Virus record (IMG/VR): IMGVR_UViG_3300048921_000145
Length of the DNA stretch: 59,663 bases
Reading direction: 5' to 3' (one strand)
Origin: a virus
The translations under genes were made by a program, and so were the position numbers. This document shows positions 1-59,663 of the stretch, piece after piece; positions within the stretch are counted from its first letter, which is position 1, and every line of letters begins with the position of its first letter. The notes below the pieces were generated by a model. The model worked only from the letters and a program-made list of their open reading frames with translations, was not told the DNA's origin and made no database searches.

Positions 1-127
1 GCTGGCGGCACACGGAAAAGCGGAACAAGGCAGCCTCCGTGTCGATTCTGAGTTTCGAGCAGATCGGTGATTTGGAAGTCCAGCGAGCTTCCGCCGACTG
101 AGCCATCAAGGAGCCAGGCCGTCGGCT
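1..127. repeat. 127-bp terminal direct repeat, identical to 59537-59663 (assembly overlap of a circular or circularly permuted genome)
   Basis: Base-by-base identity of the first and last 127 nt. A minus-strand ORF reads in frame across the junction. Confidence 0.95.
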
Positions 128-329
128 CAACCATCCCGAGCAGTTCCTCGACATGCCCCGCTTCCTGAGCGAGAACGGCGCGGAGTTCGTCAATAGCCTT
201 GTCGTTTCCGCCAAACCCTCCAGTTGCACCCGAATAGCTGAGCAAGCTGTCAATTTCAGACTGCATCGTTTCGAGCAAGTGGATTATGTCGCCTGCTCGC
301 TCCCGCTTCACCATCACAAATTCGCTCAT
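1..329 (-). CDS. Hypothetical protein, 5' part of the junction-spanning gene (~168 aa in total)
   Basis: ATG at 329 with GGAG ~9 nt upstream. The ORF runs off the window start and continues in frame at 59536 down to the stop at 59359-59361. Confidence 0.7.
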   Translation of the reverse strand, partial: MSEFVMVKRERAGDIIHLLETMQSEIDSLLSYSGATGGFGGNDKAIDELRAVLAQEAGHVEELLGMVEPTAWLLDGSVGGSSLDFQITDLLETQNRHGGCLVPLFRVPP

Positions 330-332
330 GGC

Positions 333-578
333 TTACGCTCCGCCGCTGTCGAGATAAACACCGTAACTGTTTACGGTTTCGGTGTTTTTGTGGCCGGTAT
401 TGTTTCGCTCAAGAATTGCCTCGCAGCCTGATCTAGCGTTCATTTCGTCTTGAAGCGCGGCATCTTTCACCGTCACAAACAAGTTATCGTCAATGCCAAC
501 CATCACCAGGCCGGCGCGCCTGATGCGTAGTAGCGCCGCCTCAAGCTGCTTGATGGCTTCCAGTTGATCCTTTTTCAT
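333..578 (-). CDS. Hypothetical protein (81 aa)
   Basis: ORF in the leftward operon. Its start overlaps the stop of the upstream gene (575-578). Confidence 0.7.
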   Translation of the reverse strand: MKKDQLEAIKQLEAALLRIRRAGLVMVGIDDNLFVTVKDAALQDEMNARSGCEAILERNNTGHKNTETVNSYGVYLDSGGA

Positions 579-1180
579 GACTTGGCCTCTTCGGGTTTGT
601 TGAGGGCGGCGTTTATTTTCTCGCCGTGATCGCAGGCCGCATAAGCGCTCTTGCGCATCGGCTCTGATGTAAGCTGATCCTCTCGGCTCAAGGTCAGGAT
701 AATTCCAGTAAGCACGCTATAGTGACCGCATGTCTCGCGCAGCAACTCGACCAGCTCCGCATTCCGCCGCTCGGCGTCCGCAAGGCGCTTATCCACATTG
801 TCAAACTCATGGTTCAGCGCTTGCCAGTCCGCTACCCGGCGTTCTAGCTCTTCCCGCAAAGCAGCCAGCTCGGATTGGGCGGCGTCGTAGTCGGACGCCA
901 GCACGCAATCACTGTCGAGGCCGACGTTCATGCCCTTGTAACGCGGCACGTCGCGCCGGAAGGCTTGCAACGGCACATGCTCGGCGCCTTTGTGCGCGGT
1001 GATCAGCATCACGCCGACGCCATGGTTCACCGCGTCAAGCATGGCCGGCAGCATCGCCAACGGCCCGTTCGGGAGCGGCGTCAAGCCACGGCGCTGGCCG
1101 GTTTCATCGCACCATTCGCAGCGGCCGCCAAAGACGGTATCAACCTTGGTCCCTGCGCACATTTCACATTGGTCAGTCAT
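575..1180 (-). CDS. Hypothetical protein with N-terminal CxxC...CxxC zinc ribbon and central coiled coil (201 aa)
   Basis: MTDQCEMCAGT...CEWCDETG motif and a heptad-like LAALREELERR segment. Translationally coupled to its neighbours. Confidence 0.75.
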   Translation of the reverse strand: MTDQCEMCAGTKVDTVFGGRCEWCDETGQRRGLTPLPNGPLAMLPAMLDAVNHGVGVMLITAHKGAEHVPLQAFRRDVPRYKGMNVGLDSDCVLASDYDAAQSELAALREELERRVADWQALNHEFDNVDKRLADAERRNAELVELLRETCGHYSVLTGIILTLSREDQLTSEPMRKSAYAACDHGEKINAALNKPEEAKS

Positions 1181-1328
1181 AGCGGTGGCTCCGTGAGCGT
1201 TCGATGTCGTCTGAGCCGTAATCGCCGTCCGGCTCGTACTCGTCGTTGGGTTCTTCGGGATCGATCGGTTTACACGGCGGCGGGATGTACAGCGGCACGC
1301 GCGGTTTTTCGTCAGGATTTTGGTTCAT
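1173..1328 (-). CDS. Small acidic, Pro-rich hypothetical protein (~51 aa, start MNQNPDEK)
   Basis: The internal ATG at 1328 is preferred over 1394, which would overlap the upstream gene extensively. Confidence 0.5.
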   Translation of the reverse strand: MNQNPDEKPRVPLYIPPPCKPIDPEEPNDEYEPDGDYGSDDIERSRSHRYD

Positions 1329-1908
1329 TGCGCGCTCTCTGTGCGTCACGCTTGGCTTTGCCGCGCGAATACAGGGCGCAGTCAGCAATGGCATAGGCTT
1401 CGTTGGTCAGGTCGAGGACGGGCTTCTTGTGCCCAGCCGCCAGTAAACCTTGCAGCGCGTGCATGGCGATGTCGTCGCGCAGGTCGTCAAGGAAGGCTGG
1501 CGTTGGCGCCGGTGCTGGCTGGGCGATCAGGCTGGCAATGTGTTCTTCCAGCGACACCGTGTCGCGCCACCAGTCGACCGGATCGTGAACCGCGCCGAAG
1601 CGCTCGCACAGGCTGCGGTGGAAGTTCTGAAAGGCCTTTTCACCTTTGTAGGGGGCGTGGTCGGCGGGAACCGTATTCACCGCCTTCAGCCAGCATTGAA
1701 ATCCGGTTGCGACCTGGCGCAGCGCCGGCGGTGACGTGACCACACCGGTATTGCTGACGCACAGCGCTTGCCAGCCGGCGCCGGGGATGTTGATTTGCAG
1801 TAGTTGATGCGCGCCCTTGCCATCGCGGAACTCGATACCGCTGGCGCTCAGGAAGGTGCGCAGGGTGGGCATCTGGTCGTGTTTGAAGCGGTTGCGGTCG
1901 TGTGCCAT
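1312..1908 (-). CDS. Hypothetical protein (198 aa)
   Basis: Long ORF with a native-looking codon pattern in the leftward operon. Confidence 0.75.
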   Translation of the reverse strand: MAHDRNRFKHDQMPTLRTFLSASGIEFRDGKGAHQLLQINIPGAGWQALCVSNTGVVTSPPALRQVATGFQCWLKAVNTVPADHAPYKGEKAFQNFHRSLCERFGAVHDPVDWWRDTVSLEEHIASLIAQPAPAPTPAFLDDLRDDIAMHALQGLLAAGHKKPVLDLTNEAYAIADCALYSRGKAKRDAQRARNEPKS

Positions 1909-1980
1909 CAGTAAAGCCTCTGTTGTTGTGGGTGGTGCTTCAGGAAAGCGCTCTCGGTGAAAGCGCGGACCTCAAACGCC

Positions 1981-2211
1981 TTAGATCAGTTTGGCGGCGG
2001 TGGCGAACCAGTAGCCGAGGTAGGACAGGGCGCAGACGATAATGGCCGTCGCCAGTACCACGGTGCCCAGCCGGCGCTTGATGGTTTTGGTCGGCGCCAC
2101 CTGCGTGGTCAGCGGCGGTTTTTCCCCAGGTGCGAACGTGTAACCCAGTGCGGTCCAGTGATCCCAATACGCGGCTTCTTGCTTGGTCAGGCGGGTGGCT
2201 TGCGATTTCAT
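1981..2211 (-). CDS. Small protein with C-terminal transmembrane helix (~76 aa, start MKSQATRL)
   Basis: GGAG ~9 nt upstream of ATG 2211. Hydrophobic tail LGTVVLATAIIVCALSYLGYWFA. Confidence 0.6.
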   Translation of the reverse strand: MKSQATRLTKQEAAYWDHWTALGYTFAPGEKPPLTTQVAPTKTIKRRLGTVVLATAIIVCALSYLGYWFATAAKLI

Positions 2212-2293
2212 CCGGTGATACTCCAATTCAAAAGGGCGAAGGTGGCGGCCACCAGGTGCGCGGTCAGCACCATGGCGGCGGTCAAGTTGAGGA

Positions 2294-2518
2294 TCAGGCG
2301 CACAGCGCGGCGTTACGGCGCTGCTCACGAATCAGCTTGATGATGACCTGCTCGTTCGAATACTCGGCGGCGGTCATGTGCCCGCAGGCCATGGCATAGC
2401 CCAGCATGTTGCCGGCGACGACCAGGTTCTTTTCGGCGAACTCTTCACCTTCGCAGGTGCGCGCATTGTTCAGGTGCAGGTCGATGATGTTGCGGCCAGC
2501 TACGGGCATCTTGCTCAT
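2294..2518 (-). CDS. Hypothetical protein (~74 aa, start MSKMPVAG)
   Basis: AAGGA ~10 nt upstream of ATG 2518. Confidence 0.6.
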   Translation of the reverse strand: MSKMPVAGRNIIDLHLNNARTCEGEEFAEKNLVVAGNMLGYAMACGHMTAAEYSNEQVIIKLIREQRRNAALCA

Positions 2519-2529
2519 GACAGTGATCC

Positions 2530-2868
2530 TTAAAACCAAACGCGACGGGAGAAGAGGACGGCCGGGCCGACGATCCACGGCAGGGTTTCCGGGTGGGTGC
2601 CGGGTTTTTGCTTGAGCCAGTTGTTGCGATAGATCGCGGTGGCCCGTTCATTGCGCGGCAAGTTTTTCAGCACCCCCAGCTCATCCACAAACATATCGGT
2701 GGGTTGTTCCTGGTAGAGCACGGCAACGCGCTCGAAGTCGTTGTGCTCGCCAATGATCGGTTGAACGATGGCCTTCAGCTGGAAGTAATCCGGCACCTCC
2801 GGCAGTTCAATGGTGTGAACCTCTTCGTCGCCGTTGGCGCGGATAATCGTGTATTCGGTGGTTTGCAT
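2530..2868 (-). CDS. Hypothetical protein, DUF3846-like (112 aa); first gene of the leftward early operon
   Basis: The MFVDELGVLKNLPRNERAT...IVGPAVLF pattern resembles DUF3846 (from memory, unverified). Confidence 0.65.
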   Translation of the reverse strand: MQTTEYTIIRANGDEEVHTIELPEVPDYFQLKAIVQPIIGEHNDFERVAVLYQEQPTDMFVDELGVLKNLPRNERATAIYRNNWLKQKPGTHPETLPWIVGPAVLFSRRVWF

Positions 2869-2906
2869 GTCGATGCCTCAAGGGTTGGGTGTCGATGTGT
2901 GTGCAA

Positions 2907-2935
2907 ACTGTAGATAACTTTTGTCGCGCGCACAA
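2907..2935 (-). promoter_or_regulatory. Candidate sigma70-type leftward early promoter (TTGTGC-N17-TACAGT)
   Basis: On the minus strand, the -35 is at 2935-2930 and the -10 at 2912-2907, ~40 nt upstream of ATG 2868. Lies in an AT-richer divergent intergenic region. Confidence 0.35.
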
Positions 2936-3136
2936 TAGATTGGCGAAAATAAACACGAATTAGCCAGTTGATACGACGAAAGCTGTTGCAGTTATGGCGA
3001 ACCGTGGTAGGGTATCGGTTGTGGCAATTGAAGGGCTGTAAATGACGTTTAAAGAGTGGCTGGAACTGCAACGAAAAATCCTGATCGAGCATGGGCTGAT
3101 CAGAGAAAAGCAATAACCCACAAGAGGCATCACCCT

Positions 3137-3622
3137 ATGAGCACCAAAGCAAATCCCGAGGCGGTCGTCCTCGGTGCCTTGTTTGATTTCGCCGGGCACC
3201 TGCGCACGTCCGACATCATCAATCCCCTGAGCGGTATCGATGGCTTCGCTAAGTTGCGCAAGTTGTCCGCCGATGAAGTGCTGACCCTGACCTGGCGCGA
3301 ACAGCTCGACAGCCTGCGCGATCAGCCGAAGATTCTGCCGACCGACAGTGAACTGGTCAGCGACCTGGTGTTGTTGGCTGACGCCTTCCAGGATGCCGAC
3401 CCGAGCGCCGACAACCATGTGTTCGACGTGCTGAACAATGCCGCGCTGCGCCTGCGCCAAGTCGTCGAGCTGGTGGTTGATTTGGAGCTTGCCGCCGAAA
3501 CCCTGCGCCGTTACGAGGTGTTGCACCGCGCCAAAGGCACGACGGAAAGCACGGAAAAAGCCGAAGTCAATGCCGCGCTGGCTTTTCGCTTCGAGTCGAC
3601 CATCAAGGCAGTGGCGCCATGA
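3137..3622 (+). CDS. Hypothetical protein (161 aa); first gene of the rightward early operon
   Basis: AAGAGG 8 nt upstream of ATG 3137. The upstream extension to 3056 looks non-coding. Confidence 0.75.
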   Translation: MSTKANPEAVVLGALFDFAGHLRTSDIINPLSGIDGFAKLRKLSADEVLTLTWREQLDSLRDQPKILPTDSELVSDLVLLADAFQDADPSADNHVFDVLNNAALRLRQVVELVVDLELAAETLRRYEVLHRAKGTTESTEKAEVNAALAFRFESTIKAVAP

Positions 3623-4047
3623 CCAAACTCGGCCCGGATCATTACCGCTACGTCGACGAACTGGATCAGAAAGGCCTGGAAGTCACCTGCGAGAAATACG
3701 TGGTCGTCGGTGAAACCGCTCAGTGCTGGTACATCGTGAGCGACTTCCACAACTCGCTGTTTGGCGGCTCGCAGCGTGAATCCCTGCTCAAGAAGTACCG
3801 CAAGCGCGTGCTCAAGGAAGGCGGCGAGCATGGCCGGCGCTTCGCCTACACCGACAAGGCGCTGGCGCTCAAGTCGTACAAGCACCGCAAGGACTGGCAG
3901 ATACGCCACTCCCAGCTGTCGCTTGAACGGGCCAAGGCCGCGCTTGCGTATTTTGGCGACACCAGGGGAGAAAGCATCGTACCCAAAGCCGACAAGCTAG
4001 TGATCCCATGCCAGTACGTCCAGGACATGAACTGGAGCGAGTGCTGA
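3619..4047 (+). CDS. Hypothetical protein (142 aa)
   Basis: ATGA overlap with the upstream gene. Confidence 0.75.
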   Translation: MTKLGPDHYRYVDELDQKGLEVTCEKYVVVGETAQCWYIVSDFHNSLFGGSQRESLLKKYRKRVLKEGGEHGRRFAYTDKALALKSYKHRKDWQIRHSQLSLERAKAALAYFGDTRGESIVPKADKLVIPCQYVQDMNWSEC

Positions 4048-4373
4048 TGACCGTCGACCAACTGAAAGACCTAGCCTTTGCCGTGAAGAAGGCCATCGAT
4101 GCGGGCACCGCCGCGGCTGATGCAGCGCCCGATGACGCCGGGACTGCCAACCTTGACCATGTGTACCTGTACGGCTTGAAGCGTGTCCGGCTGGCCACCT
4201 TGCAGTCGGCCGGGATCGATTGCAGCAAGTGGCGGTCGGGGGAGGCGGGCGAGTTTCACTTGCGCCACCCTTTCGGTGGCCAGGGCAACCGGAACTATGC
4301 CGGGGTGCAAGCCATGTACAAATCCCTCATTGCTGACGGCGTGAAGTGCTCCGTCTACTACCAAACGGACTGA
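4047..4373 (+). CDS. Hypothetical protein (108 aa, start MTVDQLK)
   Basis: TGATG overlap: ATG 4047 shares one base with the upstream TGA (4045-4047). Confidence 0.7.
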   Translation: MTVDQLKDLAFAVKKAIDAGTAAADAAPDDAGTANLDHVYLYGLKRVRLATLQSAGIDCSKWRSGEAGEFHLRHPFGGQGNRNYAGVQAMYKSLIADGVKCSVYYQTD

Positions 4374-4377
4374 AATC

Positions 4378-4734
4378 ATGGAAACGAAAAAGGTTTTAAT
4401 CATCGATGGTGGCCAGCGGGCCGGCGTAGCCAGTATGGTCAAGGCTCTGAGCAACCCACGCGTCTTTGAAGAGCTGCCGCTGCGCTCCCAGCAGTTCCTG
4501 CGCGACCTGGGCGAAACCCCTGAGAGCTGGCGCCGCGACCAAGAGCGCAGCCAAGCGGCGAAACGCAAACGCGACCGCCGCATTGAACGCAATATCCGAA
4601 ACGAGGCGGCCCAAGGTCGTTACCCTGAGCCAGAAGAGGCTCAGTGTGGGTGCGGCAAGTTGGGTGAAATCAACTACGACGATGGCAGCTTTCGCGGGTA
4701 CTACTGCGGTGGCAGTGAGCGGTGCTGCCCATGA
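4378..4734 (+). CDS. Hypothetical protein with Cys-rich C-terminus (118 aa)
   Basis: ORF with CGCG...YYCGGSERCC tail. Confidence 0.7.
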   Translation: METKKVLIIDGGQRAGVASMVKALSNPRVFEELPLRSQQFLRDLGETPESWRRDQERSQAAKRKRDRRIERNIRNEAAQGRYPEPEEAQCGCGKLGEINYDDGSFRGYYCGGSERCCP

Positions 4735-5192
4735 ATCGCGCCAGCCCTGTCGACCTGCGCAAAGCGATGGATGCCACCCTGACGCTGTTCAAGGCTGGCG
4801 TGTTGTTCGTACCGATGCCAGTGCTGAATGGCGACGACCACTTGCAGCTGGTCATGCAGTGCCAGGATCGTCTGGAGCAGATGGAACAGGAGGCCGAAGT
4901 GGTGGCGAGCGTTCCGACGCCTGCGCCACCCGTTCCAGATGAGCCGGCACCCGCGCCGCCGACCATGCACTACTTCATCAACTACAAGTCGCGCATGTGC
5001 AAAATCCTGCAAGGGCGTGATGCCTTGCACCTGGCCAACATGAAGCAAGCCAAAAAAGAAGGCTTTGTTGAGGTCACCCAAGAGCATCAGGCCGAGTTCC
5101 AAGTGGACACTGCCAAGGCCCGGGCCTTGGGTTGGAAACCATTCGGCCGCACGTCCTACGCCACGTTTATGGGGAGGTTGAAAAGTGAGTAA
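4731..5192 (+). CDS. Hypothetical protein (153 aa, start MNRASPVD)
   Basis: ATGA overlap at 4731-4734. Confidence 0.7.
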   Translation: MNRASPVDLRKAMDATLTLFKAGVLFVPMPVLNGDDHLQLVMQCQDRLEQMEQEAEVVASVPTPAPPVPDEPAPAPPTMHYFINYKSRMCKILQGRDALHLANMKQAKKEGFVEVTQEHQAEFQVDTAKARALGWKPFGRTSYATFMGRLKSE

Positions 5193-5463
5193 ACGCAAGC
5201 CAACCATAAAAAGCCTGCGTGTAGGGCAAACCATCTGGTACGCGCACTTCGTTTTTGGGCTCCGTGTATCGGGGTATGAGGCTCGCAAGGTCGCCATTCT
5301 CAGTGATCGTACTGAGGTGGCGCCAGCCTACATCATCCCCAACGGATACCCGCGTTGGTTCATCCGGGAGAGTATGGCCGCGGGTCGCGGTCCAGAGTTC
5401 GTGTCGCACAGTCGTCGCAAGGTGCTGGCATGGATCACAGCAAACAGCCGGGGCAGAATATGA
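5185..5463 (+). CDS. Hypothetical protein (92 aa, GTG start)
   Basis: GGGGAGG upstream of GTG 5185. Confidence 0.6.
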   Translation: MSKRKPTIKSLRVGQTIWYAHFVFGLRVSGYEARKVAILSDRTEVAPAYIIPNGYPRWFIRESMAAGRGPEFVSHSRRKVLAWITANSRGRI

Positions 5464-5789
5464 ACAAGAAAGACGCCAAGATGGTGGCCGAAACCATCAC
5501 CGTCGAGCAGCTGGCCGCGATGTTCGATCGCGCCAAGACCTCGATCACCGACTGGAAGAAACCGAGCCACGTCAACCCGTCGATCAGCCTGGGCGCGGCG
5601 TGGAACATCTACTACCCGGCATTAGTGAAAGGCCTGCGCCCGATTAACCTGCCACACGTCAAGACCAACATGGTGTGGGTGTTCGGCGACTACCTGGCCG
5701 ATGAGCTGAAGCCGGCGAAGAAAGACCAGCGCAAGTCGCCGGCCATTAGCGTGTTCCACCAAGAGCCGGTGTTTGACGTAACACCATAA
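5460..5789 (+). CDS. Hypothetical protein (109 aa, start MNKKDAKM)
   Basis: ATGA overlap at 5460-5463. Confidence 0.65.
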   Translation: MNKKDAKMVAETITVEQLAAMFDRAKTSITDWKKPSHVNPSISLGAAWNIYYPALVKGLRPINLPHVKTNMVWVFGDYLADELKPAKKDQRKSPAISVFHQEPVFDVTP

Positions 5790-5819
5790 CAACCAATAAG
5801 CACGGAGCATTTCCCATTG

Positions 5820-6341
5820 ATGAAAGAATCGAGGCAGCGGCAATTGTTGGAAGGTCAAAGCAGCGTGGCGCGCAAGGTGTTTGAGGGCGTGCCGATTCAA
5901 GAGGCGTGGTCGGAAAACGAGATTGTCCGGGCCATGCGTGCCAGTCACATGACGGTCGCGGCGCATACGGTACGCGCCTGCATTCTCGAAATGAAAGACG
6001 TCGGCTTGATCAAAGAACCAAAGAGCGGCCACTTTCAGCGGGTGCCGGTGCAGCCGTACCTGCGCCTGAATGACCATAAGCCATACACCCCTGAACCAAT
6101 CAGCGAGCCAGCCATGCCGACCCCAACCGATAAGAAAACCGAAGTCACCCCGCTGGACCTGCTCGCCACCGTCGCCACCGAGCTGGCGTTGTTAGCCAGT
6201 GAGTTCGGCGAGCGCCTGCGCGCCTTGTCGCTGCGCGTGGAAGAGGTGGCGCTGTCGGTCGGGGCGCAGCGTGAAGCCGACGCCGCGATCATTGCCCAGG
6301 CTACACAACTGAAAGAGCTGCTGAAGGGGTTCGGCCAGTGA
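5820..6341 (+). CDS. Putative winged-helix DNA-binding protein (173 aa)
   Basis: N-terminal segment SENEIVRAMRAS...TVRACILEMKDVGLIKE looks like a MarR/winged-helix domain. The C-terminal half is helical and acidic. Confidence 0.65.
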   Translation: MKESRQRQLLEGQSSVARKVFEGVPIQEAWSENEIVRAMRASHMTVAAHTVRACILEMKDVGLIKEPKSGHFQRVPVQPYLRLNDHKPYTPEPISEPAMPTPTDKKTEVTPLDLLATVATELALLASEFGERLRALSLRVEEVALSVGAQREADAAIIAQATQLKELLKGFGQ

Positions 6342-6514
6342 CGCCAGAGCAGCAAAAGACCGTCAACGAACGCCAGGCCGCCGGCTTCAAGGTGGTGGGC
6401 AAGGATTTCGACGGTACGCTTCGCATCGTCAAGGGCGCCGACCAACGCGTGGTGTTCACCGATGGTCGCGAGAAGCGTGGGCAGCATGACTTTATACGGC
6501 GGTGGCAGGCATGA
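6338..6514 (+). CDS. Small hypothetical protein (58 aa, GTG start)
   Basis: Below the ORF-track cutoff. It fills the gap exactly, with overlapping start and stop codons at both ends. Confidence 0.5.
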   Translation: MTPEQQKTVNERQAAGFKVVGKDFDGTLRIVKGADQRVVFTDGREKRGQHDFIRRWQA

Positions 6515-6840
6515 GCACAGAGTTCAAACACACAAGCGTGCTGATGTCTGAGTACGATCAGTTTCTTGATGAGGGTCGCCAGCGCGCATGGAAAGAGCTT
6601 GAGGCCGAATGCCGTCGGCTCAAGGCTGCGAACAAGATCACCATCGACGGCAACGAGTTCGAGTGTCGCGAGCTGGTCGGTCGGGCAATCCGTAGTTTGA
6701 AAGGTCCGAGTAAGTATCGCAGCAAGCGCGGAACCGAGCGTTGGGTGCTGGTGCGTAACGCATTCGGCTGTGGCAGCACTGTGGCGAATGGCCTGTGCCG
6801 TGAGTTCGGCTTTGATCCTGACGAGGAACTGCGCTCATGA
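6511..6840 (+). CDS. Hypothetical protein (109 aa)
   Basis: ATGA overlap at 6511-6514. Confidence 0.7.
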   Translation: MSTEFKHTSVLMSEYDQFLDEGRQRAWKELEAECRRLKAANKITIDGNEFECRELVGRAIRSLKGPSKYRSKRGTERWVLVRNAFGCGSTVANGLCREFGFDPDEELRS

Positions 6841-7022
6841 ACTGGAAAGGCTCAGGCCCGCACGCCATCAGCAGCGACGAGGGTTACGTTATTGCGCGTT
6901 ACCGCGTGGCCGGCGTCGAATACTTTCGCCCCAGCCTGCGCGGTAGCTTTATCGGCGCACCGTTGAAGGACAAGGATGCAGCCAAGCGCGTGTGCATCGA
7001 TCACCACAAGAAGGGGGCATAA
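6837..7022 (+). CDS. Small hypothetical protein (61 aa)
   Basis: Coupled ORF. Confidence 0.55.
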   Translation: MNWKGSGPHAISSDEGYVIARYRVAGVEYFRPSLRGSFIGAPLKDKDAAKRVCIDHHKKGA

Positions 7023-7210
7023 TGCCGAGTCCAATCCTGAAGCACTTCGACGGGGCGCTGTTACCCATCAACCTGCGTGCCATCGCCAAGCCTTTCGAGG
7101 ATATGGCGAGCACATTGGACGCATTGCTGGATGAAGGCCCGGAGAAGTCCACGGCCCTGCGCAAGCTGCTGGAATCGCTCGATTGCGTGATACGCGCAGC
7201 ACGCAAGTAA
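7022..7210 (+). CDS. Small hypothetical protein (62 aa, start MPSPILKHF)
   Basis: ATG 7022 overlaps the upstream stop. Confidence 0.6.
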   Translation: MPSPILKHFDGALLPINLRAIAKPFEDMASTLDALLDEGPEKSTALRKLLESLDCVIRAARK

Positions 7211-7261
7211 TGGCAATAAGCCCTAGCATTCGCTGGGGTGTTTTAATACACTGGATGCCTT

Positions 7262-7338
7262 GCAGTTGTAGCTCAGTTGGTTAGAGCGCTCGCCTGTCAC
7301 GCGAGAGGTCGCGGGTTCAAGTCCCGCCAGTTGCGCCA
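7262..7338 (+). tRNA. tRNA-Asp (anticodon GTC)
   Basis: Hand-folded cloverleaf. Acceptor GCAGTTG/CAGTTGC, anticodon arm CTCGC-CTGTCAC-GCGAG, T-arm GCGGG-TTCAAGT-CCCGC, encoded CCA. Confidence 0.9.
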
Positions 7339-7344
7339 GTTTAT

Positions 7345-7420
7345 TGCGTGGTAGTTCAGTCGGTAGAACAGCGGGCTCATATCCCGCATGTCGCAGGTTC
7401 GAGTCCTGCCCTCGCAACCA
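7345..7420 (+). tRNA. tRNA-Met (anticodon CAT); anticodon stem carries the GGG/CCC signature of initiator tRNAs
   Basis: Acceptor TGCGTGG/CCTCGCA (one T-T mismatch), D-arm GTTC/GAAC, anticodon arm GCGGG-CTCATAT-CCCGC, T-arm GCAGG-TTCGAGT-CCTGC, encoded CCA. Confidence 0.85.
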
Positions 7421-7425
7421 GTTTC

Positions 7426-7501
7426 GCCGTTATAGCTCAGTCGATAGAGCGCCTGCCTTGTAAGCAGGATGTCCGGGGTTTGATTCCTCGTTGCGGCACC
7501 A
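7426..7501 (+). tRNA. tRNA-Thr (anticodon TGT)
   Basis: Acceptor GCCGTTA/TTGCGGC, anticodon arm CCTGC-CTTGTAA-GCAGG, T-arm CGGGG-TTTGATT-CCTCG, encoded CCA. Confidence 0.85.
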
Positions 7502-7504
7502 GAT

Positions 7505-7579
7505 TGGCGAGTGGCTAAGTGGTAAAGCGCGGAACTGTTAATTCCGTCATCGCACGTTCGAATCGTGCCTCGCCAGCCA
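7505..7579 (+). tRNA. tRNA-Asn (anticodon GTT)
   Basis: Acceptor TGGCGAG/CTCGCCA, anticodon arm CGGAA-CTGTTAA-TTCCG, T-arm GCACG-TTCGAAT-CGTGC, encoded CCA. Confidence 0.85.
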
Positions 7580-8268
7580 TGTCCTGAAGCACCGTCGCGG
7601 CTCCCCAGCTGCCTTCCCGCCCATGCGGGGCTCATCTTTATCGAAGTGTGATCTGTTATAGCAGCGCAGCTTGTGGATGAAACCAGTGGACCATGACCGC
7701 CGATTACAATGATGGTTGTTATTTGTAGCCCTGCGGAGTGAACGGGAGGCGTTGAAGAGACTCCACCACAAGCAGATCACACCTCAATACAGATGAAGTT
7801 ATGGCGACAAGCCGGATAGAGCCCCGGCCATTTGTATTCAGTGCTGTCCTGGGAGGCGGTCCCGCGCGGGAGTTTGTGCCGCTGTAAGTCCAGGCTGTAT
7901 CTGAATGCTCTCCCCCAGTCAGTGAAAGTCCCAGCCCGATCAAGCATCGCCGGGCCTATGCAGGGAGCGCCACAGGGAGAGCATCCAGATGCAGATGAAC
8001 GCCCAGGCTGATGGGACTATTCAGTTTGACGGGAATACGGGTTGATGTGGCAGCCCTTGATAACGACCGTGCTGGGTAGGTGAGAATCGACGAAGCCACA
8101 AGGCCGCAAGGCACTGAGCCACAAAGCCGGGGATCAGCGCCGGCCATCTGCAACAAGCTCAGAGGAAGTGAAACATCATCACGATGCGGATCAGGCCTCA
8201 ACACACCGCCAGCGATGGCGCCGGATCAGGTTACCGGCATAGCCCCGCCTCAACCGCGGGGCTTTTTT
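7580..8268 (+). ncRNA. Candidate large structured non-coding RNA (~690 nt) co-oriented with the tRNA array; family unknown
   Basis: No credible ORF in any frame within an otherwise gap-free genome. Contains nested perfect helices, e.g. 7646-7655/7773-7782, 7670-7676/7766-7772, 7834-7841/7901-7908 and 7907-7914/7975-7982. GNRA-loop hairpins at 8103-8112 and 8207-8220. Ends in an intrinsic terminator. Confidence 0.5.
8241..8268 (+). terminator. Rho-independent terminator
   Basis: AGCCCCGC-7 nt loop-GCGGGGCT followed by T6. Confidence 0.8.
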
Positions 8269-8275
8269 ATGCCTG

Positions 8276-8310
8276 TTGCGTAGTGCCCGCAACGGTTCGA
8301 TAATCAAACC
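8276..8310 (+). promoter_or_regulatory. Candidate late promoter with conserved box: TTGCGT-N17-GATAAT inside GTTCGATAATCAAACC (copy A)
   Basis: The 16-mer at 8295-8310 is identical to 16189-16204. Hairpin GTTGCG/CGCAAC (8275-8293) lies just upstream. Sits 31 nt before the terS ATG. Confidence 0.5.
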
Positions 8311-8341
8311 TACTGTTTCCACTTCACACCCGAGGCTATCC

Positions 8342-8929
8342 ATGACCGTACCGGCCAAGAAGGCGCCCGTCAAGCGCGCCCCGCGCAAACCCAAGATCGA
8401 GCCCCCCAAGGCCAAGGCCGTGCGCAAGCCTCGCGCGCCCAAGGTCAAGAAGCCCATCGGGCGCCCATCCTCGTACACCCAAGACATCGCCGACCTGCTG
8501 TGTGAAGGCCTCGCGTCCGGCCTGTCAATGCGAACCGTTTGCAAAGCTGAAGACATGCCCGCAATGGCGACGGTGTTCCGCTGGCTGCGCATCAATCAAG
8601 AGTTCAGAGAGCAGTACACGCGCGCCAAGCAAGAATCGGCCGACGCCCTGGTCGAAGAAATGATCGACATTTGCGACGACGGAACCAACGACTGGATGGT
8701 GACGCACGACAAGGACGGCGAAGAGAACGGCTACAAGATCAACGGTGAGCACGTCACGCGTTCGCGCCTGCGTGTGGAAACCCGCAAGTGGATCGCGGCC
8801 AAGCTGAAGCCGAAGGTCTACGGCGAGAAAGTCGACGTCAGCCATGGCGTTCAACCAGACAACCCGCTGCTGGCCTTGATGGGCCAAATGGCCGGCAAAG
8901 TCCTCAAACCGGTGGCCGATGATGAATAA
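8342..8929 (+). CDS. terS: Terminase small subunit (195 aa)
   Basis: Lys/Pro-rich N-terminus followed by GRPSSYTQDIADLLCEGLASGLSMRTVC...ATVFRWL HTH and a RLRVETRKWIAAKLKPKVYGEK tail, typical of this TerS family. Located upstream of terL. Confidence 0.8.
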   Translation: MTVPAKKAPVKRAPRKPKIEPPKAKAVRKPRAPKVKKPIGRPSSYTQDIADLLCEGLASGLSMRTVCKAEDMPAMATVFRWLRINQEFREQYTRAKQESADALVEEMIDICDDGTNDWMVTHDKDGEENGYKINGEHVTRSRLRVETRKWIAAKLKPKVYGEKVDVSHGVQPDNPLLALMGQMAGKVLKPVADDE

Positions 8930-9152
8930 AGCGCGCTCCTACGTGAAATCTGTGAAGTCGCGCGGGGCATTGGCCTGCGCTTTTCTCCCACGCGCATGGG
9001 GCAAGTTGCTGTGCGGCCTGAATTGGCATGACGACGTATCGACTGTCGACCCGCGCCGGGCGCGCAGCGTCATATCCGGTGGCGACATCAATATCCACTT
9101 TGTCACCACTCGCTGCCGCCGCTGTGGCAACACTCATAGGACGGTGCGCTGA
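8919..9152 (+). CDS. Small Cys-containing hypothetical protein (77 aa)
   Basis: ORF overlaps the terS stop and is coupled (TGATG) to the next gene. Contains an RCRRCGN motif. Confidence 0.45.
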   Translation: MMNKARSYVKSVKSRGALACAFLPRAWGKLLCGLNWHDDVSTVDPRRARSVISGGDINIHFVTTRCRRCGNTHRTVR

Positions 9153-9568
9153 TGAACATCTACATCGATTGCGAGTTCAACGAGTTCCGCGGTGCGCTGA
9201 TTAGCATGGCGTTGGTGGCGCAGGATGGCCGCGAGTTCTACGGCGTGCTGCATTGCGCCGACCCTGGGCCATGGGTGAAAGAGCATGTGCTGCCGGTGCT
9301 GGTCGAGCTGCCCATGTCGTATGACTGCTTTCAAAGTGAGCTGACTGAATACCTGGCTCAGTTCGAGCGCGTGAACATCGTCGCCGACTGGCCCGAGGAC
9401 ATCGCCCACTTCTGCGCTTCCTTGATCACCGGCCCCGGCTATCGGATGGCCACGCCACCGCTGACCATGGAAGTGCGCCGCGACCTCGATGCTGTGTCGA
9501 AGCTGCCGCATAACGCGCTGGAAGATGCCCGCGCCATTCGCCTGCTGGCCATCGAGAAGGGTCTGTAA
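9152..9568 (+). CDS. DEDDh-type 3'-5' exonuclease (DnaQ/RNase T-like, 138 aa)
   Basis: Motifs IDCEF (Exo I), IVADWPEDI (Exo II) and HNALEDA (Exo III with His). Confidence 0.75.
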   Translation: MNIYIDCEFNEFRGALISMALVAQDGREFYGVLHCADPGPWVKEHVLPVLVELPMSYDCFQSELTEYLAQFERVNIVADWPEDIAHFCASLITGPGYRMATPPLTMEVRRDLDAVSKLPHNALEDARAIRLLAIEKGL

Positions 9569-11139
9569 TGACGGCCATCGCCTACAAGTCGATCGAGGAC
9601 ATGACGTCCGACGAGTTCAAAGAGGCGCTGGCCGACCCGGTTTGGAGAATGCAGGCGCTCTACTGGATTAAAACTAAGGACAGCAGCGAGGACGATGACG
9701 ACGACTCTCAGGGGGTGGTGGTCAAGTTCAAGCCAAATCGCGCGCAGCAGGCGCTGATGAAACGCCTATGGTTTAGAAACCTAATTTTGAAGGCAAGACA
9801 ATTAGGCTTCACTACTTTCATCCAAATCTACTTCCTCGACGTCGCGCTGTTCACCCCCAACCTCAACCTGGGTGTATTGGCGCACACCGAGGACGCCGCG
9901 AAGAAGATCTTCAAGAAGATCAAGTTTGCCTATGACCGCCTGCCGCCGGCGCTGAAGGAGGCCATGCCGCTGAAGTCCTGCAGCGTGATGGAAATGACCC
10001 TGATGAACGGCTCGACCATCCAGGTGGGCACGTCGATGCGGGGCGACACCATCCATTACCTGCATGTGTCCGAGTACGGCAAGATTTGCGCGAAATACCC
10101 CGATCGCGCTGAAGAGATTGTGACCGGTACGTTCCCGGCCGTGCCTGACACCGGGATCATCTTCATCGAGTCGACCGCTGAAGGCCGTGGCGGTGACTTC
10201 TACGACAAGTCCAACCGGGCCGAGGCGCTGCATGAGTCGGGCGCCAAGCTGCGCCCCAAGCAATTCCGCTTCCACTTCTTCCCGTGGCACGACGAGGACG
10301 GCTATCAGTGCGACCCGGCCGGCGTGATCATCAGCCTCAAAGAGCACAGCTACTTCGACGAGCTGGAAGGCAAGTTGGGCAAGACGCTGTCGCTGGAGCA
10401 GCGCGCCTGGTGGATCACCACCCGCGACGAGCTGTTCGGTGGCCAAGATGAGCGCATGTGGCAAGAGTACCCATCGACCTCGAAGGAAGCCTTCCAGCAG
10501 TCAACCGAGGGTACCTACTACAAGATGCAGCTGATTGCCGCGCGCAAACAGAAGCGCATCACCACCGTCGCCTACCACCCGGGCATCCCGGTCAACACCT
10601 TCTGGGACATCGGCCACAGCGACGGCACGGCCATCTGGCTGCACCAGCGCGTGGGCCAGCGCGATAACTTCATTGGCTTCATCGAAGGCTGGGTAGAGCC
10701 CTACTCCTACTTCGTCACCGAGCTGCAAAAGACCGGTTACGTGTGGGGTCATCACTACCTACCGCACGACGGTAACCACATCCGCCAGGGTGAGGACGTC
10801 AGCAAGTCACCCAAGGAAATGCTGGAGAACCTGGGCCTGCGCCACGTCGAAATCGTCCAGCGCGTCAGCGAGTTGCAGCATGGTATTCAAGCCACGCGTA
10901 ACGCTTTTAGCACCTACTGGTTCGATGAGGTAAACTGTAAGGAAGGCCTGGCTCACATCGAGTTGTACAAGAAGTCCTGGAACACCAAGACCCAAACATG
11001 GGGTGACCGCCCACTGAAGGACGGCCACACCGAAGCCGCCGACGCCCTACGCCAACACGCGCAGGGCTTTATCGACCATGGCCCGCAGAAGAGCGTCGCA
11101 AGCGTTCGCGGGAGCCGCAAGAGCTGGAGGACCGCTTAG
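9568..11139 (+). CDS. terL: Terminase large subunit (523 aa)
   Basis: ILKARQLGFTTF Walker-A-like ATPase segment, C-terminal nuclease-like region, and typical size and position. Confidence 0.9.
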   Translation: MTAIAYKSIEDMTSDEFKEALADPVWRMQALYWIKTKDSSEDDDDDSQGVVVKFKPNRAQQALMKRLWFRNLILKARQLGFTTFIQIYFLDVALFTPNLNLGVLAHTEDAAKKIFKKIKFAYDRLPPALKEAMPLKSCSVMEMTLMNGSTIQVGTSMRGDTIHYLHVSEYGKICAKYPDRAEEIVTGTFPAVPDTGIIFIESTAEGRGGDFYDKSNRAEALHESGAKLRPKQFRFHFFPWHDEDGYQCDPAGVIISLKEHSYFDELEGKLGKTLSLEQRAWWITTRDELFGGQDERMWQEYPSTSKEAFQQSTEGTYYKMQLIAARKQKRITTVAYHPGIPVNTFWDIGHSDGTAIWLHQRVGQRDNFIGFIEGWVEPYSYFVTELQKTGYVWGHHYLPHDGNHIRQGEDVSKSPKEMLENLGLRHVEIVQRVSELQHGIQATRNAFSTYWFDEVNCKEGLAHIELYKKSWNTKTQTWGDRPLKDGHTEAADALRQHAQGFIDHGPQKSVASVRGSRKSWRTA

Positions 11140-11381
11140 TGACCGCTGAACAGTTTGCCTATTGGCTGCAAGGCTTCGCCGAGTTGAACGCTGAGCCGCC
11201 GACGCCCGAGCAGTGGAAAAGCATCAACGAGCACCTGCAAACCGTGTTTGTGAAGGTCACGCCGGCATATGTGCCGCCGATCAAGGAGCAGAACGGCTTC
11301 CCGCGCACGCTGGAGGTGCGCCCAAGCGACGTCTACGGTCCATTCGATCGCTTCCCGTTCGCGCCCGTCATCACCTGTTAA
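11139..11381 (+). CDS. Hypothetical protein (80 aa, GTG start)
   Basis: Coupled ORF following terL. Confidence 0.6.
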   Translation: MTAEQFAYWLQGFAELNAEPPTPEQWKSINEHLQTVFVKVTPAYVPPIKEQNGFPRTLEVRPSDVYGPFDRFPFAPVITC

Positions 11382-11393
11382 GAGGTTTTCGCA

Positions 11394-11834
11394 ATGACTC
11401 AAAGTTACGTTGGCACAAAGCTGGTCAAGGGCCAGCCCATGAATCGCCTGGACTACAACCTGTACCGTGGCTGGGTTCTGCCCGAGGATGAGAACGGCGC
11501 CGATGCCGGTTATCTGGTCGAGTACCTGGATGGCGGCAAGCCCAACCACAGCGCGCACGCAGGTTACATCAGCTGGTCACCAGCCGAGCAGTTCCAGAAC
11601 GCCAACGTCGCGTTGGGCGAAATTGATCACTTGGCTCCGCACCAGCAGCGCGTCGTCGCCGAGCTTGAGCAGTTAGCCGACCGTGTGACCAAGTTGGAAT
11701 CGTTCCTCGCCACGCCGTTCTACGCCAGCCTGGACGAGGACGAGCGCACGCTGCTGAAGATGCAGGCCGACGCCATGGTGCTGTACATGGGCATCCTCAA
11801 CACCCGCGCCAACAAGTTCGGGGGTGGCAAATGA
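11394..11834 (+). CDS. Hypothetical protein, N4 gp49 / Sf6 gp66-like N-terminal domain (146 aa)
   Basis: The pattern KGQPMNRLDYNLYRGWVLPEDENGADAGYLVEY...GYISWSPAEQF resembles that family (from memory). Confidence 0.65.
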   Translation: MTQSYVGTKLVKGQPMNRLDYNLYRGWVLPEDENGADAGYLVEYLDGGKPNHSAHAGYISWSPAEQFQNANVALGEIDHLAPHQQRVVAELEQLADRVTKLESFLATPFYASLDEDERTLLKMQADAMVLYMGILNTRANKFGGGK

Positions 11835-12184
11835 GTAATCCAGCCACCGACAACCTGAACTTCTGCGACGCCCTGCGCGCGATCAAGGCCGGCAAGCGTG
11901 CCCAGCGTGCCGGCTGGAACGGCAAAGGCCTGTTCGCCTTCCTTCAGCCAGGCAGCGTCCACGGCCCTTACCTTGGCCCCAAGTTTCAATTGGCCATGGA
12001 GTCGGCGCCCGATGAAGGCGAAACCATCGACGGCCTGAGCGTGAGCTTGTTCCATACCAACGCCGCCGAGCACACCGCGATTCGTTACCCGCAGCTGTGC
12101 CTGTCCTTCCCGACGGGCACCTTTGGCGCGTGGGCACCGAGCCAGACCGACATGCTCGCCAGTGACTGGAAGATCGTCGAATGA
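11831..12184 (+). CDS. DUF2829-family protein (Tad2-like, candidate anti-Thoeris sponge; 117 aa)
   Basis: FCDALRAIKAGKRAQRAGWNGKGLFAFL N-terminal signature and C-terminal SQTDMLASDWKIV, both typical of DUF2829. Confidence 0.7.
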   Translation: MSNPATDNLNFCDALRAIKAGKRAQRAGWNGKGLFAFLQPGSVHGPYLGPKFQLAMESAPDEGETIDGLSVSLFHTNAAEHTAIRYPQLCLSFPTGTFGAWAPSQTDMLASDWKIVE

Positions 12185-12618
12185 ACAAGCCTGTCCTCGA
12201 CCTGACCAACCGCGCGTTTACCCGCGTGCTCGGCGACCTGTCGATCATTGGCACCTGGTACGGCGCCGACATCGACGAGTGCGAGCCGGTGCTGTGCCTG
12301 GTGCCAACGTTCCGCATCAACATGTTCGATGGCGTGTCGATCCGCTCCAAGCCGTGCTGTGTGGCGCTTTCTGCTGCACACCTGTACGACGAACCCCGTT
12401 ACTTGCTCACACGCGCGCGTGAATTCAGCCAGTTACTCGGCTTCAGCGACGACATGCAGCGCACGCACAAGATCGCCGAGGCGATTCATGGCTCGCTGCT
12501 CGACCTGATCAAGATGCCCCCGCGCCCGGTGATTGGTTCGTTCGTGGGCGCTGACGCCACCCTGACCGACATGAACAGCGGCCGGCAAACGACCACCGAG
12601 CTACACACCCACTACTAA
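12181..12618 (+). CDS. Hypothetical protein (145 aa)
   Basis: ATGA-coupled ORF. Confidence 0.7.
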   Translation: MNKPVLDLTNRAFTRVLGDLSIIGTWYGADIDECEPVLCLVPTFRINMFDGVSIRSKPCCVALSAAHLYDEPRYLLTRAREFSQLLGFSDDMQRTHKIAEAIHGSLLDLIKMPPRPVIGSFVGADATLTDMNSGRQTTTELHTHY

Positions 12619-12630
12619 GGAGTAACGCCA

Positions 12631-14928
12631 GTGTTCGATATGGCCAGCGACGACCACACCCGCATCAAGAAAGGCTTGGCTTCGCGCGTTGGCCAGGAAT
12701 ACGAGGGCGAGTACGAGGAAGTAGAAGAGACAGCCAAAAACCCGCTGGATGATGAAGAGCACCACCTGTTGCACTGCAAGCTGCTCGGTTACTACCAGCG
12801 TGAGCTGGATCGCCAGAACCACAACCGCATCCAGATGGCCATCGATGAGGACTACTACGACAACGACCAGTGGAGCGAGGCCGACGCCGAAGAGCTGAAG
12901 GATCGCGGCCAGGCGGCCATCTGTTACAACGTCATCACCCAGTCCATCAACTGGGTCATCGGTAGCGAGAAGCGCGGTCGCTCTGATTTCAAGGTGTTGC
13001 CGCGCGGCAAGGAAGACGCCAAGCCGGCACAGAAGAAGACGCAGCTCATGAAGTACCTGAGCGACGTCAACCGCACGCCGTTCAACCGCTCCCGTTCGTT
13101 CGAGGACGCGGTCAAGGTCGGCCTTGGTTGGATTGAAACCGGCGTGACTGAGCGCGACAACGGCGAGCCGATCTATAACCGCTACGAGTCGTGGCGCAAC
13201 ATGCTGTGGGACAGCGCGTCCACCGAGTTCGACCTGTCCGATGCCCGTTACGTCATCCGCATCAAGTGGGTTGACCTGGACGTGGCCATTGCCATGTTCC
13301 CCGAGCGTGAGGAAATGCTTGAACGCTCGGCCAGTTCCAGCGAACGCTACGGCATGGACCTGGCCAACGGCGACGAAGTCATGGACTACGCCGAAGATGA
13401 GATGGATTCGCTCGGCCGCGGCATGGCAGACCACAGCGTCGAGCGCCGTCGCGTGCGCATGATTGAAATCTGGTATCGCAAGCCCGACCGCGTGCAGAAG
13501 ATCGTCGCCGGCCAGCGTCAAGGCGAGGTATTCGACCCGCAGGACCAGAACCACCAGGCATTGGTGCAAGGCGGCGAGTCGGTCGTCGCTGATCGCATGA
13601 TGATGAGCATGAACATCTGCATCATGACCACCAGCGGCATGTGCTACAACGGCCGCAGCCCGTACAAACACAACAAGTTCCCATTCATTCCAGTGTGGGG
13701 CTATCGTCGCGGCCGGGACAACATGCCCTACGGCATGATCCGCTCGATGCGTGACATCCAAGACGACGTGAACAAGCGCGCCTCGAAAGCCCTGTTCATC
13801 CTGTCGACCAACAAAACCATCATGGATGAAGGTGCGGTGCCCGACGTGGCGGCCTTCATGGACGAGGTCAGCCGCCCGGACGGCGTGATCATCAAGCGCA
13901 AAGGCCATGAACTGGTCATTAACGCTGACCGCGAGCTGGCCCCGGCGCACCTGCAAATTATGAGTCAGTCGATCAACATGATTCAGTCCGTCTCTGGCGT
14001 GACTGATGAGCAGATGGGCAAGACCACCAATGCCAAGTCGGGCGTGGCCATCCAGGCGCGCCAAGACCAGGGCAGCAAGTCGACCTCGAAGCTGTTCGAC
14101 AACCTGCGCTTCGCCTTCCAGTGCGACGGCGAAATCACCCTGAGCCTGTGTGAGCAGTATTTCACCGCGAAGAAACAGTTCCGCATCACCAACCAGCGCG
14201 GTACGCCGGACTTCATCGACATCAACGATGGTCTGCCCGAGAACGACATCACCCGCACGCAGGCCGATTTCATCATCAGCGACAGCGAATGGCGCGCGTC
14301 CCTGCGTCAGGCCCAGGCCCAGCAGCTGGCGGAAATGATGCCAACCCTGCCGCCACAAGTGCAGCTGGTGCTGCTCGACCTGCTCATTGAAGAGCTGGAC
14401 CTGCCCAACGGCGAGGAAATGGTCAAGCGTATCCGCCAGATCACCGGCATGCGCGATCCGGACGCCACCGAGCCAACCCCGGAAGAGATTCAAGCCGAGC
14501 AGGCGCAGGCCGAGCAGCAGAAACAACAGCAGATCATGGCCGAGGCCCAGCTGCGCAACCTCAACGCCAAGTCGATCAAGGACGAGACGGCCGCACAGAA
14601 AACCATGGTCGACACCGTGCTTGTCAGCATGAACTCGCAGCTGACCGCTGTAGAGGCCGCGCAAATCTCCATGCTCAACCCGACCATCCTGCCGGTGGCC
14701 GACGCCTTGCTGCATGAAGCTGGCTTTGTCTCGAAGTCCGAAGAGGAAGCGCAACAGGTCCAGGCGCAGGCCCAGCAGGATCAGGCCGCGCAACAGCAGC
14801 AGATGCAGCAGCAACAGATGCAAGAGCAGCAAATGCAGCAGCAGCAACAAGAGCAGGCCCAGCAACAGCAGCAAGGCCCAGCCCAAGACATGCAACAGGG
14901 CATCCCGCTGCCAGGCGGTCCGCAATGA
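12631..14928 (+). CDS. Portal protein (765 aa, GTG start) with Gln-rich C-terminal tail
   Basis: Size and position between terL and the scaffold. DEDYYDNDQW segment. The last ~70 aa are poly-Q/A/E. Confidence 0.85.
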   Translation: MFDMASDDHTRIKKGLASRVGQEYEGEYEEVEETAKNPLDDEEHHLLHCKLLGYYQRELDRQNHNRIQMAIDEDYYDNDQWSEADAEELKDRGQAAICYNVITQSINWVIGSEKRGRSDFKVLPRGKEDAKPAQKKTQLMKYLSDVNRTPFNRSRSFEDAVKVGLGWIETGVTERDNGEPIYNRYESWRNMLWDSASTEFDLSDARYVIRIKWVDLDVAIAMFPEREEMLERSASSSERYGMDLANGDEVMDYAEDEMDSLGRGMADHSVERRRVRMIEIWYRKPDRVQKIVAGQRQGEVFDPQDQNHQALVQGGESVVADRMMMSMNICIMTTSGMCYNGRSPYKHNKFPFIPVWGYRRGRDNMPYGMIRSMRDIQDDVNKRASKALFILSTNKTIMDEGAVPDVAAFMDEVSRPDGVIIKRKGHELVINADRELAPAHLQIMSQSINMIQSVSGVTDEQMGKTTNAKSGVAIQARQDQGSKSTSKLFDNLRFAFQCDGEITLSLCEQYFTAKKQFRITNQRGTPDFIDINDGLPENDITRTQADFIISDSEWRASLRQAQAQQLAEMMPTLPPQVQLVLLDLLIEELDLPNGEEMVKRIRQITGMRDPDATEPTPEEIQAEQAQAEQQKQQQIMAEAQLRNLNAKSIKDETAAQKTMVDTVLVSMNSQLTAVEAAQISMLNPTILPVADALLHEAGFVSKSEEEAQQVQAQAQQDQAAQQQQMQQQQMQEQQMQQQQQEQAQQQQQGPAQDMQQGIPLPGGPQ

Positions 14929-14967
14929 TCATCGTGACACCCCCACTCCCAACCCGAGGTTTTACAC

Positions 14968-15954
14968 ATGGCAACTGAAGCAACCGCAAACGCCGGCCTG
15001 ACTGACGAAGAAGTGTTGGCACTGGCCGAAATGAACGAGCAGATCAATGGCGCCAGCGAAGACGACCCGGTGTTCAACATCGACGAAGTGGTTCGCAAGG
15101 GCCAAACCCCGGAAGATGCGGGCCTGATGCAGGCGGCTGCCAAGCTTGAGGCCGATACCGCCGCTGATGCCAAGGCTACCGAAGACGCTGCCGCCGCTGC
15201 CGCCCTGGCTGCCGCCGAAGCTGCCAAGCCAAAGGGCGAGCCAACCCCGGAAGAAAAGGCCGCCGCCGATGCCGCTGCCGCCGCCGCTGCTCAGGAAGAG
15301 CCAGCCCCAGTGGTTGACGCTGGCCAGCCGGTGCTGGTTGCTCAGGTGCCAGAAGGCACCGTTGAGCGCCTGGCTGCCATTGGTGATGAGAAGAAGGCCA
15401 TCACCGCCAAGTTCGACGACGGCGACCTGACCGCCAGCGAAATGAACGCCGAGTTGGAAGCGCTGAACAAGGAAGAGCGCAAGCTGGAACGCGTCATTGA
15501 CCGCGCCGAGATTGCCACCGACCTGGAGAACCAGCGCATCACCAACGACCGGACCAAGGAAATCAACACGTTCCTCAGTGACGTAAAGATTCCCAACGAT
15601 CCGAAAAACCTGCGCTTCCAGACGCTGAACCAGGCGGTTATCCAAGTGGCCAGCGATCCGGCCAACGCCACCTTGGGCGCCACGGCGATCATGCAAAAGG
15701 CCCATGAGCTGTGCGTCAAGGAAGGCGTGTTACCACCGAAGGCCGGCAAGACTGACCCGACACCAGCGCCGAAGAAAGAACTCAAGCCGCTCAATGCGCC
15801 GCCAACCCTGGCCGGCGTGCCAGCCTCCGACATCGCGGCGACCGAAGAAAACCGCTTTGCCCACCTCAACCGCATGAACCCTGACCAGCGCGAGGCGGCA
15901 TTCGGCAAGATGAGCGAAGCTGACCAGAACGCCTACCTGGCCGCAGGAGCTTAA
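14968..15954 (+). CDS. Putative scaffolding protein (328 aa)
   Basis: Ala/Glu/Lys-rich helical protein between the portal and capsid genes. Confidence 0.6.
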   Translation: MATEATANAGLTDEEVLALAEMNEQINGASEDDPVFNIDEVVRKGQTPEDAGLMQAAAKLEADTAADAKATEDAAAAAALAAAEAAKPKGEPTPEEKAAADAAAAAAAQEEPAPVVDAGQPVLVAQVPEGTVERLAAIGDEKKAITAKFDDGDLTASEMNAELEALNKEERKLERVIDRAEIATDLENQRITNDRTKEINTFLSDVKIPNDPKNLRFQTLNQAVIQVASDPANATLGATAIMQKAHELCVKEGVLPPKAGKTDPTPAPKKELKPLNAPPTLAGVPASDIAATEENRFAHLNRMNPDQREAAFGKMSEADQNAYLAAGA

Positions 15955-15958
15955 CCCT

Positions 15959-16156
15959 ATGCTGCGATTAGACCTCAAGCCCGGAGAGAGCGTGAAGATC
16001 GGCGAAGGCCCGAACGCCGTCGTCATCACCCTCGAAGACAAATCAGGCCGGAATGCGCGCGTCGCGTTTGAGGCTGATCGCAGCGTGAAGATTGCCCGCG
16101 TCAAAGAGGACAGCACCCCGGCGCAATTCCTGCGCCAGGGCTTGATGGCCAGCTAA
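15959..16156 (+). CDS. CsrA-like small RNA-binding protein (65 aa)
   Basis: MLRLDLKPGESVKIGEG..VVITL....G.NARVAFEADRSVKIARVKE aligns by eye with CsrA ([46 protein letters not shown]). Confidence 0.5.
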   Translation: MLRLDLKPGESVKIGEGPNAVVITLEDKSGRNARVAFEADRSVKIARVKEDSTPAQFLRQGLMAS

Positions 16157-16169
16157 CACAGGCGGCCGG

Positions 16170-16204
16170 TTGCAAAATGTAGCCGGCCGTTCGATAATCA
16201 AACC
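16170..16204 (+). promoter_or_regulatory. Candidate late promoter with conserved box: TTGCAA-N17-GATAAT inside GTTCGATAATCAAACC (copy B)
   Basis: The 16-mer at 16189-16204 is identical to 8295-8310. Hairpin CGGCCGG/CCGGCCG (16163-16189) lies upstream. Sits 60 nt before the capsid ATG. Confidence 0.5.
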
Positions 16205-16264
16205 AACGTAGAGCGCAGGAGCTGCCTATGTGACTGATTCACTCAATCACACGAGGGTAGCCAA

Positions 16265-17362
16265 ATGGGCTCTACTGTCATCGCTTGGGGCGATCCCAAA
16301 GCACAAAAAGCATGGTCGACCGGCCTTGCCGTCGATCAAATCAAAAAAGCCTACTTCGAGAAGAAGTTCGTCGGCACTGACGAAAACTCGATCATCCAGC
16401 GCAAAACCGAACTCGAAAGCGATCCGGGCGACCGTGTGTCCTTCGACCTGTCGGTTCAGCTGCGCGGTGAAGCGACCGAGGGCGACGCTCGCCTCGAAGG
16501 CAAGGAAGAAAGCCAGAAGTATTACACCGACGAAGTAGCCATTGACCAGGTGCGTCACGCTGTGTCGGCTGGCGGTGCGATGACTCGCAAGCGTACCAAC
16601 CTCAACCTGCGCGGTAACGCCAAGCGTCTGCTGTCGGATTACTGGTCGCGCTTCTACGATGAGCTGATGTTCATCTACCTGTCGGGCGACCGCGGTATCA
16701 ACAAGGATTTCCTGTTCCCGCTCGGCTATACCGGTCGTGCCGGTAACGCCATTCAAGCCCCGGACGTCGGTCACCTGCTGTACGGCGGTGCCGCGACGTC
16801 CAAGGCCTCGATGGTTGCCGGCGACAAGATGAGCACCTTGCTGATCGAGAAGGCGCAGGTCAAATCCACCATGCTCCAGGCGCAAGACCCGGAAGCGGCC
16901 AACATGGTGCCGGTCAGCATCGACGGTGAAGAGCACTACGTCTGTGTGATGAACCCGTTCCAGGCGCACGACATGCGTACCGCTGCCGGTTCCGTCTGGT
17001 TGGACATCCAGAAAGCCGCAGCTGCTGCCGAAGGTCGCAACAACCCGATCTTCAAGGGTGGCTTGGGCATGGTGAAGAACGTGGTTCTGCACGAACACCG
17101 CAACGGTATCCGCTTCAGCGACTACGGCGCAGGCGCCAACGTGGCAGCCGGTCGTGCACTGTTCATGGGCCGTCAAGCCGGTGTTGTGGCTTACGGCACC
17201 CAGGGCGGTCTGCGCTGGAGCTGGAAAGAAGAAATGAAGGACTACGACAACGAACCAACGGTAGCGGCTGGCGCGATCTTCGGCATCAAGAAGGCCCGCT
17301 TCAACTCCCGCGACTTCGGCGTGCTGTCCCTCGACACCGCTTGCGTTGACCCTAACGCCTAA
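16265..17362 (+). CDS. Major capsid protein (N4 gp56-type, 365 aa)
   Basis: Its N-terminal sequence is typical of N4-gp56-family capsid proteins. Followed by a strong terminator one gene downstream. Confidence 0.85.
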   Translation: MGSTVIAWGDPKAQKAWSTGLAVDQIKKAYFEKKFVGTDENSIIQRKTELESDPGDRVSFDLSVQLRGEATEGDARLEGKEESQKYYTDEVAIDQVRHAVSAGGAMTRKRTNLNLRGNAKRLLSDYWSRFYDELMFIYLSGDRGINKDFLFPLGYTGRAGNAIQAPDVGHLLYGGAATSKASMVAGDKMSTLLIEKAQVKSTMLQAQDPEAANMVPVSIDGEEHYVCVMNPFQAHDMRTAAGSVWLDIQKAAAAAEGRNNPIFKGGLGMVKNVVLHEHRNGIRFSDYGAGANVAAGRALFMGRQAGVVAYGTQGGLRWSWKEEMKDYDNEPTVAAGAIFGIKKARFNSRDFGVLSLDTACVDPNA

Positions 17363-17377
17363 TCTGAGGACGACATC

Positions 17378-17818
17378 ATGGCTATTGTTCAATCCCGCTG
17401 GGGTTCGCTGAACCGTCAGGCGCCGGTTTCTTGCGAAGCTGGCACCGTCAAGGCTGAGCGCTACACCTACACCGTGCCGGCCGGCGTAACCCTGTCCGCA
17501 GGCGACATCATCGAGCTGGCGATCCTGCCGGCGTATCACACCGTGCTCGATGCCACCCTGGTAATCGATGAGGCTGGCACCGCCACCTATGATGTCGGCA
17601 TCATGTCGAGTATCCCGGGTGACACCACGCAATCGCGCACTTGCGGCGCCGAGCTGTTCTCCGGTGCAGCCGACGCCCTGGCGACGCGCATGTCGCTGAT
17701 TGGCGGTTTCCGCATCGTGCCGATTCCCGGTGATCGCTCGATTGGTGTGAAGGTTGTCGGTGCTTCGGTCGTGGGCGCAGGTCAGATCATTGACCTGATC
17801 CTGTACACCAAGCAGTAA
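17378..17818 (+). CDS. Virion structural protein (possible head decoration; 146 aa)
   Basis: Immediately follows the capsid gene and has high-expression-like codon usage. The function is inferred. Confidence 0.7.
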   Translation: MAIVQSRWGSLNRQAPVSCEAGTVKAERYTYTVPAGVTLSAGDIIELAILPAYHTVLDATLVIDEAGTATYDVGIMSSIPGDTTQSRTCGAELFSGAADALATRMSLIGGFRIVPIPGDRSIGVKVVGASVVGAGQIIDLILYTKQ

Positions 17819-17838
17819 CAGGGACGTTACGCACCCGA

Positions 17839-17866
17839 AAGGGCCGGTCTAGGCTGGCCCTTTTTT
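17839..17866 (+). terminator. Rho-independent terminator after the capsid operon
   Basis: AAGGGCC...GGCCCTT stem followed by a T-run (ttttttg). Confidence 0.7.
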
Positions 17867-17891
17867 GTACCCACTACTAAAGGTTCTCCTT

Positions 17892-18638
17892 ATGTTTATC
17901 GAGTGCATCCTTCGTCGCGATCCGCCTGCTGTCGTCACCCTGGGCACTACTGCCTACCAATTCAAGCCTGATAGCCAAGGCCGCCATGTCTGCGAGGTTG
18001 AAGACAACGCGCACCTGGCCCGCCTGCTGAGCATCAGTGAAGCCTATCGCCTGCCGGGCGATGAGCCGATTCCGCAAGCCCTGATCCCGGCCATCGTCGA
18101 GCATACGCTGCCGACGGCTGCCGCCACCCTGGCGCCGGTCGATGAAAACGAAGTCAAGGGTAGCACCGTACACCCGGCCACCTTTAACCTTGGCGGCCCT
18201 GAGCTGTTCGAACTGGCCGATGTGGTCGATCACGCACTGAGCCTGAGCGGCCTGACCACCCCCGAGTGGAATAGCTTGCCGGACGAAGACCGTCATAACT
18301 TCATCGACCTGGCCCTGGACGACCTCGACACCCGCGAGCCAGTCGACGTGACCGAAGAGCCTGCGCGTGCGCCGGTCACTGAAGCCGCAAAGCCGATTAC
18401 CGAGACAGCGCCGGTTTCGGTCGCTGGGAACTCGAACGGCGACGCGCCGAAAGAAGGCCAGGACGCTACGGGCGGTAACGTCAGCGGCCCGGACAGTGAC
18501 AAAGCACGGTACGAGGCTGAGCGCGAAGCCCTGGCCGTGGCTTACAAGGACAAGTTCGGCGCGCGCCCACACTACAAGTGGTCAATGGAAAAGATCACCG
18601 AAGAACTGGCCAAGCCTGTAGAACTGCCAAAGGAATAA
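17892..18638 (+). CDS. Acidic hypothetical protein (~248 aa)
   Basis: ORF with a D/E/P-rich central region. The start is uncertain (17865 or 17892). Confidence 0.65.
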   Translation: MFIECILRRDPPAVVTLGTTAYQFKPDSQGRHVCEVEDNAHLARLLSISEAYRLPGDEPIPQALIPAIVEHTLPTAAATLAPVDENEVKGSTVHPATFNLGGPELFELADVVDHALSLSGLTTPEWNSLPDEDRHNFIDLALDDLDTREPVDVTEEPARAPVTEAAKPITETAPVSVAGNSNGDAPKEGQDATGGNVSGPDSDKARYEAEREALAVAYKDKFGARPHYKWSMEKITEELAKPVELPKE

Positions 18639-18642
18639 GCGC

Positions 18643-20778
18643 ATGCAGAAGTACGCCGATGTTGTCCTTGATCGCAAAGGGAATGTGGTTCCCGGTGCAA
18701 CGGTGCGGGTGAATACCAGCGCGGGCGCGGAGGCGGTGCTGTACGCCGCCAATGGTTCCAGCCCGATCAGCAACCCCGTCATCACGGATAACCTCGGATG
18801 CTTCGCCTTCTACGCCGTCAACGGCCGCTATAACTTGCAGGTCTACATCGGCAGCGCCTTGTTCACCGTCAGTAATGACTTCCTGCTGGAAGACCCGCAG
18901 GACGAAACCCCGGAAGTGATCAAGAACGGGATCATCAAGGATTCGGCGCTGACCAATGTCACGATTGACGGTAAGGAGCCTGGCTACAAAGAGGATACCG
19001 ATGCCCTTGGCGCATCCTTGTTGATCATCAAGGGCAAGACGGTGGTTATCGGGGATAGTGGTTACAGTCCGGTGGGTAGCAATATCGATGCGGCAATTCT
19101 GTCCGCGATCACCAGCGGCGCCAAGAACATTGAAATTCCAGATGATCGCTTTGAAGTCACCAACACCTGGCGACTTCCGTCTGGCGTCAACGTCAAGGGG
19201 CGCGGCGGGCGGTTTTCGAAAATTGTACCTAAGGCCGGCGGCGACATTTCTTCCAATGGTGGTCGAATCATCATTGGCAACGGCAAAACCTCGCCAAGCA
19301 TCGACAATACGACTTGGCAAACCACCTACCCGAACATGATGAGCGGGGAGATATCCCTGCTTCAGTTCATTAACGAAGATTCACTGACTGAAATGAATGG
19401 CCTGTTGCTGATGGGAAGCTATATCAGCGACGAGCTGTGGTTTGACAGCTTTAATCAGGCGGTGTCGAGACCAACAGGTCTTTACGCGGACAGCTTTGAA
19501 ATTCATCGCCTGTTCGTGCAGCGCGCTCTGGGCAATACAAAATATCAGGTTGAAGTTCAGGGCCTGGGCGATGGTTTTGTGATGGAAGGCTGCCACTTCC
19601 CCTATGACACTATCAATGGCTGGAGCACCAAGGGCGCACGCATCGTCGGTGTGGCAGGCGGTCGTATCGATAACGGCATTGGTGGTGACTATCTGATTGA
19701 GCGCTGCGCCCAACTTGATTTCAGGGCCGGGCACTGGGAGCGAGGTCAGCACATCTATGACTCGTCGAACGTCAATCATCAGGGTGTTTTTCTTCCAGAT
19801 ACCCGCATCCCGGTCATCACTCGCGGCACCTTGGCCTCCAGTAATAACGAGTCGCGGTTTATTTGCAGCTTCACCAACACAGCTTTCCGCAACATCGAAG
19901 GGCTGATGGAGTGGTCGGGCTTCCATATCCAGCAAGGCGCCTCGGTACAGATTGCCGTCGACAACTGCTATCAGGAGTGGAGCGCCCAGGGTGATTTCTC
20001 GCGCAACCAACAGGCGGGGATTCGACTTTGCCAAGAGGACGGTACGACGCCACTACCGAGCTTCAACAGCTATTCCTATCTGACTTCGAAGAAGGCGTTC
20101 GTCAACATCCCGTACCGTGTCGATCTGGATCACTTTATTCGCTGCCTGGATGATGTATTCACCGGCCTTGTTTCCGCATCAACTCGCGTTGAGGCGGTTG
20201 GCTCGCGCAATGCTGGAGTCAACCAATGGAAGATTGCGACCGGGACGTTCTATTACAACGCCCAAATTATGTACGACACCACTCGTGCCATTGGGCGTAG
20301 CCCGACAAACTCGGAGGTATCTGCCACCGTTTCCAGCCTGGGCACGATGGTTGTGCTCAACGCCAGTTTTGGCAACAAGCCGAGGAGTGGGATCATTCGC
20401 CTGTATCGGGGTACGACGCCCGGCGTGTATGACCAGTTTGTCGACATTCATACCATCGGCTCGACCTGGCTGCACGACGACGGGGTGTTGGTGAATGGCA
20501 TTGCCTGGGTTGCGCGAACCCCTGGCGCAATGAACGTCATCAATAGCATGGGTGAGTCGCTGAGATTTTCAGGCGGACTGGTGGAAATGGTGTCGACCGC
20601 ACTGCCAAATACTGCCGGCACTTGGACAAAAGGGGATCGCATCACCCGGATAGACTCCGTTGTTGATGCAAACAACATGCTGCTGATCGGACACCACCGC
20701 CTAACCAGCAGCTCCGGCACCTCGACGACTACGGACTGGGCGAACTTGCGTACCAGTACCGTATCGCCTGCAACGTGA
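18643..20778 (+). CDS. Tailspike / tail fibre with predicted right-handed beta-helix (pectate-lyase-like) domain (711 aa)
   Basis: Size, position and a GDSGYS...AAILSAITSGAKNIEIPDDRFEVTNTWRLPSGVNVKG segment typical of pectate-lyase-fold tailspikes. Confidence 0.65.
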   Translation: MQKYADVVLDRKGNVVPGATVRVNTSAGAEAVLYAANGSSPISNPVITDNLGCFAFYAVNGRYNLQVYIGSALFTVSNDFLLEDPQDETPEVIKNGIIKDSALTNVTIDGKEPGYKEDTDALGASLLIIKGKTVVIGDSGYSPVGSNIDAAILSAITSGAKNIEIPDDRFEVTNTWRLPSGVNVKGRGGRFSKIVPKAGGDISSNGGRIIIGNGKTSPSIDNTTWQTTYPNMMSGEISLLQFINEDSLTEMNGLLLMGSYISDELWFDSFNQAVSRPTGLYADSFEIHRLFVQRALGNTKYQVEVQGLGDGFVMEGCHFPYDTINGWSTKGARIVGVAGGRIDNGIGGDYLIERCAQLDFRAGHWERGQHIYDSSNVNHQGVFLPDTRIPVITRGTLASSNNESRFICSFTNTAFRNIEGLMEWSGFHIQQGASVQIAVDNCYQEWSAQGDFSRNQQAGIRLCQEDGTTPLPSFNSYSYLTSKKAFVNIPYRVDLDHFIRCLDDVFTGLVSASTRVEAVGSRNAGVNQWKIATGTFYYNAQIMYDTTRAIGRSPTNSEVSATVSSLGTMVVLNASFGNKPRSGIIRLYRGTTPGVYDQFVDIHTIGSTWLHDDGVLVNGIAWVARTPGAMNVINSMGESLRFSGGLVEMVSTALPNTAGTWTKGDRITRIDSVVDANNMLLIGHHRLTSSSGTSTTTDWANLRTSTVSPAT

Positions 20779-20804
20779 CGCCGAACAGAAAGGAATGCTG
20801 ATAA

Positions 20805-21488
20805 ATGCCCATCATCATTGACTACGCCGTTGAAGTCCGCCCGATCGCGGTATCGAGCCTGATCTACCGGGCCGGCCTGCTGCTGCAGGACGAAGAGCAT
20901 GTGCGCTGGACAACGCTGGAGTTGATCGAGTGGATCAATGAGGCCGCCGGCGCGTTGGTCACGCTGCGTCCGAGCGCTGGCGCCCGATTAGCAGTACTGA
21001 CGCTGCTGGCCGGAACGCAGCAGGAGTTGTCTGATGAGGTCGTGCAGCTGCTCGATGTCGTGCGCAACCTGGGCGTCGACAGCTTGACGCCGGGGCGGGC
21101 CATTCGCTTGGCTGAGCGCCACTTGTTCGACAGCGCCGATCCCGACTGGCATGCCCGGGCGGGTAAGTCCGTAATCAAACACTACATCTATGACGATCGC
21201 ACGCCGAAAGTGTTCTACGTCTACCCGCCCGCTCTGGCCGGGACCAAGCTGCAGGCCAGCCTGAGTGTCATGCCGGCGCTGGTCACAACTGAGGACGACA
21301 ACCTGGGGCTGGGCGCTCAGTTTGAAAGCGCGATCATCAACTACGTGGTGTTTCGCGCCATGGCCAAGGACAGCGAATATGCCAACGGTGCTATCGCCAC
21401 CGGCTACTACCAAGCCTTTCAGGCGGCACTCGGCGGCAAGGACGCGGGCGAGCAGTCGGTATCCCCTAACACCAAGGTGCCCGCATGA
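20805..21488 (+). CDS. Virion structural protein (possible head-tail adaptor; 227 aa)
   Basis: Called from its position in the structural operon. Confidence 0.7.
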   Translation: MPIIIDYAVEVRPIAVSSLIYRAGLLLQDEEHVRWTTLELIEWINEAAGALVTLRPSAGARLAVLTLLAGTQQELSDEVVQLLDVVRNLGVDSLTPGRAIRLAERHLFDSADPDWHARAGKSVIKHYIYDDRTPKVFYVYPPALAGTKLQASLSVMPALVTTEDDNLGLGAQFESAIINYVVFRAMAKDSEYANGAIATGYYQAFQAALGGKDAGEQSVSPNTKVPA

Positions 21489-22099
21489 TCGACCTCGACG
21501 TATTTATGCCCAGCATCCTGCCCTATGCGCCAGGCTGCCCGGAACCGACCGCGTTCACCGCCATCATTCAGGCGGCGCAAGCCTTCTGTGAGCGCACCCG
21601 CTTGTGGCGTGATCGTGATCAGTTCAACGTCACGCCGACCAGCTGCAACGCGGTGTGTGCACCGAATGGTGCCGAGCTGTTCGAGATTGAGAGCGCGCGT
21701 TTTAATGGTTGCGATTTAGAACCAATCTCCCTGGCCGATTTGGACACCAAGCACCCCACCTGGCGGCAAATGTCGGCGGGCGAGGCTCGCTGGATCACGC
21801 AGACCGAGCCGGGCAGCGTGCTGCTGGTGCCAACCTGCACCGGCACCCTGGACCTGTCGACCATCCTGCGCCCGGCGGATAACGCCGAGCAGTTGCCGGA
21901 CCTGTTCAGTCAGTACACGCAAGTGATCGCGGACGGCGCGCTGGGTGATATCCTGATGCTGCCGGCGCAGAGCTTCAGCGATCCATCGCGGGCACAATTT
22001 TATTCGATGCGGTTTGATAATCGAATCGATGAACTATTTAATCGAACCATCCAAGGCCAGCAGCGGGCACCCGTCCGCACGCGCGCCCGTTTCTTCTAA
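21485..22099 (+). CDS. Virion structural protein (204 aa)
   Basis: ATGA-coupled ORF. Confidence 0.7.
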   Translation: MIDLDVFMPSILPYAPGCPEPTAFTAIIQAAQAFCERTRLWRDRDQFNVTPTSCNAVCAPNGAELFEIESARFNGCDLEPISLADLDTKHPTWRQMSAGEARWITQTEPGSVLLVPTCTGTLDLSTILRPADNAEQLPDLFSQYTQVIADGALGDILMLPAQSFSDPSRAQFYSMRFDNRIDELFNRTIQGQQRAPVRTRARFF

Positions 22100-22110
22100 G
22101 GAGTACGCCC

Positions 22111-22530
22111 ATGTCCGCAGCATCGGATTACCTGGAAAACGCCCTTGCTAACGCCGTGTTGCGTGGTGTGGCGTTTACCTCCCCGACCAAAACCTACATT
22201 TCCTTGCACACCGCCGCTCCCGGCGATACCGGGGCTAACGAGGTGTCGCTGGCCGCCTTCCCGGCCTACCTGCGCAAAGACGCCGCCTTGGGTGGTACGC
22301 AGTCCTCGGCCTGGACCGCTGCCGCTGGTGGCGTGTCGAAGAACGCCTTGCAGCTGATCTATGCCGTGTATGACGGCGCCGCCCCGCTGACCATTACCCA
22401 CTTTGGTGTGTGGGACGCGCTGACCACCGGCAACAACCTGTTGAACGGCGCGTTGGCCGCCAGCCGCACCCTGAACCCCGGTGACGTATTTGTGATCGAC
22501 GTGCAGAAGCTGACGGTCACGGTGCTCTAA
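22111..22530 (+). CDS. Virion structural protein (139 aa)
   Basis: Strong AAGGAG RBS. A degenerate copy of the conserved box lies at 22011-22026 upstream. Confidence 0.75.
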   Translation: MSAASDYLENALANAVLRGVAFTSPTKTYISLHTAAPGDTGANEVSLAAFPAYLRKDAALGGTQSSAWTAAAGGVSKNALQLIYAVYDGAAPLTITHFGVWDALTTGNNLLNGALAASRTLNPGDVFVIDVQKLTVTVL

Positions 22531-23370
22531 GTGAACGTCTTCGCCATCAACGCGGCCGCCCTGGACGACTCCAACCAGATTTGGAGTTGGTACGGCGGCG
22601 CGGACGTGGCCTTTCAGGCGGATGGCGTGGTAGCGCTCGGCCTGACCGCGACCGGCACCGCCGACGTGGTGGTGCAGGCGGACCTGGTGCCACAGCTGTA
22701 CTTGTTCACAGCGGGCGCTGCCGATGTGGTGCTGTTGCTGGATGGTGAGGCGCTGTATGGCCGCTCGGCCACTGGCGATGCGCAGGTGGTGGTGACGGCT
22801 GATGGCGAGGGCGTGCGCTGGACCTTTGGCGCCAGTGACTTGACCGCCGTGTTCCAAGTCGACGGTGACGCTCAAGTGGTATCGCCTACGTCGGCCAGCC
22901 TCAATATCCAGTTCGACGCGCAATTGGACGGGCGCTCGGCCGCCGTGGCGCAAGGCATTGCCGACTTGTCGGTGGTGTTCGACGCGCAGCTGGAGTACCG
23001 CGTGGCGCGCCCGGCCTTTCTCGAAGGTGAGGCGCCGCTGGTGTTTGGCTGTGAAGCCATGCCCTACATGGTCTTGTACTCGGCCAGCGGAACGGCGGAC
23101 GTGGCCTTGCAAGCCGGTGGCGAGTCGCGCCTGGGTGGTCGCCTGTACGGCGAAGGCGCCGCCGAACTGCAATGGATCGCCACCGGTGAGGCGCTGCAAT
23201 GGCATTACCAGTACGCCAGTGCCGACGTCACGATTCAACTTACCGCCGTGGCCGAGCGCCATGGCACGCCCGCCATCCCGAGCGAATTTATTGCCGCGCC
23301 GCATGTGCGTGCGCTGGCCCTGAACTATGAACCCCGGGCCTTTACCGTCCCAGCTGAAAGGAGAGCGTGA
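22531..23370 (+). CDS. Repeat-containing structural protein (279 aa, GTG start)
   Basis: Several ~22-25 aa internal repeats of the form G.ADV..QADG. Confidence 0.7.
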   Translation: MNVFAINAAALDDSNQIWSWYGGADVAFQADGVVALGLTATGTADVVVQADLVPQLYLFTAGAADVVLLLDGEALYGRSATGDAQVVVTADGEGVRWTFGASDLTAVFQVDGDAQVVSPTSASLNIQFDAQLDGRSAAVAQGIADLSVVFDAQLEYRVARPAFLEGEAPLVFGCEAMPYMVLYSASGTADVALQAGGESRLGGRLYGEGAAELQWIATGEALQWHYQYASADVTIQLTAVAERHGTPAIPSEFIAAPHVRALALNYEPRAFTVPAERRA

Positions 23371-23646
23371 ATGCTTGGAACCATGCGTAAGCGCCCCGAC
23401 GACGCGCTGGATTACGACGTCAGCTTTGAAAAATGGTTGTCGCCAGGTGACACCTTGATCGACGCCACGGCGACGGCGGATTCGCCCGACCTGACCGTGC
23501 TCAGCGTGGCCTTGTCGGGAGCGGTGACCAAGGTCTGGCTGGCTGCTGGCCTGGCCGGCAACTCGTACCAAATCACCGTGACTGCCACCACTGCGCAAGG
23601 CCGCGTGAAGGAAGTCGCTTTTAATCTTCGTGTCGTGGAGTGCTGA
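23371..23646 (+). CDS. Small structural protein (91 aa)
   Basis: Start ATG immediately follows the upstream TGA (tandem TGA-ATG, no shared base). The sequence looks beta-rich. Confidence 0.7.
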   Translation: MLGTMRKRPDDALDYDVSFEKWLSPGDTLIDATATADSPDLTVLSVALSGAVTKVWLAAGLAGNSYQITVTATTAQGRVKEVAFNLRVVEC

Positions 23647-23647
23647 T

Positions 23648-24685
23648 ATGACCGTCACGGTTACCCTGAACAACAACGCGGTCAGCCGACTGGCTTCGTC
23701 CCTCTCTTCGGGCGCCACCAGCCTGTCGGTCTCCACGGGCGAGGGCGCTAAATACCCGGCGCCGACTGGTGGGCAGTGGTTCCCCCTGACCCTGCTGGAC
23801 AGTGCCGGCGCGCTGGAGATTGTGCGCTGTACCGGTCGCAGTGGCGACGTTCTGACCATTAGTCGCGCGCAGGAAGGTACGGCCGCGCAAGCGTTCGTGG
23901 CGGGCGACCGGGTGGAACTGCGCCTGACCGCCGCCGCGCTCAACGAATCGTTTGCCTCGTTGCAGGCCGACTCGGCCACCGCCGCCGCCTTCTTTATCTT
24001 CCGTAACAAACTGATCAACCCCAAGGGCACGATCAACCAGCGCGTCTATGTCTCGGGCACCGCAACCATCGCGGCCAACCAGTACACTCTGGACCGCTGG
24101 CGGGTGGTCACCAGCGGCCAGTCCTTGTCGTGGACGACCTCGGGGAACCGCTTCCTGATGACCGCCCCTGCGGGCGGGGTTGAACAAGTGATCGAAGGCA
24201 CCAACATCGAAGGCGGCACCTACCGCCTGAGCTGGACCGGCACCGCGACGGCCAAGGTCAATGGCACCGCGATTACCAACGGCGCGCTGACCGCTTCGCT
24301 GACCGCTGGCAGTGACGTAACTGTGACCTTTGCCAACGGCACCTTCGAGAAACCGCAGTTCGAACTGAACAACGTCACTCCGTTCGAAGAGCGTTTTGTT
24401 GGGCTGGAGCTGATCCTGTGCCAGCGGTATTACGAACAAGTGGATTTCCTCTTTAACGGCTACGCCCCGACCGCAAGCTACATTGGCGGCACCGTGCAAT
24501 ACCGCGTGCAGAAGCGCGCGTCGCCGACATTGACTCTTTTGCAGGATGGTGTTCGTGTCGCTAACAGTAACGTGGGTGTTCTTGGGTTTGATACCAACAC
24601 CGAATCGCTTCATGTGTTTCGACAAGTTGCCGGTACTGGGGGTGCGGTGTTTCACGTGCGCTACGCCGTTTCGGCCGAACTGTAA
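23648..24685 (+). CDS. Tail fibre-like protein (345 aa)
   Basis: ATG 23648. Thr/Gly/Ala-rich beta-type sequence, followed by a fibre-assembly-like gene. Confidence 0.7.
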   Translation: MTVTVTLNNNAVSRLASSLSSGATSLSVSTGEGAKYPAPTGGQWFPLTLLDSAGALEIVRCTGRSGDVLTISRAQEGTAAQAFVAGDRVELRLTAAALNESFASLQADSATAAAFFIFRNKLINPKGTINQRVYVSGTATIAANQYTLDRWRVVTSGQSLSWTTSGNRFLMTAPAGGVEQVIEGTNIEGGTYRLSWTGTATAKVNGTAITNGALTASLTAGSDVTVTFANGTFEKPQFELNNVTPFEERFVGLELILCQRYYEQVDFLFNGYAPTASYIGGTVQYRVQKRASPTLTLLQDGVRVANSNVGVLGFDTNTESLHVFRQVAGTGGAVFHVRYAVSAEL

Positions 24686-24699
24686 TTAAAGGGGTGACC

Positions 24700-25122
24700 A
24701 TGAGCCTGTACCAATTAACCAGTGGCAGCACCATCCTGCGCTTGAGCGATGGCGCCAGTATCCCCATGGATGAAGGCAACGGCGATTACCGCGACTATCT
24801 GGCGTGGCTGGCGGCCGGCAACACACCATTGCCCGCCCCGACAGCGGACCCCGCCGAGGTGCTGGCGCAGAAGAAGGCCCAGCGTGAGCGGGCGGTGGCG
24901 GCGATTGTCGTGACCACTCAGGCTGGGCACACCTTCGACGGCGATGAAGTCAGCCAGGGGCGTATGGCGCGGGCGATTCTCGGCCTGCAAAGCCAGCTGG
25001 CCAGCACGACGACCGCGTGGGTGCTGGCGGACAACAGCGTGATTCAGGTTGGCTCCATTGAGCTGACCGAGGCGCTGACCTTGGCCGGCACTCGCCAGAC
25101 TGAACTGTGGGTGATCACTTGA
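24700..25122 (+). CDS. DUF4376-like protein (possible tail fibre assembly/chaperone; 140 aa)
   Basis: AAAGGGG RBS. The C-terminal FDGDEVSQGRMARAILGL pattern resembles DUF4376 (from memory). Confidence 0.6.
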   Translation: MSLYQLTSGSTILRLSDGASIPMDEGNGDYRDYLAWLAAGNTPLPAPTADPAEVLAQKKAQRERAVAAIVVTTQAGHTFDGDEVSQGRMARAILGLQSQLASTTTAWVLADNSVIQVGSIELTEALTLAGTRQTELWVIT

Positions 25123-25152
25123 TCGGTCACGGCCGGACATAAGGCGGGCATC

Positions 25153-26904
25153 ATGGCAAAACTGAAGCTGATCGGCTTCGTCGGCGAGAGCCCGAAGATC
25201 ATCCCGCGCCTGCTGGGCGATATGGCCTCGCAGATGGCGTACAACGTGCGACTGGACGACGGCGGGCTGACGCCGATCCGCAAGCAGCGTTTCGAGCACC
25301 AGTTTGGCAGCGTGCCGGCCGGTGGCTACCAGACGATGTACAAGCATGACGGCAACTGGCTGGCCTGGGCGACGGACGTGTACGCCGCGCCGGGGCCGGT
25401 GGCCGATGATCGCCTGTACATCATGGGCGATGGGGTGCCGAAAATGCAGGTGGCGGGCGTGACGTACCCGCTGGCCATGCCGTTGCCGGGCTCGGCGCTG
25501 GCCGTGACCTTGAGCGGTACGCCGACACCGGGCGCCTTGGGGACGACACGGATCTACGTCTACACCTGGGTGACCGCCTTCGGTGAAGAGTCGGAGCCCT
25601 GCCCGGCCAGTGCCGACGTGTTCTGGACGCCGGGGCAGACCGCTACCCTGTCCGGGTTTGCGGCGACGCCGGCCGGGCGCAACATCACCTTGCAGCGCAT
25701 CTATCGGGCGCAGACCGGCAAGACCGGCACCTTGCTGTACCTGATTGCCGAACGGGGCGCGAGCACGGCCAACTTCGTCGACACCGTGAGCCCGGAATCG
25801 CTGCAAGAGGCGTTGCCATCGGCTAACTGGAACGCACCACCGGACGACCTGACCGGTTTGATTGCGCTGCCCAATGGCCTGATGGCGGCCTTCAGCGGTA
25901 AGCAGCTGTGCTTTTGCGAGCCCTATCGCCCACATGCGTGGCCGGAAGCCTACCGCCTGACCATGGATTACCCGATTGTCGGGCTGGGCGCCTTCAGCTC
26001 GTCGATCATCGTCACCACCACCGGCAAGCCGTACATCGTCACCGGCACCGCGCCCGAGAGCATGGTCAGCGAGAAGATCGAGCAGGATTTGCCCTGCATC
26101 AATGCGCGCGGGATCGTCGACCTGGGCTATTCGGTGGTCTATCCGTCCTACGATGGTTTGGTGCAAGTCACCAGCGGCGGCGCCTCGGTCATCAGTACCC
26201 GACTGTTCTCGCGCGATGACTGGCTGCAACTGAACCCGGCCATCATGGTGGCGGACCGGTACAACGGGCGCTACATCACCAGCTTTGACTACTCCGATGC
26301 TAGCGGCGCCGAGTACCGCGGCATGCTGATCATCGACCTGACCGGCGAACAAGCGTTCCTGATTCGCTCCAATGCGTTGCCGTCGGCGCTGTATTTCGAC
26401 CGACCGACCGGCAACCTGTACCTGCTGATCAATGACAGCATCTACCAGTGGGACGACCCGAGCCAGCCGAGTGAGCTGCTGTCGTGGAAGTCCAAGCCGT
26501 TCGTTCTGCCCAAGCCGACCAACTTCGGCGCGATCCTGATCGAAGCTGACGACGGCCTGAGCCCGGATCAGCTGGCGGCGATTCAGGCCGAGATTGATCG
26601 CGTCAAAGCAGCCAATGCGCTGCTGTTTGCCCAGCCGTCGATAGGTGGCGAGTTGGGCGGGTCGGCACTCAACGTCTACCCGGTCGACGGCGACCAGCTG
26701 CAAATGGTGCCGATACTGAGTCGCACGGTGGCGATCAACATCTACGCCGACAAAAAGCTGGTGGCTTCGGTGGGGACGATCAACAAAATGGCGCGTTTGC
26801 CGTCGGGCTTTCTGGCGCAGATGTGGGAGGTGGAAGTGGCCAGCGACCGCGCGATTACGCAAATCACCCTGGCCGGCACCGGCGCCGAACTGGCAGAGGC
26901 CTGA
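25153..26904 (+). CDS. Large virion structural protein (tail/nozzle candidate; 583 aa)
   Basis: Called from size and position. Confidence 0.75.
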   Translation: MAKLKLIGFVGESPKIIPRLLGDMASQMAYNVRLDDGGLTPIRKQRFEHQFGSVPAGGYQTMYKHDGNWLAWATDVYAAPGPVADDRLYIMGDGVPKMQVAGVTYPLAMPLPGSALAVTLSGTPTPGALGTTRIYVYTWVTAFGEESEPCPASADVFWTPGQTATLSGFAATPAGRNITLQRIYRAQTGKTGTLLYLIAERGASTANFVDTVSPESLQEALPSANWNAPPDDLTGLIALPNGLMAAFSGKQLCFCEPYRPHAWPEAYRLTMDYPIVGLGAFSSSIIVTTTGKPYIVTGTAPESMVSEKIEQDLPCINARGIVDLGYSVVYPSYDGLVQVTSGGASVISTRLFSRDDWLQLNPAIMVADRYNGRYITSFDYSDASGAEYRGMLIIDLTGEQAFLIRSNALPSALYFDRPTGNLYLLINDSIYQWDDPSQPSELLSWKSKPFVLPKPTNFGAILIEADDGLSPDQLAAIQAEIDRVKAANALLFAQPSIGGELGGSALNVYPVDGDQLQMVPILSRTVAINIYADKKLVASVGTINKMARLPSGFLAQMWEVEVASDRAITQITLAGTGAELAEA

Positions 26905-26905
26905 T

Positions 26906-27103
26906 ATGGAAATGACCGCCGCCGACAAACAAAAACTGGAAGTGTTGAACGGCGACCGGGGGAATCCCGGCGACGCCGCGCTGCGCCTCAAGCACGCGCA
27001 AGCCTTATTGGCCTCGCTGCCGGTGCAGCCGAGCGGAAACAACACCGCCGATATTCAAACCCTGTTCGCTGCGCTGAATGCCCTGCGCGTGGCGCTTTTG
27101 TAG
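26906..27103 (+). CDS. Small hypothetical protein (65 aa)
   Basis: ORF directly coupled to the upstream gene. Confidence 0.55.
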   Translation: MEMTAADKQKLEVLNGDRGNPGDAALRLKHAQALLASLPVQPSGNNTADIQTLFAALNALRVALL

Positions 27104-27152
27104 TGCAGTGGTTCTATACTGGCGCCATTGGTTCTAAAACCGGAACAACGAC

Positions 27153-27581
27153 ATGCCACAGCTGACGTACGACGATCAACCCGAACTGCTGCGCTGGGCC
27201 GCTGAACGTATCGGCGTGCGCTGCTTTAAGCCGGACGCCAAGGCCTTCGGTGTGCTGCGTGGCGGCCAGTTGTGCGCAGTGGTGGTGTGGGACACCTTTT
27301 CCGAGGTGGATTGCGCCCTGCACGTTGCCAGCTTGGGGGATGGTCACTGGCTCAGCCGACGTGTGCTGATTCAGGCCTTCGGTTATCCGTTCATTGACTT
27401 GAAGATGCGCCGCCTTACCGCGCTGATCCCGGCCAAGAACGCCAGCGCGATCCGCTTTAACGAACACCTGGGCTTCAAGCTCGAAGGCGTCTGCCCGGAA
27501 GCGATGCCAGACGATGACATTCAGATTCGCGGCATGCTCCGACGAGAGTGCCGTTTTATTCCCCCGGAGTATCGCCAATGA
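27153..27581 (+). CDS. GNAT-family N-acetyltransferase-like protein (142 aa)
   Basis: RRLTALIPAKNASAIRFNEHLGFKLEGV resembles GNAT motif A/B (RimJ/L-like). Confidence 0.55.
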   Translation: MPQLTYDDQPELLRWAAERIGVRCFKPDAKAFGVLRGGQLCAVVVWDTFSEVDCALHVASLGDGHWLSRRVLIQAFGYPFIDLKMRRLTALIPAKNASAIRFNEHLGFKLEGVCPEAMPDDDIQIRGMLRRECRFIPPEYRQ

Positions 27582-28516
27582 TGACGCGAGATTTTTGGAC
27601 CCCGGCCGCGCTGGAGCCGGGCAACCTGCACCAGCGGCCATCGAAATTGGATCGGCACTTGGCGGTGCTCGCGATTGGTCGCAGCGTGTGTTTTGGCAAA
27701 GGTGGCGGCGGTGGTTCTGACGCTGACCCGCAGGTCGGTGAGGCCGCGAAGATGCAGGCCAAGACCGGCGCCGACTGGCTGGACTTCTCGAAGACCGCCT
27801 ACGCGGACAGCCAGGTTCGCCAAGCCGTAACGGACAACCTGAATAACGAGGTCACCAGCCAGCAACTGGCTGACATGCGTCAGGCTAGTACGCGCAGTGA
27901 TGACCAGTGGGACCGCTACAACACGCTGTTCAAGCCCATCGAAGACCGCATGGTGTCCGACGCCAACAGCTACGACACGCCGGAAGCGCAAGCGGCGGCT
28001 GCCGCGACGGCCAAAGCCGACGTCATGGCAAACGCCGGTCAGGTGCAGCAGCAGAACGCGCGGCAGATGGCGAGCATGGGCATTAGCCCTACGAGCGGGC
28101 GCTTCGCCGGGGTGGATCGGGGTAATGACCTGTCGACAGCCTTAGCCGCAGCAGGCGCGCAGAACGGCGCGCGTGAGCAGGTGAAAGCCACCGGCATGGC
28201 CCTGCGTGAAGGCGTGGCCAACTTCGGGCGGGGCAATACCGCGACCGCCGCGCAACAGGTCAGCCTGGGTACGCAGTCGGGTAACTCGGCCGTGAACAAC
28301 TCGCTAGCGGCAGATGCCAGTTCGCGGGCTAACACCAACATCATGGCGCAAGGCTTTCAGGGGGCGCAGCAAGGCTATGGCGGCCAGGCTAGTACCTTGA
28401 GCAACCAACGGCAACAGAACATTGCTGTGCAAAGCGGAAACCAGCAAGCCGACTCGGCCAACAAAGCCGCTATTGGTGGCCTGGCGGCTGCCGGTATGAT
28501 GGCCGTCGCATTCTAA
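27578..28516 (+). CDS. Putative internal virion (ejection) protein (312 aa)
   Basis: ATGA overlap. Gly-run followed by an Ala/Gln/Asn-rich helical sequence, with a C-terminal hydrophobic segment. Confidence 0.65.
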   Translation: MMTRDFWTPAALEPGNLHQRPSKLDRHLAVLAIGRSVCFGKGGGGGSDADPQVGEAAKMQAKTGADWLDFSKTAYADSQVRQAVTDNLNNEVTSQQLADMRQASTRSDDQWDRYNTLFKPIEDRMVSDANSYDTPEAQAAAAATAKADVMANAGQVQQQNARQMASMGISPTSGRFAGVDRGNDLSTALAAAGAQNGAREQVKATGMALREGVANFGRGNTATAAQQVSLGTQSGNSAVNNSLAADASSRANTNIMAQGFQGAQQGYGGQASTLSNQRQQNIAVQSGNQQADSANKAAIGGLAAAGMMAVAF

Positions 28517-28533
28517 TCACTGAGGGTTTCCAC

Positions 28534-29904
28534 TTGATCGAGGCAATCAACCGCGCCACCGACTTATCCATGGCCCAAGGTGTGCGCGTGATGCAGACCG
28601 CGTTTATTGGTGGCAGTCAGGCGGCGCACGTCATGTACTTGTTGAAGCTGATGGCGCCAGCCCATGGCGCGCACATCGTTGACGCCGGCTGTGGCATTGG
28701 CGAAGTGGCAAGGCTGATGGCCGACAAGCGCCCCGATCTGAGCTTTACCTTGGCCAACATCAGCCAGCATCAGCTGGATATGGCGCCGGTGGGTGATCAG
28801 TTCCACCAGCTGCTGGCCGACTTCACCAACAGCCAGCTGCCGGCCGGCTGCGCCGACGTGGTGATGTTCAACAGCGCGCTGTGTCAGATGCCGATCAACC
28901 AAGCCTTGAGCGAGGCCCGGCGCCTGCTCAAGCCCGGCGGCCAGCTGTTCATCTGTGACCTGGCGATTGCCGAGTACCGCGAACTGCCGGAGCTGTACGC
29001 GACGTTTATGCCGGCCGATGTGTGGGGCGAGGTGATTGAACGTCACGGCTTTGCGGCGACGCAAACGATTCTGACCCACGGCGACATGACGCACTTTGCC
29101 GGCGAGTTCGACGACTTCGAGCAGGCCTTGCCCGGCGCCATGGTCTACATCGCCCAATTCCGTAGCCAAACGCTGCATGAGCAGGTGGCGGCGACGCTCG
29201 ACCGGCACCAACGCATTGCCTTTCAATTCAGCGGCGGCAAGGATTCATTGGCCGCGCTGTTTGTCCTCGAACGCTATTGGCCGCAGATGACTGTGTACTG
29301 GACGAATACCGGCGACCCGGTGCCGGAAGTGCTGGCGGTGGTCGAGCGCGTGCGCGCCCTGGTGCCGAACTTTGTCGAGATTGCCGGCCGGGTGAACGAA
29401 CAGATTGCCGCGCATGGCTTGCCGTCCGACCTATTACCCACTACCGCAACCGCTTTCGGTCGCGCAGCCTATGGCGGTGGCGTAGCCTTGCAGGACCGGT
29501 TCAACTGCTGCTACCACGCGCTGATGGCGCCGATGCACCAACGCATGTTGGACGACGGCATTACCTTAATCGTGCGCGGACAGAAGAGCGCCGACGCGAT
29601 GAAGTCGCCGCTGCGTTCCGGCGCCATGGATGACGGCGTGGAGCTGCTGTTCCCCCTGGAACATTGGAGTGACACGCAGGTTTTTCAATACCTCAAGGGT
29701 AGCGCCTTCGTTCCGGGCTACTACGAACACTTGGCCGCCTCGCCGGATTGCCTGACCTGCTCGGCCTACTGGTCAGAAGGTCGTGCCACCTGGCTGAAGC
29801 GCAAACACCCCGAGGCCTACCAGGTCTATCAGGGTAAGCTCGACGTGATCCGTGAGGCCGTCATGCCGCACATCGACCTATTTAACCTGGAGGTGTCCCA
29901 ATGA
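28534..29904 (+). CDS. Fusion protein: class I SAM-dependent methyltransferase (N-terminal) + PP-loop ATP pyrophosphatase / PAPS-reductase-like domain (C-terminal), 456 aa
   Basis: VDAGCGIGEV (SAM motif I) at ~28678. SGGKDS PP-loop at 29228-29248. C-terminal Cys pair CLTC. TTG start with a GAGGG RBS. Confidence 0.75.
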   Translation: MIEAINRATDLSMAQGVRVMQTAFIGGSQAAHVMYLLKLMAPAHGAHIVDAGCGIGEVARLMADKRPDLSFTLANISQHQLDMAPVGDQFHQLLADFTNSQLPAGCADVVMFNSALCQMPINQALSEARRLLKPGGQLFICDLAIAEYRELPELYATFMPADVWGEVIERHGFAATQTILTHGDMTHFAGEFDDFEQALPGAMVYIAQFRSQTLHEQVAATLDRHQRIAFQFSGGKDSLAALFVLERYWPQMTVYWTNTGDPVPEVLAVVERVRALVPNFVEIAGRVNEQIAAHGLPSDLLPTTATAFGRAAYGGGVALQDRFNCCYHALMAPMHQRMLDDGITLIVRGQKSADAMKSPLRSGAMDDGVELLFPLEHWSDTQVFQYLKGSAFVPGYYEHLAASPDCLTCSAYWSEGRATWLKRKHPEAYQVYQGKLDVIREAVMPHIDLFNLEVSQ

Positions 29905-31184
29905 GTAATCCCTACGCGGCTGGCGGCTTGATTCGCGGTATCAGTGACGGTATCTCACTGGGTACGCAAATGATCGGCGCCTACCAGCAGAATCAAGCGT
30001 ACAAGGATCAGCAGGAGGTCAAGAGCGTCATGTCTAAAGGCATGACCGATGCCAAGCAGGCAACAAGCGATGATATTGCCGCTAACTCACAGGTGGGCAG
30101 CAAAGCCAACGCCAGCGACACCATGACTATGCCGACCTATGACGACACGCGCGGCAACAGCTATGCCAGTGCCGACGATCAAGCCAAGGCCGCCAAGAAG
30201 AACGCGCCTTTGCCGGAAGACTTCTACCTGCGCGACGTGGTGCCGAAGATTAAAGAAACCTACATTTCTCAAGGCAATCAGGCTGGCGCGGATGCCTGGG
30301 ACAAGTGGACGCAGGACAAGCAGGCCCAGGCCGGCATGAAGAACTGGACCCAAGCGCTGCGTTCGGCGCAGGTGGGCGACTTCAAGGGCTACGCCGACCA
30401 CATGGTCAAGGCCTACAACACCCCGGGTTATTACGACGACGGGTTGCATGCCGAAGGTTATGACCTGGTTAAGGACAAGGACGGCAACACCACTGGCCTG
30501 ACCCTGAAGATGAAAAACAAGGAAACCGGCGAGCAGTTCGCGCAGACCATTCACGGCCAGGACGACATGATTCAGGCCGGGATCGGCTTGCTCGAACCGG
30601 CCAACGCCTTCAAGGTCACCATGGCCCGGGCCGATGCCGCAACCGCCGCGCAGGCCAAAGCCGGGCTGGAAGTGGCTAAGACCAACAACGGCATGATCCG
30701 CGACAACAACAAGGTGGCGGTACAGACCCAGGCCAACAGTCAGTTGGAGAATCAGCGCGCCGGCAACGCCTTGAACCTGCAAGCCACCGGCAAGCAACTC
30801 GACGTGCAGAACGCTGGCGCCGCGCTGAACAACAAGGTCGAGGTGCTGAAAAAGGCCGGCTATGACGAGAAGTTTATCAAGGATGCGTTGCCACAAATCC
30901 TCGGTATCGGTCAGTACAAGAAGCCCGCCGATCCGCAGGAAACCCGGCGCATGCTGTTTCAGGCGCGCTTGAGCGACTTCAACTTTACCCGCAAGACCCC
31001 GCAGCAGCAGGCGGCGCAGATCGAGCAGGACATGCAGCTGATCGGTGGCGGTAGTGGTGGAGGTAGTGCGCCAGCCAATCCAATGTCTGGTGGTTTGCCG
31101 GGCGGTCAAGCCTCGGCGGCGCCGGCCAGCAAAACCCCGATGATCTTCGACACGAAAACCGGCCAGATGATCCCATACCAGTAA
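29901..31184 (+). CDS. Putative internal virion (ejection) protein (427 aa)
   Basis: ATGA overlap. Gln/Asn/Lys/Ala-rich sequence with a Gly-rich C-terminus. Confidence 0.7.
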   Translation: MSNPYAAGGLIRGISDGISLGTQMIGAYQQNQAYKDQQEVKSVMSKGMTDAKQATSDDIAANSQVGSKANASDTMTMPTYDDTRGNSYASADDQAKAAKKNAPLPEDFYLRDVVPKIKETYISQGNQAGADAWDKWTQDKQAQAGMKNWTQALRSAQVGDFKGYADHMVKAYNTPGYYDDGLHAEGYDLVKDKDGNTTGLTLKMKNKETGEQFAQTIHGQDDMIQAGIGLLEPANAFKVTMARADAATAAQAKAGLEVAKTNNGMIRDNNKVAVQTQANSQLENQRAGNALNLQATGKQLDVQNAGAALNNKVEVLKKAGYDEKFIKDALPQILGIGQYKKPADPQETRRMLFQARLSDFNFTRKTPQQQAAQIEQDMQLIGGGSGGGSAPANPMSGGLPGGQASAAPASKTPMIFDTKTGQMIPYQ

Positions 31185-31229
31185 CCCCGCTACCCTCGGT
31201 CGCGCGTTGGCGCTAGAATCAGTCCATCT

Positions 31230-31246
31230 GTTTCGATAATCCAACC
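31230..31246 (+). promoter_or_regulatory. Third copy of the conserved box (GTTTCGATAATCCAACC), 18 nt upstream of the giant gene
   Basis: 14/16 identity to copies A and B over the core TTCGATAATC.AACC. Confidence 0.35.
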
Positions 31247-31264
31247 GCGCCGAGGGCATCACCT

Positions 31265-34200
31265 GTGGCTGAAAACCTTTTTCTCAAGTCGCCCTCCGCG
31301 ATTGCCCCCACTGCCACGGCGCCCACTGCGCCGCCCATGCCCAACCTCCAGACCCTGCCACCGCGCAGCTCCAGTGCCGGTCCGCTGACCTCCAGCGCCG
31401 CGACCGTCATGAGTCAAGGCCTGTTGCCGCCACCAGACCTTCAGCCCCTGTTCGAGAAATACTCCGCTGAAACCGGCGTGCCGCTCAATGTGTTGTCGGC
31501 CCTGGCGCAGCAGGAGTCGGGCTACAACCCCAATGCCATTGGTGAAATGACCAAATGGGGCCAGGCCAAAGGCATGCTGCAAAACCTCGACAGCAACGCC
31601 AAGAGCTTGGGGATCAACCCGTTCAATGCGGAACAGTCGATTGCCGGCGCGGCGCGGCAGCTGCGCGAGCGACTGGACAAGGGTTACAGCATGGAAGATG
31701 CGGTGAAAGCCCACTTCGGGGGTGATAACCGTGAGCAGTGGGGCGAGAAGACCAACGCCTACGGGCAAGAGGTGCTGGCCAAGGCCGGGATCATCGGCGA
31801 CCAGCTGATGGCCGGAAAGCAGAAGGCCGCACCTGTCTCGCCGGGCAATGACCTGGCCGCGATTCAAGCGGAAATGGATGCCAAGGAGCCAGGGCGTTAC
31901 AAGGTGATCGACCCGGCTGATATCGCTCAGCGCGACCAGCAGCGCGCCACCCTCGCCAGCGGCAAGGACGCTTTGCAGAATGCACAGCAGGCTACGGGCG
32001 CCTATCAAGCCCCTTCGCCGCTGACCCTGACCAATCAGCAGGCCGTCGAAGACCGGGTGAACAGCGCGCCAGCGCCCTCGCCACTGACGCCGACCAACCA
32101 GGAACTGGTGCAAAAGGGCATGGCGCCGGTCGATACACGCCCGGAAGATGGCTTTGCCGCCGCCACCGGCAAACAATTGCAGAACTTCGGCCCGCACATG
32201 AAAGACGCCGTGGCTGGTCTGGTGCGCATGGGCAGCGAGAGCATCGACAACGCCACCCTGGTCGGCAACGCGGGTAGCTCCGGCATCATCCAGCGCATGC
32301 AGGATAATGGCGACATCATCATGGTGCAGAACGATCGGGGGCAGAACACCCCGACCCTGCGCAACGGCAAGCTGGCCGACGAAGCGAACATTGCCGCGTT
32401 CATTCGCGCCAATGCCGGCGAGCTGATGTCGCCTGATGAGGCTGGCGCACTGATCGGCATGAAGCCGCGCGCCGTCACCGAGTGGGCGCAGAAGACCGCC
32501 AAGCAAGCCAAGCTCGACACCATCGAGGTACGCCCGGATGGCCCGCTGGCCAAATACGGCAGCATGATCATTGGCTCGACGGCGGAAATGATCCCGGCGC
32601 TGGCCGCTTCGGCGATCACCCGTAACCCGGCCGTGGGCATGTCGTTAATTGGCGGCCAGGTCACCGGGCAAGGCTACAACAAGGGCCGATCCGGCGGGCT
32701 GAACGCGCAGGACGCTGGTAATTACGCCATCGCGCAGGGCATGGCCGAGGCCATCCCGGAATACCTGCCGATTCATGCCATCCTCGAACCCGGCAAGAAC
32801 TTCTTCAAGGGCCTGCTCAAGGCCGGCGCTGCCGAGTCGGTGCAGGAAGGCGTGACCCAGATCATCCAGGATGGTCTGGACAAGGGTTCGATTGATCCGA
32901 ACATGACGTGGGCGCAGGCGCGGCAGAACCTGGCCGATGCCATGATCACCGGTGCCGGCGCCGGTATGGCGCTAAAGGCGGGCGTGCACGGCCTTCAAAA
33001 AGCCGCCGATGCGATCCCGACGCGCGACCGTGAAGCCGAGGCGGCCGCCGCCGCTCAGGCCCAGCCCGCTCCCGCAGCCGAGCCCCAGCCACCACAGGCG
33101 CCCGAGGCTGCAACTGTCGCGCCGGCGCCAGCCCCCACCGGTCCACTGACCCGTGCCGCGCAGCACTACGTCGCGCCCGAGCCAGTAGTAGCCCCCGCAG
33201 CAGCAGAGCCAGCTGGGGAGCCGGTCACCGTGCGCAGCTCCGACGGTGAAATGGCCGGCACCCTGCAGGACTACCAAGACCACGGCCAGGGCCAGTGGAC
33301 CGCGCGCGTGCTGGCCGACGACGGCAACGCCTACGACTTCACCCAAGACGATGGCGTACAGCTGGAACGCGCCAGTGCGCCGATCGCGCCAACGGCTGAG
33401 CCAGCGCAACCGGCGCAGGCCACCCCTGAGCCAGCACCAGCGGACAACATCCCGACGCTGACCGATGTAGTAGCGCCTGAAGCCTCGCCCGACTACACGT
33501 CGATGGACGTGCCGTCGTTGCGCGCCGAACTGAAAGCCACCGCGACCGCGATCAAGGCCGACCCGAAGAACAAGGCGTTGACCAAGCGGCGCAGCGCCAT
33601 TGAAAAGGCAATCAAGGCCGGCATCAACACCGCCGACAAGGCGCCGGCTGTCACCGAACTGACCGGCGACAAGATCGATAAGCAATGGTCGCGCTTCGCC
33701 GATGACTCGGGCAGCCTCAACGTGCCACGCGCCGACATGCCGCAGATCAAGGCCGAGCACCGTGGCGCGATGGTCAACTTTCTCAATGCGCGCGACATCG
33801 CCCACACGCAGGAAGAAGTCCCGGCCAGCAGCCTGAAGCCAACGCAGGAAGAGTTCAGCCCGGCCAAGGTCAAGAAAGCCTTGGGTTATGAAGGCGGCGA
33901 CCGTTCGATCCTGATTTCCAGCGACAACCATGTGCTCGACGGCCATCACCAGTGGCTGGCCAAGGTCGATGGCGATCAGCCGGTGAAGGTCATTCGCCTG
34001 GACGCACCGATCCAACAACTGCTCGACACCGTGCGCGAGTTCCCCAGTGCCGAGACGGCCAATGGTGCGACCGCCGCACCAGCGCCAACAGCTGAGCCGA
34101 CTAATAGCTTGTCGCGCACTGCCAGTTGGGCGATCCGCGATAAGGCGACCGGCGAAGTGGTCATGGAAACCTTCGATAAGAAGAAGGTCGACGCGCTGAA

Positions 34201-37200
34201 CACCGACAAATACGAGGCGGTGCCGATTCAGCAGCACCTGGCCGAAGTCAATCAGTCGATCAAGGCCGGTGATGAGACGGGTAAGATCAAGCCGGCCGCT
34301 GCAACAGAACCGGCCAAACCTGCATCAAAACCGGTGGAAACTGCATCGCCAGCGCCTAAACCTGCATCAGCAGTGACCGAACCGGCATCGAAACCGCAGA
34401 CGCCGCAACAGAAGGCCAAGGCCCGCGCCGAAGCCCAGCGTCAGGCCGCGCGCGACCGTATGGGCGGAATCAAGGAGGGCGAGCAGTTCATCCCGTCCGC
34501 TGACGTGGGTTACATCAGCGGCGGTGAAACCTACACTGTCGACAGCATCGACAGCAAAGGCAACGTCTACGTTAAGCGCAGCGGCACCAACAGCGGCACC
34601 CACCTGTCGCACGCCGACTTCAACGGGGCCGAGCATAAGGGCGTGACCTTTGCCAAGGTCGAGCCAGCAGCCCCGGCAACCCGTGCAGAAACTGCACCCG
34701 TTCAACCAGCCATGGAAACACCAACAACCCCGGCCGAAACCGCCGCTGAACTGGTGAAGTCCGCCGAGTACGGCGCTAGCAACAAGCTGGTAAGCCAAGA
34801 CCGCGCGGCCGAACTGCGCGAGCGCCTGAAGAAGAAACTCAACGGCTCGCAGCTGAACAGCGGCATCGATCCGGAAATTCTCGCGCTCGGCACCGAGCTG
34901 GCGGTGTTCCACATCGAGGCCGGCGTGCGTCAGTTCGCCGCCTTCGCCAAGACCATGGCCGAAGACCTAGGCCAGCCGCTGGAGAAAGTTCGACCGTACC
35001 TGCGCAGCTGGTTTAACGGTGCGCGCGACATGATGGAAGACGCCGGCCACTCGGTCGACGGCATGGACAACGCCGACACCGTGCGCGCCGAACTGGCAAA
35101 GCTGGATCAGGCGCCGGCCACTGAGGCAAAAAGCGCCCCCGTTCAAACCGCCCCGGCAACTACCGATAAATCCTCGGCAGTTCAAGAACCAGCCGAAGAA
35201 TCACCGACCCTAGCCACTGGCGTGTACAGCCATAAGCAGCACCCGGAAGTGACAGCTACGGTCAGCCAGACGGATAAGGGCTACGCTATTGAGTGGGCGC
35301 CTGATGATGTTCAGGAGTTCAAAGGTAAACATGCGGTCGCCAAAGCACAGGCGGCGCTATCTAAAGAGGGTTACACCCTCAACGAGGAATCTGATGCAAC
35401 AAGTCCCAGCGAGCGTGTGGAACCAAATCGCCCAGACCGAACCGCTGCAAAATCCGTCGATGCGCCTGCTGTTCGCAATGAGCCAGCCGCAGCTGGACGC
35501 CGCACTGGCGAGCCAGGCGCAAGCGCTGTCGACAGCGGGGCAGACGGACAGCGTAATCAACGCCTACCAGCTGATGGCGCCGCTGCTGGCCGAGAATCAG
35601 GCGATCAGCGCGTACATCAACCGGACGGGGCATTCCGACCTACGCTCGGCGATGCCGGAAGTGTTGAACCCGCCCGAAGCGGTGGCGATAGCGACACAGG
35701 AAAACCCGTTGAGCGCGAACGAGCAGCGCACATTGTTGACACTGCTCCGGCCACTGATGCCGACGAGTTCAGTCAACGTCTAGCCGCGCAAAAGCAAGCG
35801 ACCGGCACCAAGACCGTTCGCGGCGACCAAGCCAACATCGATAAAGCCTTGCCCCTCCTGCTGGAGCCTCAGCGCGGCGACGTGCTCAAGGCCGAGCAGC
35901 GTTTCGCTGTGGGCAACGGCATGCTGCTCACCAACGGCACCGGCACCGGCAAGACCGCCAGCGGCATGGGCCTCGTTGTGCGCTCGATCAACGCCGGCAA
36001 GCCCAACGCCCTGGTGGTGGTGCCAAGCGACAAGATCGCCTCGGACTGGATCAAGTTCGCCAAGATGCTGGGCGTGAACCTGAAGCAACTGGAAAGCACC
36101 AGCGACAACGGCACAGACGGCCAGGTCATCACCACCTATGCCAACTTCGGCGCCAACGATAGCTTAGCCCTGCGCGACTGGGATCAGGTCGTGGCCGATG
36201 AGGCGCATTACCTGTCGAGCAACGAGAAGGGTGAAGGCACGGGCGCGCTGGCCAAACTGCAAGGCTTGACCGGTCACCCGGATGGCTTCTATCAGTGGGT
36301 GCGTGAGCGCAACCCGAAAGAATGGGGCGCCTACAAGGAGGCAATGAACGCCAGCCGCGACGCAGCGAAAGATTCCGCCACCACCCAAACGCAGAAAGAC
36401 CAGCTGGCCGAAGTTGAAGGTAAGCAAAAGGCGCTGTGGGACGCTATCGAGAAGCCGGCCAAGAAAGCCTGGCAAGACCGCTGGGCCAAGCAGCAAGACC
36501 TGCCGAAAACCCTGTTCCTCTCGGCCACCCCGTTCGCCTACGTCAAAAGCGTGGACTACGCCGAGGGTTATCTGTTCGATTACGTTGATCCGGCCGAGCG
36601 CTTCAGCAACAAGGCGGAAATAGCCGGTTCGGCCTACAACAGCGGCGATGCGCGTGAAAAGTTTTTCATGCAGCACTTCGGCTACCGCATGCGTTACAAC
36701 AAGTTGACCGCGCCGGAAGCCGGGGTGGATTCCGAACTGATGGAGCAAGGTTTTAACCAGCACCTGAAGGACATCGGCGCCCTATCGGGCCGACGCCTGG
36801 AAGTGCCGTATGACTACGACCGCAAGTTTGTGATGGTCGATGACGCCGTGGGCCAGAAGATCGACCAAGGCCTGGCCTTCCTGCGCGAGCATGCTGACGG
36901 CAAGTACCGCAAGGTCTATGACGCGGTCATGGCGACCTTCGACTACCAGCGCCGCATGTACCTGCTGGAATCGATCAAGGCCAAGGCCGTGGTGCCAATG
37001 ATCAAGGAGCACATGGCGCTGGGCCGCAAAGTGGTGGTGTTCCACGACTACAACAAGGGCGGCGGCTTCGATCCGTTCAACGCCGGACTGGCCAGCATTA
37101 CCGAGGCGGATGTCCGCGCGCTGGCCCGCGAAGCCTTTGCCGCGCGCCCGGACATCTTCAAGAAGATGGACCTGACCGGCCTGTACTCGCCGATTGAAAC

Positions 37201-40200
37201 CCTGTCGGCGGCCTTTCCTGACGCACTGTTCTTCAACGGCACCGTGCCGAAAGCCAAGCGCCGCGCCAATGCCGACACCTTCAACGACGACACCAGCGGC
37301 AAGGACTTGATTGTCTTGCAGTCGGACGCCGGCCGCGAAGGCGTGAGCTTGCACGACACCACTGGCCAGCACATGCGCGTGCTGATCAACCTCGGCATGC
37401 CAGGCAAACCGGTGGCCGCGATCCAGATCGAAGGCCGCACCTACCGCACGGGCCAGGCCAGTGATGCCGCGTTCCGCTACCTGACCACCGGCACCGCCTG
37501 GGAAGCCAGCGCCTTTGCCAGCAAGATCGCCGAGCGCGCCTCGACCGCTGAAAACTTGGCGCTGGGCACCGAAGCCCGCGGTTTGAAACAATCCTTCATC
37601 GACGCCTACAACGGCGCCGAAGACCTGGCCCCGAGCGCCGAGGATGGCAAGGGCGGCAAGGCACTGGATCGTGAGTTGGGCGCCGCTTCGACGCTGACCC
37701 CGTTCAACCGGGCCAAGGCCTTTTACTTCGCACAGCAGAAGAACACCAAGCGCCGCGACCAGCGCGAAGGCACCGACTATTTTGCCACCCCGGAACCGGT
37801 CGGCTTCAAGATGGCCGAGTGGGCGAACATCCAGAAGGGTGACGACGCGCTGGAACCGTCGGCCGGGCATGGCGCCATCGCGCGCTTCTTCCCGCCGCAA
37901 ACCAACGTCACCATGGTCGAGCCGAGCTATGACCTGTCGCAGCGGGCGGCCCTGGCCAACGGCAACGCGCGGATCATCAACGACAACTTCGAGTCGTTGC
38001 ACCGGACCAACAAGTACGACGCCGTGGTGATGAACCCGCCTTACGGCAACGGCGGCAAGACCGCCATCGAGCACGTCGCCAAAGCCGCACAGCACCTGCG
38101 CGAAGGCGGCCGGATCGTCGCCTTGATTCCGCGCGGCGGCCTGACTGACAAGCGCCTGGCATCCTTCTTGGAAAGCGAAGAGGCGCAGAGCCTGCACCGA
38201 GTGGCCACCTTTGTCATGCCGGCCTCGACCTTCGAGCGCGCCGGTACGTCGGTCAACACGCAGGTCATCGTGCTGGAGAAACACAGCAACCCGGACGACG
38301 CATTGAACATCCATGCGCGCACGGTCGACCTGAGCAATGCCCAATCGACTGGCGAACTGTTCGACCGCATCGAGCACTTGGACCTGCCCGACCGCATGCC
38401 GAGCAGCAAACCCGAGCCGAAGCCGGTCATGATTGAGCACGTCACCGGCAAGGGTAAAACCATCACCGGTATCGTGCGCACCGACCTGACCAAGGATGAA
38501 GCCAAGGAAATCGACCCGTACACCTTCCCGAAAAACGGTGGCTTCTTCATCCGATCCAAGTACCTGGGCGACGGTAATCGCCTGTCGGTGGCCACCCCGG
38601 TCGGCGAACCGGCTTCGCATGAAGAAGTACGCGACGCCATCACCCAAGGCCCGTTCGGCCCGGTGGTCAAGAAGCTGATCGATGCCGGGCACATCGTGGT
38701 TCACGGCAACGTGCAATCGCTGCCCGACGGCGTCACCCCTGTGCGCGGCATGCAGGCGGTCACTACGCCCGACGGCACTGTGCACTTGATCGCAGCCAAC
38801 CTGACCCCGGGCAATGCCAACGGCGTGCTGCTGCATGAAATGTTTCACAGTGGTGGCGAGCAGCTGGTCGGCTCCAAGCGCTGGGCCGAGCTGATGCAGC
38901 GCCTGGACGCTTTGCACCGTCAGGCCGAGCAATCCACCGGCAAGGCCCGTGAAGTGTTTGACCGCGCCCGTGAGCGCGTCAAGCAGGCGCAGGATCAAGG
39001 CGCGGTTGCCGATGGCATGACTGCCGAAGAGTTCGGCGCCTACGCCATTGAAGAGCACGCGCAGCTGCCGGCCGCCTTCCGCAAGTGGGTCGACGACCTG
39101 GTGGGCGCCATCAAGCACTGGCTGTTCAGCCGCTACGGCAAGCAACTGGGCCAGGTCACCCCGGCGCAACTGCGTGCCATGGCCAAGGATGCGTTGGTGT
39201 CGATGGCCCTGGCCAAGCGTGGCGAGCTGTTCGGCCCGGCCGGGACCATGTTCAGCGTCAAGTTGTCGGAGCACTTCGACGACATCAAGAACAATGCCGA
39301 CGCCACCAGTTTCAGCGACAAGATCGGTCCGGTGAAACTGCCGCAGCGGATGGCGGATCGCTGGCGCCAACTGACCGATAACCTCGGTCTGCGCATTCGC
39401 CAGGCAGCCGTCGACCGTTACGCGCCACTGATGCGCAACGACCAAGCCCTGTACGGCGCCGACACCCTGGAAGGCTCGATTGCCTCCAGTTCGTGGGTGT
39501 TGGCACGCATGAGCCAGGCCGCAGGCGGCGCGGTAGATGCCTTGCTGCATCACGGCCGCATCTACCTTGATCCGGTGGAAAAGGTCATTGACCTGCACGA
39601 CAACAGCAAAGGCTTGGGCGACACCCTGAATAAGCTCGGTAGCGTGGCGGAAATGACCCGTTTCATGGGTTGGATCGCGGCCAACCGATCCAAGCGCCTG
39701 CTCGGCGAAGGCCGTGAAAACCTGTTCACCCCGGCCGAAATCGAGGCCGGTATCAAGTTCAGCGGTGGCAAACTGGCTGACGGCAAGAGCCGGAGCATTC
39801 TCTATCAGCAAGTGTGGAAAGAGTTCCAGCAGCACCGCGACGACGTGCTGGGCATTGCCGAGCAGTCGGGCATCATCACCCCTGAGCAGCGCGCTACCTG
39901 GAGCGATGAGTTTTATGTACCGTTCTATCGGGTGATCGACAGCGAAAACCTCGGCGGCCCATCCTCGGGCGGCGGTGGTCTGTCGCGTCAGCAGGCATTC
40001 AAAAAACTCAAGGGCGGCAAGCAGCACCTCAACGACTTGCTGGAAAACACCCTGCTCAATTTCCACCACCTGGTGCAAGCCAGCCTGAAGAATCAGGCCG
40101 CGACGCAGGCCATGGACAACGCCGAGCAGCTGGGCATTGCCGACAAGACTACCGAGGCGCACCGCGACAAGAAGGCCAGCACCTTCGTCATGGAGAACGG

Positions 40201-41905
40201 GATTAAGCAGTGGTACAACGTCAACGACCCGCTGACCTTCAAGGCGGTGTCGGCGATCACTGACGCGGGCACCAATACCCTGTCGCGGCGGGTGATGCGC
40301 GGCTTCAAACGTTTCTTTACCAACATGACCACCATCACCCCGCAATTTGTGGTGGCGAACGCCATCCGCGACACGCTGGCGGCCATGGCCACGTCGCCGA
40401 CCAGCGCCATCCCGCTGAAAACCGCGTTCAAGGGCGCGCTGACTTACGGCAACAACCGCCAGCGCGCCCGCCTGATGGCCAGCGGCGGCGGTTTCCACTT
40501 TGGCCAGGTCTACGGCCATGGCGCCACCGAGTTCAAGGCCTCGCTCAATGGCACCATGCGCGCCGCGCAAGTGCTCAAAGACCCGATGCTGATCCCGAAC
40601 ACGCTGATGAAGGCCTGGCGCAAATACCATGACGTCACCGACTTTGCGGAGAACATGAACCGCGCCGGGATTTGGGAGCACAACCAGAGCAGAGGCAAAC
40701 TCAAGGCCGCGTTTGAAGCGCGCGACCTGATGGACTTCAGCGCACACGGCGATGCCGGGATTATCCGCTTCTTCACCGATGTGGTGCCGTTCCTCAATGC
40801 GCGCATCCAAGGCCTGGACAAGCTCTATCGCTCGGGCGGCAAGCCGGCGTTGAAAACCCTGTTCGGCAAGGGCACCAAATCGGACAAGCAGGCCTTCGCC
40901 CGCTTCGCGTCGGTGGTTGGTGCGCTGACCGCCTTCAGCGTGATGCTCTATCTGCGCAACAAGGACGACGAGGATTACCGCAAGCTGGAAGACTGGCAGC
41001 GCGACACCTATTGGGTGATCAAGATCGGCGGCAACATGTTCTTCATTCCGAAGCCGTTCGAAGTGGGCTCGATCGCCACCATGGGCGAGCGCCTGATGGA
41101 GCAGTTCGTGGACCCGACCGTGGGCGGCGACAAGCTGGGCAGCCGGGCCTTGCACATTCTGCTGGACACCTTCGCGATGAACCCGACGCCACAGGCATTC
41201 AAGCCGGCATTCGAGTTGTGGGCGAACGAAAACACCTTTACCGGGCGGCCGATTGAAGACCAGTCGATGCAGCGCCTCAGCCCCAGCCTGCGCGCGCGGC
41301 CGGACACCACGCGCCTGGCGGAAGCGTCGAGCCGCGGCATCGAAAGTGCGCTCGACGTGATCGGTGCCGGTAACTCGGCGCTGTCACCGGTGCAGATCGA
41401 TCACCTGATCCAGGGTTATATGGGTGCAGTGGGCTCGACCGCCATCGGCATGGCCGACACGTTCTGGCGTCGGGCGCAAGGCGAAGAGTTGCCGGCGCGT
41501 AGCTGGGATGAATACCAGCCGGTGAAGCGCTTCTACAAGGATTTGACCAAGGAGGACAACTACACGCGCTACGGCACCGACTTCTACACCGCGCTGAAGA
41601 AATCCGACCAGGCCTATGCCGACCTGCAACACCTGGCCAAGTATGGCGAGGAAGAGAAGGCTGTGGCGCTGGAGCAGAAAGAGGCAGATGTGCTGGCGTT
41701 GCGCGGCACCTTGAACAAGGTCAACCGGGATATGTCGCGCATTAATGCGGAAATGAAGCGCATCCAAGTGGACAAGGACATGGACGGCAAGACCAAGCGT
41801 CTGGAACTGGACCGCCTGCGCTCGATGCGCAACCTGATGACCGAGGAAATCGGCAAGGACCTGGAGCAGCAGAAGATGACTAAGCGGGCGTCCGAGGGGA
41901 AATAA
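31265..41905 (+). CDS. Giant multidomain 'polyvalent' virion protein (3,546 aa, GTG start): lytic transglycosylase + ParB-like + SNF2/DEAD helicase + N6-adenine methyltransferase + HExxH metallopeptidase + ~1,000-aa C-terminal region
   Basis: One uninterrupted ORF with a GAGGG RBS. Domain motifs are listed as separate features. The architecture resembles DarB-like or polyvalent proteins of phages and conjugative elements. Confidence 0.85.
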   Translation: MAENLFLKSPSAIAPTATAPTAPPMPNLQTLPPRSSSAGPLTSSAATVMSQGLLPPPDLQPLFEKYSAETGVPLNVLSALAQQESGYNPNAIGEMTKWGQAKGMLQNLDSNAKSLGINPFNAEQSIAGAARQLRERLDKGYSMEDAVKAHFGGDNREQWGEKTNAYGQEVLAKAGIIGDQLMAGKQKAAPVSPGNDLAAIQAEMDAKEPGRYKVIDPADIAQRDQQRATLASGKDALQNAQQATGAYQAPSPLTLTNQQAVEDRVNSAPAPSPLTPTNQELVQKGMAPVDTRPEDGFAAATGKQLQNFGPHMKDAVAGLVRMGSESIDNATLVGNAGSSGIIQRMQDNGDIIMVQNDRGQNTPTLRNGKLADEANIAAFIRANAGELMSPDEAGALIGMKPRAVTEWAQKTAKQAKLDTIEVRPDGPLAKYGSMIIGSTAEMIPALAASAITRNPAVGMSLIGGQVTGQGYNKGRSGGLNAQDAGNYAIAQGMAEAIPEYLPIHAILEPGKNFFKGLLKAGAAESVQEGVTQIIQDGLDKGSIDPNMTWAQARQNLADAMITGAGAGMALKAGVHGLQKAADAIPTRDREAEAAAAAQAQPAPAAEPQPPQAPEAATVAPAPAPTGPLTRAAQHYVAPEPVVAPAAAEPAGEPVTVRSSDGEMAGTLQDYQDHGQGQWTARVLADDGNAYDFTQDDGVQLERASAPIAPTAEPAQPAQATPEPAPADNIPTLTDVVAPEASPDYTSMDVPSLRAELKATATAIKADPKNKALTKRRSAIEKAIKAGINTADKAPAVTELTGDKIDKQWSRFADDSGSLNVPRADMPQIKAEHRGAMVNFLNARDIAHTQEEVPASSLKPTQEEFSPAKVKKALGYEGGDRSILISSDNHVLDGHHQWLAKVDGDQPVKVIRLDAPIQQLLDTVREFPSAETANGATAAPAPTAEPTNSLSRTASWAIRDKATGEVVMETFDKKKVDALNTDKYEAVPIQQHLAEVNQSIKAGDETGKIKPAAATEPAKPASKPVETASPAPKPASAVTEPASKPQTPQQKAKARAEAQRQAARDRMGGIKEGEQFIPSADVGYISGGETYTVDSIDSKGNVYVKRSGTNSGTHLSHADFNGAEHKGVTFAKVEPAAPATRAETAPVQPAMETPTTPAETAAELVKSAEYGASNKLVSQDRAAELRERLKKKLNGSQLNSGIDPEILALGTELAVFHIEAGVRQFAAFAKTMAEDLGQPLEKVRPYLRSWFNGARDMMEDAGHSVDGMDNADTVRAELAKLDQAPATEAKSAPVQTAPATTDKSSAVQEPAEESPTLATGVYSHKQHPEVTATVSQTDKGYAIEWAPDDVQEFKGKHAVAKAQAALSKEGYTLNEESDATSPSERVEPNRPDRTAAKSVDAPAVRNEPAAAGRRTGEPGASAVDSGADGQRNQRLPADGAAAGRESGDQRVHQPDGAFRPTLGDAGSVEPARSGGDSDTGKPVERERAAHIVDTAPATDADEFSQRLAAQKQATGTKTVRGDQANIDKALPLLLEPQRGDVLKAEQRFAVGNGMLLTNGTGTGKTASGMGLVVRSINAGKPNALVVVPSDKIASDWIKFAKMLGVNLKQLESTSDNGTDGQVITTYANFGANDSLALRDWDQVVADEAHYLSSNEKGEGTGALAKLQGLTGHPDGFYQWVRERNPKEWGAYKEAMNASRDAAKDSATTQTQKDQLAEVEGKQKALWDAIEKPAKKAWQDRWAKQQDLPKTLFLSATPFAYVKSVDYAEGYLFDYVDPAERFSNKAEIAGSAYNSGDAREKFFMQHFGYRMRYNKLTAPEAGVDSELMEQGFNQHLKDIGALSGRRLEVPYDYDRKFVMVDDAVGQKIDQGLAFLREHADGKYRKVYDAVMATFDYQRRMYLLESIKAKAVVPMIKEHMALGRKVVVFHDYNKGGGFDPFNAGLASITEADVRALAREAFAARPDIFKKMDLTGLYSPIETLSAAFPDALFFNGTVPKAKRRANADTFNDDTSGKDLIVLQSDAGREGVSLHDTTGQHMRVLINLGMPGKPVAAIQIEGRTYRTGQASDAAFRYLTTGTAWEASAFASKIAERASTAENLALGTEARGLKQSFIDAYNGAEDLAPSAEDGKGGKALDRELGAASTLTPFNRAKAFYFAQQKNTKRRDQREGTDYFATPEPVGFKMAEWANIQKGDDALEPSAGHGAIARFFPPQTNVTMVEPSYDLSQRAALANGNARIINDNFESLHRTNKYDAVVMNPPYGNGGKTAIEHVAKAAQHLREGGRIVALIPRGGLTDKRLASFLESEEAQSLHRVATFVMPASTFERAGTSVNTQVIVLEKHSNPDDALNIHARTVDLSNAQSTGELFDRIEHLDLPDRMPSSKPEPKPVMIEHVTGKGKTITGIVRTDLTKDEAKEIDPYTFPKNGGFFIRSKYLGDGNRLSVATPVGEPASHEEVRDAITQGPFGPVVKKLIDAGHIVVHGNVQSLPDGVTPVRGMQAVTTPDGTVHLIAANLTPGNANGVLLHEMFHSGGEQLVGSKRWAELMQRLDALHRQAEQSTGKAREVFDRARERVKQAQDQGAVADGMTAEEFGAYAIEEHAQLPAAFRKWVDDLVGAIKHWLFSRYGKQLGQVTPAQLRAMAKDALVSMALAKRGELFGPAGTMFSVKLSEHFDDIKNNADATSFSDKIGPVKLPQRMADRWRQLTDNLGLRIRQAAVDRYAPLMRNDQALYGADTLEGSIASSSWVLARMSQAAGGAVDALLHHGRIYLDPVEKVIDLHDNSKGLGDTLNKLGSVAEMTRFMGWIAANRSKRLLGEGRENLFTPAEIEAGIKFSGGKLADGKSRSILYQQVWKEFQQHRDDVLGIAEQSGIITPEQRATWSDEFYVPFYRVIDSENLGGPSSGGGGLSRQQAFKKLKGGKQHLNDLLENTLLNFHHLVQASLKNQAATQAMDNAEQLGIADKTTEAHRDKKASTFVMENGIKQWYNVNDPLTFKAVSAITDAGTNTLSRRVMRGFKRFFTNMTTITPQFVVANAIRDTLAAMATSPTSAIPLKTAFKGALTYGNNRQRARLMASGGGFHFGQVYGHGATEFKASLNGTMRAAQVLKDPMLIPNTLMKAWRKYHDVTDFAENMNRAGIWEHNQSRGKLKAAFEARDLMDFSAHGDAGIIRFFTDVVPFLNARIQGLDKLYRSGGKPALKTLFGKGTKSDKQAFARFASVVGALTAFSVMLYLRNKDDEDYRKLEDWQRDTYWVIKIGGNMFFIPKPFEVGSIATMGERLMEQFVDPTVGGDKLGSRALHILLDTFAMNPTPQAFKPAFELWANENTFTGRPIEDQSMQRLSPSLRARPDTTRLAEASSRGIESALDVIGAGNSALSPVQIDHLIQGYMGAVGSTAIGMADTFWRRAQGEELPARSWDEYQPVKRFYKDLTKEDNYTRYGTDFYTALKKSDQAYADLQHLAKYGEEEKAVALEQKEADVLALRGTLNKVNRDMSRINAEMKRIQVDKDMDGKTKRLELDRLRSMRNLMTEEIGKDLEQQKMTKRASEGK
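31448..31730 (+). other. Domain: soluble lytic transglycosylase (SLT)
   Basis: LSALAQQESGYNPNAIGE...KGMLQ motif, including the catalytic Glu-Ser. Confidence 0.75.
33720..34000 (+). other. Domain: ParB/Srx-like nuclease fold
   Basis: LKPTQEEF...ILISSDNHVLDGHHQW, i.e. a DGHH(R/Q) motif at ~33938. Confidence 0.6.
35890..37460 (+). other. Domain: SF2 (SNF2/DEAD-like) helicase
   Basis: Walker A TNGTGTGKT (~35930), DEAH box VVADEAHYL (~36189), and a C-terminal helicase lobe LQSDAGREGVSLHD...QIEGRTYRTGQ. Confidence 0.8.
37780..38270 (+). other. Domain: N6-adenine DNA methyltransferase
   Basis: LEPSAGHGAIA (motif I) and VVMNPPYG (motif IV, ~38029). Confidence 0.8.
38829..38858 (+). other. HExxH zinc-metallopeptidase motif
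   Basis: LLHEMFHSGGE. Confidence 0.5.
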
Positions 41906-42103
41906 AGGCAATTGCCACCACCAGCACCGGAACCATCACGACCGGTGCCTTGACCAGGCAGATGACCAAGAGGCCGAGCGGCAGCCAGCCAAAGACGATC
42001 AGCAGGAAGCCGCCGAGGCCTTGCCAGTGGCGCGGCACCTGCGTGTAGATAAAGGCGCCAATGATGGTCAGCAGCACGCCAAGGCCGATGAAGTCAGACA
42101 GCA
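41880..42103 (-). CDS. Orphan small membrane protein (~74 aa, 2-3 TM) on the opposite strand, overlapping the 3' end of the giant gene
   Basis: ATG 42103 with GGAG ~10 nt upstream. Sequence MLSDFIGLGVLLTIIGAFIY...LLIVFGWLPLGLLVICL...VMVPVLVVAIAF. Confidence 0.5.
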
Positions 42104-42150
42104 TAAGGTCGTGCTCCGGTGATAAGTGCTGGTATGATAGCACTGCCGAA

Positions 42151-42272
42151 TGGTGGCGCCTCTGGGTGTTCATCAGATACGGCTTGGGAACTGGCGCGTG
42201 ATCCGGCCCCGAGCCGTCCAAGAGGGTAGCGGCGTATCCGATTGGGCCTCTGAACAGTGATGGCCGCCACTG
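42151..42272. promoter_or_regulatory. Nested-helix structured element in the 320-bp gap before the lysis cassette (candidate leader or sRNA; strand unresolved)
   Basis: Helices 42151-42158/42265-42272, 42172-42181/42233-42242 (one mismatch), 42183-42188/42217-42222 and 42204-42207/42213-42216. An extended -10 (TGgTATGAT, 42130-42138) lies just upstream on the + strand. Confidence 0.35.
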
Positions 42273-42425
42273 AATTGCGCTTAGCGGCTGATGTACCCCC
42301 TCCTGACTCCCCTGTTTTCCTCATTTCTGTCTGGCAATCAGCCATTACGTCGTCATTTGGTTCCGTAACAGCACCATAGCGACTATTATCTGACCATATT
42401 TTACTGATCTGGCCAGGGGCGCCGC

Positions 42426-42809
42426 ATGAATGAAGAACTGAAACAGGCCGTCGAGGCGGTGGCGAAAGACCCCACCGGTTACGGCTGGATGACCTACTTG
42501 TGGGTATGTTTGATTGCCGCGTGGGGCGGGCTGGTGCGGTTCCTCAATTCGATGCGCGAGCGCAAGGAGTCCTTCAGTGCGGCGATGGTCACGCTGATGA
42601 CGGGCTTGATCACCTCGGTGTTTGTCGGCGTGTTGACCTTCTACGCCTGCGAAATCGCCAATTTTGACAAGCTGTGGACGGCCATTTGCGTGGCAGTCAC
42701 CGGCCACCTCGGCGCCCAGGCCATGCAAGTGTTCGAGAAGGCCATTCTCGGCCGCCTGAAGCTGGTCTTCGGCGTCACCCCTTCCGCTGACCCAGGTAAT
42801 ACCCCATGA
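42426..42809 (+). CDS. Holin (127 aa, 3 predicted TM)
   Basis: Hydrophobic segments WMTYLWVCLIAAWGGLV, LMTGLITSVFVGVLTFY and LWTAICVAVTGHLG. Located immediately upstream of the endolysin. Confidence 0.65.
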   Translation: MNEELKQAVEAVAKDPTGYGWMTYLWVCLIAAWGGLVRFLNSMRERKESFSAAMVTLMTGLITSVFVGVLTFYACEIANFDKLWTAICVAVTGHLGAQAMQVFEKAILGRLKLVFGVTPSADPGNTP

Positions 42810-43393
42810 ACCCCCCGTTGATTCTCGCCGACTTCGAGCTGGCCGCCGCCACCCTGCGCGTACCGGTGGCCGCCATCCGCGCCTTTGCCGAAGTGGAATC
42901 GCGCGGCGCCGGCTTCTTGCCGGACGATCGGCCGGTGATTCTGTTCGAGCGCCATGTGTTCCGCCGCCAGCTGATCGCCCACGGCGCCAACCTGGCCACC
43001 GTCGCCGACCTGGAGCGCACCCGCCCCGACCTGTGCAACAAAACCCCGGGCGGCTACGGCGCCAGCTCCAAGGAATGGAATCGCATGGATGACGCGGTGA
43101 AGATCAATCGCGCGGCGGCGCTGGAGTCGGCCAGCTACGGCGCCTTCCAGGTGATGGGCTTCAACTGGAAGCGCTGCGGGTATGCCAGCGTGCAGGACTT
43201 CGTCAACGCCATGTTCAAGAGTTCGGCGGCGCACCTGGACAGCTTCGTACGCTACATCCAGTCCGACGCCAACCTGCTGAAGGCCTTGCGTGCGCAGGAC
43301 TGGCCGATGGCCGCCCGACTGTATAACGGGGCGAACTTCCAGATTAACCACTACGACACCAAACTCGCCGAGGCCTTTGCCCGGTACAGCTAA
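42806..43393 (+). CDS. Endolysin, N-acetylmuramidase (DUF3380 family; 195 aa)
   Basis: IRAFAEVESRGAGF...ILFERHVF...YGAFQVMGFNW...LYNGANF signature. Confidence 0.85.
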   Translation: MNPPLILADFELAAATLRVPVAAIRAFAEVESRGAGFLPDDRPVILFERHVFRRQLIAHGANLATVADLERTRPDLCNKTPGGYGASSKEWNRMDDAVKINRAAALESASYGAFQVMGFNWKRCGYASVQDFVNAMFKSSAAHLDSFVRYIQSDANLLKALRAQDWPMAARLYNGANFQINHYDTKLAEAFARYS

Positions 43394-43405
43394 GGGGATG
43401 ACAGC

Positions 43406-43942
43406 ATGGCGGACTGGCAAAAGATGTTGAGCGCGGTAGCTCCATGGATTGGTGCGGCGGCTACCGGGGGCGTACCGGCGCTGGTGGGCATGGCAGCGGT
43501 GCAAGTGGGCCAGGCCTTCGGCACGGACGTGAAAGCCACCACCGACGCCATCGCCCAGGCCATCGGTGGCGCGAGCCCTGACCAGCTGCTGGCGCTGAAG
43601 TCCGCCGACAATGACTTTGCCGCGAAGATGCAGGCGCTGGGCTTCCAGAATACCCAAGCCCTGGAGCAGATCGCCGCCAATGACCGTGACAGCGCGCGCA
43701 AGCGTCAAACAGCCATGGGTGACTGGACGCCTTCAATCATCAGCTTCCTGATCATCGCGGCCTTCTCGGCAGTGATGTACCTGTTCATGACCCAAGAAAT
43801 GCCCGAGCAGGGCGCGATGCGCGATTCCATGCTGATCATGATCGGCACCTTGGCCGCCGCGTTCACGCAGGTGACCAATTATTATCTCGGTTCCTCGGCG
43901 GGGAGTGCGGCCAAAACCGAGATCATGGGGCGCAGGCCGTGA
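43406..43942 (+). CDS. Membrane protein of the lysis cassette (holin-of-3TMs/DUF3154-like; second holin, antiholin or spanin substitute; 178 aa)
   Basis: N-terminal Gly/Ala-rich helix, a central DRDSARKRQ segment, and C-terminal TM helices. Confidence 0.55.
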   Translation: MADWQKMLSAVAPWIGAAATGGVPALVGMAAVQVGQAFGTDVKATTDAIAQAIGGASPDQLLALKSADNDFAAKMQALGFQNTQALEQIAANDRDSARKRQTAMGDWTPSIISFLIIAAFSAVMYLFMTQEMPEQGAMRDSMLIMIGTLAAAFTQVTNYYLGSSAGSAAKTEIMGRRP

Positions 43943-44406
43943 GTTCCTTCACGGCGTTCTCGGCGCCGTTGCTGATCCAATACGACCTGTCCGCCAGCCA
44001 GGCGCTGGGCGCGGATCACTGGCGGGTGGCCAAGGAATTCAAATACTTCATCGGTAGCGAAAACTCCCAGCGCTTTATCACTGTGCCGGCCGGCTACTTG
44101 ACCGACGGCGCCAGCGTGCCGCGCGCCTTGTGGTCGATCATCCCGCCCTGGGGCGCCTACGGTCAGGCCGCCGTCGTGCATGACATCCTGTGTGAATACC
44201 TGTCGATCATGGTCGCCGGCAAGCTGACGCCGATCACGCGTGAGCGCGCCGATGAAATCTTTGCAGAAGCCATGACAGTGCTACAGGTGCCGTCGCATGA
44301 CGTCGCCCTGATCAGTGAGGGGGTGAAACTCTATCGCCTGGCCAGCGGCGCCAGCGCCCCCACCAATCGGCCCGAAAAGCGCGCACTCGAAGCGAGTTGG
44401 GCATGA
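43939..44406 (+). CDS. DUF1353-family protein (155 aa, GTG start)
   Basis: ITVPAGYLTDGASVPRALWSIIPPWGAYGQAAVVHD signature. Confidence 0.7.
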   Translation: MSSFTAFSAPLLIQYDLSASQALGADHWRVAKEFKYFIGSENSQRFITVPAGYLTDGASVPRALWSIIPPWGAYGQAAVVHDILCEYLSIMVAGKLTPITRERADEIFAEAMTVLQVPSHDVALISEGVKLYRLASGASAPTNRPEKRALEASWA

Positions 44407-44948
44407 GCGGCTTCATCGATTACCGCGACTATCCCGAGCTGGTGCCGCTGGTGGACGGCCTGCGCACTCAATGGCAAGCCTTGCGCCAGGAAGCGCGCGC
44501 CGAGATAGGCGCCTTCATCAAGAGTCCCGAGGTCGATATTCAGGATGCCGACGACATCCGCCTGTTCATCCTGCCGCTGAAGTGGCAAGGGCAGACGGTG
44601 AATGCCGGGCATGGTTTGGCGTATGCCGAGGAAATACTTGATCGCGTACCGGTCACCGCTGAGGCCATTGCCAACCCGCTGGTGGTATCGGTGATGTTCT
44701 CGCTGTCGGTGCCGGGCCTTGAGCTGATCCCGCACATCGACAACGAGGAATGGATCGGCGCCGTGTGGCGCATTCATATCGGGCTCGATTGCCCGGACGG
44801 GTGCGGGCTGATGGTCGACGGCCAGGTGCAAACCTGGCAGGACGGTGAAGCGCTGATGTTCGACAGCGCGCGGGTAGAACACTCGGCGTGGAACCGAGGC
44901 GCCGCCCCGCGCTTGATACTGATCGTCGACGTTAAGCGATTGGCGTAG
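44403..44948 (+). CDS. Aspartyl/asparaginyl beta-hydroxylase-family 2OG/Fe(II) oxygenase (LpxO-like; 181 aa)
   Basis: HIDNEEW...RIHIGLDCP...GEALMFDSARVEHSAWNRG...RLILIVD signature. ATGA overlap with the upstream gene. Confidence 0.7.
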   Translation: MSGFIDYRDYPELVPLVDGLRTQWQALRQEARAEIGAFIKSPEVDIQDADDIRLFILPLKWQGQTVNAGHGLAYAEEILDRVPVTAEAIANPLVVSVMFSLSVPGLELIPHIDNEEWIGAVWRIHIGLDCPDGCGLMVDGQVQTWQDGEALMFDSARVEHSAWNRGAAPRLILIVDVKRLA

Positions 44949-45624
44949 CGGCGCACGGCCCGCTGTGACCGGCCCGGCGTGAGCAGGTCCAGCCTCGTGG
45001 TGGTAACAGGCACTTGTGCGGTTCGGCGATGCTGTAAAAGAATACCTCGTCTTGCTCTAGCGAGTGCTCCCCGTTCATTTGCACGGCCGCGAACCACTTA
45101 CCGTCCTTGAACAGCATGTACTGGCTCGCTTCGCCCTGCGCTTCCCAGGTTAGGCCGGGCACGGTTTGCGGTATAGGCTGAGCCATCATTTCCCGTACCT
45201 CGGCGCTGATCGCGGTCAGGATTTCAGCGGCCATCGGGTTCTTGAACACCATGGTTGCGCCGTCGGTGGCGCGCTTTATTGGCGGCGGATCGATCAAGCC
45301 CAGGATGTGCATCAGCTGCTTGGTCGGCACGGCACGGTATTTCGGCAAGCTGCTACGGCAGTCCATAGGGAATGGCTGGCAGTCCGGGCACGGCGCCTCG
45401 CCCTGCTCGAAAGATTCCGGCGTCTGCCCGGTCGTATAGCTGATGACGCCGTGATCTTCGCAGGTGGCGCAGGTCGGAGGCTTGACCGGATGATCAACGA
45501 AGTAGCATTGCACCGCTGTGCGCATCTGCGTGAACACGGCGTCGCGCGCCATCGTGTTGCCCATGATGGCGCGCTCTATCTCGTCGAAGCGGTCGCGCAG
45601 GTCTTGCGGTATTGGATGGGTCAT
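44932..45624 (-). CDS. Hypothetical Cys-rich protein (230 aa); last gene of the leftward recombination operon
   Basis: Long ORF that converges on and overlaps the hydroxylase gene by 17 nt. Confidence 0.75.
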   Translation of the reverse strand: MTHPIPQDLRDRFDEIERAIMGNTMARDAVFTQMRTAVQCYFVDHPVKPPTCATCEDHGVISYTTGQTPESFEQGEAPCPDCQPFPMDCRSSLPKYRAVPTKQLMHILGLIDPPPIKRATDGATMVFKNPMAAEILTAISAEVREMMAQPIPQTVPGLTWEAQGEASQYMLFKDGKWFAAVQMNGEHSLEQDEVFFYSIAEPHKCLLPPRGWTCSRRAGHSGPCAATPIA

Positions 45625-45639
45625 AGATCACCTCTGAAT

Positions 45640-45777
45640 TTAAAAGACTTCGATTTCACCGCGCGGCCAGATCAGTCGGGCATCACGCAGCGCCTCGGCA
45701 TGGTCGATGCTTTCACCACCGCCCATTTGAAACACGCCGTAGCCTGGCACGCGTACGAACCATGATTTCTTTTTCAT
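45640..45777 (-). CDS. Small hypothetical protein (45 aa, start MKKKSWF)
   Basis: ATGA coupling to the upstream zinc-ribbon ORF. Confidence 0.45.
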   Translation of the reverse strand: MKKKSWFVRVPGYGVFQMGGGESIDHAEALRDARLIWPRGEIEVF

Positions 45778-45950
45778 GGCGCGCGGGTGTCGCGGTTGCT
45801 GCTGTGCAACGGTTTCTGCCCGGGCTTCAGTTCCCAGGCCCACACCGACTGGCACTGGCCGTTGGTACACAGCCGGACGAACTGCGTGGCGATGTCGCTC
45901 AGTGGCTCGCCGCAACCGGGGCAGGGCTTACCTTGTGGGGCTTCAAACAT
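45774..45950 (-). CDS. Small zinc-ribbon protein (58 aa, MFEAPQGKPCPGCGE...CTNGQC)
   Basis: Not in the ORF track (<60 aa). AAGG ~9 nt upstream. CxxC...CxxxxC motif. Confidence 0.5.
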   Translation of the reverse strand: MFEAPQGKPCPGCGEPLSDIATQFVRLCTNGQCQSVWAWELKPGQKPLHSSNRDTRAP

Positions 45951-45996
45951 GGATGGGCCTTGTGGGTTGGGCGCCGTAGCGCCCGGTTATGGTGGA

Positions 45997-47151
45997 TTAG
46001 TAAGTGATGGTGACGGCTGGGATTTGCTGCTTGATGATCGCGGTGATGATCGCCTTGGCTTCATCCGGCATAAGGAATGCTTCAGGCTGCCCGTCGCCGG
46101 ACAGGTTGATCTTTAGGAGGGCTTCGAGTGCAGCCTTGTTGATCGCCCCGCAATGCGCGCGGTTGGCGGCGCGGGCTTCATCGTCGCGGCGCTGCTGGTC
46201 CGCCTCGGCCTGTTGCTGGCGATCCTTGGCGGCCTGATCGTCCAGCACCTTCTGCCGGGCATCGGCGGCGGCCTTCTCTTCGCGCTGCTGTGACTGGCGG
46301 CGCTCGTCCGCAAGTTTCTGCTCGGCATCGGCTAAGGCCTGCTTATTTCGGCGCGCAGTGTCCTCGGCATCCCGCACACGCTTGGCGTCGGCGTCGCGCT
46401 GCTCCTGCTGCTGTTTCTCGTTGCGCTCGCGTTCTTCCTTCACGGCCAGTTCGGCGGCGTCCTTGATCTTCTTTTCTTCTTCGAGGGCGGCGATCTTGCG
46501 GCGGTTCTCGACCAGCTCGGCCTGTTCGTTTTCGTACTGCTGACGCTTGGCCAGCGCCTCGGTCAGCACGGTGATGCCATAGGCGCGCTTTTGTTCAGCT
46601 TCTTCCAGGCGGTGGCCGAAGTCCTCAACGGTCAACGGCTCTTGCTCCAGGCCGAACAAGGCGCCTTGAATCTCGTCAGCGGTGGCGTCAGCGGCCAGGG
46701 TGAAGCGCGCCACCACCTGGTCAATGCCTGCTTGCAAGCGATCCTCTTCGGCGTCGCGCGCGGCTTGCCATTCGTTCAGCGGCTTGCGCACCTCATCGCG
46801 CAGGGCGTTCATATCCGTCTCGAACTTGCGCAGCTCGGCCTCGATCACTTTCGGCTGCTCTTTGAGCTTCTTCAGGTACAGCCGGCCCGCATCGTCAACC
46901 GCCGTCTTGGAGCGCGCCACGGTGGCCGCCAGCGAGGCTATGCGCTTGCGGCCCTTGTCGGTGCTCAGGTCCGGCACTTCATTGATCACCGCGGCGCGAG
47001 CAGCGTCGACGAATTGCTTCAGGCTGTTGTGACCGAAGATCGTCGGCGCCTTCTCGGCGGAAATCTCCGGCAGTTTAATCAGGTCGGTGACCGGGGTTTC
47101 GGTGGTGGCTTCAGCGGCGGCGTCCGCTGCTTTGGTTTTTCTGGCTGCCAT
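45997..47151 (-). CDS. Coiled-coil protein of the recombination module (DUF1351-like; 384 aa)
   Basis: Very Glu/Lys/Ala/Arg-rich central coiled coil. Located downstream of recT. Confidence 0.75.
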   Translation of the reverse strand: MAARKTKAADAAAEATTETPVTDLIKLPEISAEKAPTIFGHNSLKQFVDAARAAVINEVPDLSTDKGRKRIASLAATVARSKTAVDDAGRLYLKKLKEQPKVIEAELRKFETDMNALRDEVRKPLNEWQAARDAEEDRLQAGIDQVVARFTLAADATADEIQGALFGLEQEPLTVEDFGHRLEEAEQKRAYGITVLTEALAKRQQYENEQAELVENRRKIAALEEEKKIKDAAELAVKEERERNEKQQQEQRDADAKRVRDAEDTARRNKQALADAEQKLADERRQSQQREEKAAADARQKVLDDQAAKDRQQQAEADQQRRDDEARAANRAHCGAINKAALEALLKINLSGDGQPEAFLMPDEAKAIITAIIKQQIPAVTITY

Positions 47152-47180
47152 GTCGTGATGCCTCTGTGTGTTGTGGTGGG

Positions 47181-47456
47181 TTAGGCGGTTTTGGGTTTGC
47201 GGGCTTTAACACCGGCCTGACGCTGCGTGTCGGTCAGCGTGCCTTTCGCCGGCTGGCTGCGTGTGCCAGGCTCTTCGGCGTGGTCTTCCTCGTACTGCGC
47301 CACGTCGCTCAGGCGGTAACCGATCTTGTTGCCGAGGCTTACCCGCTTCGGACCTTTGCCGTCGTTGAACCAGTTTTGCAGGGTGCGCGGCGTCATGTTC
47401 CAACGCGCAGCCAGCTCCTTTTGCGTCAAAACGCGGTCTTCAGTGTTAGCGGTCAT
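47181..47456 (-). CDS. MerR/excisionase-type HTH DNA-binding protein (~91 aa)
   Basis: LTQKELAARWNMTPRTLQNWFNDGKGPKRVSLGNKIGYRLSDV. The start overlaps the recT 3' end. Confidence 0.65.
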   Translation of the reverse strand: MTANTEDRVLTQKELAARWNMTPRTLQNWFNDGKGPKRVSLGNKIGYRLSDVAQYEEDHAEEPGTRSQPAKGTLTDTQRQAGVKARKPKTA

Positions 47457-48375
47457 ACTCGGGGCACTCGTCAAGGTTAGGGGTGTCGTCGCCAAAATAC
47501 GGCTCATCGACGGGTTGTTGTTGGGTTTGTGGTTCCGGCGTCACGTCGTCGGCTGGTTTTTCTTTGTTGATGATCGCCTGCAAGCGCGACGGCTGGCCGG
47601 GCTTGTGCTCGACCTTCGGCGGCTGCGTATCCTGCTCCAGGTCGAAGTTCATGGCCTGGTTATCGTGCTCGATCACGCGCGACAGGTCTTCGCTGTCCGT
47701 TGGCAGCTGCTTAAAGGCGCGCTTGATCACAGCCTTGATTGCAAACTGATCCTCCCAGTTGTTCCAGCCTGGGCCATTCTTGGATTTGGACATGGAACGC
47801 ACAGCAGCGATGTCGCGGGCGTTCATCACCTCGCGTTTCACCTCGCCGTTGTTCAGCTTGATGATGCAGTAGGCAGCGATCACCGGACCGGCATCGTCGG
47901 CGCCCATGTACGGCTTGTGCACAATGCGCGGCTGATCACCTCGCTCGTACTCAAACACGTCCTTCTGACGCACAGCCACACCGTCGACCATGGCCACGTC
48001 GCCGGTGCGGTAGAGGATGTTGATCAGGCCGCGGACCATCGGCATGTACTGGGCTTGCTTCTCCCAAATGGCCGGGCAATTCTTTTTGGCGACGTTGCAG
48101 TTGTAGACCTGAATCACCGCCTCTTTGCCATCCGGCAGTAAGCCGTCCTTGGCCGCCAGCATGATCGAGCCCATCAGCGACGTCGAGGTGCAGGTCAGCA
48201 GCTCCGGGTTCATGCTCACCACGGTTAGCGCGGTGCGAATGAAGCGGTCGACATCGATGCCTTGCGGCAGCTGCGCGGCGATCTGCTCGCGCTGGCCACC
48301 GGTTAACATCTTCTTGAAGCCTTGGGCCGGGCTTAGCGGCTTTTTGTCGTCGGTGGTGGTTACGGTGGTGCTCAT
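47446..48375 (-). CDS. recT: RecT-family single-strand annealing protein (309 aa)
   Basis: RecT-like core (FIRTALTVVSMNPELL...MLAAKDGLLPDGKEA), paired with a YqaJ exonuclease upstream. Confidence 0.85.
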   Translation of the reverse strand: MSTTVTTTDDKKPLSPAQGFKKMLTGGQREQIAAQLPQGIDVDRFIRTALTVVSMNPELLTCTSTSLMGSIMLAAKDGLLPDGKEAVIQVYNCNVAKKNCPAIWEKQAQYMPMVRGLINILYRTGDVAMVDGVAVRQKDVFEYERGDQPRIVHKPYMGADDAGPVIAAYCIIKLNNGEVKREVMNARDIAAVRSMSKSKNGPGWNNWEDQFAIKAVIKRAFKQLPTDSEDLSRVIEHDNQAMNFDLEQDTQPPKVEHKPGQPSRLQAIINKEKPADDVTPEPQTQQQPVDEPYFGDDTPNLDECPEYDR

Positions 48376-48405
48376 GCTGAAAGCCTCGGAACGGTTAAAG
48401 GGTGG

Positions 48406-49395
48406 TTACTTCTTCGGGTAAATCCGCATCATGCGGTGGCCAGAACGGGCGCCCAGGCGCTGGCCAATGTGCGCAGGGGTGATCAAGGTGCCGGCGCTGT
48501 CCTTGGTGGTGCCGGCGCTGATGCTGTAACCCGGGACCAGCACCTTGGCGTTGTGGCCGATGACGGTCAGGATTTCCGCCTTGAGCGCGCTTTTCTTATC
48601 GTCGGCAGCCTTGTATTCCTTGCCGGCCGCTTCGTGCAAAGCAATCAACTCTTTCAAGCGCGCGTTGTCGCCCATGTCGACGGTCTTGCCGTTGTCCTGG
48701 TACAGCAGCTGCGCGATGGTGTCGCCGTCGGCGCTGAAGTCCGGGGCCGGGGCCTTGCCGATGTCGACGCTGTGCCAGAACTCGCCGACCTTGTCGATGA
48801 TGGCGCGGCCAATCGAGCGGTCCCGCTGGCGCATGAACGGCATCGGGGCGTTACCACCCACCAGCGGCGCGATCAAGGTCCACTCCATGTCCGCCGTCTC
48901 TTGCTGGTGTTGCACCTGCAATTCGATGTGCGGCGGCGCTTCCATGATGTGATCGTCGGCGATCCACGCACGCTTGAATTGCAGGCCGTCGACGTTCTTC
49001 ACTTCCATGATGCCCGGGCCGTTTTCACGGAAGGCATCGCGGTAGGTTTCGTCGGTGCCGGTGTAGTCCTCGGCCAGGCCGACGATCTTGAAGTCGAACG
49101 ACGAGCCCATGCGCAACTCAGGAATGCGGGCATAAATTTTGAACGGCTCAACGAGCAGGCCGGTGTCTTCGGCGATACCGTAGGCAATCGCGGCTTCCAG
49201 ACGGTTGCCCCAGCGGATGCGATCGTTGAGCTCAAAGTCAGCCTCAAGCTGGCCGGTCTTGGCGTGAAAAAGGCTGTACGGCGTGGCATACGGCGAGCAG
49301 CCAAACAGGGCCGACACCTCGGTGGACGTCAGATCTTGTTGGCGCATGCCCAGCCATTCGGCTTCGGTGGTAAAGGTCAGGAAATCGCGTTTCAT
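48406..49395 (-). CDS. YqaJ-like viral recombinase exonuclease (329 aa)
   Basis: EWLGMRQQDLTSTEVSALFGCSPYATPYSLF signature. AGAGG RBS. Confidence 0.85.
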   Translation of the reverse strand: MKRDFLTFTTEAEWLGMRQQDLTSTEVSALFGCSPYATPYSLFHAKTGQLEADFELNDRIRWGNRLEAAIAYGIAEDTGLLVEPFKIYARIPELRMGSSFDFKIVGLAEDYTGTDETYRDAFRENGPGIMEVKNVDGLQFKRAWIADDHIMEAPPHIELQVQHQQETADMEWTLIAPLVGGNAPMPFMRQRDRSIGRAIIDKVGEFWHSVDIGKAPAPDFSADGDTIAQLLYQDNGKTVDMGDNARLKELIALHEAAGKEYKAADDKKSALKAEILTVIGHNAKVLVPGYSISAGTTKDSAGTLITPAHIGQRLGARSGHRMMRIYPKK

Positions 49396-49428
49396 GGATG
49401 CCTCTAAGGTGGTGATAGGTGAGTCGCT

Positions 49429-49457
49429 ATAATGGCGAATCTGTTTCGCCTTGGCAA
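49429..49457 (-). promoter_or_regulatory. PL-like promoter (TTGCCA-N17-CATTAT) with operator palindrome GGCGAA-N5-TTCGCC (49434-49450) in the spacer
   Basis: Lies between the repressor stop and the exonuclease start. The palindrome has the same 6-N5-6 architecture as the one at 50091-50107. Confidence 0.5.
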
Positions 49458-49490
49458 CAGCAATTTTCGCTTAAAGCGTGAAGATATTCG

Positions 49491-50066
49491 TTACATGCGC
49501 GACAGCAGCACCGGCGATGCCCATTCCAGCGCCACCGATTCGGCTGTGTACGGCCCTGACAGGTTGAAGGTGCCAAGCTGATAGCCGCGCCGCACCGTGG
49601 CCAGCACCATGGCGCCGCCTTCGATCTTGACGTAACAGAAGCGCCCCACCGCATCGCCCGCGACTTCCGTTGGGCGCACGCAAAAGAACGACCATCCATC
49701 GAGCCAGGCATTTACCGAGTCGGCAGTGTGCGCTTGCAACGCGATCACCCCTTCCGGCAATCCATCGGGTGACGGCGTGCGCGCGGGCTTGGCCAGCAGC
49801 TCGACGGTGCCGTCACCGCGCATCACCCCCACCATCGGCAAGCGCGTATCACGCACCCCGGCAATTCCAGCCGCCTCGGCGATCCTGGCCAATGGCACGC
49901 CGAAGATTTTCCCCAGTTGATTGGCTTCCTCTAACTGCATGCGCCGCTTGCCGGAAAAGGTCAGCGACAACTGTGAGTGCCCCATGCCCATTTTGGTGGC
50001 GACGGCGCGCAAGGAGAGTTTTTGTTGCGCCATCAATGCTTTGAAAAAACGTTTATCGACGATCAT
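49491..50066 (-). CDS. CI-like repressor (XRE-type HTH plus C-terminal domain; 191 aa)
   Basis: KLSLRAVATKMGMGHSQLSLTFSGKRRMQLEEANQLGKIFG HTH. GAGG RBS. Divergent from the rightward operon. Confidence 0.75.
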   Translation of the reverse strand: MIVDKRFFKALMAQQKLSLRAVATKMGMGHSQLSLTFSGKRRMQLEEANQLGKIFGVPLARIAEAAGIAGVRDTRLPMVGVMRGDGTVELLAKPARTPSPDGLPEGVIALQAHTADSVNAWLDGWSFFCVRPTEVAGDAVGRFCYVKIEGGAMVLATVRRGYQLGTFNLSGPYTAESVALEWASPVLLSRM

Positions 50067-50090
50067 GGGATGCCTCACATGCTTATAAGT

Positions 50091-50107
50091 GCGCAAAGGT
50101 GTTGCGC
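50091..50107. promoter_or_regulatory. Operator palindrome GCGCAA-N5-TTGCGC in the repressor/PR intergenic region
   Basis: Perfect 6-N5-6 inverted repeat, flanked by two TTATAAG -10-like elements (50083, 50122). Confidence 0.5.
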
Positions 50108-50173
50108 TGGCCATCGCCCGGTTATAAGATGGAACCACACCAAACCATAGCGAACCAACAAGAGGCTAGCAGC

Positions 50174-50368
50174 ATGATTGAAAGGCTGCTGAAAAAATCG
50201 GAAGTTGAACAGCTCACCAGCTTGTCAGCCTCTGAAATTGTTCGGCAAGAGAAGGCGGGGACATTCCCCAAACGGATCAAGATCGGGGCGCAGCGTAGCG
50301 CCTGGGTTGGTTCTGAAATCGACGCCTGGATTCAGGCGAAAATCAAGACAGCAAGGAGTGAGGGTTAG
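50174..50368 (+). CDS. AlpA-family HTH regulator (Cro-position; 64 aa)
   Basis: LLKKSEVEQLTSLSASEIVRQEKAGTFPKRIKIGAQRSAWVGSEIDAWI is an AlpA/phage transcriptional regulator signature. Confidence 0.7.
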   Translation: MIERLLKKSEVEQLTSLSASEIVRQEKAGTFPKRIKIGAQRSAWVGSEIDAWIQAKIKTARSEG

Positions 50369-50890
50369 ATGGCAGATTTGAACGAATGGCAAGGCATAGG
50401 CCGGCTTGGTAAAGAAATTGAGCTGCGTTTCTTGGGTAACGGTGATGCCGTGGCCAGCTTCAGCATCGCCTGCGATGACAGCTACAAGGACAAGCAAACC
50501 GGGGCCAAGGTCGAGCGCACCGAGTGGGTTCGTTGTGTGGCGTTCCGCCAATCCGCCGAGTTCCTGGCTGAATGGCTGCGCAAAGGCAACCGCGTGTTGA
50601 TCAAGGGCAAGCTGAAAACCCGTGAGTATGACAAGGATGGCGTGAAGCATTACGTCACCGAGATTCATGCGGATCGCGGCACGCAGATTATTGACTGGCC
50701 CGAGCGCGACCAGAACCAAACGCAGCAACAGCAGCGCCCGGTTAATCAGCAGCAACAACGCCCGGCGCAGAACAGCCAGCAACAACAGTCGCGCCCGGCC
50801 GGTAACGGTCAGCAGCAACAACGCAATCAGCAGGCCGCACCACAACCGCAACCCGACTTCGACAGCTTTGATGACGATATACCGTTCTAA
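50369..50890 (+). CDS. ssb: Single-stranded DNA-binding protein (173 aa)
   Basis: OB-fold N-terminus (GIGRLGKEIELRF...), Gln-rich linker and acidic DDDIPF tail. Confidence 0.9.
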   Translation: MADLNEWQGIGRLGKEIELRFLGNGDAVASFSIACDDSYKDKQTGAKVERTEWVRCVAFRQSAEFLAEWLRKGNRVLIKGKLKTREYDKDGVKHYVTEIHADRGTQIIDWPERDQNQTQQQQRPVNQQQQRPAQNSQQQQSRPAGNGQQQQRNQQAAPQPQPDFDSFDDDIPF

Positions 50891-50943
50891 GTGTTTGATT
50901 TATAACAACTTTCCGTCATAACTAGTATTCAGAGGCATCATCC

Positions 50944-52083
50944 ATGTTCTTCAAAAACGTTATCGCTTACCGCCTTACCCAAACCATCGCTTTCGACGTC
51001 GCCGAACTGGAAGAGTTGTTGGCCGGTAAGGCGCACCGCGAGCCGGCATCGCAGGAACTGTCTACCTACGGTTTCGTTTCTCCATTCAAAAACGCCTTGG
51101 TGGAAACAGCGCTGGCACCGTCCGGCGAGTACCTGCTGATTGCCGCGAAGAAGACCGAGCGCATCCTGCCCGGCAACGTGATCCGCGACGAGCTGAAAAA
51201 GAAGGTTGACGCGATCGAGTTTGAACAGCAGCGCAAGATCTACAAAAAGGAACGTGACCAGATCAAGGATGAAATCATTCAGGAATTCCTACCGCGGGCT
51301 TTCCTTCGCTCGAAAGTAACCCATGCCCTGATCATGCCGGCCGCTGGCTTAGTCTTGGTTGATGCCAGTTCGCCGAAGGTCGCAGAGGATATTCTGTCTA
51401 CCCTGCGTGAAGTGCTCGGCAGCCTTCCGGTTCGACCGCTGTCCGTGAAGATCGCTCCCGTCGCAACCATGACTGATTGGGTCAAGGTCCAGAAGGCTGC
51501 CGATGACTTTTTCGTGCTCGATGAGTGCGAAATGCGCGACACCCACGAAGACGGCGGCACGGTAAAGTGCAAAGGCCAAGACCTGACCAGTAACGAAATC
51601 GAGGGGCACATCGCCACCGGGAAACTGGTCACCAAGCTGTCGTTGGCATGGAAAGATAAGTTCTCGTTCATGCTCGACGACAAGCTGGTTATCAAGCGCC
51701 TGCGCTTTGAAGATTTGTTGCAGGACCAGGCCGAAGCCGATGGCGGTGATGACGCGCACGGCCAGCTGGTTGCATCGCTGATCATCATGGCCGGAGCCTT
51801 CGTTGAATTTTTCCCGGCCCTGCTCGATGCCTTGGGTGGCGAAGAGCTTCCGCAAGGGATTGATGTTGGTTCCGCCGACTTCGACGAACTCGCCGATCAG
51901 GAAAAGCTCGACCTGACCGAAGCCATAAAGTTTGTCCGTGAGAGTGGTAAGGCTTCGATCAGTGCGATTCAGCGCAAATTCACATGGGGTTATAACCGCG
52001 CGGCCCGGATGATCGAAGCACTTGAAAATGCCGGGGTGGTGACGCAGATGAACACCAACGGCTCGCGCGAAGTGATTCAATAA
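50944..52083 (+). CDS. rdgC: RdgC-like recombination-associated protein fused to a C-terminal FtsK-gamma-type winged helix (379 aa)
   Basis: Aligns by eye with E. coli RdgC along ~300 aa ([11 protein letters not shown]...LPRAF...GSLPVRPL...GGEE). The C-terminus [41 protein letters not shown] matches the FtsK gamma domain. Confidence 0.85.
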
Positions 52084-52355
52084 TGACCTACCGGGTTGAC
52101 TGGAAACTGCATTACCAGTCGCCCCGGATTCGCGGCAAGCGCTTCGCACCGAAGCGCCCCGTATCCTGGCGCGGCAGTGTTTCAATGGTGTACATCGAGG
52201 GTGACAAACGGGTGACCGATGAACGTCAATGGGTGTCGCCGTTTCCGCTGAAGCGGGATCAGGCCTTGGACGTGATGCGGGCCATGCTGCAAGACATCAT
52301 CGAGGAAAGCGGCCAGGGCGCCGTCGACGCGGCGTTTTGGATGGAGGTGACGTGA
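52083..52355 (+). CDS. Hypothetical protein (90 aa)
   Basis: Coupled ORF. Confidence 0.6.
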   Translation: MTYRVDWKLHYQSPRIRGKRFAPKRPVSWRGSVSMVYIEGDKRVTDERQWVSPFPLKRDQALDVMRAMLQDIIEESGQGAVDAAFWMEVT

Positions 52356-52828
52356 GTAAATATTACTTCCGAAAAATGCCAGGCGGCACGCTGGTGCCGG
52401 ACAACGACGAAACCGTCGAGCGCCTGCAAAAGATCAAGACCGGCGCGGTGGTCAGTTGCGAGATTGCCCAGCCGCGCAACTACAAGTTTTTGCAGAAGAC
52501 GATTTGTTTGTACCGCTACTGTTTTGACGTGTTCGCCGAGCAGATGGAAGACAGCCATTTGGAATACCTGGGCATGAAGGCGGCGCCGTCCTTCGACCGC
52601 TTCCGGCATGACCTGACGATTCTGGCCGGGCACTACACGGCTACTTTTGACATCCAGGGCAAACTGAAGCTGGAAGCCAAGAGCCTGAGCTACGGCAAGT
52701 GTTCGGAAGAAGAGGCCGAACGCATCTACAACGACGTGATTAACGCCGCACTGAAGCAAGTCTTCAAGCTGAGCATGACCGAAGATGAGTTGAAAAAGAT
52801 CGTCGATCAGATATTGGGGTACGCATGA
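52352..52828 (+). CDS. DUF1367-like protein (158 aa, GTG start)
   Basis: The pattern LVPDNDETVERLQKIKTGAVV...PRNYKFLQK resembles DUF1367 of lambdoid phages (from memory). Confidence 0.6.
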   Translation: MSKYYFRKMPGGTLVPDNDETVERLQKIKTGAVVSCEIAQPRNYKFLQKTICLYRYCFDVFAEQMEDSHLEYLGMKAAPSFDRFRHDLTILAGHYTATFDIQGKLKLEAKSLSYGKCSEEEAERIYNDVINAALKQVFKLSMTEDELKKIVDQILGYA

Positions 52829-53592
52829 CCGCCTACTACAACGAATTTGATCCGTATGCAGCCAAATGGCTGCGCAACCTAATCGAGGCTGGCCACATTG
52901 CACCAGGAGTTGTTGATGAGCGAAGCATTGAAGACGTCCTGCCAAGTGACCTCAAAGGGTTCACTCAATGCCATTTCTTCGCTGGGATTGGCGTTTGGTC
53001 CCTCGCTCTGCGTCGCGCAGGATGGCCGGATAATCGACCAGTCTGGACAGGAAGTTGCCCATGCCAGCCTTTCAGCCCGGCAGGCAAAGGCGATGGGTTT
53101 GCTGATGAACGCCACCTATGGCCCTCATTCGCTTGGCTCGTCCAGCAGCGCAGACCTTCAGTCGTGCTTGGAGAACAAGTTGCGAGTGCGGCTGAATGGC
53201 TCTCATGTGTGCAGCGTGATCTGGAAGCCATGGATTACGCATTCGGGGCAATGCCTATCCAGGCCGCGAGCGCAGGTGCGTTCCACCTTAGGGACAGGAT
53301 TTACTTTGTGGCCGACTCCGGCAGCCAGGGACTGGCGCAGCGAATCAGCCAGTCCAGAGTTCTACGCGAAGTGGCTTGCGCACCCGAAGGGCAAGACGCT
53401 GCCGATGTTGCTGGCTCTGGCCAGGCATGGTTCAACGGACCCGATGGCAAAAAGCGGCCAATTGAACCCGGCGTTCACCCGCTGGTTGATGAATCTTCCG
53501 CCAGAGTGGGACGATTGCGCGCCTACGGAAATGGGCTCGACGCTAAAGCAGCGCGCAGCTTTGTTGAGTCAGTAATGGAAACTAGAATATGA
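52825..53592 (+). CDS. Compact DNA (cytosine-5)-methyltransferase-like protein (255 aa)
   Basis: FFAGIG (motif I), SCPCQPFS (motif IV), GEQV (motif VI), [10 protein letters not shown] (motif VIII) and [12 protein letters not shown] (motif X-like). GC3 is low relative to the rest of the genome. Confidence 0.75.
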
Positions 53593-53876
53593 ATACTGCC
53601 GAAAGAAAACACTTAGGTAAGGTGGCGGCCTTCGGCTGTATCGCCTGCTACAAGCAAGATACGCCAGGTACGCCCGGAGAAATCCACCATCCTCGGGCCG
53701 GTGGTGCGGGCATGGGCAAGAAGGCCTCGCACTATGACGCCATCTGTTTGTGCCCGCCGCATCATCGCGGCACTGCGGGCCTGAGCATTCCCAGCATCCA
53801 CGCCAGCAAGAACGCTTTCATCGAGGCCTTTGGCACCGAGGCGGAATTGCTGGAACTGTCGAAAACATTGATCTAG
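53589..53876 (+). CDS. Ref-like RecA-dependent nuclease (HNH-type; 95 aa)
   Basis: VAAFGCIAC...EIHHPR...GMGKKASHYDAICLCPPHHRG pattern. Confidence 0.6.
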   Translation: MNTAERKHLGKVAAFGCIACYKQDTPGTPGEIHHPRAGGAGMGKKASHYDAICLCPPHHRGTAGLSIPSIHASKNAFIEAFGTEAELLELSKTLI

Positions 53877-53884
53877 GGGGATTT

Positions 53885-54415
53885 ATGATTATTGGGGTTG
53901 ATCCAGGCGGTACGGGCGCGCTGGTGGCGCTGGACGCTAACGGCGAGCTGATTGATACGCTGCTGATGCCGACACTCAAGGTTGGCACCAAGACCGGTAT
54001 CAACGGTGCGGCTATTCAGGCTTGGCTAGTTAAACTGAAAGCGCTGGCCGCGTGTGCGCCATTCAATGACGTGAAGTGCCATGCCTTCATTGAACTGGTG
54101 AACGCCATGCCCAGCGGTCCACCGGGTGCCAAGCGCGCCATGGGTGTCGGTTCGGCCTTCAGCTTCGGCAAGGCTGCGGGCCTGGTTGAAGGGGTGATAC
54201 AAGGCGCCTGCATTCCGCATACGCTGGTCACGCCGCAGGCCTGGAAGAAACACGCCGGGCTGATTGGTTCCGACAAAGATGCGGCCCGGTCCAGGGCAAT
54301 ACAACTTTATCCTTCCTGTCGAATCTTGGACCTGAAGGGCAAGGGTCAGGCCGTGGCTGATGCGATTCTAATCGCACGCTACGGGCTTTTCCGCGAGTCG
54401 CCCGGTTCGATTTAA
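53885..54415 (+). CDS. RuvC-like Holliday junction resolvase (176 aa)
   Basis: MIIGVDPGGTGALVAL N-terminal catalytic Asp motif and a C-terminal QAVADAILIARYG motif. Confidence 0.75.
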   Translation: MIIGVDPGGTGALVALDANGELIDTLLMPTLKVGTKTGINGAAIQAWLVKLKALAACAPFNDVKCHAFIELVNAMPSGPPGAKRAMGVGSAFSFGKAAGLVEGVIQGACIPHTLVTPQAWKKHAGLIGSDKDAARSRAIQLYPSCRILDLKGKGQAVADAILIARYGLFRESPGSI

Positions 54416-54544
54416 TCACCGTTCGGTGATGTCAAGAAAAATAACTGCTATATCTGGTTGGAGTGCCGCGAGTTTTAAGCGGTACACTCCCGCCGCGTTC
54501 AAAAAAACGTAAACGCCCACCTTGGCGGGTGGTATTATTTCATC

Positions 54545-54628
54545 AGGCCTCCCCAAGGTCAGTGCAGGTCCGTTGAAGCCTGTCCGCCAACGCCGTTTCG
54601 GTGACTGATCTTGGGAAGGCCTTTTTTT
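54545..54628 (+). terminator. Long (16+3 bp) hairpin followed by T7: strong intrinsic terminator or 3' end of a small RNA
   Basis: AGGCCTCCCCAAGGTC (54545-54560) pairs with GATCTTGGGAAGGCCT (54607-54622) with one mismatch. Followed by TTTTTTT. Confidence 0.7.
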
Positions 54629-54641
54629 GGGCTATAGAAAC

Positions 54642-54872
54642 GTGAAAGGAACACAATCGCAGTGCGCGCAGATCCTCAAGTGGTTGCGCGAAGGAAAGCC
54701 CCTCACCCCGTTACTGGCCCTGGACAACTTCGGTTGCTTCCGTCTCGCCGCTCGCATTGGCAACCTCAAGGCGGAAGGTCACACCATCCACAAAGGCATG
54801 ATCACCGTCACCACCCGCGACGGCAGCCAATCTAAGGTGTCGGAGTATCGGCTGTGCGGGGTGTCGGTATGA
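54642..54872 (+). CDS. Winged-helix DNA-binding protein (HTH_39-like; ~76 aa)
   Basis: QILKWLREGKPLTPLLALDNFGCFRLAARIGNLKAEGHTI pattern. The start is uncertain (TTG 54627 or GTG 54642). Confidence 0.6.
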   Translation: MKGTQSQCAQILKWLREGKPLTPLLALDNFGCFRLAARIGNLKAEGHTIHKGMITVTTRDGSQSKVSEYRLCGVSV

Positions 54873-56296
54873 AGTTCGGTTCCGTATGCAGTGGCATCGA
54901 AGCTGCTAGCGTGGCATGGGCGCCGCTGGGCTGGAAAGCTGACTGGCTGGCTGAAATCGAACCTTTCCCAAGTGCCGTGCTGGCGCATCACTATCCAGAC
55001 ACACCAAACCTTGGCGACATGACGCAGATAGCGCGCGTGGTGCTGTCGGGGAGAGTGCCAGCTCCCGACGTGCTAACCGGCGGAACCCCATGCCAGGCGT
55101 TCAGCGTGGCCGGAATGCGCGAAGGGCTTAATGATCCTCGCGGTGAATTAACCATTAAATTTGTGGGGTTAGCTGATGCAATTGATCATGTTCGAGAAAG
55201 CCGAAACGAAAAGCCCAGCATCATCATCTGGGAAAACGTACCCGGCGTCCTCAGCGACAAAGGGAACGCCTTCGGATGCTTTCTTGGTGCGCTTGCTGGG
55301 GAAGACTGCGAATTGCAGCCTTCAGGGAAAAGCTGGTCAAACGCTGGTTGTGTGTATGGACCCAAAAGAACAATCGCGTGGCGGGTCTTGGACGCCCAAT
55401 ATTTCGGCCTGGCCCAACGACGCCGCCGTGTGTTCGTTGTGGCAAGTGCTAGAGAAGGGTTCGATCCCTCATCGGTACTTTTTGAGCGTGATGGCGTGCG
55501 CCGGGATACTGCGCCGCGCCGAGGCACGGTCAAGGCTGTTGCCGCTCTCACTGCAAATGGCGTTGGAACGTGTGGCGAAGACGACAACCAAGCCCAGGCA
55601 GGACACATTATCGCGGGAACTCTAAACGCAGACGGAAAGTCGGCAGGAAGCGCTACCAACCAAGATGCAGAGGCTGGATTGCTGGTGGTTCATGGAACTC
55701 AAGATCCGGGCGTAAGCAACTCAACGGCATTCGCGCTTGGTCGAAATCACGGACAGGAAAACGCAGTACTCGCCTTTAGCTGCAAGGATCATGGCGCAGA
55801 TGCTGGCTCGATATCGCCAACTCTTCGCGCAATGAATCACTCAGGCAGCCATGCAAACGCCGGAGGCCAGGTCGCAGTGTGCGTCACTGGCGATATCACC
55901 CACACGCTCAAGGCTGAAGGGTTCGACGGCAGCGAGGACGGCACCGGGCGCGGCCAGCCAATTGTGACTCACGCAATCCAGGCAGGCGCGCTTCGCACAA
56001 ACCCAGCGAGCGGGCCGGATGGTGTCGGCGTACAGGCCGATCACGCCTACACACTGGAAGCTCGCGCCGAGGTGCAGGCTGTTCAGTCGGGTTCAGCAGT
56101 TCGCCGCCTGACTCCGACCGAATGCGAGCGCCTTCAGGGCTTCCCTGACGACTACACGCTGATCCCTTGGCGCGGCAAGCTTGCGGAGGATTGCCCGGAT
56201 GGTCCGCGCTACCGATCTATCGGTAATTCATGGGCGGTTCCGGTCGCTCGCTGGGTGGGTATGCGCGTGATGCGCGAACTGGAGGTGGCGCAATGA
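54869..56296 (+). CDS. dcm: DNA (cytosine-5)-methyltransferase (475 aa)
   Basis: MKFGSVCSGIEAAS (I), GGTPCQAFSVAG (IV), IIWENVPG (VI), AQRRRRVFVVA (VIII), RRLTPTECERLQGFPDDYT (IX) and IGNSWAVPV (X). Confidence 0.9.
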   Translation: MKFGSVCSGIEAASVAWAPLGWKADWLAEIEPFPSAVLAHHYPDTPNLGDMTQIARVVLSGRVPAPDVLTGGTPCQAFSVAGMREGLNDPRGELTIKFVGLADAIDHVRESRNEKPSIIIWENVPGVLSDKGNAFGCFLGALAGEDCELQPSGKSWSNAGCVYGPKRTIAWRVLDAQYFGLAQRRRRVFVVASAREGFDPSSVLFERDGVRRDTAPRRGTVKAVAALTANGVGTCGEDDNQAQAGHIIAGTLNADGKSAGSATNQDAEAGLLVVHGTQDPGVSNSTAFALGRNHGQENAVLAFSCKDHGADAGSISPTLRAMNHSGSHANAGGQVAVCVTGDITHTLKAEGFDGSEDGTGRGQPIVTHAIQAGALRTNPASGPDGVGVQADHAYTLEARAEVQAVQSGSAVRRLTPTECERLQGFPDDYTLIPWRGKLAEDCPDGPRYRSIGNSWAVPVARWVGMRVMRELEVAQ

Positions 56297-57060
56297 GCCT
56301 TCTTTTCAACTTCCGCCCGCTGGTGGTCAATCCTGGTCTAGCCTCAAAGATCGGGCTCAATGAAGCGATTGTGCTTCAGCAGATCAAGTATTGGACGATT
56401 GAGACGGACGCGGGTATCGAGCACAAGGGCTTGCGCTGGGTGTACAACACGCATGAGCAGTGGGCGAAGCAGTTCCCGTTCTGGTCGGTGGACACCGTCA
56501 AACGCACGATGTCGTCACTGGTTAAGCAGGGTTTGGTGTTCGTGGAAAAGCTCAACAAAGCGAAGCACGACCACACTAATTACTACGCCATCAACCACTT
56601 AGCAGATGCCCTGATCGATCAGTGCAATTTGCCCTCTTCTGAAGGGGGCAATCTGCCCTCATCCAAGGGGGCAAAACGCCCTGATGTTACAGAGACTACA
56701 ACAGAGATTACTACAGAGACTACACAACAAGCCTTTGGTCTGTTTTGGGATTCGAGCCTGAAAAATGGCAGCAAGAAGAAGGCCCACGAACTGTTCACGG
56801 CTTACTGCAAGCGCACAAAGTCCGAACCGATGGCCTTCGCCATGATCCTGGTCAACGACACCGCCGCTCGCAAGAAGGCCAGCCAGTTCGGTTTCGACAA
56901 GCTTCACGTCACGACCTACCTGAACCAAGAGCGCTGGAACGATACGGTGCTGCCAGGCGACAAGGGCAAGCCGTCCACGTTCACCACCGACTTCGAGGGC
57001 AAGACCTACGAGGGCACCGCCAATGACGATTTCGCTGATTTCCTCAAGGACGATGAGTAA
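56293..57060 (+). CDS. Replication initiator / replisome organiser (O-like; 255 aa)
   Basis: N-terminal winged helix (GLNEAIVLQQIKYWT...WVYNTHEQWAKQFPFWSVDTVKRTMSSLVKQGLV). Iterons lie inside the gene, and a DnaC-like loader follows. Confidence 0.7.
   Translation: MSLLFNFRPLVVNPGLASKIGLNEAIVLQQIKYWTIETDAGIEHKGLRWVYNTHEQWAKQFPFWSVDTVKRTMSSLVKQGLVFVEKLNKAKHDHTNYYAINHLADALIDQCNLPSSEGGNLPSSKGAKRPDVTETTTEITTETTQQAFGLFWDSSLKNGSKKKAHELFTAYCKRTKSEPMAFAMILVNDTAARKKASQFGFDKLHVTTYLNQERWNDTVLPGDKGKPSTFTTDFEGKTYEGTANDDFADFLKDDE
56624..56724. repeat. Iteron-like direct repeats plus ACAGAGA(C/T)TAC repeats: candidate origin of replication inside the initiator gene
   Basis: GCAATTTGCCCTCTTCTGAAGGGG (56624-56647), GCAATCTGCCCTCATCCAAGGGG (56648-56670) and partial GCAAAACGCCCTGATG (56671-56686). 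Three CAGAGA(C/T)TAC units follow at 56690-56724. Confidence 0.6.
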
Positions 57061-58033
57061 ACCCATGGACGACCTAACCCCTGTCAGTGTTCGCGGCCTG
57101 TGCCAAACCCATGGCGCCTGGTCGCATGAAGTCCCGCGCATCAGCGCCGAGCAGGCCAAGGGCCAATGCCCGGAATGCACGCCAGCGCCGAAGCCGGTGC
57201 GCATCGACATCGTCGAGCTGACCGGCCGCTGTGATCATCACGGCGACTGGACGAACCCGGTGCCGGCGTTCCTGGCCAGCCGCATGACTGACCGTTGCCC
57301 GACCTGCGCCACCGAGACGGCCGCCGCTCAGGATCGCGAGCAGGCCCAAGCCCAGCGCACGGCGGTGATCGGCAAGCGGGCCGCGCACATGCGTCGCCTG
57401 GTCGACGGCGCCGAGATTCCCAAGCGCTTTGTCGGCCGCAGTTTCGAGAACTACCGCCTGGAAGAGGGCAATGAGGACCAGGCCAGGGCGCTGCACCGGG
57501 CGAAGAAGTTCGCGAGCAACTTCCCGCGAGCGGTGGAGCTGGGCGCCAACTTCGTGTTTTGCGGCAAGCCCGGTTCCGGCAAGACCCACTTGGCCTGCGC
57601 GATCGGCAACGCGGTGATGCGCAACCACGGTGCCAGCGTGCTGTTCGTCACCGTGTTCGACGTGATCCAGCGCGTCAAGGCCACCTACAGCGACAAAGAC
57701 CAGTCGGAACGCACGGTGATGCGCAGCTTTGCCGAGGCCGACCTGTTGATTCTCGATGAGGTGGGGGTGCAGTTCGGCACCGATTACGAAAAGGTGATCA
57801 TCACCGACCTGATCAACCGCCGTTACAACGACATGCGCCCGACCCTGATCCTGTCCAACCTCGACGAAACGGAACTCGGCCAGTACCTGGGGGCGCGAGT
57901 GATGGACCGCATGTTCGAGGGCGGCGGCGGGGTGATCGCCTTCGGTTGGGGCAGCTACCGCGCCAAGGTGGCGAAGGATGAAGACTTGCCGCACGGCGAC
58001 TATCACGCCCCGGAATGGATGAACGGCGAGTAA
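57053..58033 (+). CDS. DnaC/IstB-like AAA+ helicase loader with N-terminal Cys-rich (zinc-finger-like) region (~326 aa)
   Basis: Walker A GKPGSGKTHLA and Walker B LLILDEVG. N-terminal CPEC...CDHH...CPTC. The start is 57053 or 57065. Confidence 0.8.
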   Translation: MSKPMDDLTPVSVRGLCQTHGAWSHEVPRISAEQAKGQCPECTPAPKPVRIDIVELTGRCDHHGDWTNPVPAFLASRMTDRCPTCATETAAAQDREQAQAQRTAVIGKRAAHMRRLVDGAEIPKRFVGRSFENYRLEEGNEDQARALHRAKKFASNFPRAVELGANFVFCGKPGSGKTHLACAIGNAVMRNHGASVLFVTVFDVIQRVKATYSDKDQSERTVMRSFAEADLLILDEVGVQFGTDYEKVIITDLINRRYNDMRPTLILSNLDETELGQYLGARVMDRMFEGGGGVIAFGWGSYRAKVAKDEDLPHGDYHAPEWMNGE

Positions 58034-58236
58034 GGTGGTGCCTGGCAGTGGTATAAAACCGCTGCCAGGCTTAGCCATTGCCACGCAGCAGCGCCGATAG
58101 AGCGTAAATGCTGGCGGATGTACCGGCATGACATTCGGGACGGCTTAGACGCGCTCTCAGAGCGTTACAGAAATATGACCAGCTGGGCAGTCGGTGTTGT
58201 CGGGAGGGGCCGCACCACGCACGCAGGAGAATCAAC

Positions 58237-58401
58237 ATGATCCAATACGTGAAAGGGTACGGGGTGTTAGCGGGGTATGTGGCGCTGACGCAGGCGGTGG
58301 GCTTGAATTACTGGCAGGTAGAGCCCGCCAGTCGGCCCTGGTGGATGCTGGGCGCGCTGACGGTGCTGTGGGTGGCGTCCAGGCGACGCCAGGTGATTTA
58401 A
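58237..58401 (+). CDS. Small two-TM membrane protein (54 aa)
   Basis: Not in the ORF track (<60 aa). AGGAG 8 nt upstream of the ATG. Sequence MIQYVKGYGVLAGYVALTQAV...WWMLGALTVLWVA. Confidence 0.5.
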   Translation: MIQYVKGYGVLAGYVALTQAVGLNYWQVEPASRPWWMLGALTVLWVASRRRQVI

Positions 58402-58607
58402 GGTTTCTTCAGCCAGGACAGGCCGTCATTGCGGCAGCGCTGCATCAGGCGCATCAGGCGGTCCACACTCATACCAAACTGAGCTGAGATTATCTGCCAG
58501 CGGACACCTTCTTGGCGTAGTTCGTAAATCAGCGCCACCTCAGCACGGCCCAGCAGGCAGTAGATGCCGCTGGGCCGACCGACTACGCGCGGAAAGCGGT
58601 CGGTCAC
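58398..58607 (-). CDS. Small HTH DNA-binding protein (69 aa, GTG start); last gene of the leftward early operon
   Basis: EVALIYELRQEGVRWQIISAQFGMSVDRLMRLMQR is a Hin/sigma-r4-like HTH. GTGA coupling to the upstream gene. Confidence 0.6.
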   Translation of the reverse strand: MTDRFPRVVGRPSGIYCLLGRAEVALIYELRQEGVRWQIISAQFGMSVDRLMRLMQRCRNDGLSWLKKP

Positions 58608-59362
58608 TGCTGCTCTCCGTCATGCTGTATCATGAAGGCAAGGCTTTCGTTGGTGATTGTCGGCAGGTTCAGACGGTTCGACGCATGCTTATGCCGTGCA
58701 CAGAACAGGCTGCCATCGGCACGCGATGCCTGGCAGTGGATACCGCCTATGCTGGCCGCGCACGCTTTTACGTCTGCAATCTCATAGATTGGCCGGCACT
58801 GACCATCGCAATACTGCGTCAAGATGCACTTGCATTCACCGTAACCAACAAGTACAGGCCTGCCCGGATTCGGCTCCCTGTGCTCGATGCTCTCAAGGGT
58901 CAGCTTGCCGCCTTCGTTGCGAAACGTGGCCTTTGCCGTCATGTCGCCGCCTGGCTTACCTTCGTCGACATAGATCGTCGTGGCGGACAGCGAGGCGTAC
59001 AAATCCTGGTACACAGGCGCCAGCGTCTTAGCCTTGACGTCTTCGCTGTGTGCATCACACGGATGGACCTCGGCGCTGTCCAGTGCTTCCTGCATCACTG
59101 CCCATGCGCGTTTTTGCAGGCGCTCCAGTTGTGTGCGCAGCTTGGTGACTTCAGCGATCAGTGTTACCGCCTCGGCGATAGGGAAAACCTCGCAAGAACC
59201 GTCCTCGTCGGTCAGCGCGGCGTTTTGCAGGTCGACGCTGGCAAACAGCGAACAACCGGCTTCCAGCGCGGCAATACCGCCTTCGACGTCAAAGACCGCC
59301 TCCAGCCCGTCGTAACCTTCGACCACACGGCCGACGTATTCGATAACGATTGGCTCGCTCAT
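58604..59362 (-). CDS. Hypothetical Cys-rich protein (252 aa, start MSEPIVIEY)
   Basis: AAGGAG 8 nt upstream of ATG 59362. ATGA coupling. Confidence 0.75.
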   Translation of the reverse strand: MSEPIVIEYVGRVVEGYDGLEAVFDVEGGIAALEAGCSLFASVDLQNAALTDEDGSCEVFPIAEAVTLIAEVTKLRTQLERLQKRAWAVMQEALDSAEVHPCDAHSEDVKAKTLAPVYQDLYASLSATTIYVDEGKPGGDMTAKATFRNEGGKLTLESIEHREPNPGRPVLVGYGECKCILTQYCDGQCRPIYEIADVKACAASIGGIHCQASRADGSLFCARHKHASNRLNLPTITNESLAFMIQHDGEQQ

Positions 59363-59663
59363 TGATTCAGCTCCTTGACCTTGTCGAGGCAGGCGCGGGC
59401 TTGCCATGCCTGCCAGCTATCTTCGTCTTCTTGCAGGACGTATTTACCGGTTGATCGGTTGAATCCGAGATTCACAACATGCGGCTGATTGCGAAGCCAC
59501 TTCTCAAACTCTGCGCGCTCATCAACCGCTACCGGAGCTGGCGGCACACGGAAAAGCGGAACAAGGCAGCCTCCGTGTCGATTCTGAGTTTCGAGCAGAT
59601 CGGTGATTTGGAAGTCCAGCGAGCTTCCGCCGACTGAGCCATCAAGGAGCCAGGCCGTCGGCT
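59359..59663 (-). CDS. 3' part of the same junction-spanning hypothetical gene (59537-59663 duplicates 1-127)
   Basis: Same reading frame as the 1-329 ORF once the overlap is collapsed. Its TGA overlaps the next ATG (ATGA). Confidence 0.7.
   Translation of the reverse strand, partial: PTAWLLDGSVGGSSLDFQITDLLETQNRHGGCLVPLFRVPPAPVAVDERAEFEKWLRNQPHVVNLGFNRSTGKYVLQEDEDSWQAWQARACLDKVKELNQ
59537..59663. repeat. Second copy of the 127-bp terminal overlap
   Basis: Identical to 1-127. Confidence 0.95.

Follow-up and report, generated by a model that had tools for sequence, protein, structure and literature searches.

Phage tRNA islands are known for enigmatic large RNAs such as GOLLD and ROOL, which sit near these islands and, in the case of GOLLD, have linkers that sometimes contain tRNAs (PMC12286853). 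YrlA and other bacterial Y RNAs, which occur in bacteria and phages, combine a long stem formed by the RNA ends with a tRNA-like multi-arm domain (PMC4201824). We describe here positions 7580–8268 of a 59,663-nt stretch of phage DNA (the window), which we hold with considerable confidence to be a real, plus-strand, modular locus of structured non-coding RNA. It adds to GOLLD and ROOL a different, proteobacterial-phage solution, distinguished by small autonomous modules, an insert-tolerant scaffold of tRNA topology and two-turn stalks that swap cassettes.

Like GOLLD and ROOL, the locus is phage-encoded and non-coding, adjoins co-oriented tRNAs and joins conserved parts to a variable region capable of holding a tRNA. 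Unlike them, it is a chain of small autonomous modules (units of 78–224 nt and stalks of ~20 bp) rather than one architecture of 500–800 nt, and the host range of its scaffold appears to be Pseudomonas, possibly Burkholderia, where theirs comprises Lactobacillales, rumen or marine lineages. The likeness to YrlA lies in the T-arm-like hairpins carried by the slot inserts of several relatives. The differences are that the Rfam YrlA model reaches 22 bits on the genuine tRNAs at 7307–7450 (gathering threshold 69) and gives nothing on stalks or scaffold, that the scaffold loops pair by Watson–Crick complementarity and not through T-loop/D-loop motifs, and that the Ro-binding motif GNCGAAN0-1G occurs once (GACGAAG, 8089; ~0.3 matches expected by chance in 689 nt, by our own arithmetic), away from the stalk bases, inside a unique insert. 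Since its model matches genuine tRNAs only and the Ro-binding motif is not at the stalk bases, YrlA was rejected as an identity; scans of 26 window ORFs with Pfam or PHROGs revealed no TROVE/Rsr (Rsr/Ro60) gene.

Boundaries, coding potential and mosaic conservation

The stretch lies directly 3′ of four plus-strand tRNA genes (Asp-GTC, Met-CAT, Thr-TGT and Asn-GTT; 7262–7579; called by ARAGORN and scored at 63–72 bits by the Rfam tRNA model), all four of which encode the 3′ CCA. As an earlier note made from the sequence alone had stated, it starts one base after tRNA-Asn, which ends at 7579, on the same strand, and finishes in a textbook terminator. This terminator (8241–8268, plus strand, found by consensus scan) closes the tRNA/RNA unit with a G+C-rich hairpin of 8 bp and a T-run behind it and, together with the promoter-like region downstream, is 84–91% conserved in all relatives. 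Across 6500–9000 the consensus scan called terminator-like sites exclusively on the plus strand; no promoter was called upstream of the tRNA array. The promoter-like TTGCGT-17 nt-GATAAT at 8276–8304 (plus strand), also conserved in relatives, was read from the sequence, being under the −35 threshold of the scanning tool and hence uncalled by it; it is the boundary of the RNA unit and lies outside the unit proper. Behind this site follow the terminase genes terS and terL, the small terminase (identified through PHROGs and Pfam Sf6_terminase) starting with the ATG at 8342. No Q gene is recognizable in the 59,663-nt window.

The claim that 7580–8268 holds no credible ORF proved correct: the longest overlapping ORF has 82 aa, and each of the six frames contains 6–10 stop codons. 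Within module B (see below) the substitutions lack the period-3 pattern of protein-like conservation (11 : 9 : 9, P = 0.87) and the indels are not multiples of three, and on these grounds we reject a protein-coding reading. Module B is free of stops in all three minus frames of the relative L081; the open frames differ from relative to relative.

Assignment to no known family likewise held, since an Rfam 15 cmscan of the window, at gathering thresholds and at E ≤ 10, returned only tRNAs and noise. The same was true of six relatives at E ≤ 1, and thirteen loci of the wider family described below, together with its compact 78-nt unit, gave tRNAs, the neighbouring Proteo-phage-1 and sub-threshold noise; an example of such noise is isrJ, at 26 bits, on a terminator. 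A tRNA within 7580–8268 was rejected, as neither ARAGORN nor Rfam calls one even with introns and lowered thresholds and no T-loop-like motif is present; so was a group I intron or intron-containing tRNA, as ARAGORN calls nothing when introns are permitted and the Rfam intron models do not match. CUGAUG, which loop C has in common with one recurrent insert, recalls a hammerhead, an identity dismissed because the A9/GAAA core is absent and no Rfam ribozyme model matches. BLASTN of 7580–8300 against 50,697 GenBank phage records yielded fragments of 22–47 nt only, some of which (AH02, Jeremy) are in hindsight scaffold pieces, and patterns specific to the clade, as distinct from the widespread scaffold motif, had 0 matches in metagenome and genome contigs. 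The 15-mer TCAGATGCAGATGAA is too unspecific as a search pattern and matches at random.

Comparison with 11 related phage contigs revealed a mosaic. About 306 of the 689 nt (44%) fall in elements common to relatives, the remaining 56% being unique, lineage-specific insert for which no homologue was found in ~3 Mb of related loci. Relatives have the modules in shuffled arrangements, some duplicated, some missing and some with tRNAs or ORFs in between, so that their order and number vary even among close relatives, and true tRNAs sit before, after or inside the modules (in L222, for instance, tRNA-Thr and tRNA-Asn lie downstream of them). Thus, of the analogy with GOLLD and ROOL drawn in the earlier note, the tRNA-linked context stands, but a single GOLLD-sized RNA with one conserved architecture does not. 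The whole locus is missing from the otherwise related phages L211, L214, L224, L226 and L227 and is therefore dispensable. In relatives the region is also a hotspot for insertion of HNH and other ORFs.

The description of the stretch as highly structured applies to parts of it. On the plus strand the whole of 7580–8268 folds with an MFE of −259.6 kcal/mol against −253.1 ± 7.1 for shuffled sequences (z = −0.91), whereas 7633–7799 (z = −2.5) and 7893–7996 (z = −4.1), the regions of stalks 1 and 2, are the only sub-domains that beat their shuffles. All helices proposed earlier from hand folding are complementary in the sequence; among them, the inner helices of domain 1, the possible pseudoknot 7928–7936/8006–8017 and both GNRA hairpins lie within inserts that have no homologue, and the helix 7834–7841/7901–7908, thought to close a second domain, has to be abandoned, since it shares positions with stalk 2 and its pairing is disrupted in L081 and L082.

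Stalks, cassettes and the invariant core

Stalk 1 (7633–7795, plus strand; 7633–7655 with 7773–7795) forms 22 pairs in the window, has a conserved U–C mismatch and carries a 117-nt lineage-specific insert (7656–7772). In alignment A1, the stalk 1 skeleton in 10 relatives, 81% of cells are paired compared with 35–41% in slid controls, and both sides have changed in 11 of the 22 pairs; in most relatives this stalk measures 19–24 bp. Stalk 2 (7895–7994, plus strand; 7895–7914 with 7975–7994), with a 60-nt insert (7915–7974), consists in the window of 19 bp and one A–C mismatch; here 95% of cells in alignment A2 are paired (slid controls 27–48%), both sides have changed in 10 of 20 pairs, and even the conserved base covaries, UG..CA becoming GG..CC in L210 and L219. 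The helices 7646–7655/7773–7782 and 7907–7914/7975–7982, both drawn from the single sequence in the earlier note, are the distal parts of the two stalks and show strong covariation: the distal halves are wholly different between relatives with pairing kept, and stalk length stays at about 17–24 bp in nearly all relatives though the sequences are unrelated. Because G–U pairs exceed A–C mismatches by 40 : 10 (21 : 7 in stalk 1 and 19 : 3 in stalk 2), we take the plus strand to be the folding strand.

With the RNase III stalks of rRNA operons and T7 early transcripts these stems share a duplex of about two turns (17–24 bp) flanking structured RNA, single internal mismatches that are conserved and, putatively, a polycistronic stable-RNA transcript with tRNAs. 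They differ in having stalk bases of conserved sequence that also supply strands of the scaffold closing helices, an arrangement with no counterpart in rRNA operons.

What the stalks and the scaffold carry as inserts are cassettes that can be exchanged. The slot 1 insert is a tRNA-like cloverleaf in L084, L081, L213 and L222; the 71-nt cloverleaf of L213 and L222 recurs in L082, there in slot 2. The L081 insert scores 31 bits against the Rfam tRNA model, with a 58-nt insertion, and L081 also has a degenerate tRNA beside tRNA-Met; ARAGORN calls the L084 insert a 97-nt ‘tRNA-Ile’ ending in CCA and scores that of L082 as a tRNA as well. In the L222 cassette the anticodon-like stem CCGC/GCGG has been replaced by CCUCC/GGAGG and the loop has shrunk to 3 nt, a replacement that, to judge from its sequence, points to selection for shape and not for decoding.

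At the 5′ end of the locus, module A (7581–7642, plus strand) comprises a leader, GGCUCCCCAGCU (7599–7610), and the hairpin CCCGC-CCAU-GCGGG (7616–7629) followed by UCUUUAUC, and is 82–92% identical in 10 relatives. The consensus scan rates the hairpin with UCUUUAUC as terminator-like, and it looks like a weak terminator that may separate the tRNAs from the remaining locus; in L086 the hairpin is followed by a full T-run and is a strong terminator.

The core of module B (7846–7895, plus strand) is a three-tier hairpin, GUCCUGG-GAG-GCGG-UCCCGCGCGGGA-GUUUGUG-CCGC-UGUAAGU-CCAGG, in which UGUAAGU and GUUUGUG are unpaired and invariant. Found in this phage clade only, it is 94–98% identical in nine loci (seven distinct contigs), and the small terminases of the phages that carry it are 57–77% identical where both were measured (68% for L001, 67% for P0007/L222). 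Such high nucleotide conservation beside diverged flanking proteins argues for a real, maintained RNA locus. The inner loop reads GCGC, UAU, CAU or CGCG on a retained CCC/GGG stem, a variation in length as for a hairpin loop, and the rest of the core is near-invariant. The folding energy of module B is ordinary (z = +0.7). The helices 7848–7852/7890–7894, 7855–7859/7879–7883 and 7860–7863/7868–7871 of the earlier note fall within this core, where, as in much of the scaffold, there is too little variation for comparison to prove pairing.

The C–D scaffold and its wider family

The element that we call the C–D scaffold has the consensus closing helix (U)GCAGAUG/CAUCUGC(A), hairpin C with the loop GGCUGA, a variable insert, and hairpin D, GCCGG-(A)GAUCAGC(N)-CCGGC, whose loop is complementary to that of hairpin C. 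Its connectivity is that of a tRNA. The closing helix takes the acceptor position and is followed after 2–3 nt by hairpin C in place of the D arm, the variable insert corresponds to the anticodon/variable position, and hairpin D, with a 5-bp stem in the T-arm position, joins the closing helix with 0 nt between; the complementary loops recall the D and T loops at the tRNA elbow.

There are two copies in this phage. Unit II (7990–8152, plus strand; pattern scans, alignment A7 and covariance model R1) is closed by UGCAGAUG (7990–7997) with CAUCUGCA (8145–8152), 8/8 Watson–Crick. Its hairpin C (8001–8015; loop GGCUGA, 8006–8011) has a G–A mismatch as the outermost pair, a unique 110-nt insert follows (8016–8125), and hairpin D (8126–8144) bears the loop GGAUCAGCG; GCUGA (8007–8011) is complementary to UCAGC (8134–8138). 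The compact unit I (7786–7838, plus strand; R1 match and covarying hairpin) is closed by AAUACAGAUG (7786–7795) with CAUUUGUAUU (7829–7838) around the hairpin GCCGG-AUAGAGCC-CCGGC (7811–7828), and has neither a C-type hairpin nor an insert; GCUUA is combined with UGAGC in relatives of the unit I type. Across relatives, positions 7786 and 7838 covary as A–U, G–C or G–U. The two GCCGG/CCGGC hairpins singled out as twins in the earlier note both turned out to covary, 7811–7828 within the clade (GCCAG/CUGGC, GCUGG/CCAGC) and 8126–8144 in the wider family. The compensatory changes sought in related phages are thus present, and the stalks, several hairpins and the two scaffold copies are kept by compensatory change. 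The strand used by each closing helix is also claimed by the base of the stalk before it, to the extent of 5 nt at unit II and of all 10 nt at unit I, and this competition makes the exact fold of the unit I and unit II junctions ambiguous.

Covariance model R1 was built from 45 training rows, among them the skeleton of the window's own unit II but not unit I. Over the whole 59.7 kb window it matched unit I (7778–7842, 29.2 bits, E = 4e-5) and, as a member of the training set, unit II, in two pieces (7980–8058 and 8065–8158, 24.0 and 14.6 bits) because the score is split by the 110-nt insert; it had 0 matches elsewhere in the window. The membership of 7990–8152 and 7786–7838 in a wider RNA family is invisible from a single sequence.

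Pattern scans identified at least 61 distinct complete scaffold units across IMG/VR contigs, and the scaffold also occurs in cultured Pseudomonas phages (Aurca01, MR13/MR15, PS-1, AH02, Jeremy and others), in gaps that are unannotated throughout. It is conserved across unrelated phage types. Units measure 78–224 nt, those of 78 nt standing alone, and their inserts reach ~170 nt with a more than eightfold range of length, some holding a tRNA; in L271 a tRNA-Val is nested inside the scaffold. In alignment A7 (45 sequences) 91% of cells are paired compared with 21–42% in slid controls, compensatory changes occur in the stems of both hairpins C and D, and the closing helix is 86% paired. The loops, too, show double changes: L360 combines GACUGA with AGAUCAGUA, and L393 combines CGCCAU with GAUUGGCA. 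Within 1.5 kb of 20 of 92 units there are tRNAs, every one of which (31/31) is co-oriented with its unit, and several begin 7–10 nt after it. An intrinsic terminator lies 4–11 nt after the closing helix in 18 of the 61 units, which indicates a discrete RNA 3′ end, and a terminator precedes 10 units. Scaffold sequences were not found in the literature searched, and may match an unnamed entry among the 10,006 candidate structured RNAs listed in an IMG/VR catalogue (PMC10690425).

Proposed mechanism and competing explanations

Considering these findings together, we think it rather probable that 7580–8268 is the non-coding 3′ part of the tRNA transcription unit, a string of independently folding modules. 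How it works we can suggest only tentatively, from stem lengths and topology: the products would most likely be co-transcribed, processed tRNA-like RNAs. Weighing against this reading are the lack of a called promoter ahead of the tRNAs, the terminator-like hairpin of module A, the competing pairings at the closing helices and the related phages that do without the locus. Transcription would proceed together with the tRNAs and stop at 8241–8268; the two-turn stalks may serve as processing stems of the kind cut by RNase III in rRNA operons, and the tRNA-like junctions may be handled by enzymes of tRNA maturation, e.g. RNase P, to leave stable small tRNA-like RNAs. The near-invariant loops, the closing helix and the 50-nt core could then engage a conserved Pseudomonas host factor, with the variable inserts as displayed or protected payload; candidate roles are a decoy for tRNA enzymes or nucleases, an RNA chaperone or carrier, and a regulator. 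More speculatively still, the scaffold may be an undescribed, widespread phage tRNA-mimic ‘chassis’ RNA that holds its insert at the anticodon-arm position, as part of a modular display/processing system. The inserts would be short stem–loops, tRNA-like domains or even whole tRNAs, and the system would consist of scaffold, stalk-borne cassettes and the invariant 50-nt core, co-expressed with the phage tRNAs. If so, its purpose would likely be to exploit or decoy the tRNA-handling or anti-phage machinery of the host, or loop–loop assembly like that of GOLLD and ROOL.

In lambdoid phages tRNA genes lie between Q and the lysis or stx genes, the HK022 put RNAs provide a comparison for control of read-through or termination ahead of late genes, and lambda 6S RNA and the StxS sRNA of Stx phages are promoter-proximal transcripts that run as far as the first late terminator. 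A late-operon leader working in cis in one of these ways would suit the wider family, since in lambdoid relatives the scaffold is typically found between Q-antiterminator-like/NinG/RusA genes and the holin gene, often bracketed by the terminators described above and near tRNAs; the window locus, too, stands at the early/late junction just upstream of terS with a terminator at its end. We nevertheless consider such a leader unlikely. In the window and 11 relatives terS has a separate conserved promoter-like site (TTGCNT-17-GATAAT) past the terminator, so the window RNA is not obviously a late leader; an element that modifies RNA polymerase sits badly with inserts of such varied length, tRNAs among them; units also occur in early-region gaps (Aurca01, MR15) and abutting tRNAs; and five related phages lack the locus. 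We know of no sequence relationship of the scaffold to lambda 6S RNA or StxS. That the ~690 nt form one large, ornate, possibly oligomeric RNA of the GOLLD/ROOL type with a single architecture seems to us very unlikely, even though a phage locus next to tRNAs, with tRNAs nested in the variable regions of relatives, fits this type (PMC12286853), conserved and variable regions are mixed, and the complementary loops and palindromic GAUC-containing loops could give intermolecular contacts. No Rfam model, those of GOLLD and ROOL included, matches at E ≤ 10, no long-range helix joins the modules, which are found singly elsewhere as stand-alone 78-nt units and change in order and number among close relatives, and neither the 56% of unique insert nor the z-score of the whole region suits one architecture.

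The cloverleaves in the slots (L081, L084), the degenerate tRNA of L081 and the dispensability of the locus might suggest a decaying remnant of a longer tRNA array, the ‘stalks’ being leftover acceptor-stem or flank pairings of dead tRNA genes. This we find highly improbable, since neutral decay would lose a 17–24 bp pairing through complete turnover of its sequence, and would not be expected to leave a 50-nt core at 94–98% identity, a scaffold shared by unrelated phage types or the compensatory stem swap of L222. Least credible of all to us is an element that acts as DNA, be it a recombination linker, a hairpin-bounded mobile cassette (MITE-, REPIN- or attC-like) or a pac region. The scaffold ends do form imperfect inverted repeats (TGCAGATG..GCTGAT / ATCAGC..CATCTGCA), cassettes change slots at a hotspot of ORF insertion, and the site lies just upstream of terS with three GGATCAG within 100 nt; but the excess of G–U over A–C means that only one strand is able to form the helices, and units are strictly co-oriented with tRNAs (31 to 0) and with terminators. 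The strand bias and G–U pairs, the absence of target-site duplications flanking the units and the unrelated interiors of the copies, unlike those of MITE families, led us to reject a MITE or terminal inverted repeat; a Dam/GATC-rich pac site was rejected because GATC density is ordinary (6 in the region, as many as in 19% of equal-sized windows). The 26 window ORFs scanned yielded no integrase, transposase or reverse transcriptase.

The modular tRNA-linked RNA that we prefer is directly testable, given that Pseudomonas phages which are in culture and open to genetics carry the scaffold. Should the scaffold prove to be a tRNA mimic, it would be relevant to the ways in which phages interfere with tRNA maturation or with defences aimed at tRNAs, and would offer a natural insert-tolerant RNA scaffold for engineering; at minimum, the scaffold is a new family for curation of the Rfam type and accounts for recurrent gene-free gaps in Pseudomonas phage genomes. 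The curated proteobacterial phage RNA motif Proteo-phage-1 (Rfam RF03044) occupies the same kind of non-coding region and differs in lying clear of the scaffold and in not occurring in the window or its clade; in L265 it lies ~66 nt upstream of a scaffold unit. Lastly, the 3′ tail of the window locus (8153–8240, plus strand) is unique to this phage, with no homologue found, and holds GGAUCAG motifs at 8188 and 8223; GGATCAG has 11 copies in the 59,663-nt window, the three within 100 nt being around this tail. The place of the tail is taken in relatives by a gene for a signal-peptide protein of 97–101 aa or by a conserved module of ~120 nt.

The locus and its relatives

The region between the tRNA array and the terminase genes is a + strand, tRNA-linked, terminator-bounded, non-coding locus, whose helices are maintained through compensatory evolution and whose parts are modular and exchangeable. 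Four tRNA genes (Asp, Met, Thr and Asn; 7262–7579, + strand) precede it; between 7580 and the start codon of the small terminase gene (ATG, 8342) the longest ORF has 82 aa and there are 6–10 stops per frame. A strong intrinsic terminator lies at 8241–8268, with a conserved promoter-like TTGCGT-17-GATAAT sequence 3' of it (8276–8304). The phage (JGI contig 3300048890|Ga0496086_0000135, 59,663 bp) is a Bcep22/Lessievirus-like podophage; its major capsid gene has 72–75% nucleotide identity to those of Ralstonia GP4/Gervaise, Burkholderia BcepMigl/DC1 and Pseudomonas Itty13, and it encodes a P22-type portal, an Sf6-type small terminase, RecT/YqaJ, RdgC, a cI-like HTH protein and a 3,546-aa ORF (31265–41905). 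The ARAGORN tRNA-Ala(GGC) within this ORF (37837–37912, − strand), below the Rfam tRNA model gathering score, is probably spurious. An RNase H-like gene (9152–9565; PHROG 2259, E = 7e-28) separates the genes of the two terminase subunits, small and large, and relatives L214 and L222 carry GIY-YIG endonuclease genes at the corresponding position. Two adjoining genes just 3' of terL (11394–12184), a pair also found in L213, L219 and L222, match Pfam Sequestin (PF21825) and Tad2-like (PF11195), their products being candidate anti-defence 'sponge' proteins.

No homologue of the stretch was found in GenBank phages, and clade-specific patterns had no match in metagenome and genome collections. Relatives were gathered from IMG/VR and Logan/ENA assemblies via the small terminase and DNA patterns: eleven contigs of ~61–63 kb share parts of the locus (L081 (= L001), L082–L085, L086 (= L003), L210, L213, L219/L220 and L222), and a Logan contig is 100% identical across 7000–8400. 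The region is missing from five further relatives (L211, L214, L224, L226 and L227), and the locus is thus accessory. Pairwise BLAST and anchor-based dissection resolved a mosaic in which slots, filled with unrelated sequence in different phages, separate the conserved modules (~306 of 689 nt in total). In the window these modules are A (7581–7642), stalk 1 (7633–7655 paired with 7773–7795), a GCCGG hairpin (7811–7828), the B core (7846–7895), stalk 2 (7895–7914 paired with 7975–7994), hairpin C (8001–8015), hairpin D (8126–8144) and the terminator (8241–8268). Its inserts at 7656–7772, 8016–8125 and 8153–8240 have no match in the ~3 Mb of collected loci, within which a fourth (7915–7974) is common only to the window and L083.

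The region is an insertion hotspot, which in relatives also houses an HNH-type ORF (an endonuclease ORF between tRNA and module A in L001, 3484–3879), and in L222 tRNA-Thr and tRNA-Asn lie downstream of the modules, not upstream. In L003 a 191-aa ORF (1343–1918) stands in place of stalk 1 through stalk 2 and ends within module C (..DADERPG*). Most relatives carry between module D and the terminator a gene, missing from the window and L085, for a 97–101 aa protein whose N-terminus resembles a signal peptide or that of a lipoprotein (MEQYMMIKRFL..CACFGPS..; L081 (= L001 4520–4819), L082, L083, L084, L086 and L210 8339–8634). A ~120-nt conserved non-coding module (AGCAACGCAAAACCGUAUGAGCCCUGGUGGAAGGCGUGGGAGG...GAGCCCACA), not in the window and without an Rfam match, lies 3' of module D in L210 (8165–8275), L213, L219 and L222; in L210 it ends in its own terminator, and L084 has a terminator at that place with the module missing.

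Compensatory evolution of the stalks

The clearest result of the covariation analysis concerns the two stalks. In every relative the sequence just 3' of UCUUUAUC pairs with that just 5' of GAUACAGAUG (stalk 1), and the sequence after CUGUAUC pairs with that before GAUGCAG (stalk 2), the pairing sequences being entirely different in each lineage. Counted on register-preserving skeleton alignments, 81% of stalk 1 cells are paired, versus 35–41% in slid controls, and 11 of 22 pairs changed on both sides; for stalk 2 the values are 95% versus 27–48%, and 10 of 20. The observed score was reached by 0/500 shuffles for either stalk. In nearly all relatives the full length of a stalk lies within 17–24 bp, and compensatory changes also occur in hairpin 7811–7828 and hairpin C. 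Within the stalks G-U pairs outnumber A-C mismatches 40 to 10, so that only the + strand is able to form them; this speaks for RNA and against both a cruciform in double-stranded DNA and a product of the minus strand.

Module B is 94–98% identical among phages whose small terminases are only 57–77% identical at the amino acid level, and because of this identity its pairing is uninformative by covariation. Its inner loop varies in size and sequence with the stem kept, and length differences within the module are not multiples of three.

An earlier note on this DNA had described a gene-free, tRNA-adjoining, terminator-ended stretch, accurately in outline, as the ORF and stop counts, tRNA calls and terminator show. 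Comparison of relatives for covariation, a check of the kind it proposed, shows compensatory changes in stalks and hairpins, and the protein-like period-3 conservation that it set against its proposal is not seen in module B (variable columns 11:9:9, p = 0.87). Its helices are all complementary as written, but complementarity is weak evidence at 58% G+C and the case for structure therefore rests on the comparison of relatives; helix 7834–7841/7901–7908 is rejected, since it shares positions with stalk 2 and is disrupted in L081 and L082. The description 'highly structured' does not extend to the 689 nt folded as one RNA (z = −0.91 for the + strand, −1.94 for the − strand) and is borne out for two sub-domains, 7633–7799 (z = −2.5) and 7893–7996 (z = −4.1), which fold more stably than their shuffles.

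One 71-nt cloverleaf of three hairpins is found in slot 2 of L082 and, in L213 and L222, in slot 1. The L222 copy has exchanged the middle arm, CCGC/GCGG with a 7-nt loop, for CCUCC/GGAGG with a 3-nt loop; what is selected is the shape, not an anticodon. Further slot 1 inserts also resemble tRNAs: a 97-nt ARAGORN 'tRNA-Ile' ending in CCA in L084, an insert in L081 that reaches 31 bits against the Rfam tRNA model despite 58 inserted nt, and T-arm-like hairpins in L219 and L085; the window's own inserts are tRNA-like by no test.

A widespread scaffold

An IMG/VR scan with a pattern from module C (CAGATGAANGNNNAGGCTGAT) left at least 92 sites after removal of coding false positives (QMKAQAD-type repeats). 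Among the matches listed, 67 of 92 have module D (GCCGG-(A)GAUCAGC(N)-CCGGC-CAUCUGCA) 78–224 nt downstream, and at least 61 distinct scaffold units were recognized; a second, module D-anchored scan gave further subclasses among the matches listed. The parts of the scaffold are a closing helix, (G)AUGCAGAUG/CAUCUGCAU(C); hairpin C, whose 5-bp stem bears the loop GGCUGA; a hypervariable insert; and hairpin D with UCAGC in its loop. In a skeleton alignment of 45 sequences 91% of cells are paired versus 21–42% in slid controls, with compensatory changes in both hairpin stems. The loop–loop helix is 96% paired there, although the C loop was fixed by the search pattern and this alignment is therefore unable to show loop–loop covariation. 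Such covariation is found in the D-anchored set, where GACUGA pairs with AGAUCAGUA in L360 (G-C to A-U) and CGCCAU with GAUUGGCA in L393 (two pairs exchanged); in unit I variants of the clade GCUUA pairs with UGAGC. Within the 59.7-kb window the skeleton covariance model hits only 7778–7842 (29 bits, E = 4e-5), 8065–8158 and 7980–8058, which indicates two copies: unit I, compact and insert-less (7786–7838), and unit II, with a 110-nt insert (7990–8152).

Among the matches listed, tRNA genes lie within 1.5 kb of 20 of the 92 units, and all share the strand of the unit (31/31); four of these tRNAs start 7–10 nt past the unit end and one lies inside. An intrinsic terminator follows 4–11 nt past the closing helix in 18 of 61 units, again among the matches listed. 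The commonest genes upstream are Q-antiterminator-like, NinG and RusA, and downstream a lambda-S-type holin. This position is the lambdoid late-leader region, in which Stx phages likewise keep tRNA genes. Cultured carriers of the scaffold are almost exclusively Pseudomonas phages, Burkholderia phages giving weaker hits, and it always occupies unannotated gaps. No Rfam family covers it; its sequences were not found in the literature searched, and large automated catalogues could hold an unnamed entry.

A ~150-nt insert (AAGUGUAAGACCUGAGGGAUCGCGGGAAUCGUGGCCGG...CUAAUAGUC) that recurs within the scaffold of L085, L222 and the unrelated loci L242, L288, L296, L299, L303 and L317 may itself represent a separate conserved RNA. 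Further subclasses keep the closing helix and the GCCGG/CCGGC stem (L243, L350, L362, L370, L388, L395; L355, L391, L416); one differs in its 5' half and carries the D loop AWUCGCGC, and the other is a minimal form directly 3' of a tRNA, with the D loop GGACCUCU. Proteins similar to the 97–101 aa one are encoded beside units in the unrelated loci L243 and L248. In L265 a Proteo-phage-1 RNA (RF03044, 67.9 bits; 6334–6414, − strand) lies ~66 nt upstream of a unit, and this upstream sequence recurs in L272 and L277.

Possible function and alternative readings

The connectivity of the scaffold copies the tRNA cloverleaf (acceptor-like helix, 2–3 nt, 5' hairpin, insert, 3' hairpin with a 5-bp stem, 0 nt to the helix), the insert standing where a tRNA has its anticodon arm, and its two loops are mutually complementary. 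Given this connectivity and loop contact, tRNA mimicry appears to be the most economical reading of the topology. We suggest that the RNA unit would be co-transcribed with the tRNAs and processed at the two-turn stalks, which resemble the RNase III stems of rRNA operons, and at the tRNA-like junctions, and that the stable RNAs may act on a conserved host factor via the nearly invariant loops, closing helix and B core.

A cis-acting role in the late leader fits in part, suiting the lambdoid context and, less well, the separate terS promoter-like site in the window, the tolerance of inserts and the early-region occurrences. A single giant GOLLD-like RNA, to which the earlier note had likened the stretch in size, is contradicted by the modularity of the locus, explanations at the level of DNA fail on the strand asymmetry, and neutral tRNA decay fails to account for maintained pairing and extreme conservation. 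Both structured RNAs that accompany phage tRNAs and stem-borne tRNA mimics are of a known kind; the architecture of the locus and the scaffold family appear undescribed.

Finally, each closing helix shares its 5' strand with the stalk before it, in which this strand is the 3' one; the overlap is 5 nt at unit II and the entire strand at unit I. In the closing-helix pairing, position 7786 covaries with its partner (A-U, G-C or G-U), and in the stalk pairing it is mismatched in the window and in L084; the stalk and closing-helix folds may thus alternate, for example before versus after stalk cleavage. Three of the 11 GGATCAG heptamers of the window cluster within 100 nt (8131, 8188 and 8223), the first within the D loop and the others in the 3' tail unique to this phage; they may represent additional D-loop motif copies or sites for a protein.

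Follow-up and report, generated by a model that had tools for sequence, protein, structure and literature searches.

A methyltransferase/PP-loop fusion gene among the ejection-protein genes of a Bcep22-like phage, and the alternation of the PP-loop gene with Peptidase_S74

The window analyzed here is the whole 59,663-nucleotide stretch of a viral genome (IMG/VR record IMGVR_UViG_3300048921_000145). It carries a GNAT-like gene, the gene of a virion protein (hereafter A), a gene that fuses a methyltransferase to a PP-loop domain, the gene of a second virion protein (B), and a giant DarB-like gene, which together form one tightly packed late operon (Table 1). The four smaller open reading frames (ORFs) lie on the plus strand where a preliminary description had located them, and its statement that they are coupled or less than 20 nt apart is borne out: the GNAT stop and the A start overlap by 4 nt (ATGA), 17 nt separate the A stop from the fusion start (a TTG codon, with a GAGGG ribosome-binding site 9 nt before it), and the fusion stop overlaps the B start by 4 nt. 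These overlaps say little about a functional link, because dense gene packing is normal in late operons. The two low-complexity ORFs, described as internal-protein-like, proved to be members of phrog_8003 (A) and phrog_9667 (B), both “virion structural protein” families. The fusion is encoded within the ejection-protein operon and adjoins the polyvalent protein, as had been proposed. The giant protein has Pfam matches to LPD38 (E 6.3e-41), ResIII, SLT, Helicase_C_4, and MTS, and its counterparts in Bcep22 and Cimandef are annotated “DarB-like antirestriction.” A 7-kb segment containing the locus gave no megablast match to isolated phages. The phage was placed in the Bcep22/PEp14 group, and the order GNAT, A, PP-loop, B, giant protein is already known from Bcep22.

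Table 1. Genes and domains of the ejection-protein operon in the window.
Feature	Coordinates	Strand	Assignment
Internal virion protein, 583 aa (upstream context gene)	25153..26904	+	phrog_511, E 3.5e-169; syntenic with Bcep22 gp67
GNAT-like acyl-CoA N-acyltransferase, 142 aa	27153..27581	+	phrog_4470, E 2e-45
Ejection/virion protein A, 312 aa	27578..28516	+	phrog_8003, E 8.5e-81; syntenic with Bcep22 gp70
Fusion protein, 456 aa, whole ORF	28534..29904	+	
Fusion, N-terminal class I SAM methyltransferase domain, aa 1-212	28534..29169	+	Methyltransf_11, E 6.8e-13
Fusion, C-terminal PP-loop ATP-pyrophosphatase domain, PAPS-reductase fold, aa 216-456	29179..29904	+	PAPS_reduct, E 2.3e-7
Virion/ejection protein B, 427 aa	29901..31184	+	phrog_9667, E 1.9e-72; syntenic with Bcep22 gp74
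DarB-like polyvalent protein, 3,546 aa; SLT, SF2 helicase, methyltransferase, and LPD38 domains	31265..41905	+	Pfam

The GNAT-like ORF is assigned to phrog_4470, “acyl-CoA N-acyltransferase” (Table 1); the Pfam Acetyltransf_4 match is weak (14.2 bits against a cut-off of 24.3, E 0.045), as are the NCBIfam matches, and comparison with GNATs in the PDB gave E values of at least 0.2. The gene was found in 74 isolated-phage records, where it adjoins A; it lies directly upstream of A in all isolated-phage relatives examined and, by HMM search, in 31 of 38 related loci.

The fusion reported in the preliminary description is genuine, with both halves supported by profile search and by structure prediction combined with Foldseek; the AlphaFold2 model of the whole protein is confident (pLDDT 94.3, pTM 0.90). 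The N-terminal half scores 49.5 bits against Methyltransf_11 (PF08241; cut-off 21.2), carries the Gly-rich motif I VDAGCGIGEV (aa 49-58; nt 28678-28707), and has a Rossmann-like seven-stranded fold, which together place it among the class I methyltransferases. Residues D50, G52, G54, G56, and D108 do not vary across 69 homologues. The best Foldseek matches of the domain are TleD, AtmM, RebM, MitM, and ArsM (E ~1e-12 to TleD, AtmM, and RebM), and it is of the small-molecule type (TleD, RebM, AtmM, and BioC-like). The sequence after beta4 reads DVVMFNSAL, with neither the DNA-methyltransferase motif IV (D/N/S)PP(Y/F/W) nor a PC dipeptide; the fusion matches none of the DNA-methyltransferase Pfam families and contains no DNA-binding domain, and the protein is acidic (pI 5.4, net charge -16). 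A BFVD structure search returned no match spanning both domains.

The C-terminal half matches PAPS_reduct (31.4 bits against a cut-off of 22.5) and phrog_424 (E 3.9e-34); its model (pLDDT 95.6) has CysH (2o8v, 6vpu) and APS reductase (2goy) as best Foldseek matches, and the fold also matches TtuA, GMP synthetase, LarE, and QueC. The SGGKDS motif (aa 233-238; nt 29230-29247), of the form SGGxDS, on this alpha/beta fold identifies the domain as a PP-loop ATP pyrophosphatase. The C-terminal Cys pair noticed earlier is C406/C409 (in SPDCLTCS; CxxC at nt 29749-29760), which together with C325/C326 (CC at nt 29506-29511) makes a four-Cys CC...CxxC motif; all four, along with S233, G234, G235, D237, and S238, are invariant across homologues. 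In the profile alignment to the Mycobacterium tuberculosis APS reductase (7lhr), leCCaanlmePl is paired with heCCrlrkvvPl and DCmtCtA with gCapCtA, and the CC...SxxCxxC[TS] pattern shared with this enzyme and with that of Pseudomonas aeruginosa (2goy), which have the same fold, aligns position by position. In APS reductases the CC...CxxC motif provides the ligands of a [4Fe-4S] cluster; judged from these motifs, the four-Cys centre of the PP-loop domain is probably a [4Fe-4S] cluster as well, or alternatively it may be a zinc site as in QueC. Unlike the APS reductases, the fusion lacks the C-terminal catalytic Cys of sulfonucleotide reductases (ECG[LI]H, ECGLH in APS reductase), because no Cys follows C409 and the protein ends ...NLEVSQ, and it retains the canonical ATP-binding SGGKDS that the reductases have lost, aligned where CysH has SSSFG. 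The NCBIfam CysH models score far under their cut-offs. As read from the alignments, this motif pattern excludes a true reductase.

A PAPS-reductase-like gene had also been named as a feature of Bcep22-type phages, which agrees with the 51% identity to Bcep22 gp73 and the shared gene order. Bcep22 gp73, JC1 gp65, and the Ralstonia “CysH” proteins (phrog_424) have an orthologous PP-loop domain (~50% identity over aa 206-455), an identical gene order, and the same CC...CxxC and SGGKDS motifs; unlike the fusion, they are ~240 aa long and have no methyltransferase half. Isolated phages contain no relative of the methyltransferase domain and carry the PP-loop half alone. The fusion is nevertheless not rare: no isolated phage carries it, yet it is frequent in metagenomes and prophages, where it forms more than 200 clusters. 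The arrangement in the window, fused with the methyltransferase first, is one of five arrangements of the two modules, the others being fused with the PP-loop first (P0140, P0155, L027), split with the PP-loop before the methyltransferase (L012, L013, L014, L016, L032), split with the methyltransferase before the PP-loop (L025, L036), and PP-loop alone. This shows that methyltransferase and PP-loop are functionally coupled, because the modules occur fused in both orders, adjacent on either side, or as the PP-loop alone. In a tree of the PP domain, the solo forms of Bcep22 and Cimandef nest among methyltransferase-fused forms. An 11-kb integrative element (L003) has kept A, the fusion, and B without a capsid gene or the giant protein, and in none of ~150 loci examined does the enzyme gene lie outside the ejection-protein operon. 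For an alternative N-terminal CxxCxxCC domain (PF03692), a FliB-like (lysine methylase) reading was rejected, as there was no NCBIfam FliB match.

In protein A, a leader of ~45 aa precedes a Gly-rich motif, GKGGGGGSDADP, and the C-terminal tail, which is hydrophobic and rich in Gly and Ala, ends ...AAAGMMAVAF. Lasso-peptide-like cyclization of the A N-terminus onto an Asp was rejected, since the position of the Asp relative to the N-terminus varies among homologues; a lipoprotein signal before the conserved Cys was likewise rejected, with no canonical lipobox and many homologues beginning MGGG or MCSD. A read-through or frameshift product joining A to the enzyme is contradicted by a frame relation that varies by locus (a 17-nt gap here, ATGA overlaps elsewhere). 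Peptidase_S74 is a self-cleaving intramolecular chaperone domain of endosialidases and tail fibres. The window’s A has no Pfam match to it, and the domain is borne by relatives that lack the PP-loop gene: A of PEp14, Parlo, Skulduggery, Itty13, PBC5, and others carries a C-terminal Peptidase_S74.

The PP-loop gene and S74 alternate strictly. Among 67 isolated-phage records matched by Parlo’s A, the match ends at residue 325-335, with the ...MAF tail, in all 41 records from Burkholderia and Ralstonia phages, the genera with the PP-loop gene, and A continues through the S74 domain in all 26 others. The 77 IMG/VR loci seeded on A divide into 37 with the PP-loop gene and no S74 and 40 with S74 and no PP-loop gene, with none having both or neither; three loci scored as “neither” by a custom S74 HMM have a canonical Peptidase_S74 according to Pfam. 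L024, where the end of A looks S74-like by eye and the PP-loop gene follows, gave no S74 match in Pfam and was not counted as “both,” and it stays a possible exception to the alternation. The A tail ends at the enzyme start in 36 of 38 tabulated loci with the PP-loop gene (37 if L019 is included), and an A-type hydrophobic tail precedes the enzyme even where the ORF belongs to another PHROG, phrog_6121. The enzyme and the domain thus share a genomic position, right after the ...MAF codons of A, but differ in that their folds are unrelated and that one would be a trans-acting ATP-/SAM-dependent enzyme, the other a self-cleaving chaperone acting in cis. In no sampled locus of the S74-less group has the PP-loop gene been lost, whereas the methyltransferase has been gained, lost, and moved many times, which is more in keeping with a core function than with a dispensable moron. 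When a tree is built from the core of A, the PP-type proteins group in what is essentially a single clade; for this reason the alternation may represent one ancestral replacement, and the constant position may be synteny that was inherited.

Because the enzyme is found at the position that S74 occupies on A, it may mature A rather than modify DNA. We tentatively propose, as a reading of somewhat less than even probability, that the fusion acts late, without being packaged, to mature ejection proteins, most likely A. The enzyme would be made late, together with the ejection proteins, without itself being a virion component. We infer that its substrate is the ejection-protein set, with A foremost, whose gene directly precedes that of the enzyme. 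The PP-loop domain, with ATP, would adenylate a carbonyl or carboxyl oxygen, which would then be replaced by sulfur or nitrogen with the assistance of the four-Cys metal centre; the N-terminal SAM methyltransferase would methylate the product or the same group, and the upstream GNAT would acylate A, for which the small Gly-rich N-terminus is the most plausible site. The enzyme would thereby stand in for the Peptidase_S74 domain that is fused to A after the ...MAF tail in sister lineages, and the two would be functionally equivalent. A more specific version, which we hold to be possible but doubtful, is that the PP-loop/Fe-S enzyme, the optional methyltransferase, and the universal upstream GNAT constitute a trans-acting maturation of A that replaced the cis-acting S74 in a single large lineage of podophages and readies A for membrane insertion while DNA is ejected. 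Close to the hydrophobic C-terminal tail of A, the changes could for instance be methylation along with thio- or amido-substitution, and the Gly-rich N-terminus could be N-acylated; the choice between sulfur and nitrogen and the modified site are conjectural. Counting against maturation of A, ~26 isolated relatives function without the enzyme, and DNA phosphorothioation is the best-known role of the broader PAPS-reductase-like family.

Precedents for such chemistry lie in other PP-loop subfamilies. PP-loop adenylation and methylation act together on protein or RNA targets in Dph6/Dph5 (diphthamide on EF2) and in Ncs6/Trm9 (mcm5s2U at tRNA U34), and Cap9 uses a QueC-like reaction to conjugate a protein at its N-terminus. 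The family profile gives a weak match to Cap9 (9nto_B; E 1.1e-6); these systems have no common genomic context with the fusion and are analogies only.

The preliminary description suggested a DNA hypermodification or anti-defence enzyme. In this reading, which now appears unlikely, the enzyme would, like DndC, SspD, or BrxP, thiolate or otherwise alter progeny DNA before packaging or disrupt host Dnd, Ssp, or BREX-4 systems, with the methyltransferase methylating the modified moiety. In Dnd, Ssp, and BREX type 4, sulfur is inserted by a PAPS-reductase-like PP-loop protein (PMC12707154; PMC12839542), and DndC, SspD, and BrxP resemble the fusion in having the PAPS-reductase fold, a true PP-loop, and metal or Fe-S sites with cysteine ligands. 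The gene also adjoins the DarB-like antirestriction protein, and relatives differ in what they carry between A and B, with other variable small genes at this junction in phages lacking the PP-loop gene, as is typical of accessory or anti-defence slots. However, the PADLOC matches to SspD (E 2.8e-4, aa 231-278 only) and BrxP (E 3.6e-3, aa 223-275 only) are weak and confined to ~50 residues around the PP-loop; DndC was not matched, no family profile of the three gave a full-length match, and the four module genes gave no PADLOC match to a cysteine desulfurase, a DndD/SspC ATPase, or DndE/SspB partners. The fusion is much smaller than these proteins, and its module is without cysteine desulfurase, DndD/E, or DUF4007-type domains. 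Further arguments against action on DNA are the small-molecule type of the methyltransferase without a DPPY or PC motif, the acidity of a protein that has no DNA-binding domain, and a position deeply conserved in a structural operon with no loss across the clade, unlike fast-turnover anti-defence genes.

A phage-encoded fusion of a PAPS-reductase domain and a methyltransferase is already known, although the preliminary description could name no characterized example. Protein p0018 of Vibrio phage 44E38.1, which combines an N-terminal PAPS-reductase domain with a C-terminal Dam, gives escape from Dnd (Piel et al., preprint, 10.1101/2021.05.05.442762), and this precedent also speaks for DNA modification. 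Like the fusion described here it is a podophage-encoded PAPS-reductase-like/SAM methyltransferase protein, and no other such fusion has had its phenotype tested; it differs in its reversed domain order, in its location in a variable early region, and in its methyltransferase family, being a Dam-type DNA N6-adenine enzyme as opposed to the Methyltransf_11 type. By tblastn the window’s PP domain matched no Vibrio phage, and p0018 is not detectably related.

Another proposal, that the enzymes are packaged, fares worse and strikes us as distinctly improbable. The GNAT and the methyltransferase/PP-loop enzyme would be low-copy effectors, solo counterparts of polyvalent-protein domains, that are ejected with the DNA and modify host proteins or defence-signalling small molecules early in infection. 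Their genes stand among ejection-protein genes directly upstream of the polyvalent protein, solo GNATs among late structural genes have been argued to be deployed in the capsid like polyvalent proteins (Iyer et al., 2017; PMC5512222), and a methyltransferase of small-molecule type suits a target other than DNA. Yet mass spectrometry of JC1 virions detected 16 proteins, including the flanking gp64 (the homologue of A), gp67, gp68, and gp69, so that A, B, and the giant protein are all represented, and did not detect gp63 (GNAT) or gp65 (PAPS-like) (PMC9144972); these are homologues of the enzymes rather than proteins of the window phage, and low-copy proteins can escape detection. The Bcep22 record gives a virion-associated annotation to the neighbors only, and no capsid-targeting feature was identified.

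An auxiliary metabolic moron, either a true PAPS reductase boosting host sulfate assimilation or a tRNA or cofactor enzyme, is a very remote prospect: the database names “cysH” and “PAPS reductase,” the PAPS-reductase-type role discussed in the JC1 and CSP3 genome papers (PMC9144972; PMC10269572), the CysH fold, and the Ncs6/Trm9 pairing lend it some support, but sulfate assimilation is ruled out by the motifs (no Cys after C409 and hence no reductase ECG[LI]H Cys, SGGKDS where CysH has SSSFG), and the gene is confined to the ejection-protein operon in the ~150 loci.

PAPS-reductase-like genes are among the commonest unexplained phage enzymes and are usually labelled as morons of sulfur metabolism or taken to have DNA as their target. 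The coupling of methyltransferase and PP-loop, the non-reductase motifs, and the strict either/or with S74 over ~140 genomes and loci offer testable handles on their function. If an ejection protein is matured, this would be the first ATP-/SAM-dependent covalent modification pathway for phage ejection proteins, with a parallel in the acylated penetration peptides of animal viruses, and would open a new field, that of enzymes which modify proteins post-translationally for phage genome delivery; if DNA is modified instead, the fusion would represent a minimal modification enzyme of a new kind. In both cases the “cysH” label on dozens of therapeutic-candidate Burkholderia and Ralstonia phages is functionally wrong.

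The source phage is a podophage of the Bcep22/PEp14 supergroup (contig ~60 kb), whose TerL shares 55-60% identity with its counterparts in phages Parlo (Serratia), Skulduggery and Itty13 (both Pseudomonas) and PEp14 (Erwinia); at the nucleotide level, the 7 kb around the gene module have no match among isolated phages. The late genes are closely packed and all lie on one strand (see table). The gene for the GNAT-like protein overlaps by 4 nt that for the ejection or virion protein A, and 17 nt, which include a GAGGG ribosome-binding site, separate the A gene from the TTG start of the 456-aa methyltransferase/PP-loop fusion; the fusion gene in turn overlaps that for virion protein B by 4 nt. 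The coordinates and motifs of the preliminary description all proved right. The DarB-like giant protein downstream of B encodes SLT, ResIII/Helicase_C_4, MTS-type methyltransferase and LPD38 domains (Pfam), and a ParB-like segment (…DGHHQWLAK…) spotted by eye has no Pfam match at E <1e-3.

Coordinates of the late genes of the window and of related features in loci gathered for comparison
Sequence	Feature	Coordinates	Strand
Window	Internal virion protein	25153-26904	+
Window	GNAT-like protein, 142 aa	27153-27581	+
Window	Protein A, phrog_8003	27578-28516	+
Window	Region of A with conserved N-terminal motif	27578-27760	
Window	456-aa fusion	28534-29904	+
Window	Protein B, phrog_9667	29901-31184	+
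Window	DarB-like polyvalent protein, 3,546 aa	31265-41905	+
L003	Integrative element	2223-14105	
L005	phrog_1249 acetyltransferase	1313-1924	
L006	phrog_1249 acetyltransferase	8585-9199	
L019	PP-loop protein with CxxCxxCC domain	9671-10753	
L040	S74-bearing A	4465-5628	
L040	Skulduggery gp26, A|B junction	5618-6673	
L041	S74-bearing A	4360-5616	
L041	Parlo gp79, A|B junction	5616-5924	
L042	PEp14 gp25, A|B junction	4664-5647	

Profile and Foldseek searches matched the two halves of the fusion to methyltransferase and PAPS-reductase folds, as had been proposed from the sequence, and the full-length model is a confident, rigid two-domain body (pLDDT 94.3, pTM 0.90). The C-terminal half (residues 216-456) adopts the PAPS-reductase fold (PAPS_reduct, E 2.3e-7; domain model pLDDT 95.6), with CysH (2o8v, 6vpu, 1sur) and APS reductase (2goy) as the top Foldseek matches, and TtuA, FAD synthase, GMP synthetase, LarE and YcfA ranked lower. 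However, the fusion retains the canonical PP-loop SGGKDS where CysH has SSSFG, and it lacks the catalytic ECGLH cysteine, since there is no cysteine C-terminal to residue 409. Its tandem-cysteine motif CC...CxxC aligns residue for residue with that of Mycobacterium tuberculosis APS reductase, in which these cysteines are iron-sulfur ligands. The SGGKDS and CC...CxxC residues are invariant in 69 homologues, with identity down to 35%. This motif pattern, unlike that of true reductases, rules out a sulfate-assimilation enzyme and predicts that the fusion is an adenylating enzyme of the ATP-pyrophosphatase type whose metal centre is held by four cysteines.

Residues 1-212 form a class I SAM methyltransferase (Methyltransf_11, E 6.8e-13, exceeding the curated cut-off). 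By both sequence and fold, the nearest solved relatives are the small-molecule methyltransferases TleD, AtmM, RebM, MitM, ArsM and phosphoethanolamine methyltransferase; the nearest named NCBIfam models (DVU_1556 family, BioC, UbiE and Tam) all score under their cut-offs. The segment after beta4 reads DVVMFNSAL, with neither a DPPY-type nor a PC-type DNA-methyltransferase motif.

All 43 isolated-phage matches (Ralstonia 31, Burkholderia 10, Aeromonas 1, unclassified 1) are confined to residues 206-455 of the fusion. No relative of the methyltransferase half was found in 50,697 isolated phage genomes, nor any two-domain structural match in BFVD. In a large protein database, full-length fusions make up >200 clusters (36-86% identity), mostly from ~60-kb contigs and prophages of Comamonadaceae, Polaromonas, Variovorax and Rhizobacter. 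The PP-loop half, searched exhaustively, gave 588 representatives (171 at E <1e-30) of mixed architecture. Across these representatives and 38 loci, the modules are fused with the methyltransferase in front of the PP-loop (as in the window and many other cases) or behind it (P0140, P0155, L027); encoded by adjacent genes, as PP-loop then methyltransferase (L012, L013, L014, L016, L032) or the reverse (L025, L036); or reduced to the PP-loop alone (Bcep22 and others). In a further form, the N-terminus is a CxxCxxCC domain (PF03692, putatively chelating Zn/Fe) that takes the place of the methyltransferase (P0123, P0128, P0130, P0175, L019). The PP-domain tree requires at least 11 changes for the methyltransferase-fused state, and the solo forms of Bcep22 and the phage Cimandef are nested within fused forms. 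Such repeated fusion, splitting and re-ordering provides strong evidence that both activities would serve one pathway, with methylation as an optional extra step.

The order GNAT - A - PP-loop gene (with or without methyltransferase) - B - giant protein is found in Bcep22 and Cimandef, in prophages and metagenome contigs, and in the IMG/VR loci with sufficient flank and a detectable upstream gene. The ORF ending at the enzyme start has the hydrophobic Gly/Ala-rich tail of A in 36 of the 38 tabulated PP-loop loci (37 with L019), even in distant loci where that ORF is phrog_6121. The GNAT-A pair is more widespread than the PP-loop gene (71-74 isolated-phage records, the two adjacent wherever both coordinates are listed), and occurs in PP-lacking phages of Klebsiella, Erwinia, Pseudomonas, Serratia, Rhizobium, Agrobacterium, Sinorhizobium, Ochrobactrum and Microcystis. 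In part of the PP-loop clade, the 142-aa GNAT (phrog_4470) is swapped in place for another acetyltransferase family of ~205-229 aa (phrog_1249; L005, L006, L017, L022, L023, L028-L031). Between A and B lies an accessory-gene hotspot: PP-lacking relatives carry other variable genes here (~95-350 aa), without Pfam or PHROG matches.

Every PP-lacking relative examined has an A protein that is 100-130 residues longer and ends in a Peptidase_S74 (S74) intramolecular-chaperone, auto-processing domain, which starts directly past the hydrophobic tail (...GMGLMAF|SSKDYKEDK); in PP-containing phages, A terminates exactly at ...MAF and the enzyme gene follows. With Parlo A as query, 41/41 Burkholderia/Ralstonia records end at residue 325-335, and the remaining 26/26 extend to residue 405-417. 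Among 77 IMG/VR loci, 37 have the PP-loop gene without S74, 40 have S74 without the PP-loop gene, and none has both or neither; this set is unbiased as to the enzyme because A itself was the seed. PP-type proteins form essentially one clade in the A-core tree, and the alternation may therefore stem from a single ancient replacement.

Near its N-terminus, A carries the conserved motif [GK]GGG..(A/S)PxPD(P/Y) (window and A homologues in L001-L047). Many A homologues begin MGGKGG, MGGGGS or MCSDAPD right behind the GNAT stop codon; others, including those of the window, Bcep22 and Parlo, have a 20-60-aa leader, hydrophobic in some. These N-termini suggest that A may be processed or acylated at this end. 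The S74-bearing A of PEp14-, Parlo- and Skulduggery-type phages (L040, L041, L042-L047) goes under the names 'tail fiber domain-containing protein' and 'chaperone of endosialidase' on account of S74; for a protein that is internal or ejected, both names are likely to mislead.

The preliminary description had the fusion packaged or expressed with ejection proteins. Its place in the packed late-gene run fits such expression, but packaging is not supported: proteomics of phage JC1 virions picked up the counterparts of A, B, the giant protein and neighbouring small proteins; gp63 (the GNAT) and gp65 (PAPS-like) went undetected (PMC9144972). In the Bcep22 record, only the neighbours are labelled virion-associated. 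The most economical reading, which we advance tentatively, is that the fusion would mature ejection proteins, probably A, late in infection without being packaged itself. The PP-loop domain would adenylate a carbonyl or carboxyl group and insert sulfur or nitrogen, the methyltransferase half would then add a methyl group, and GNAT would act at the small or Gly-rich N-terminus of A. The acidic charge of the fusion (pI 5.4, net -16) and the non-DNA methyltransferase type fit this reading, as does an 11-kb element (L003) that has kept A - fusion - B but lacks capsid and giant genes. This integrative element (Comamonadaceae bacterium OS-1 chromosome, AP026969.1; also L004) encodes an integrase, BrnT/BrnA, a replication initiator and a primase/helicase, along with A, the fusion, a 531-aa B-like protein and a 245-aa ORF, without GNAT or tail genes; it is satellite-like or else what is left of a prophage.

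DNA modification or an anti-Dnd-like activity has family precedent, including a Vibrio phage PAPS-Dam fusion, and a DarB-like neighbour in its favour. However, PADLOC matched SspD and BrxP around the PP-loop only and gave no DndC match, and the methyltransferase is not of a DNA type; the DNA-hypermodification or anti-defence function first proposed is rather unlikely, and is retained as an alternative. It is doubtful that the GNAT and the fusion are ejected effectors of low copy number. A metabolic or tRNA role is highly improbable.

No sampled locus of the deep PP-loop group has lost the PP-loop gene, whereas the methyltransferase has been gained, lost or moved repeatedly, a difference that stays informative despite the single-clade caveat. 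The gene module was already known and annotated, though unstudied, and its methyltransferase fusion is a new variant, absent from cultured phages; new here are the coupling of methyltransferase and PP-loop and the alternation of the PP-loop gene with S74.
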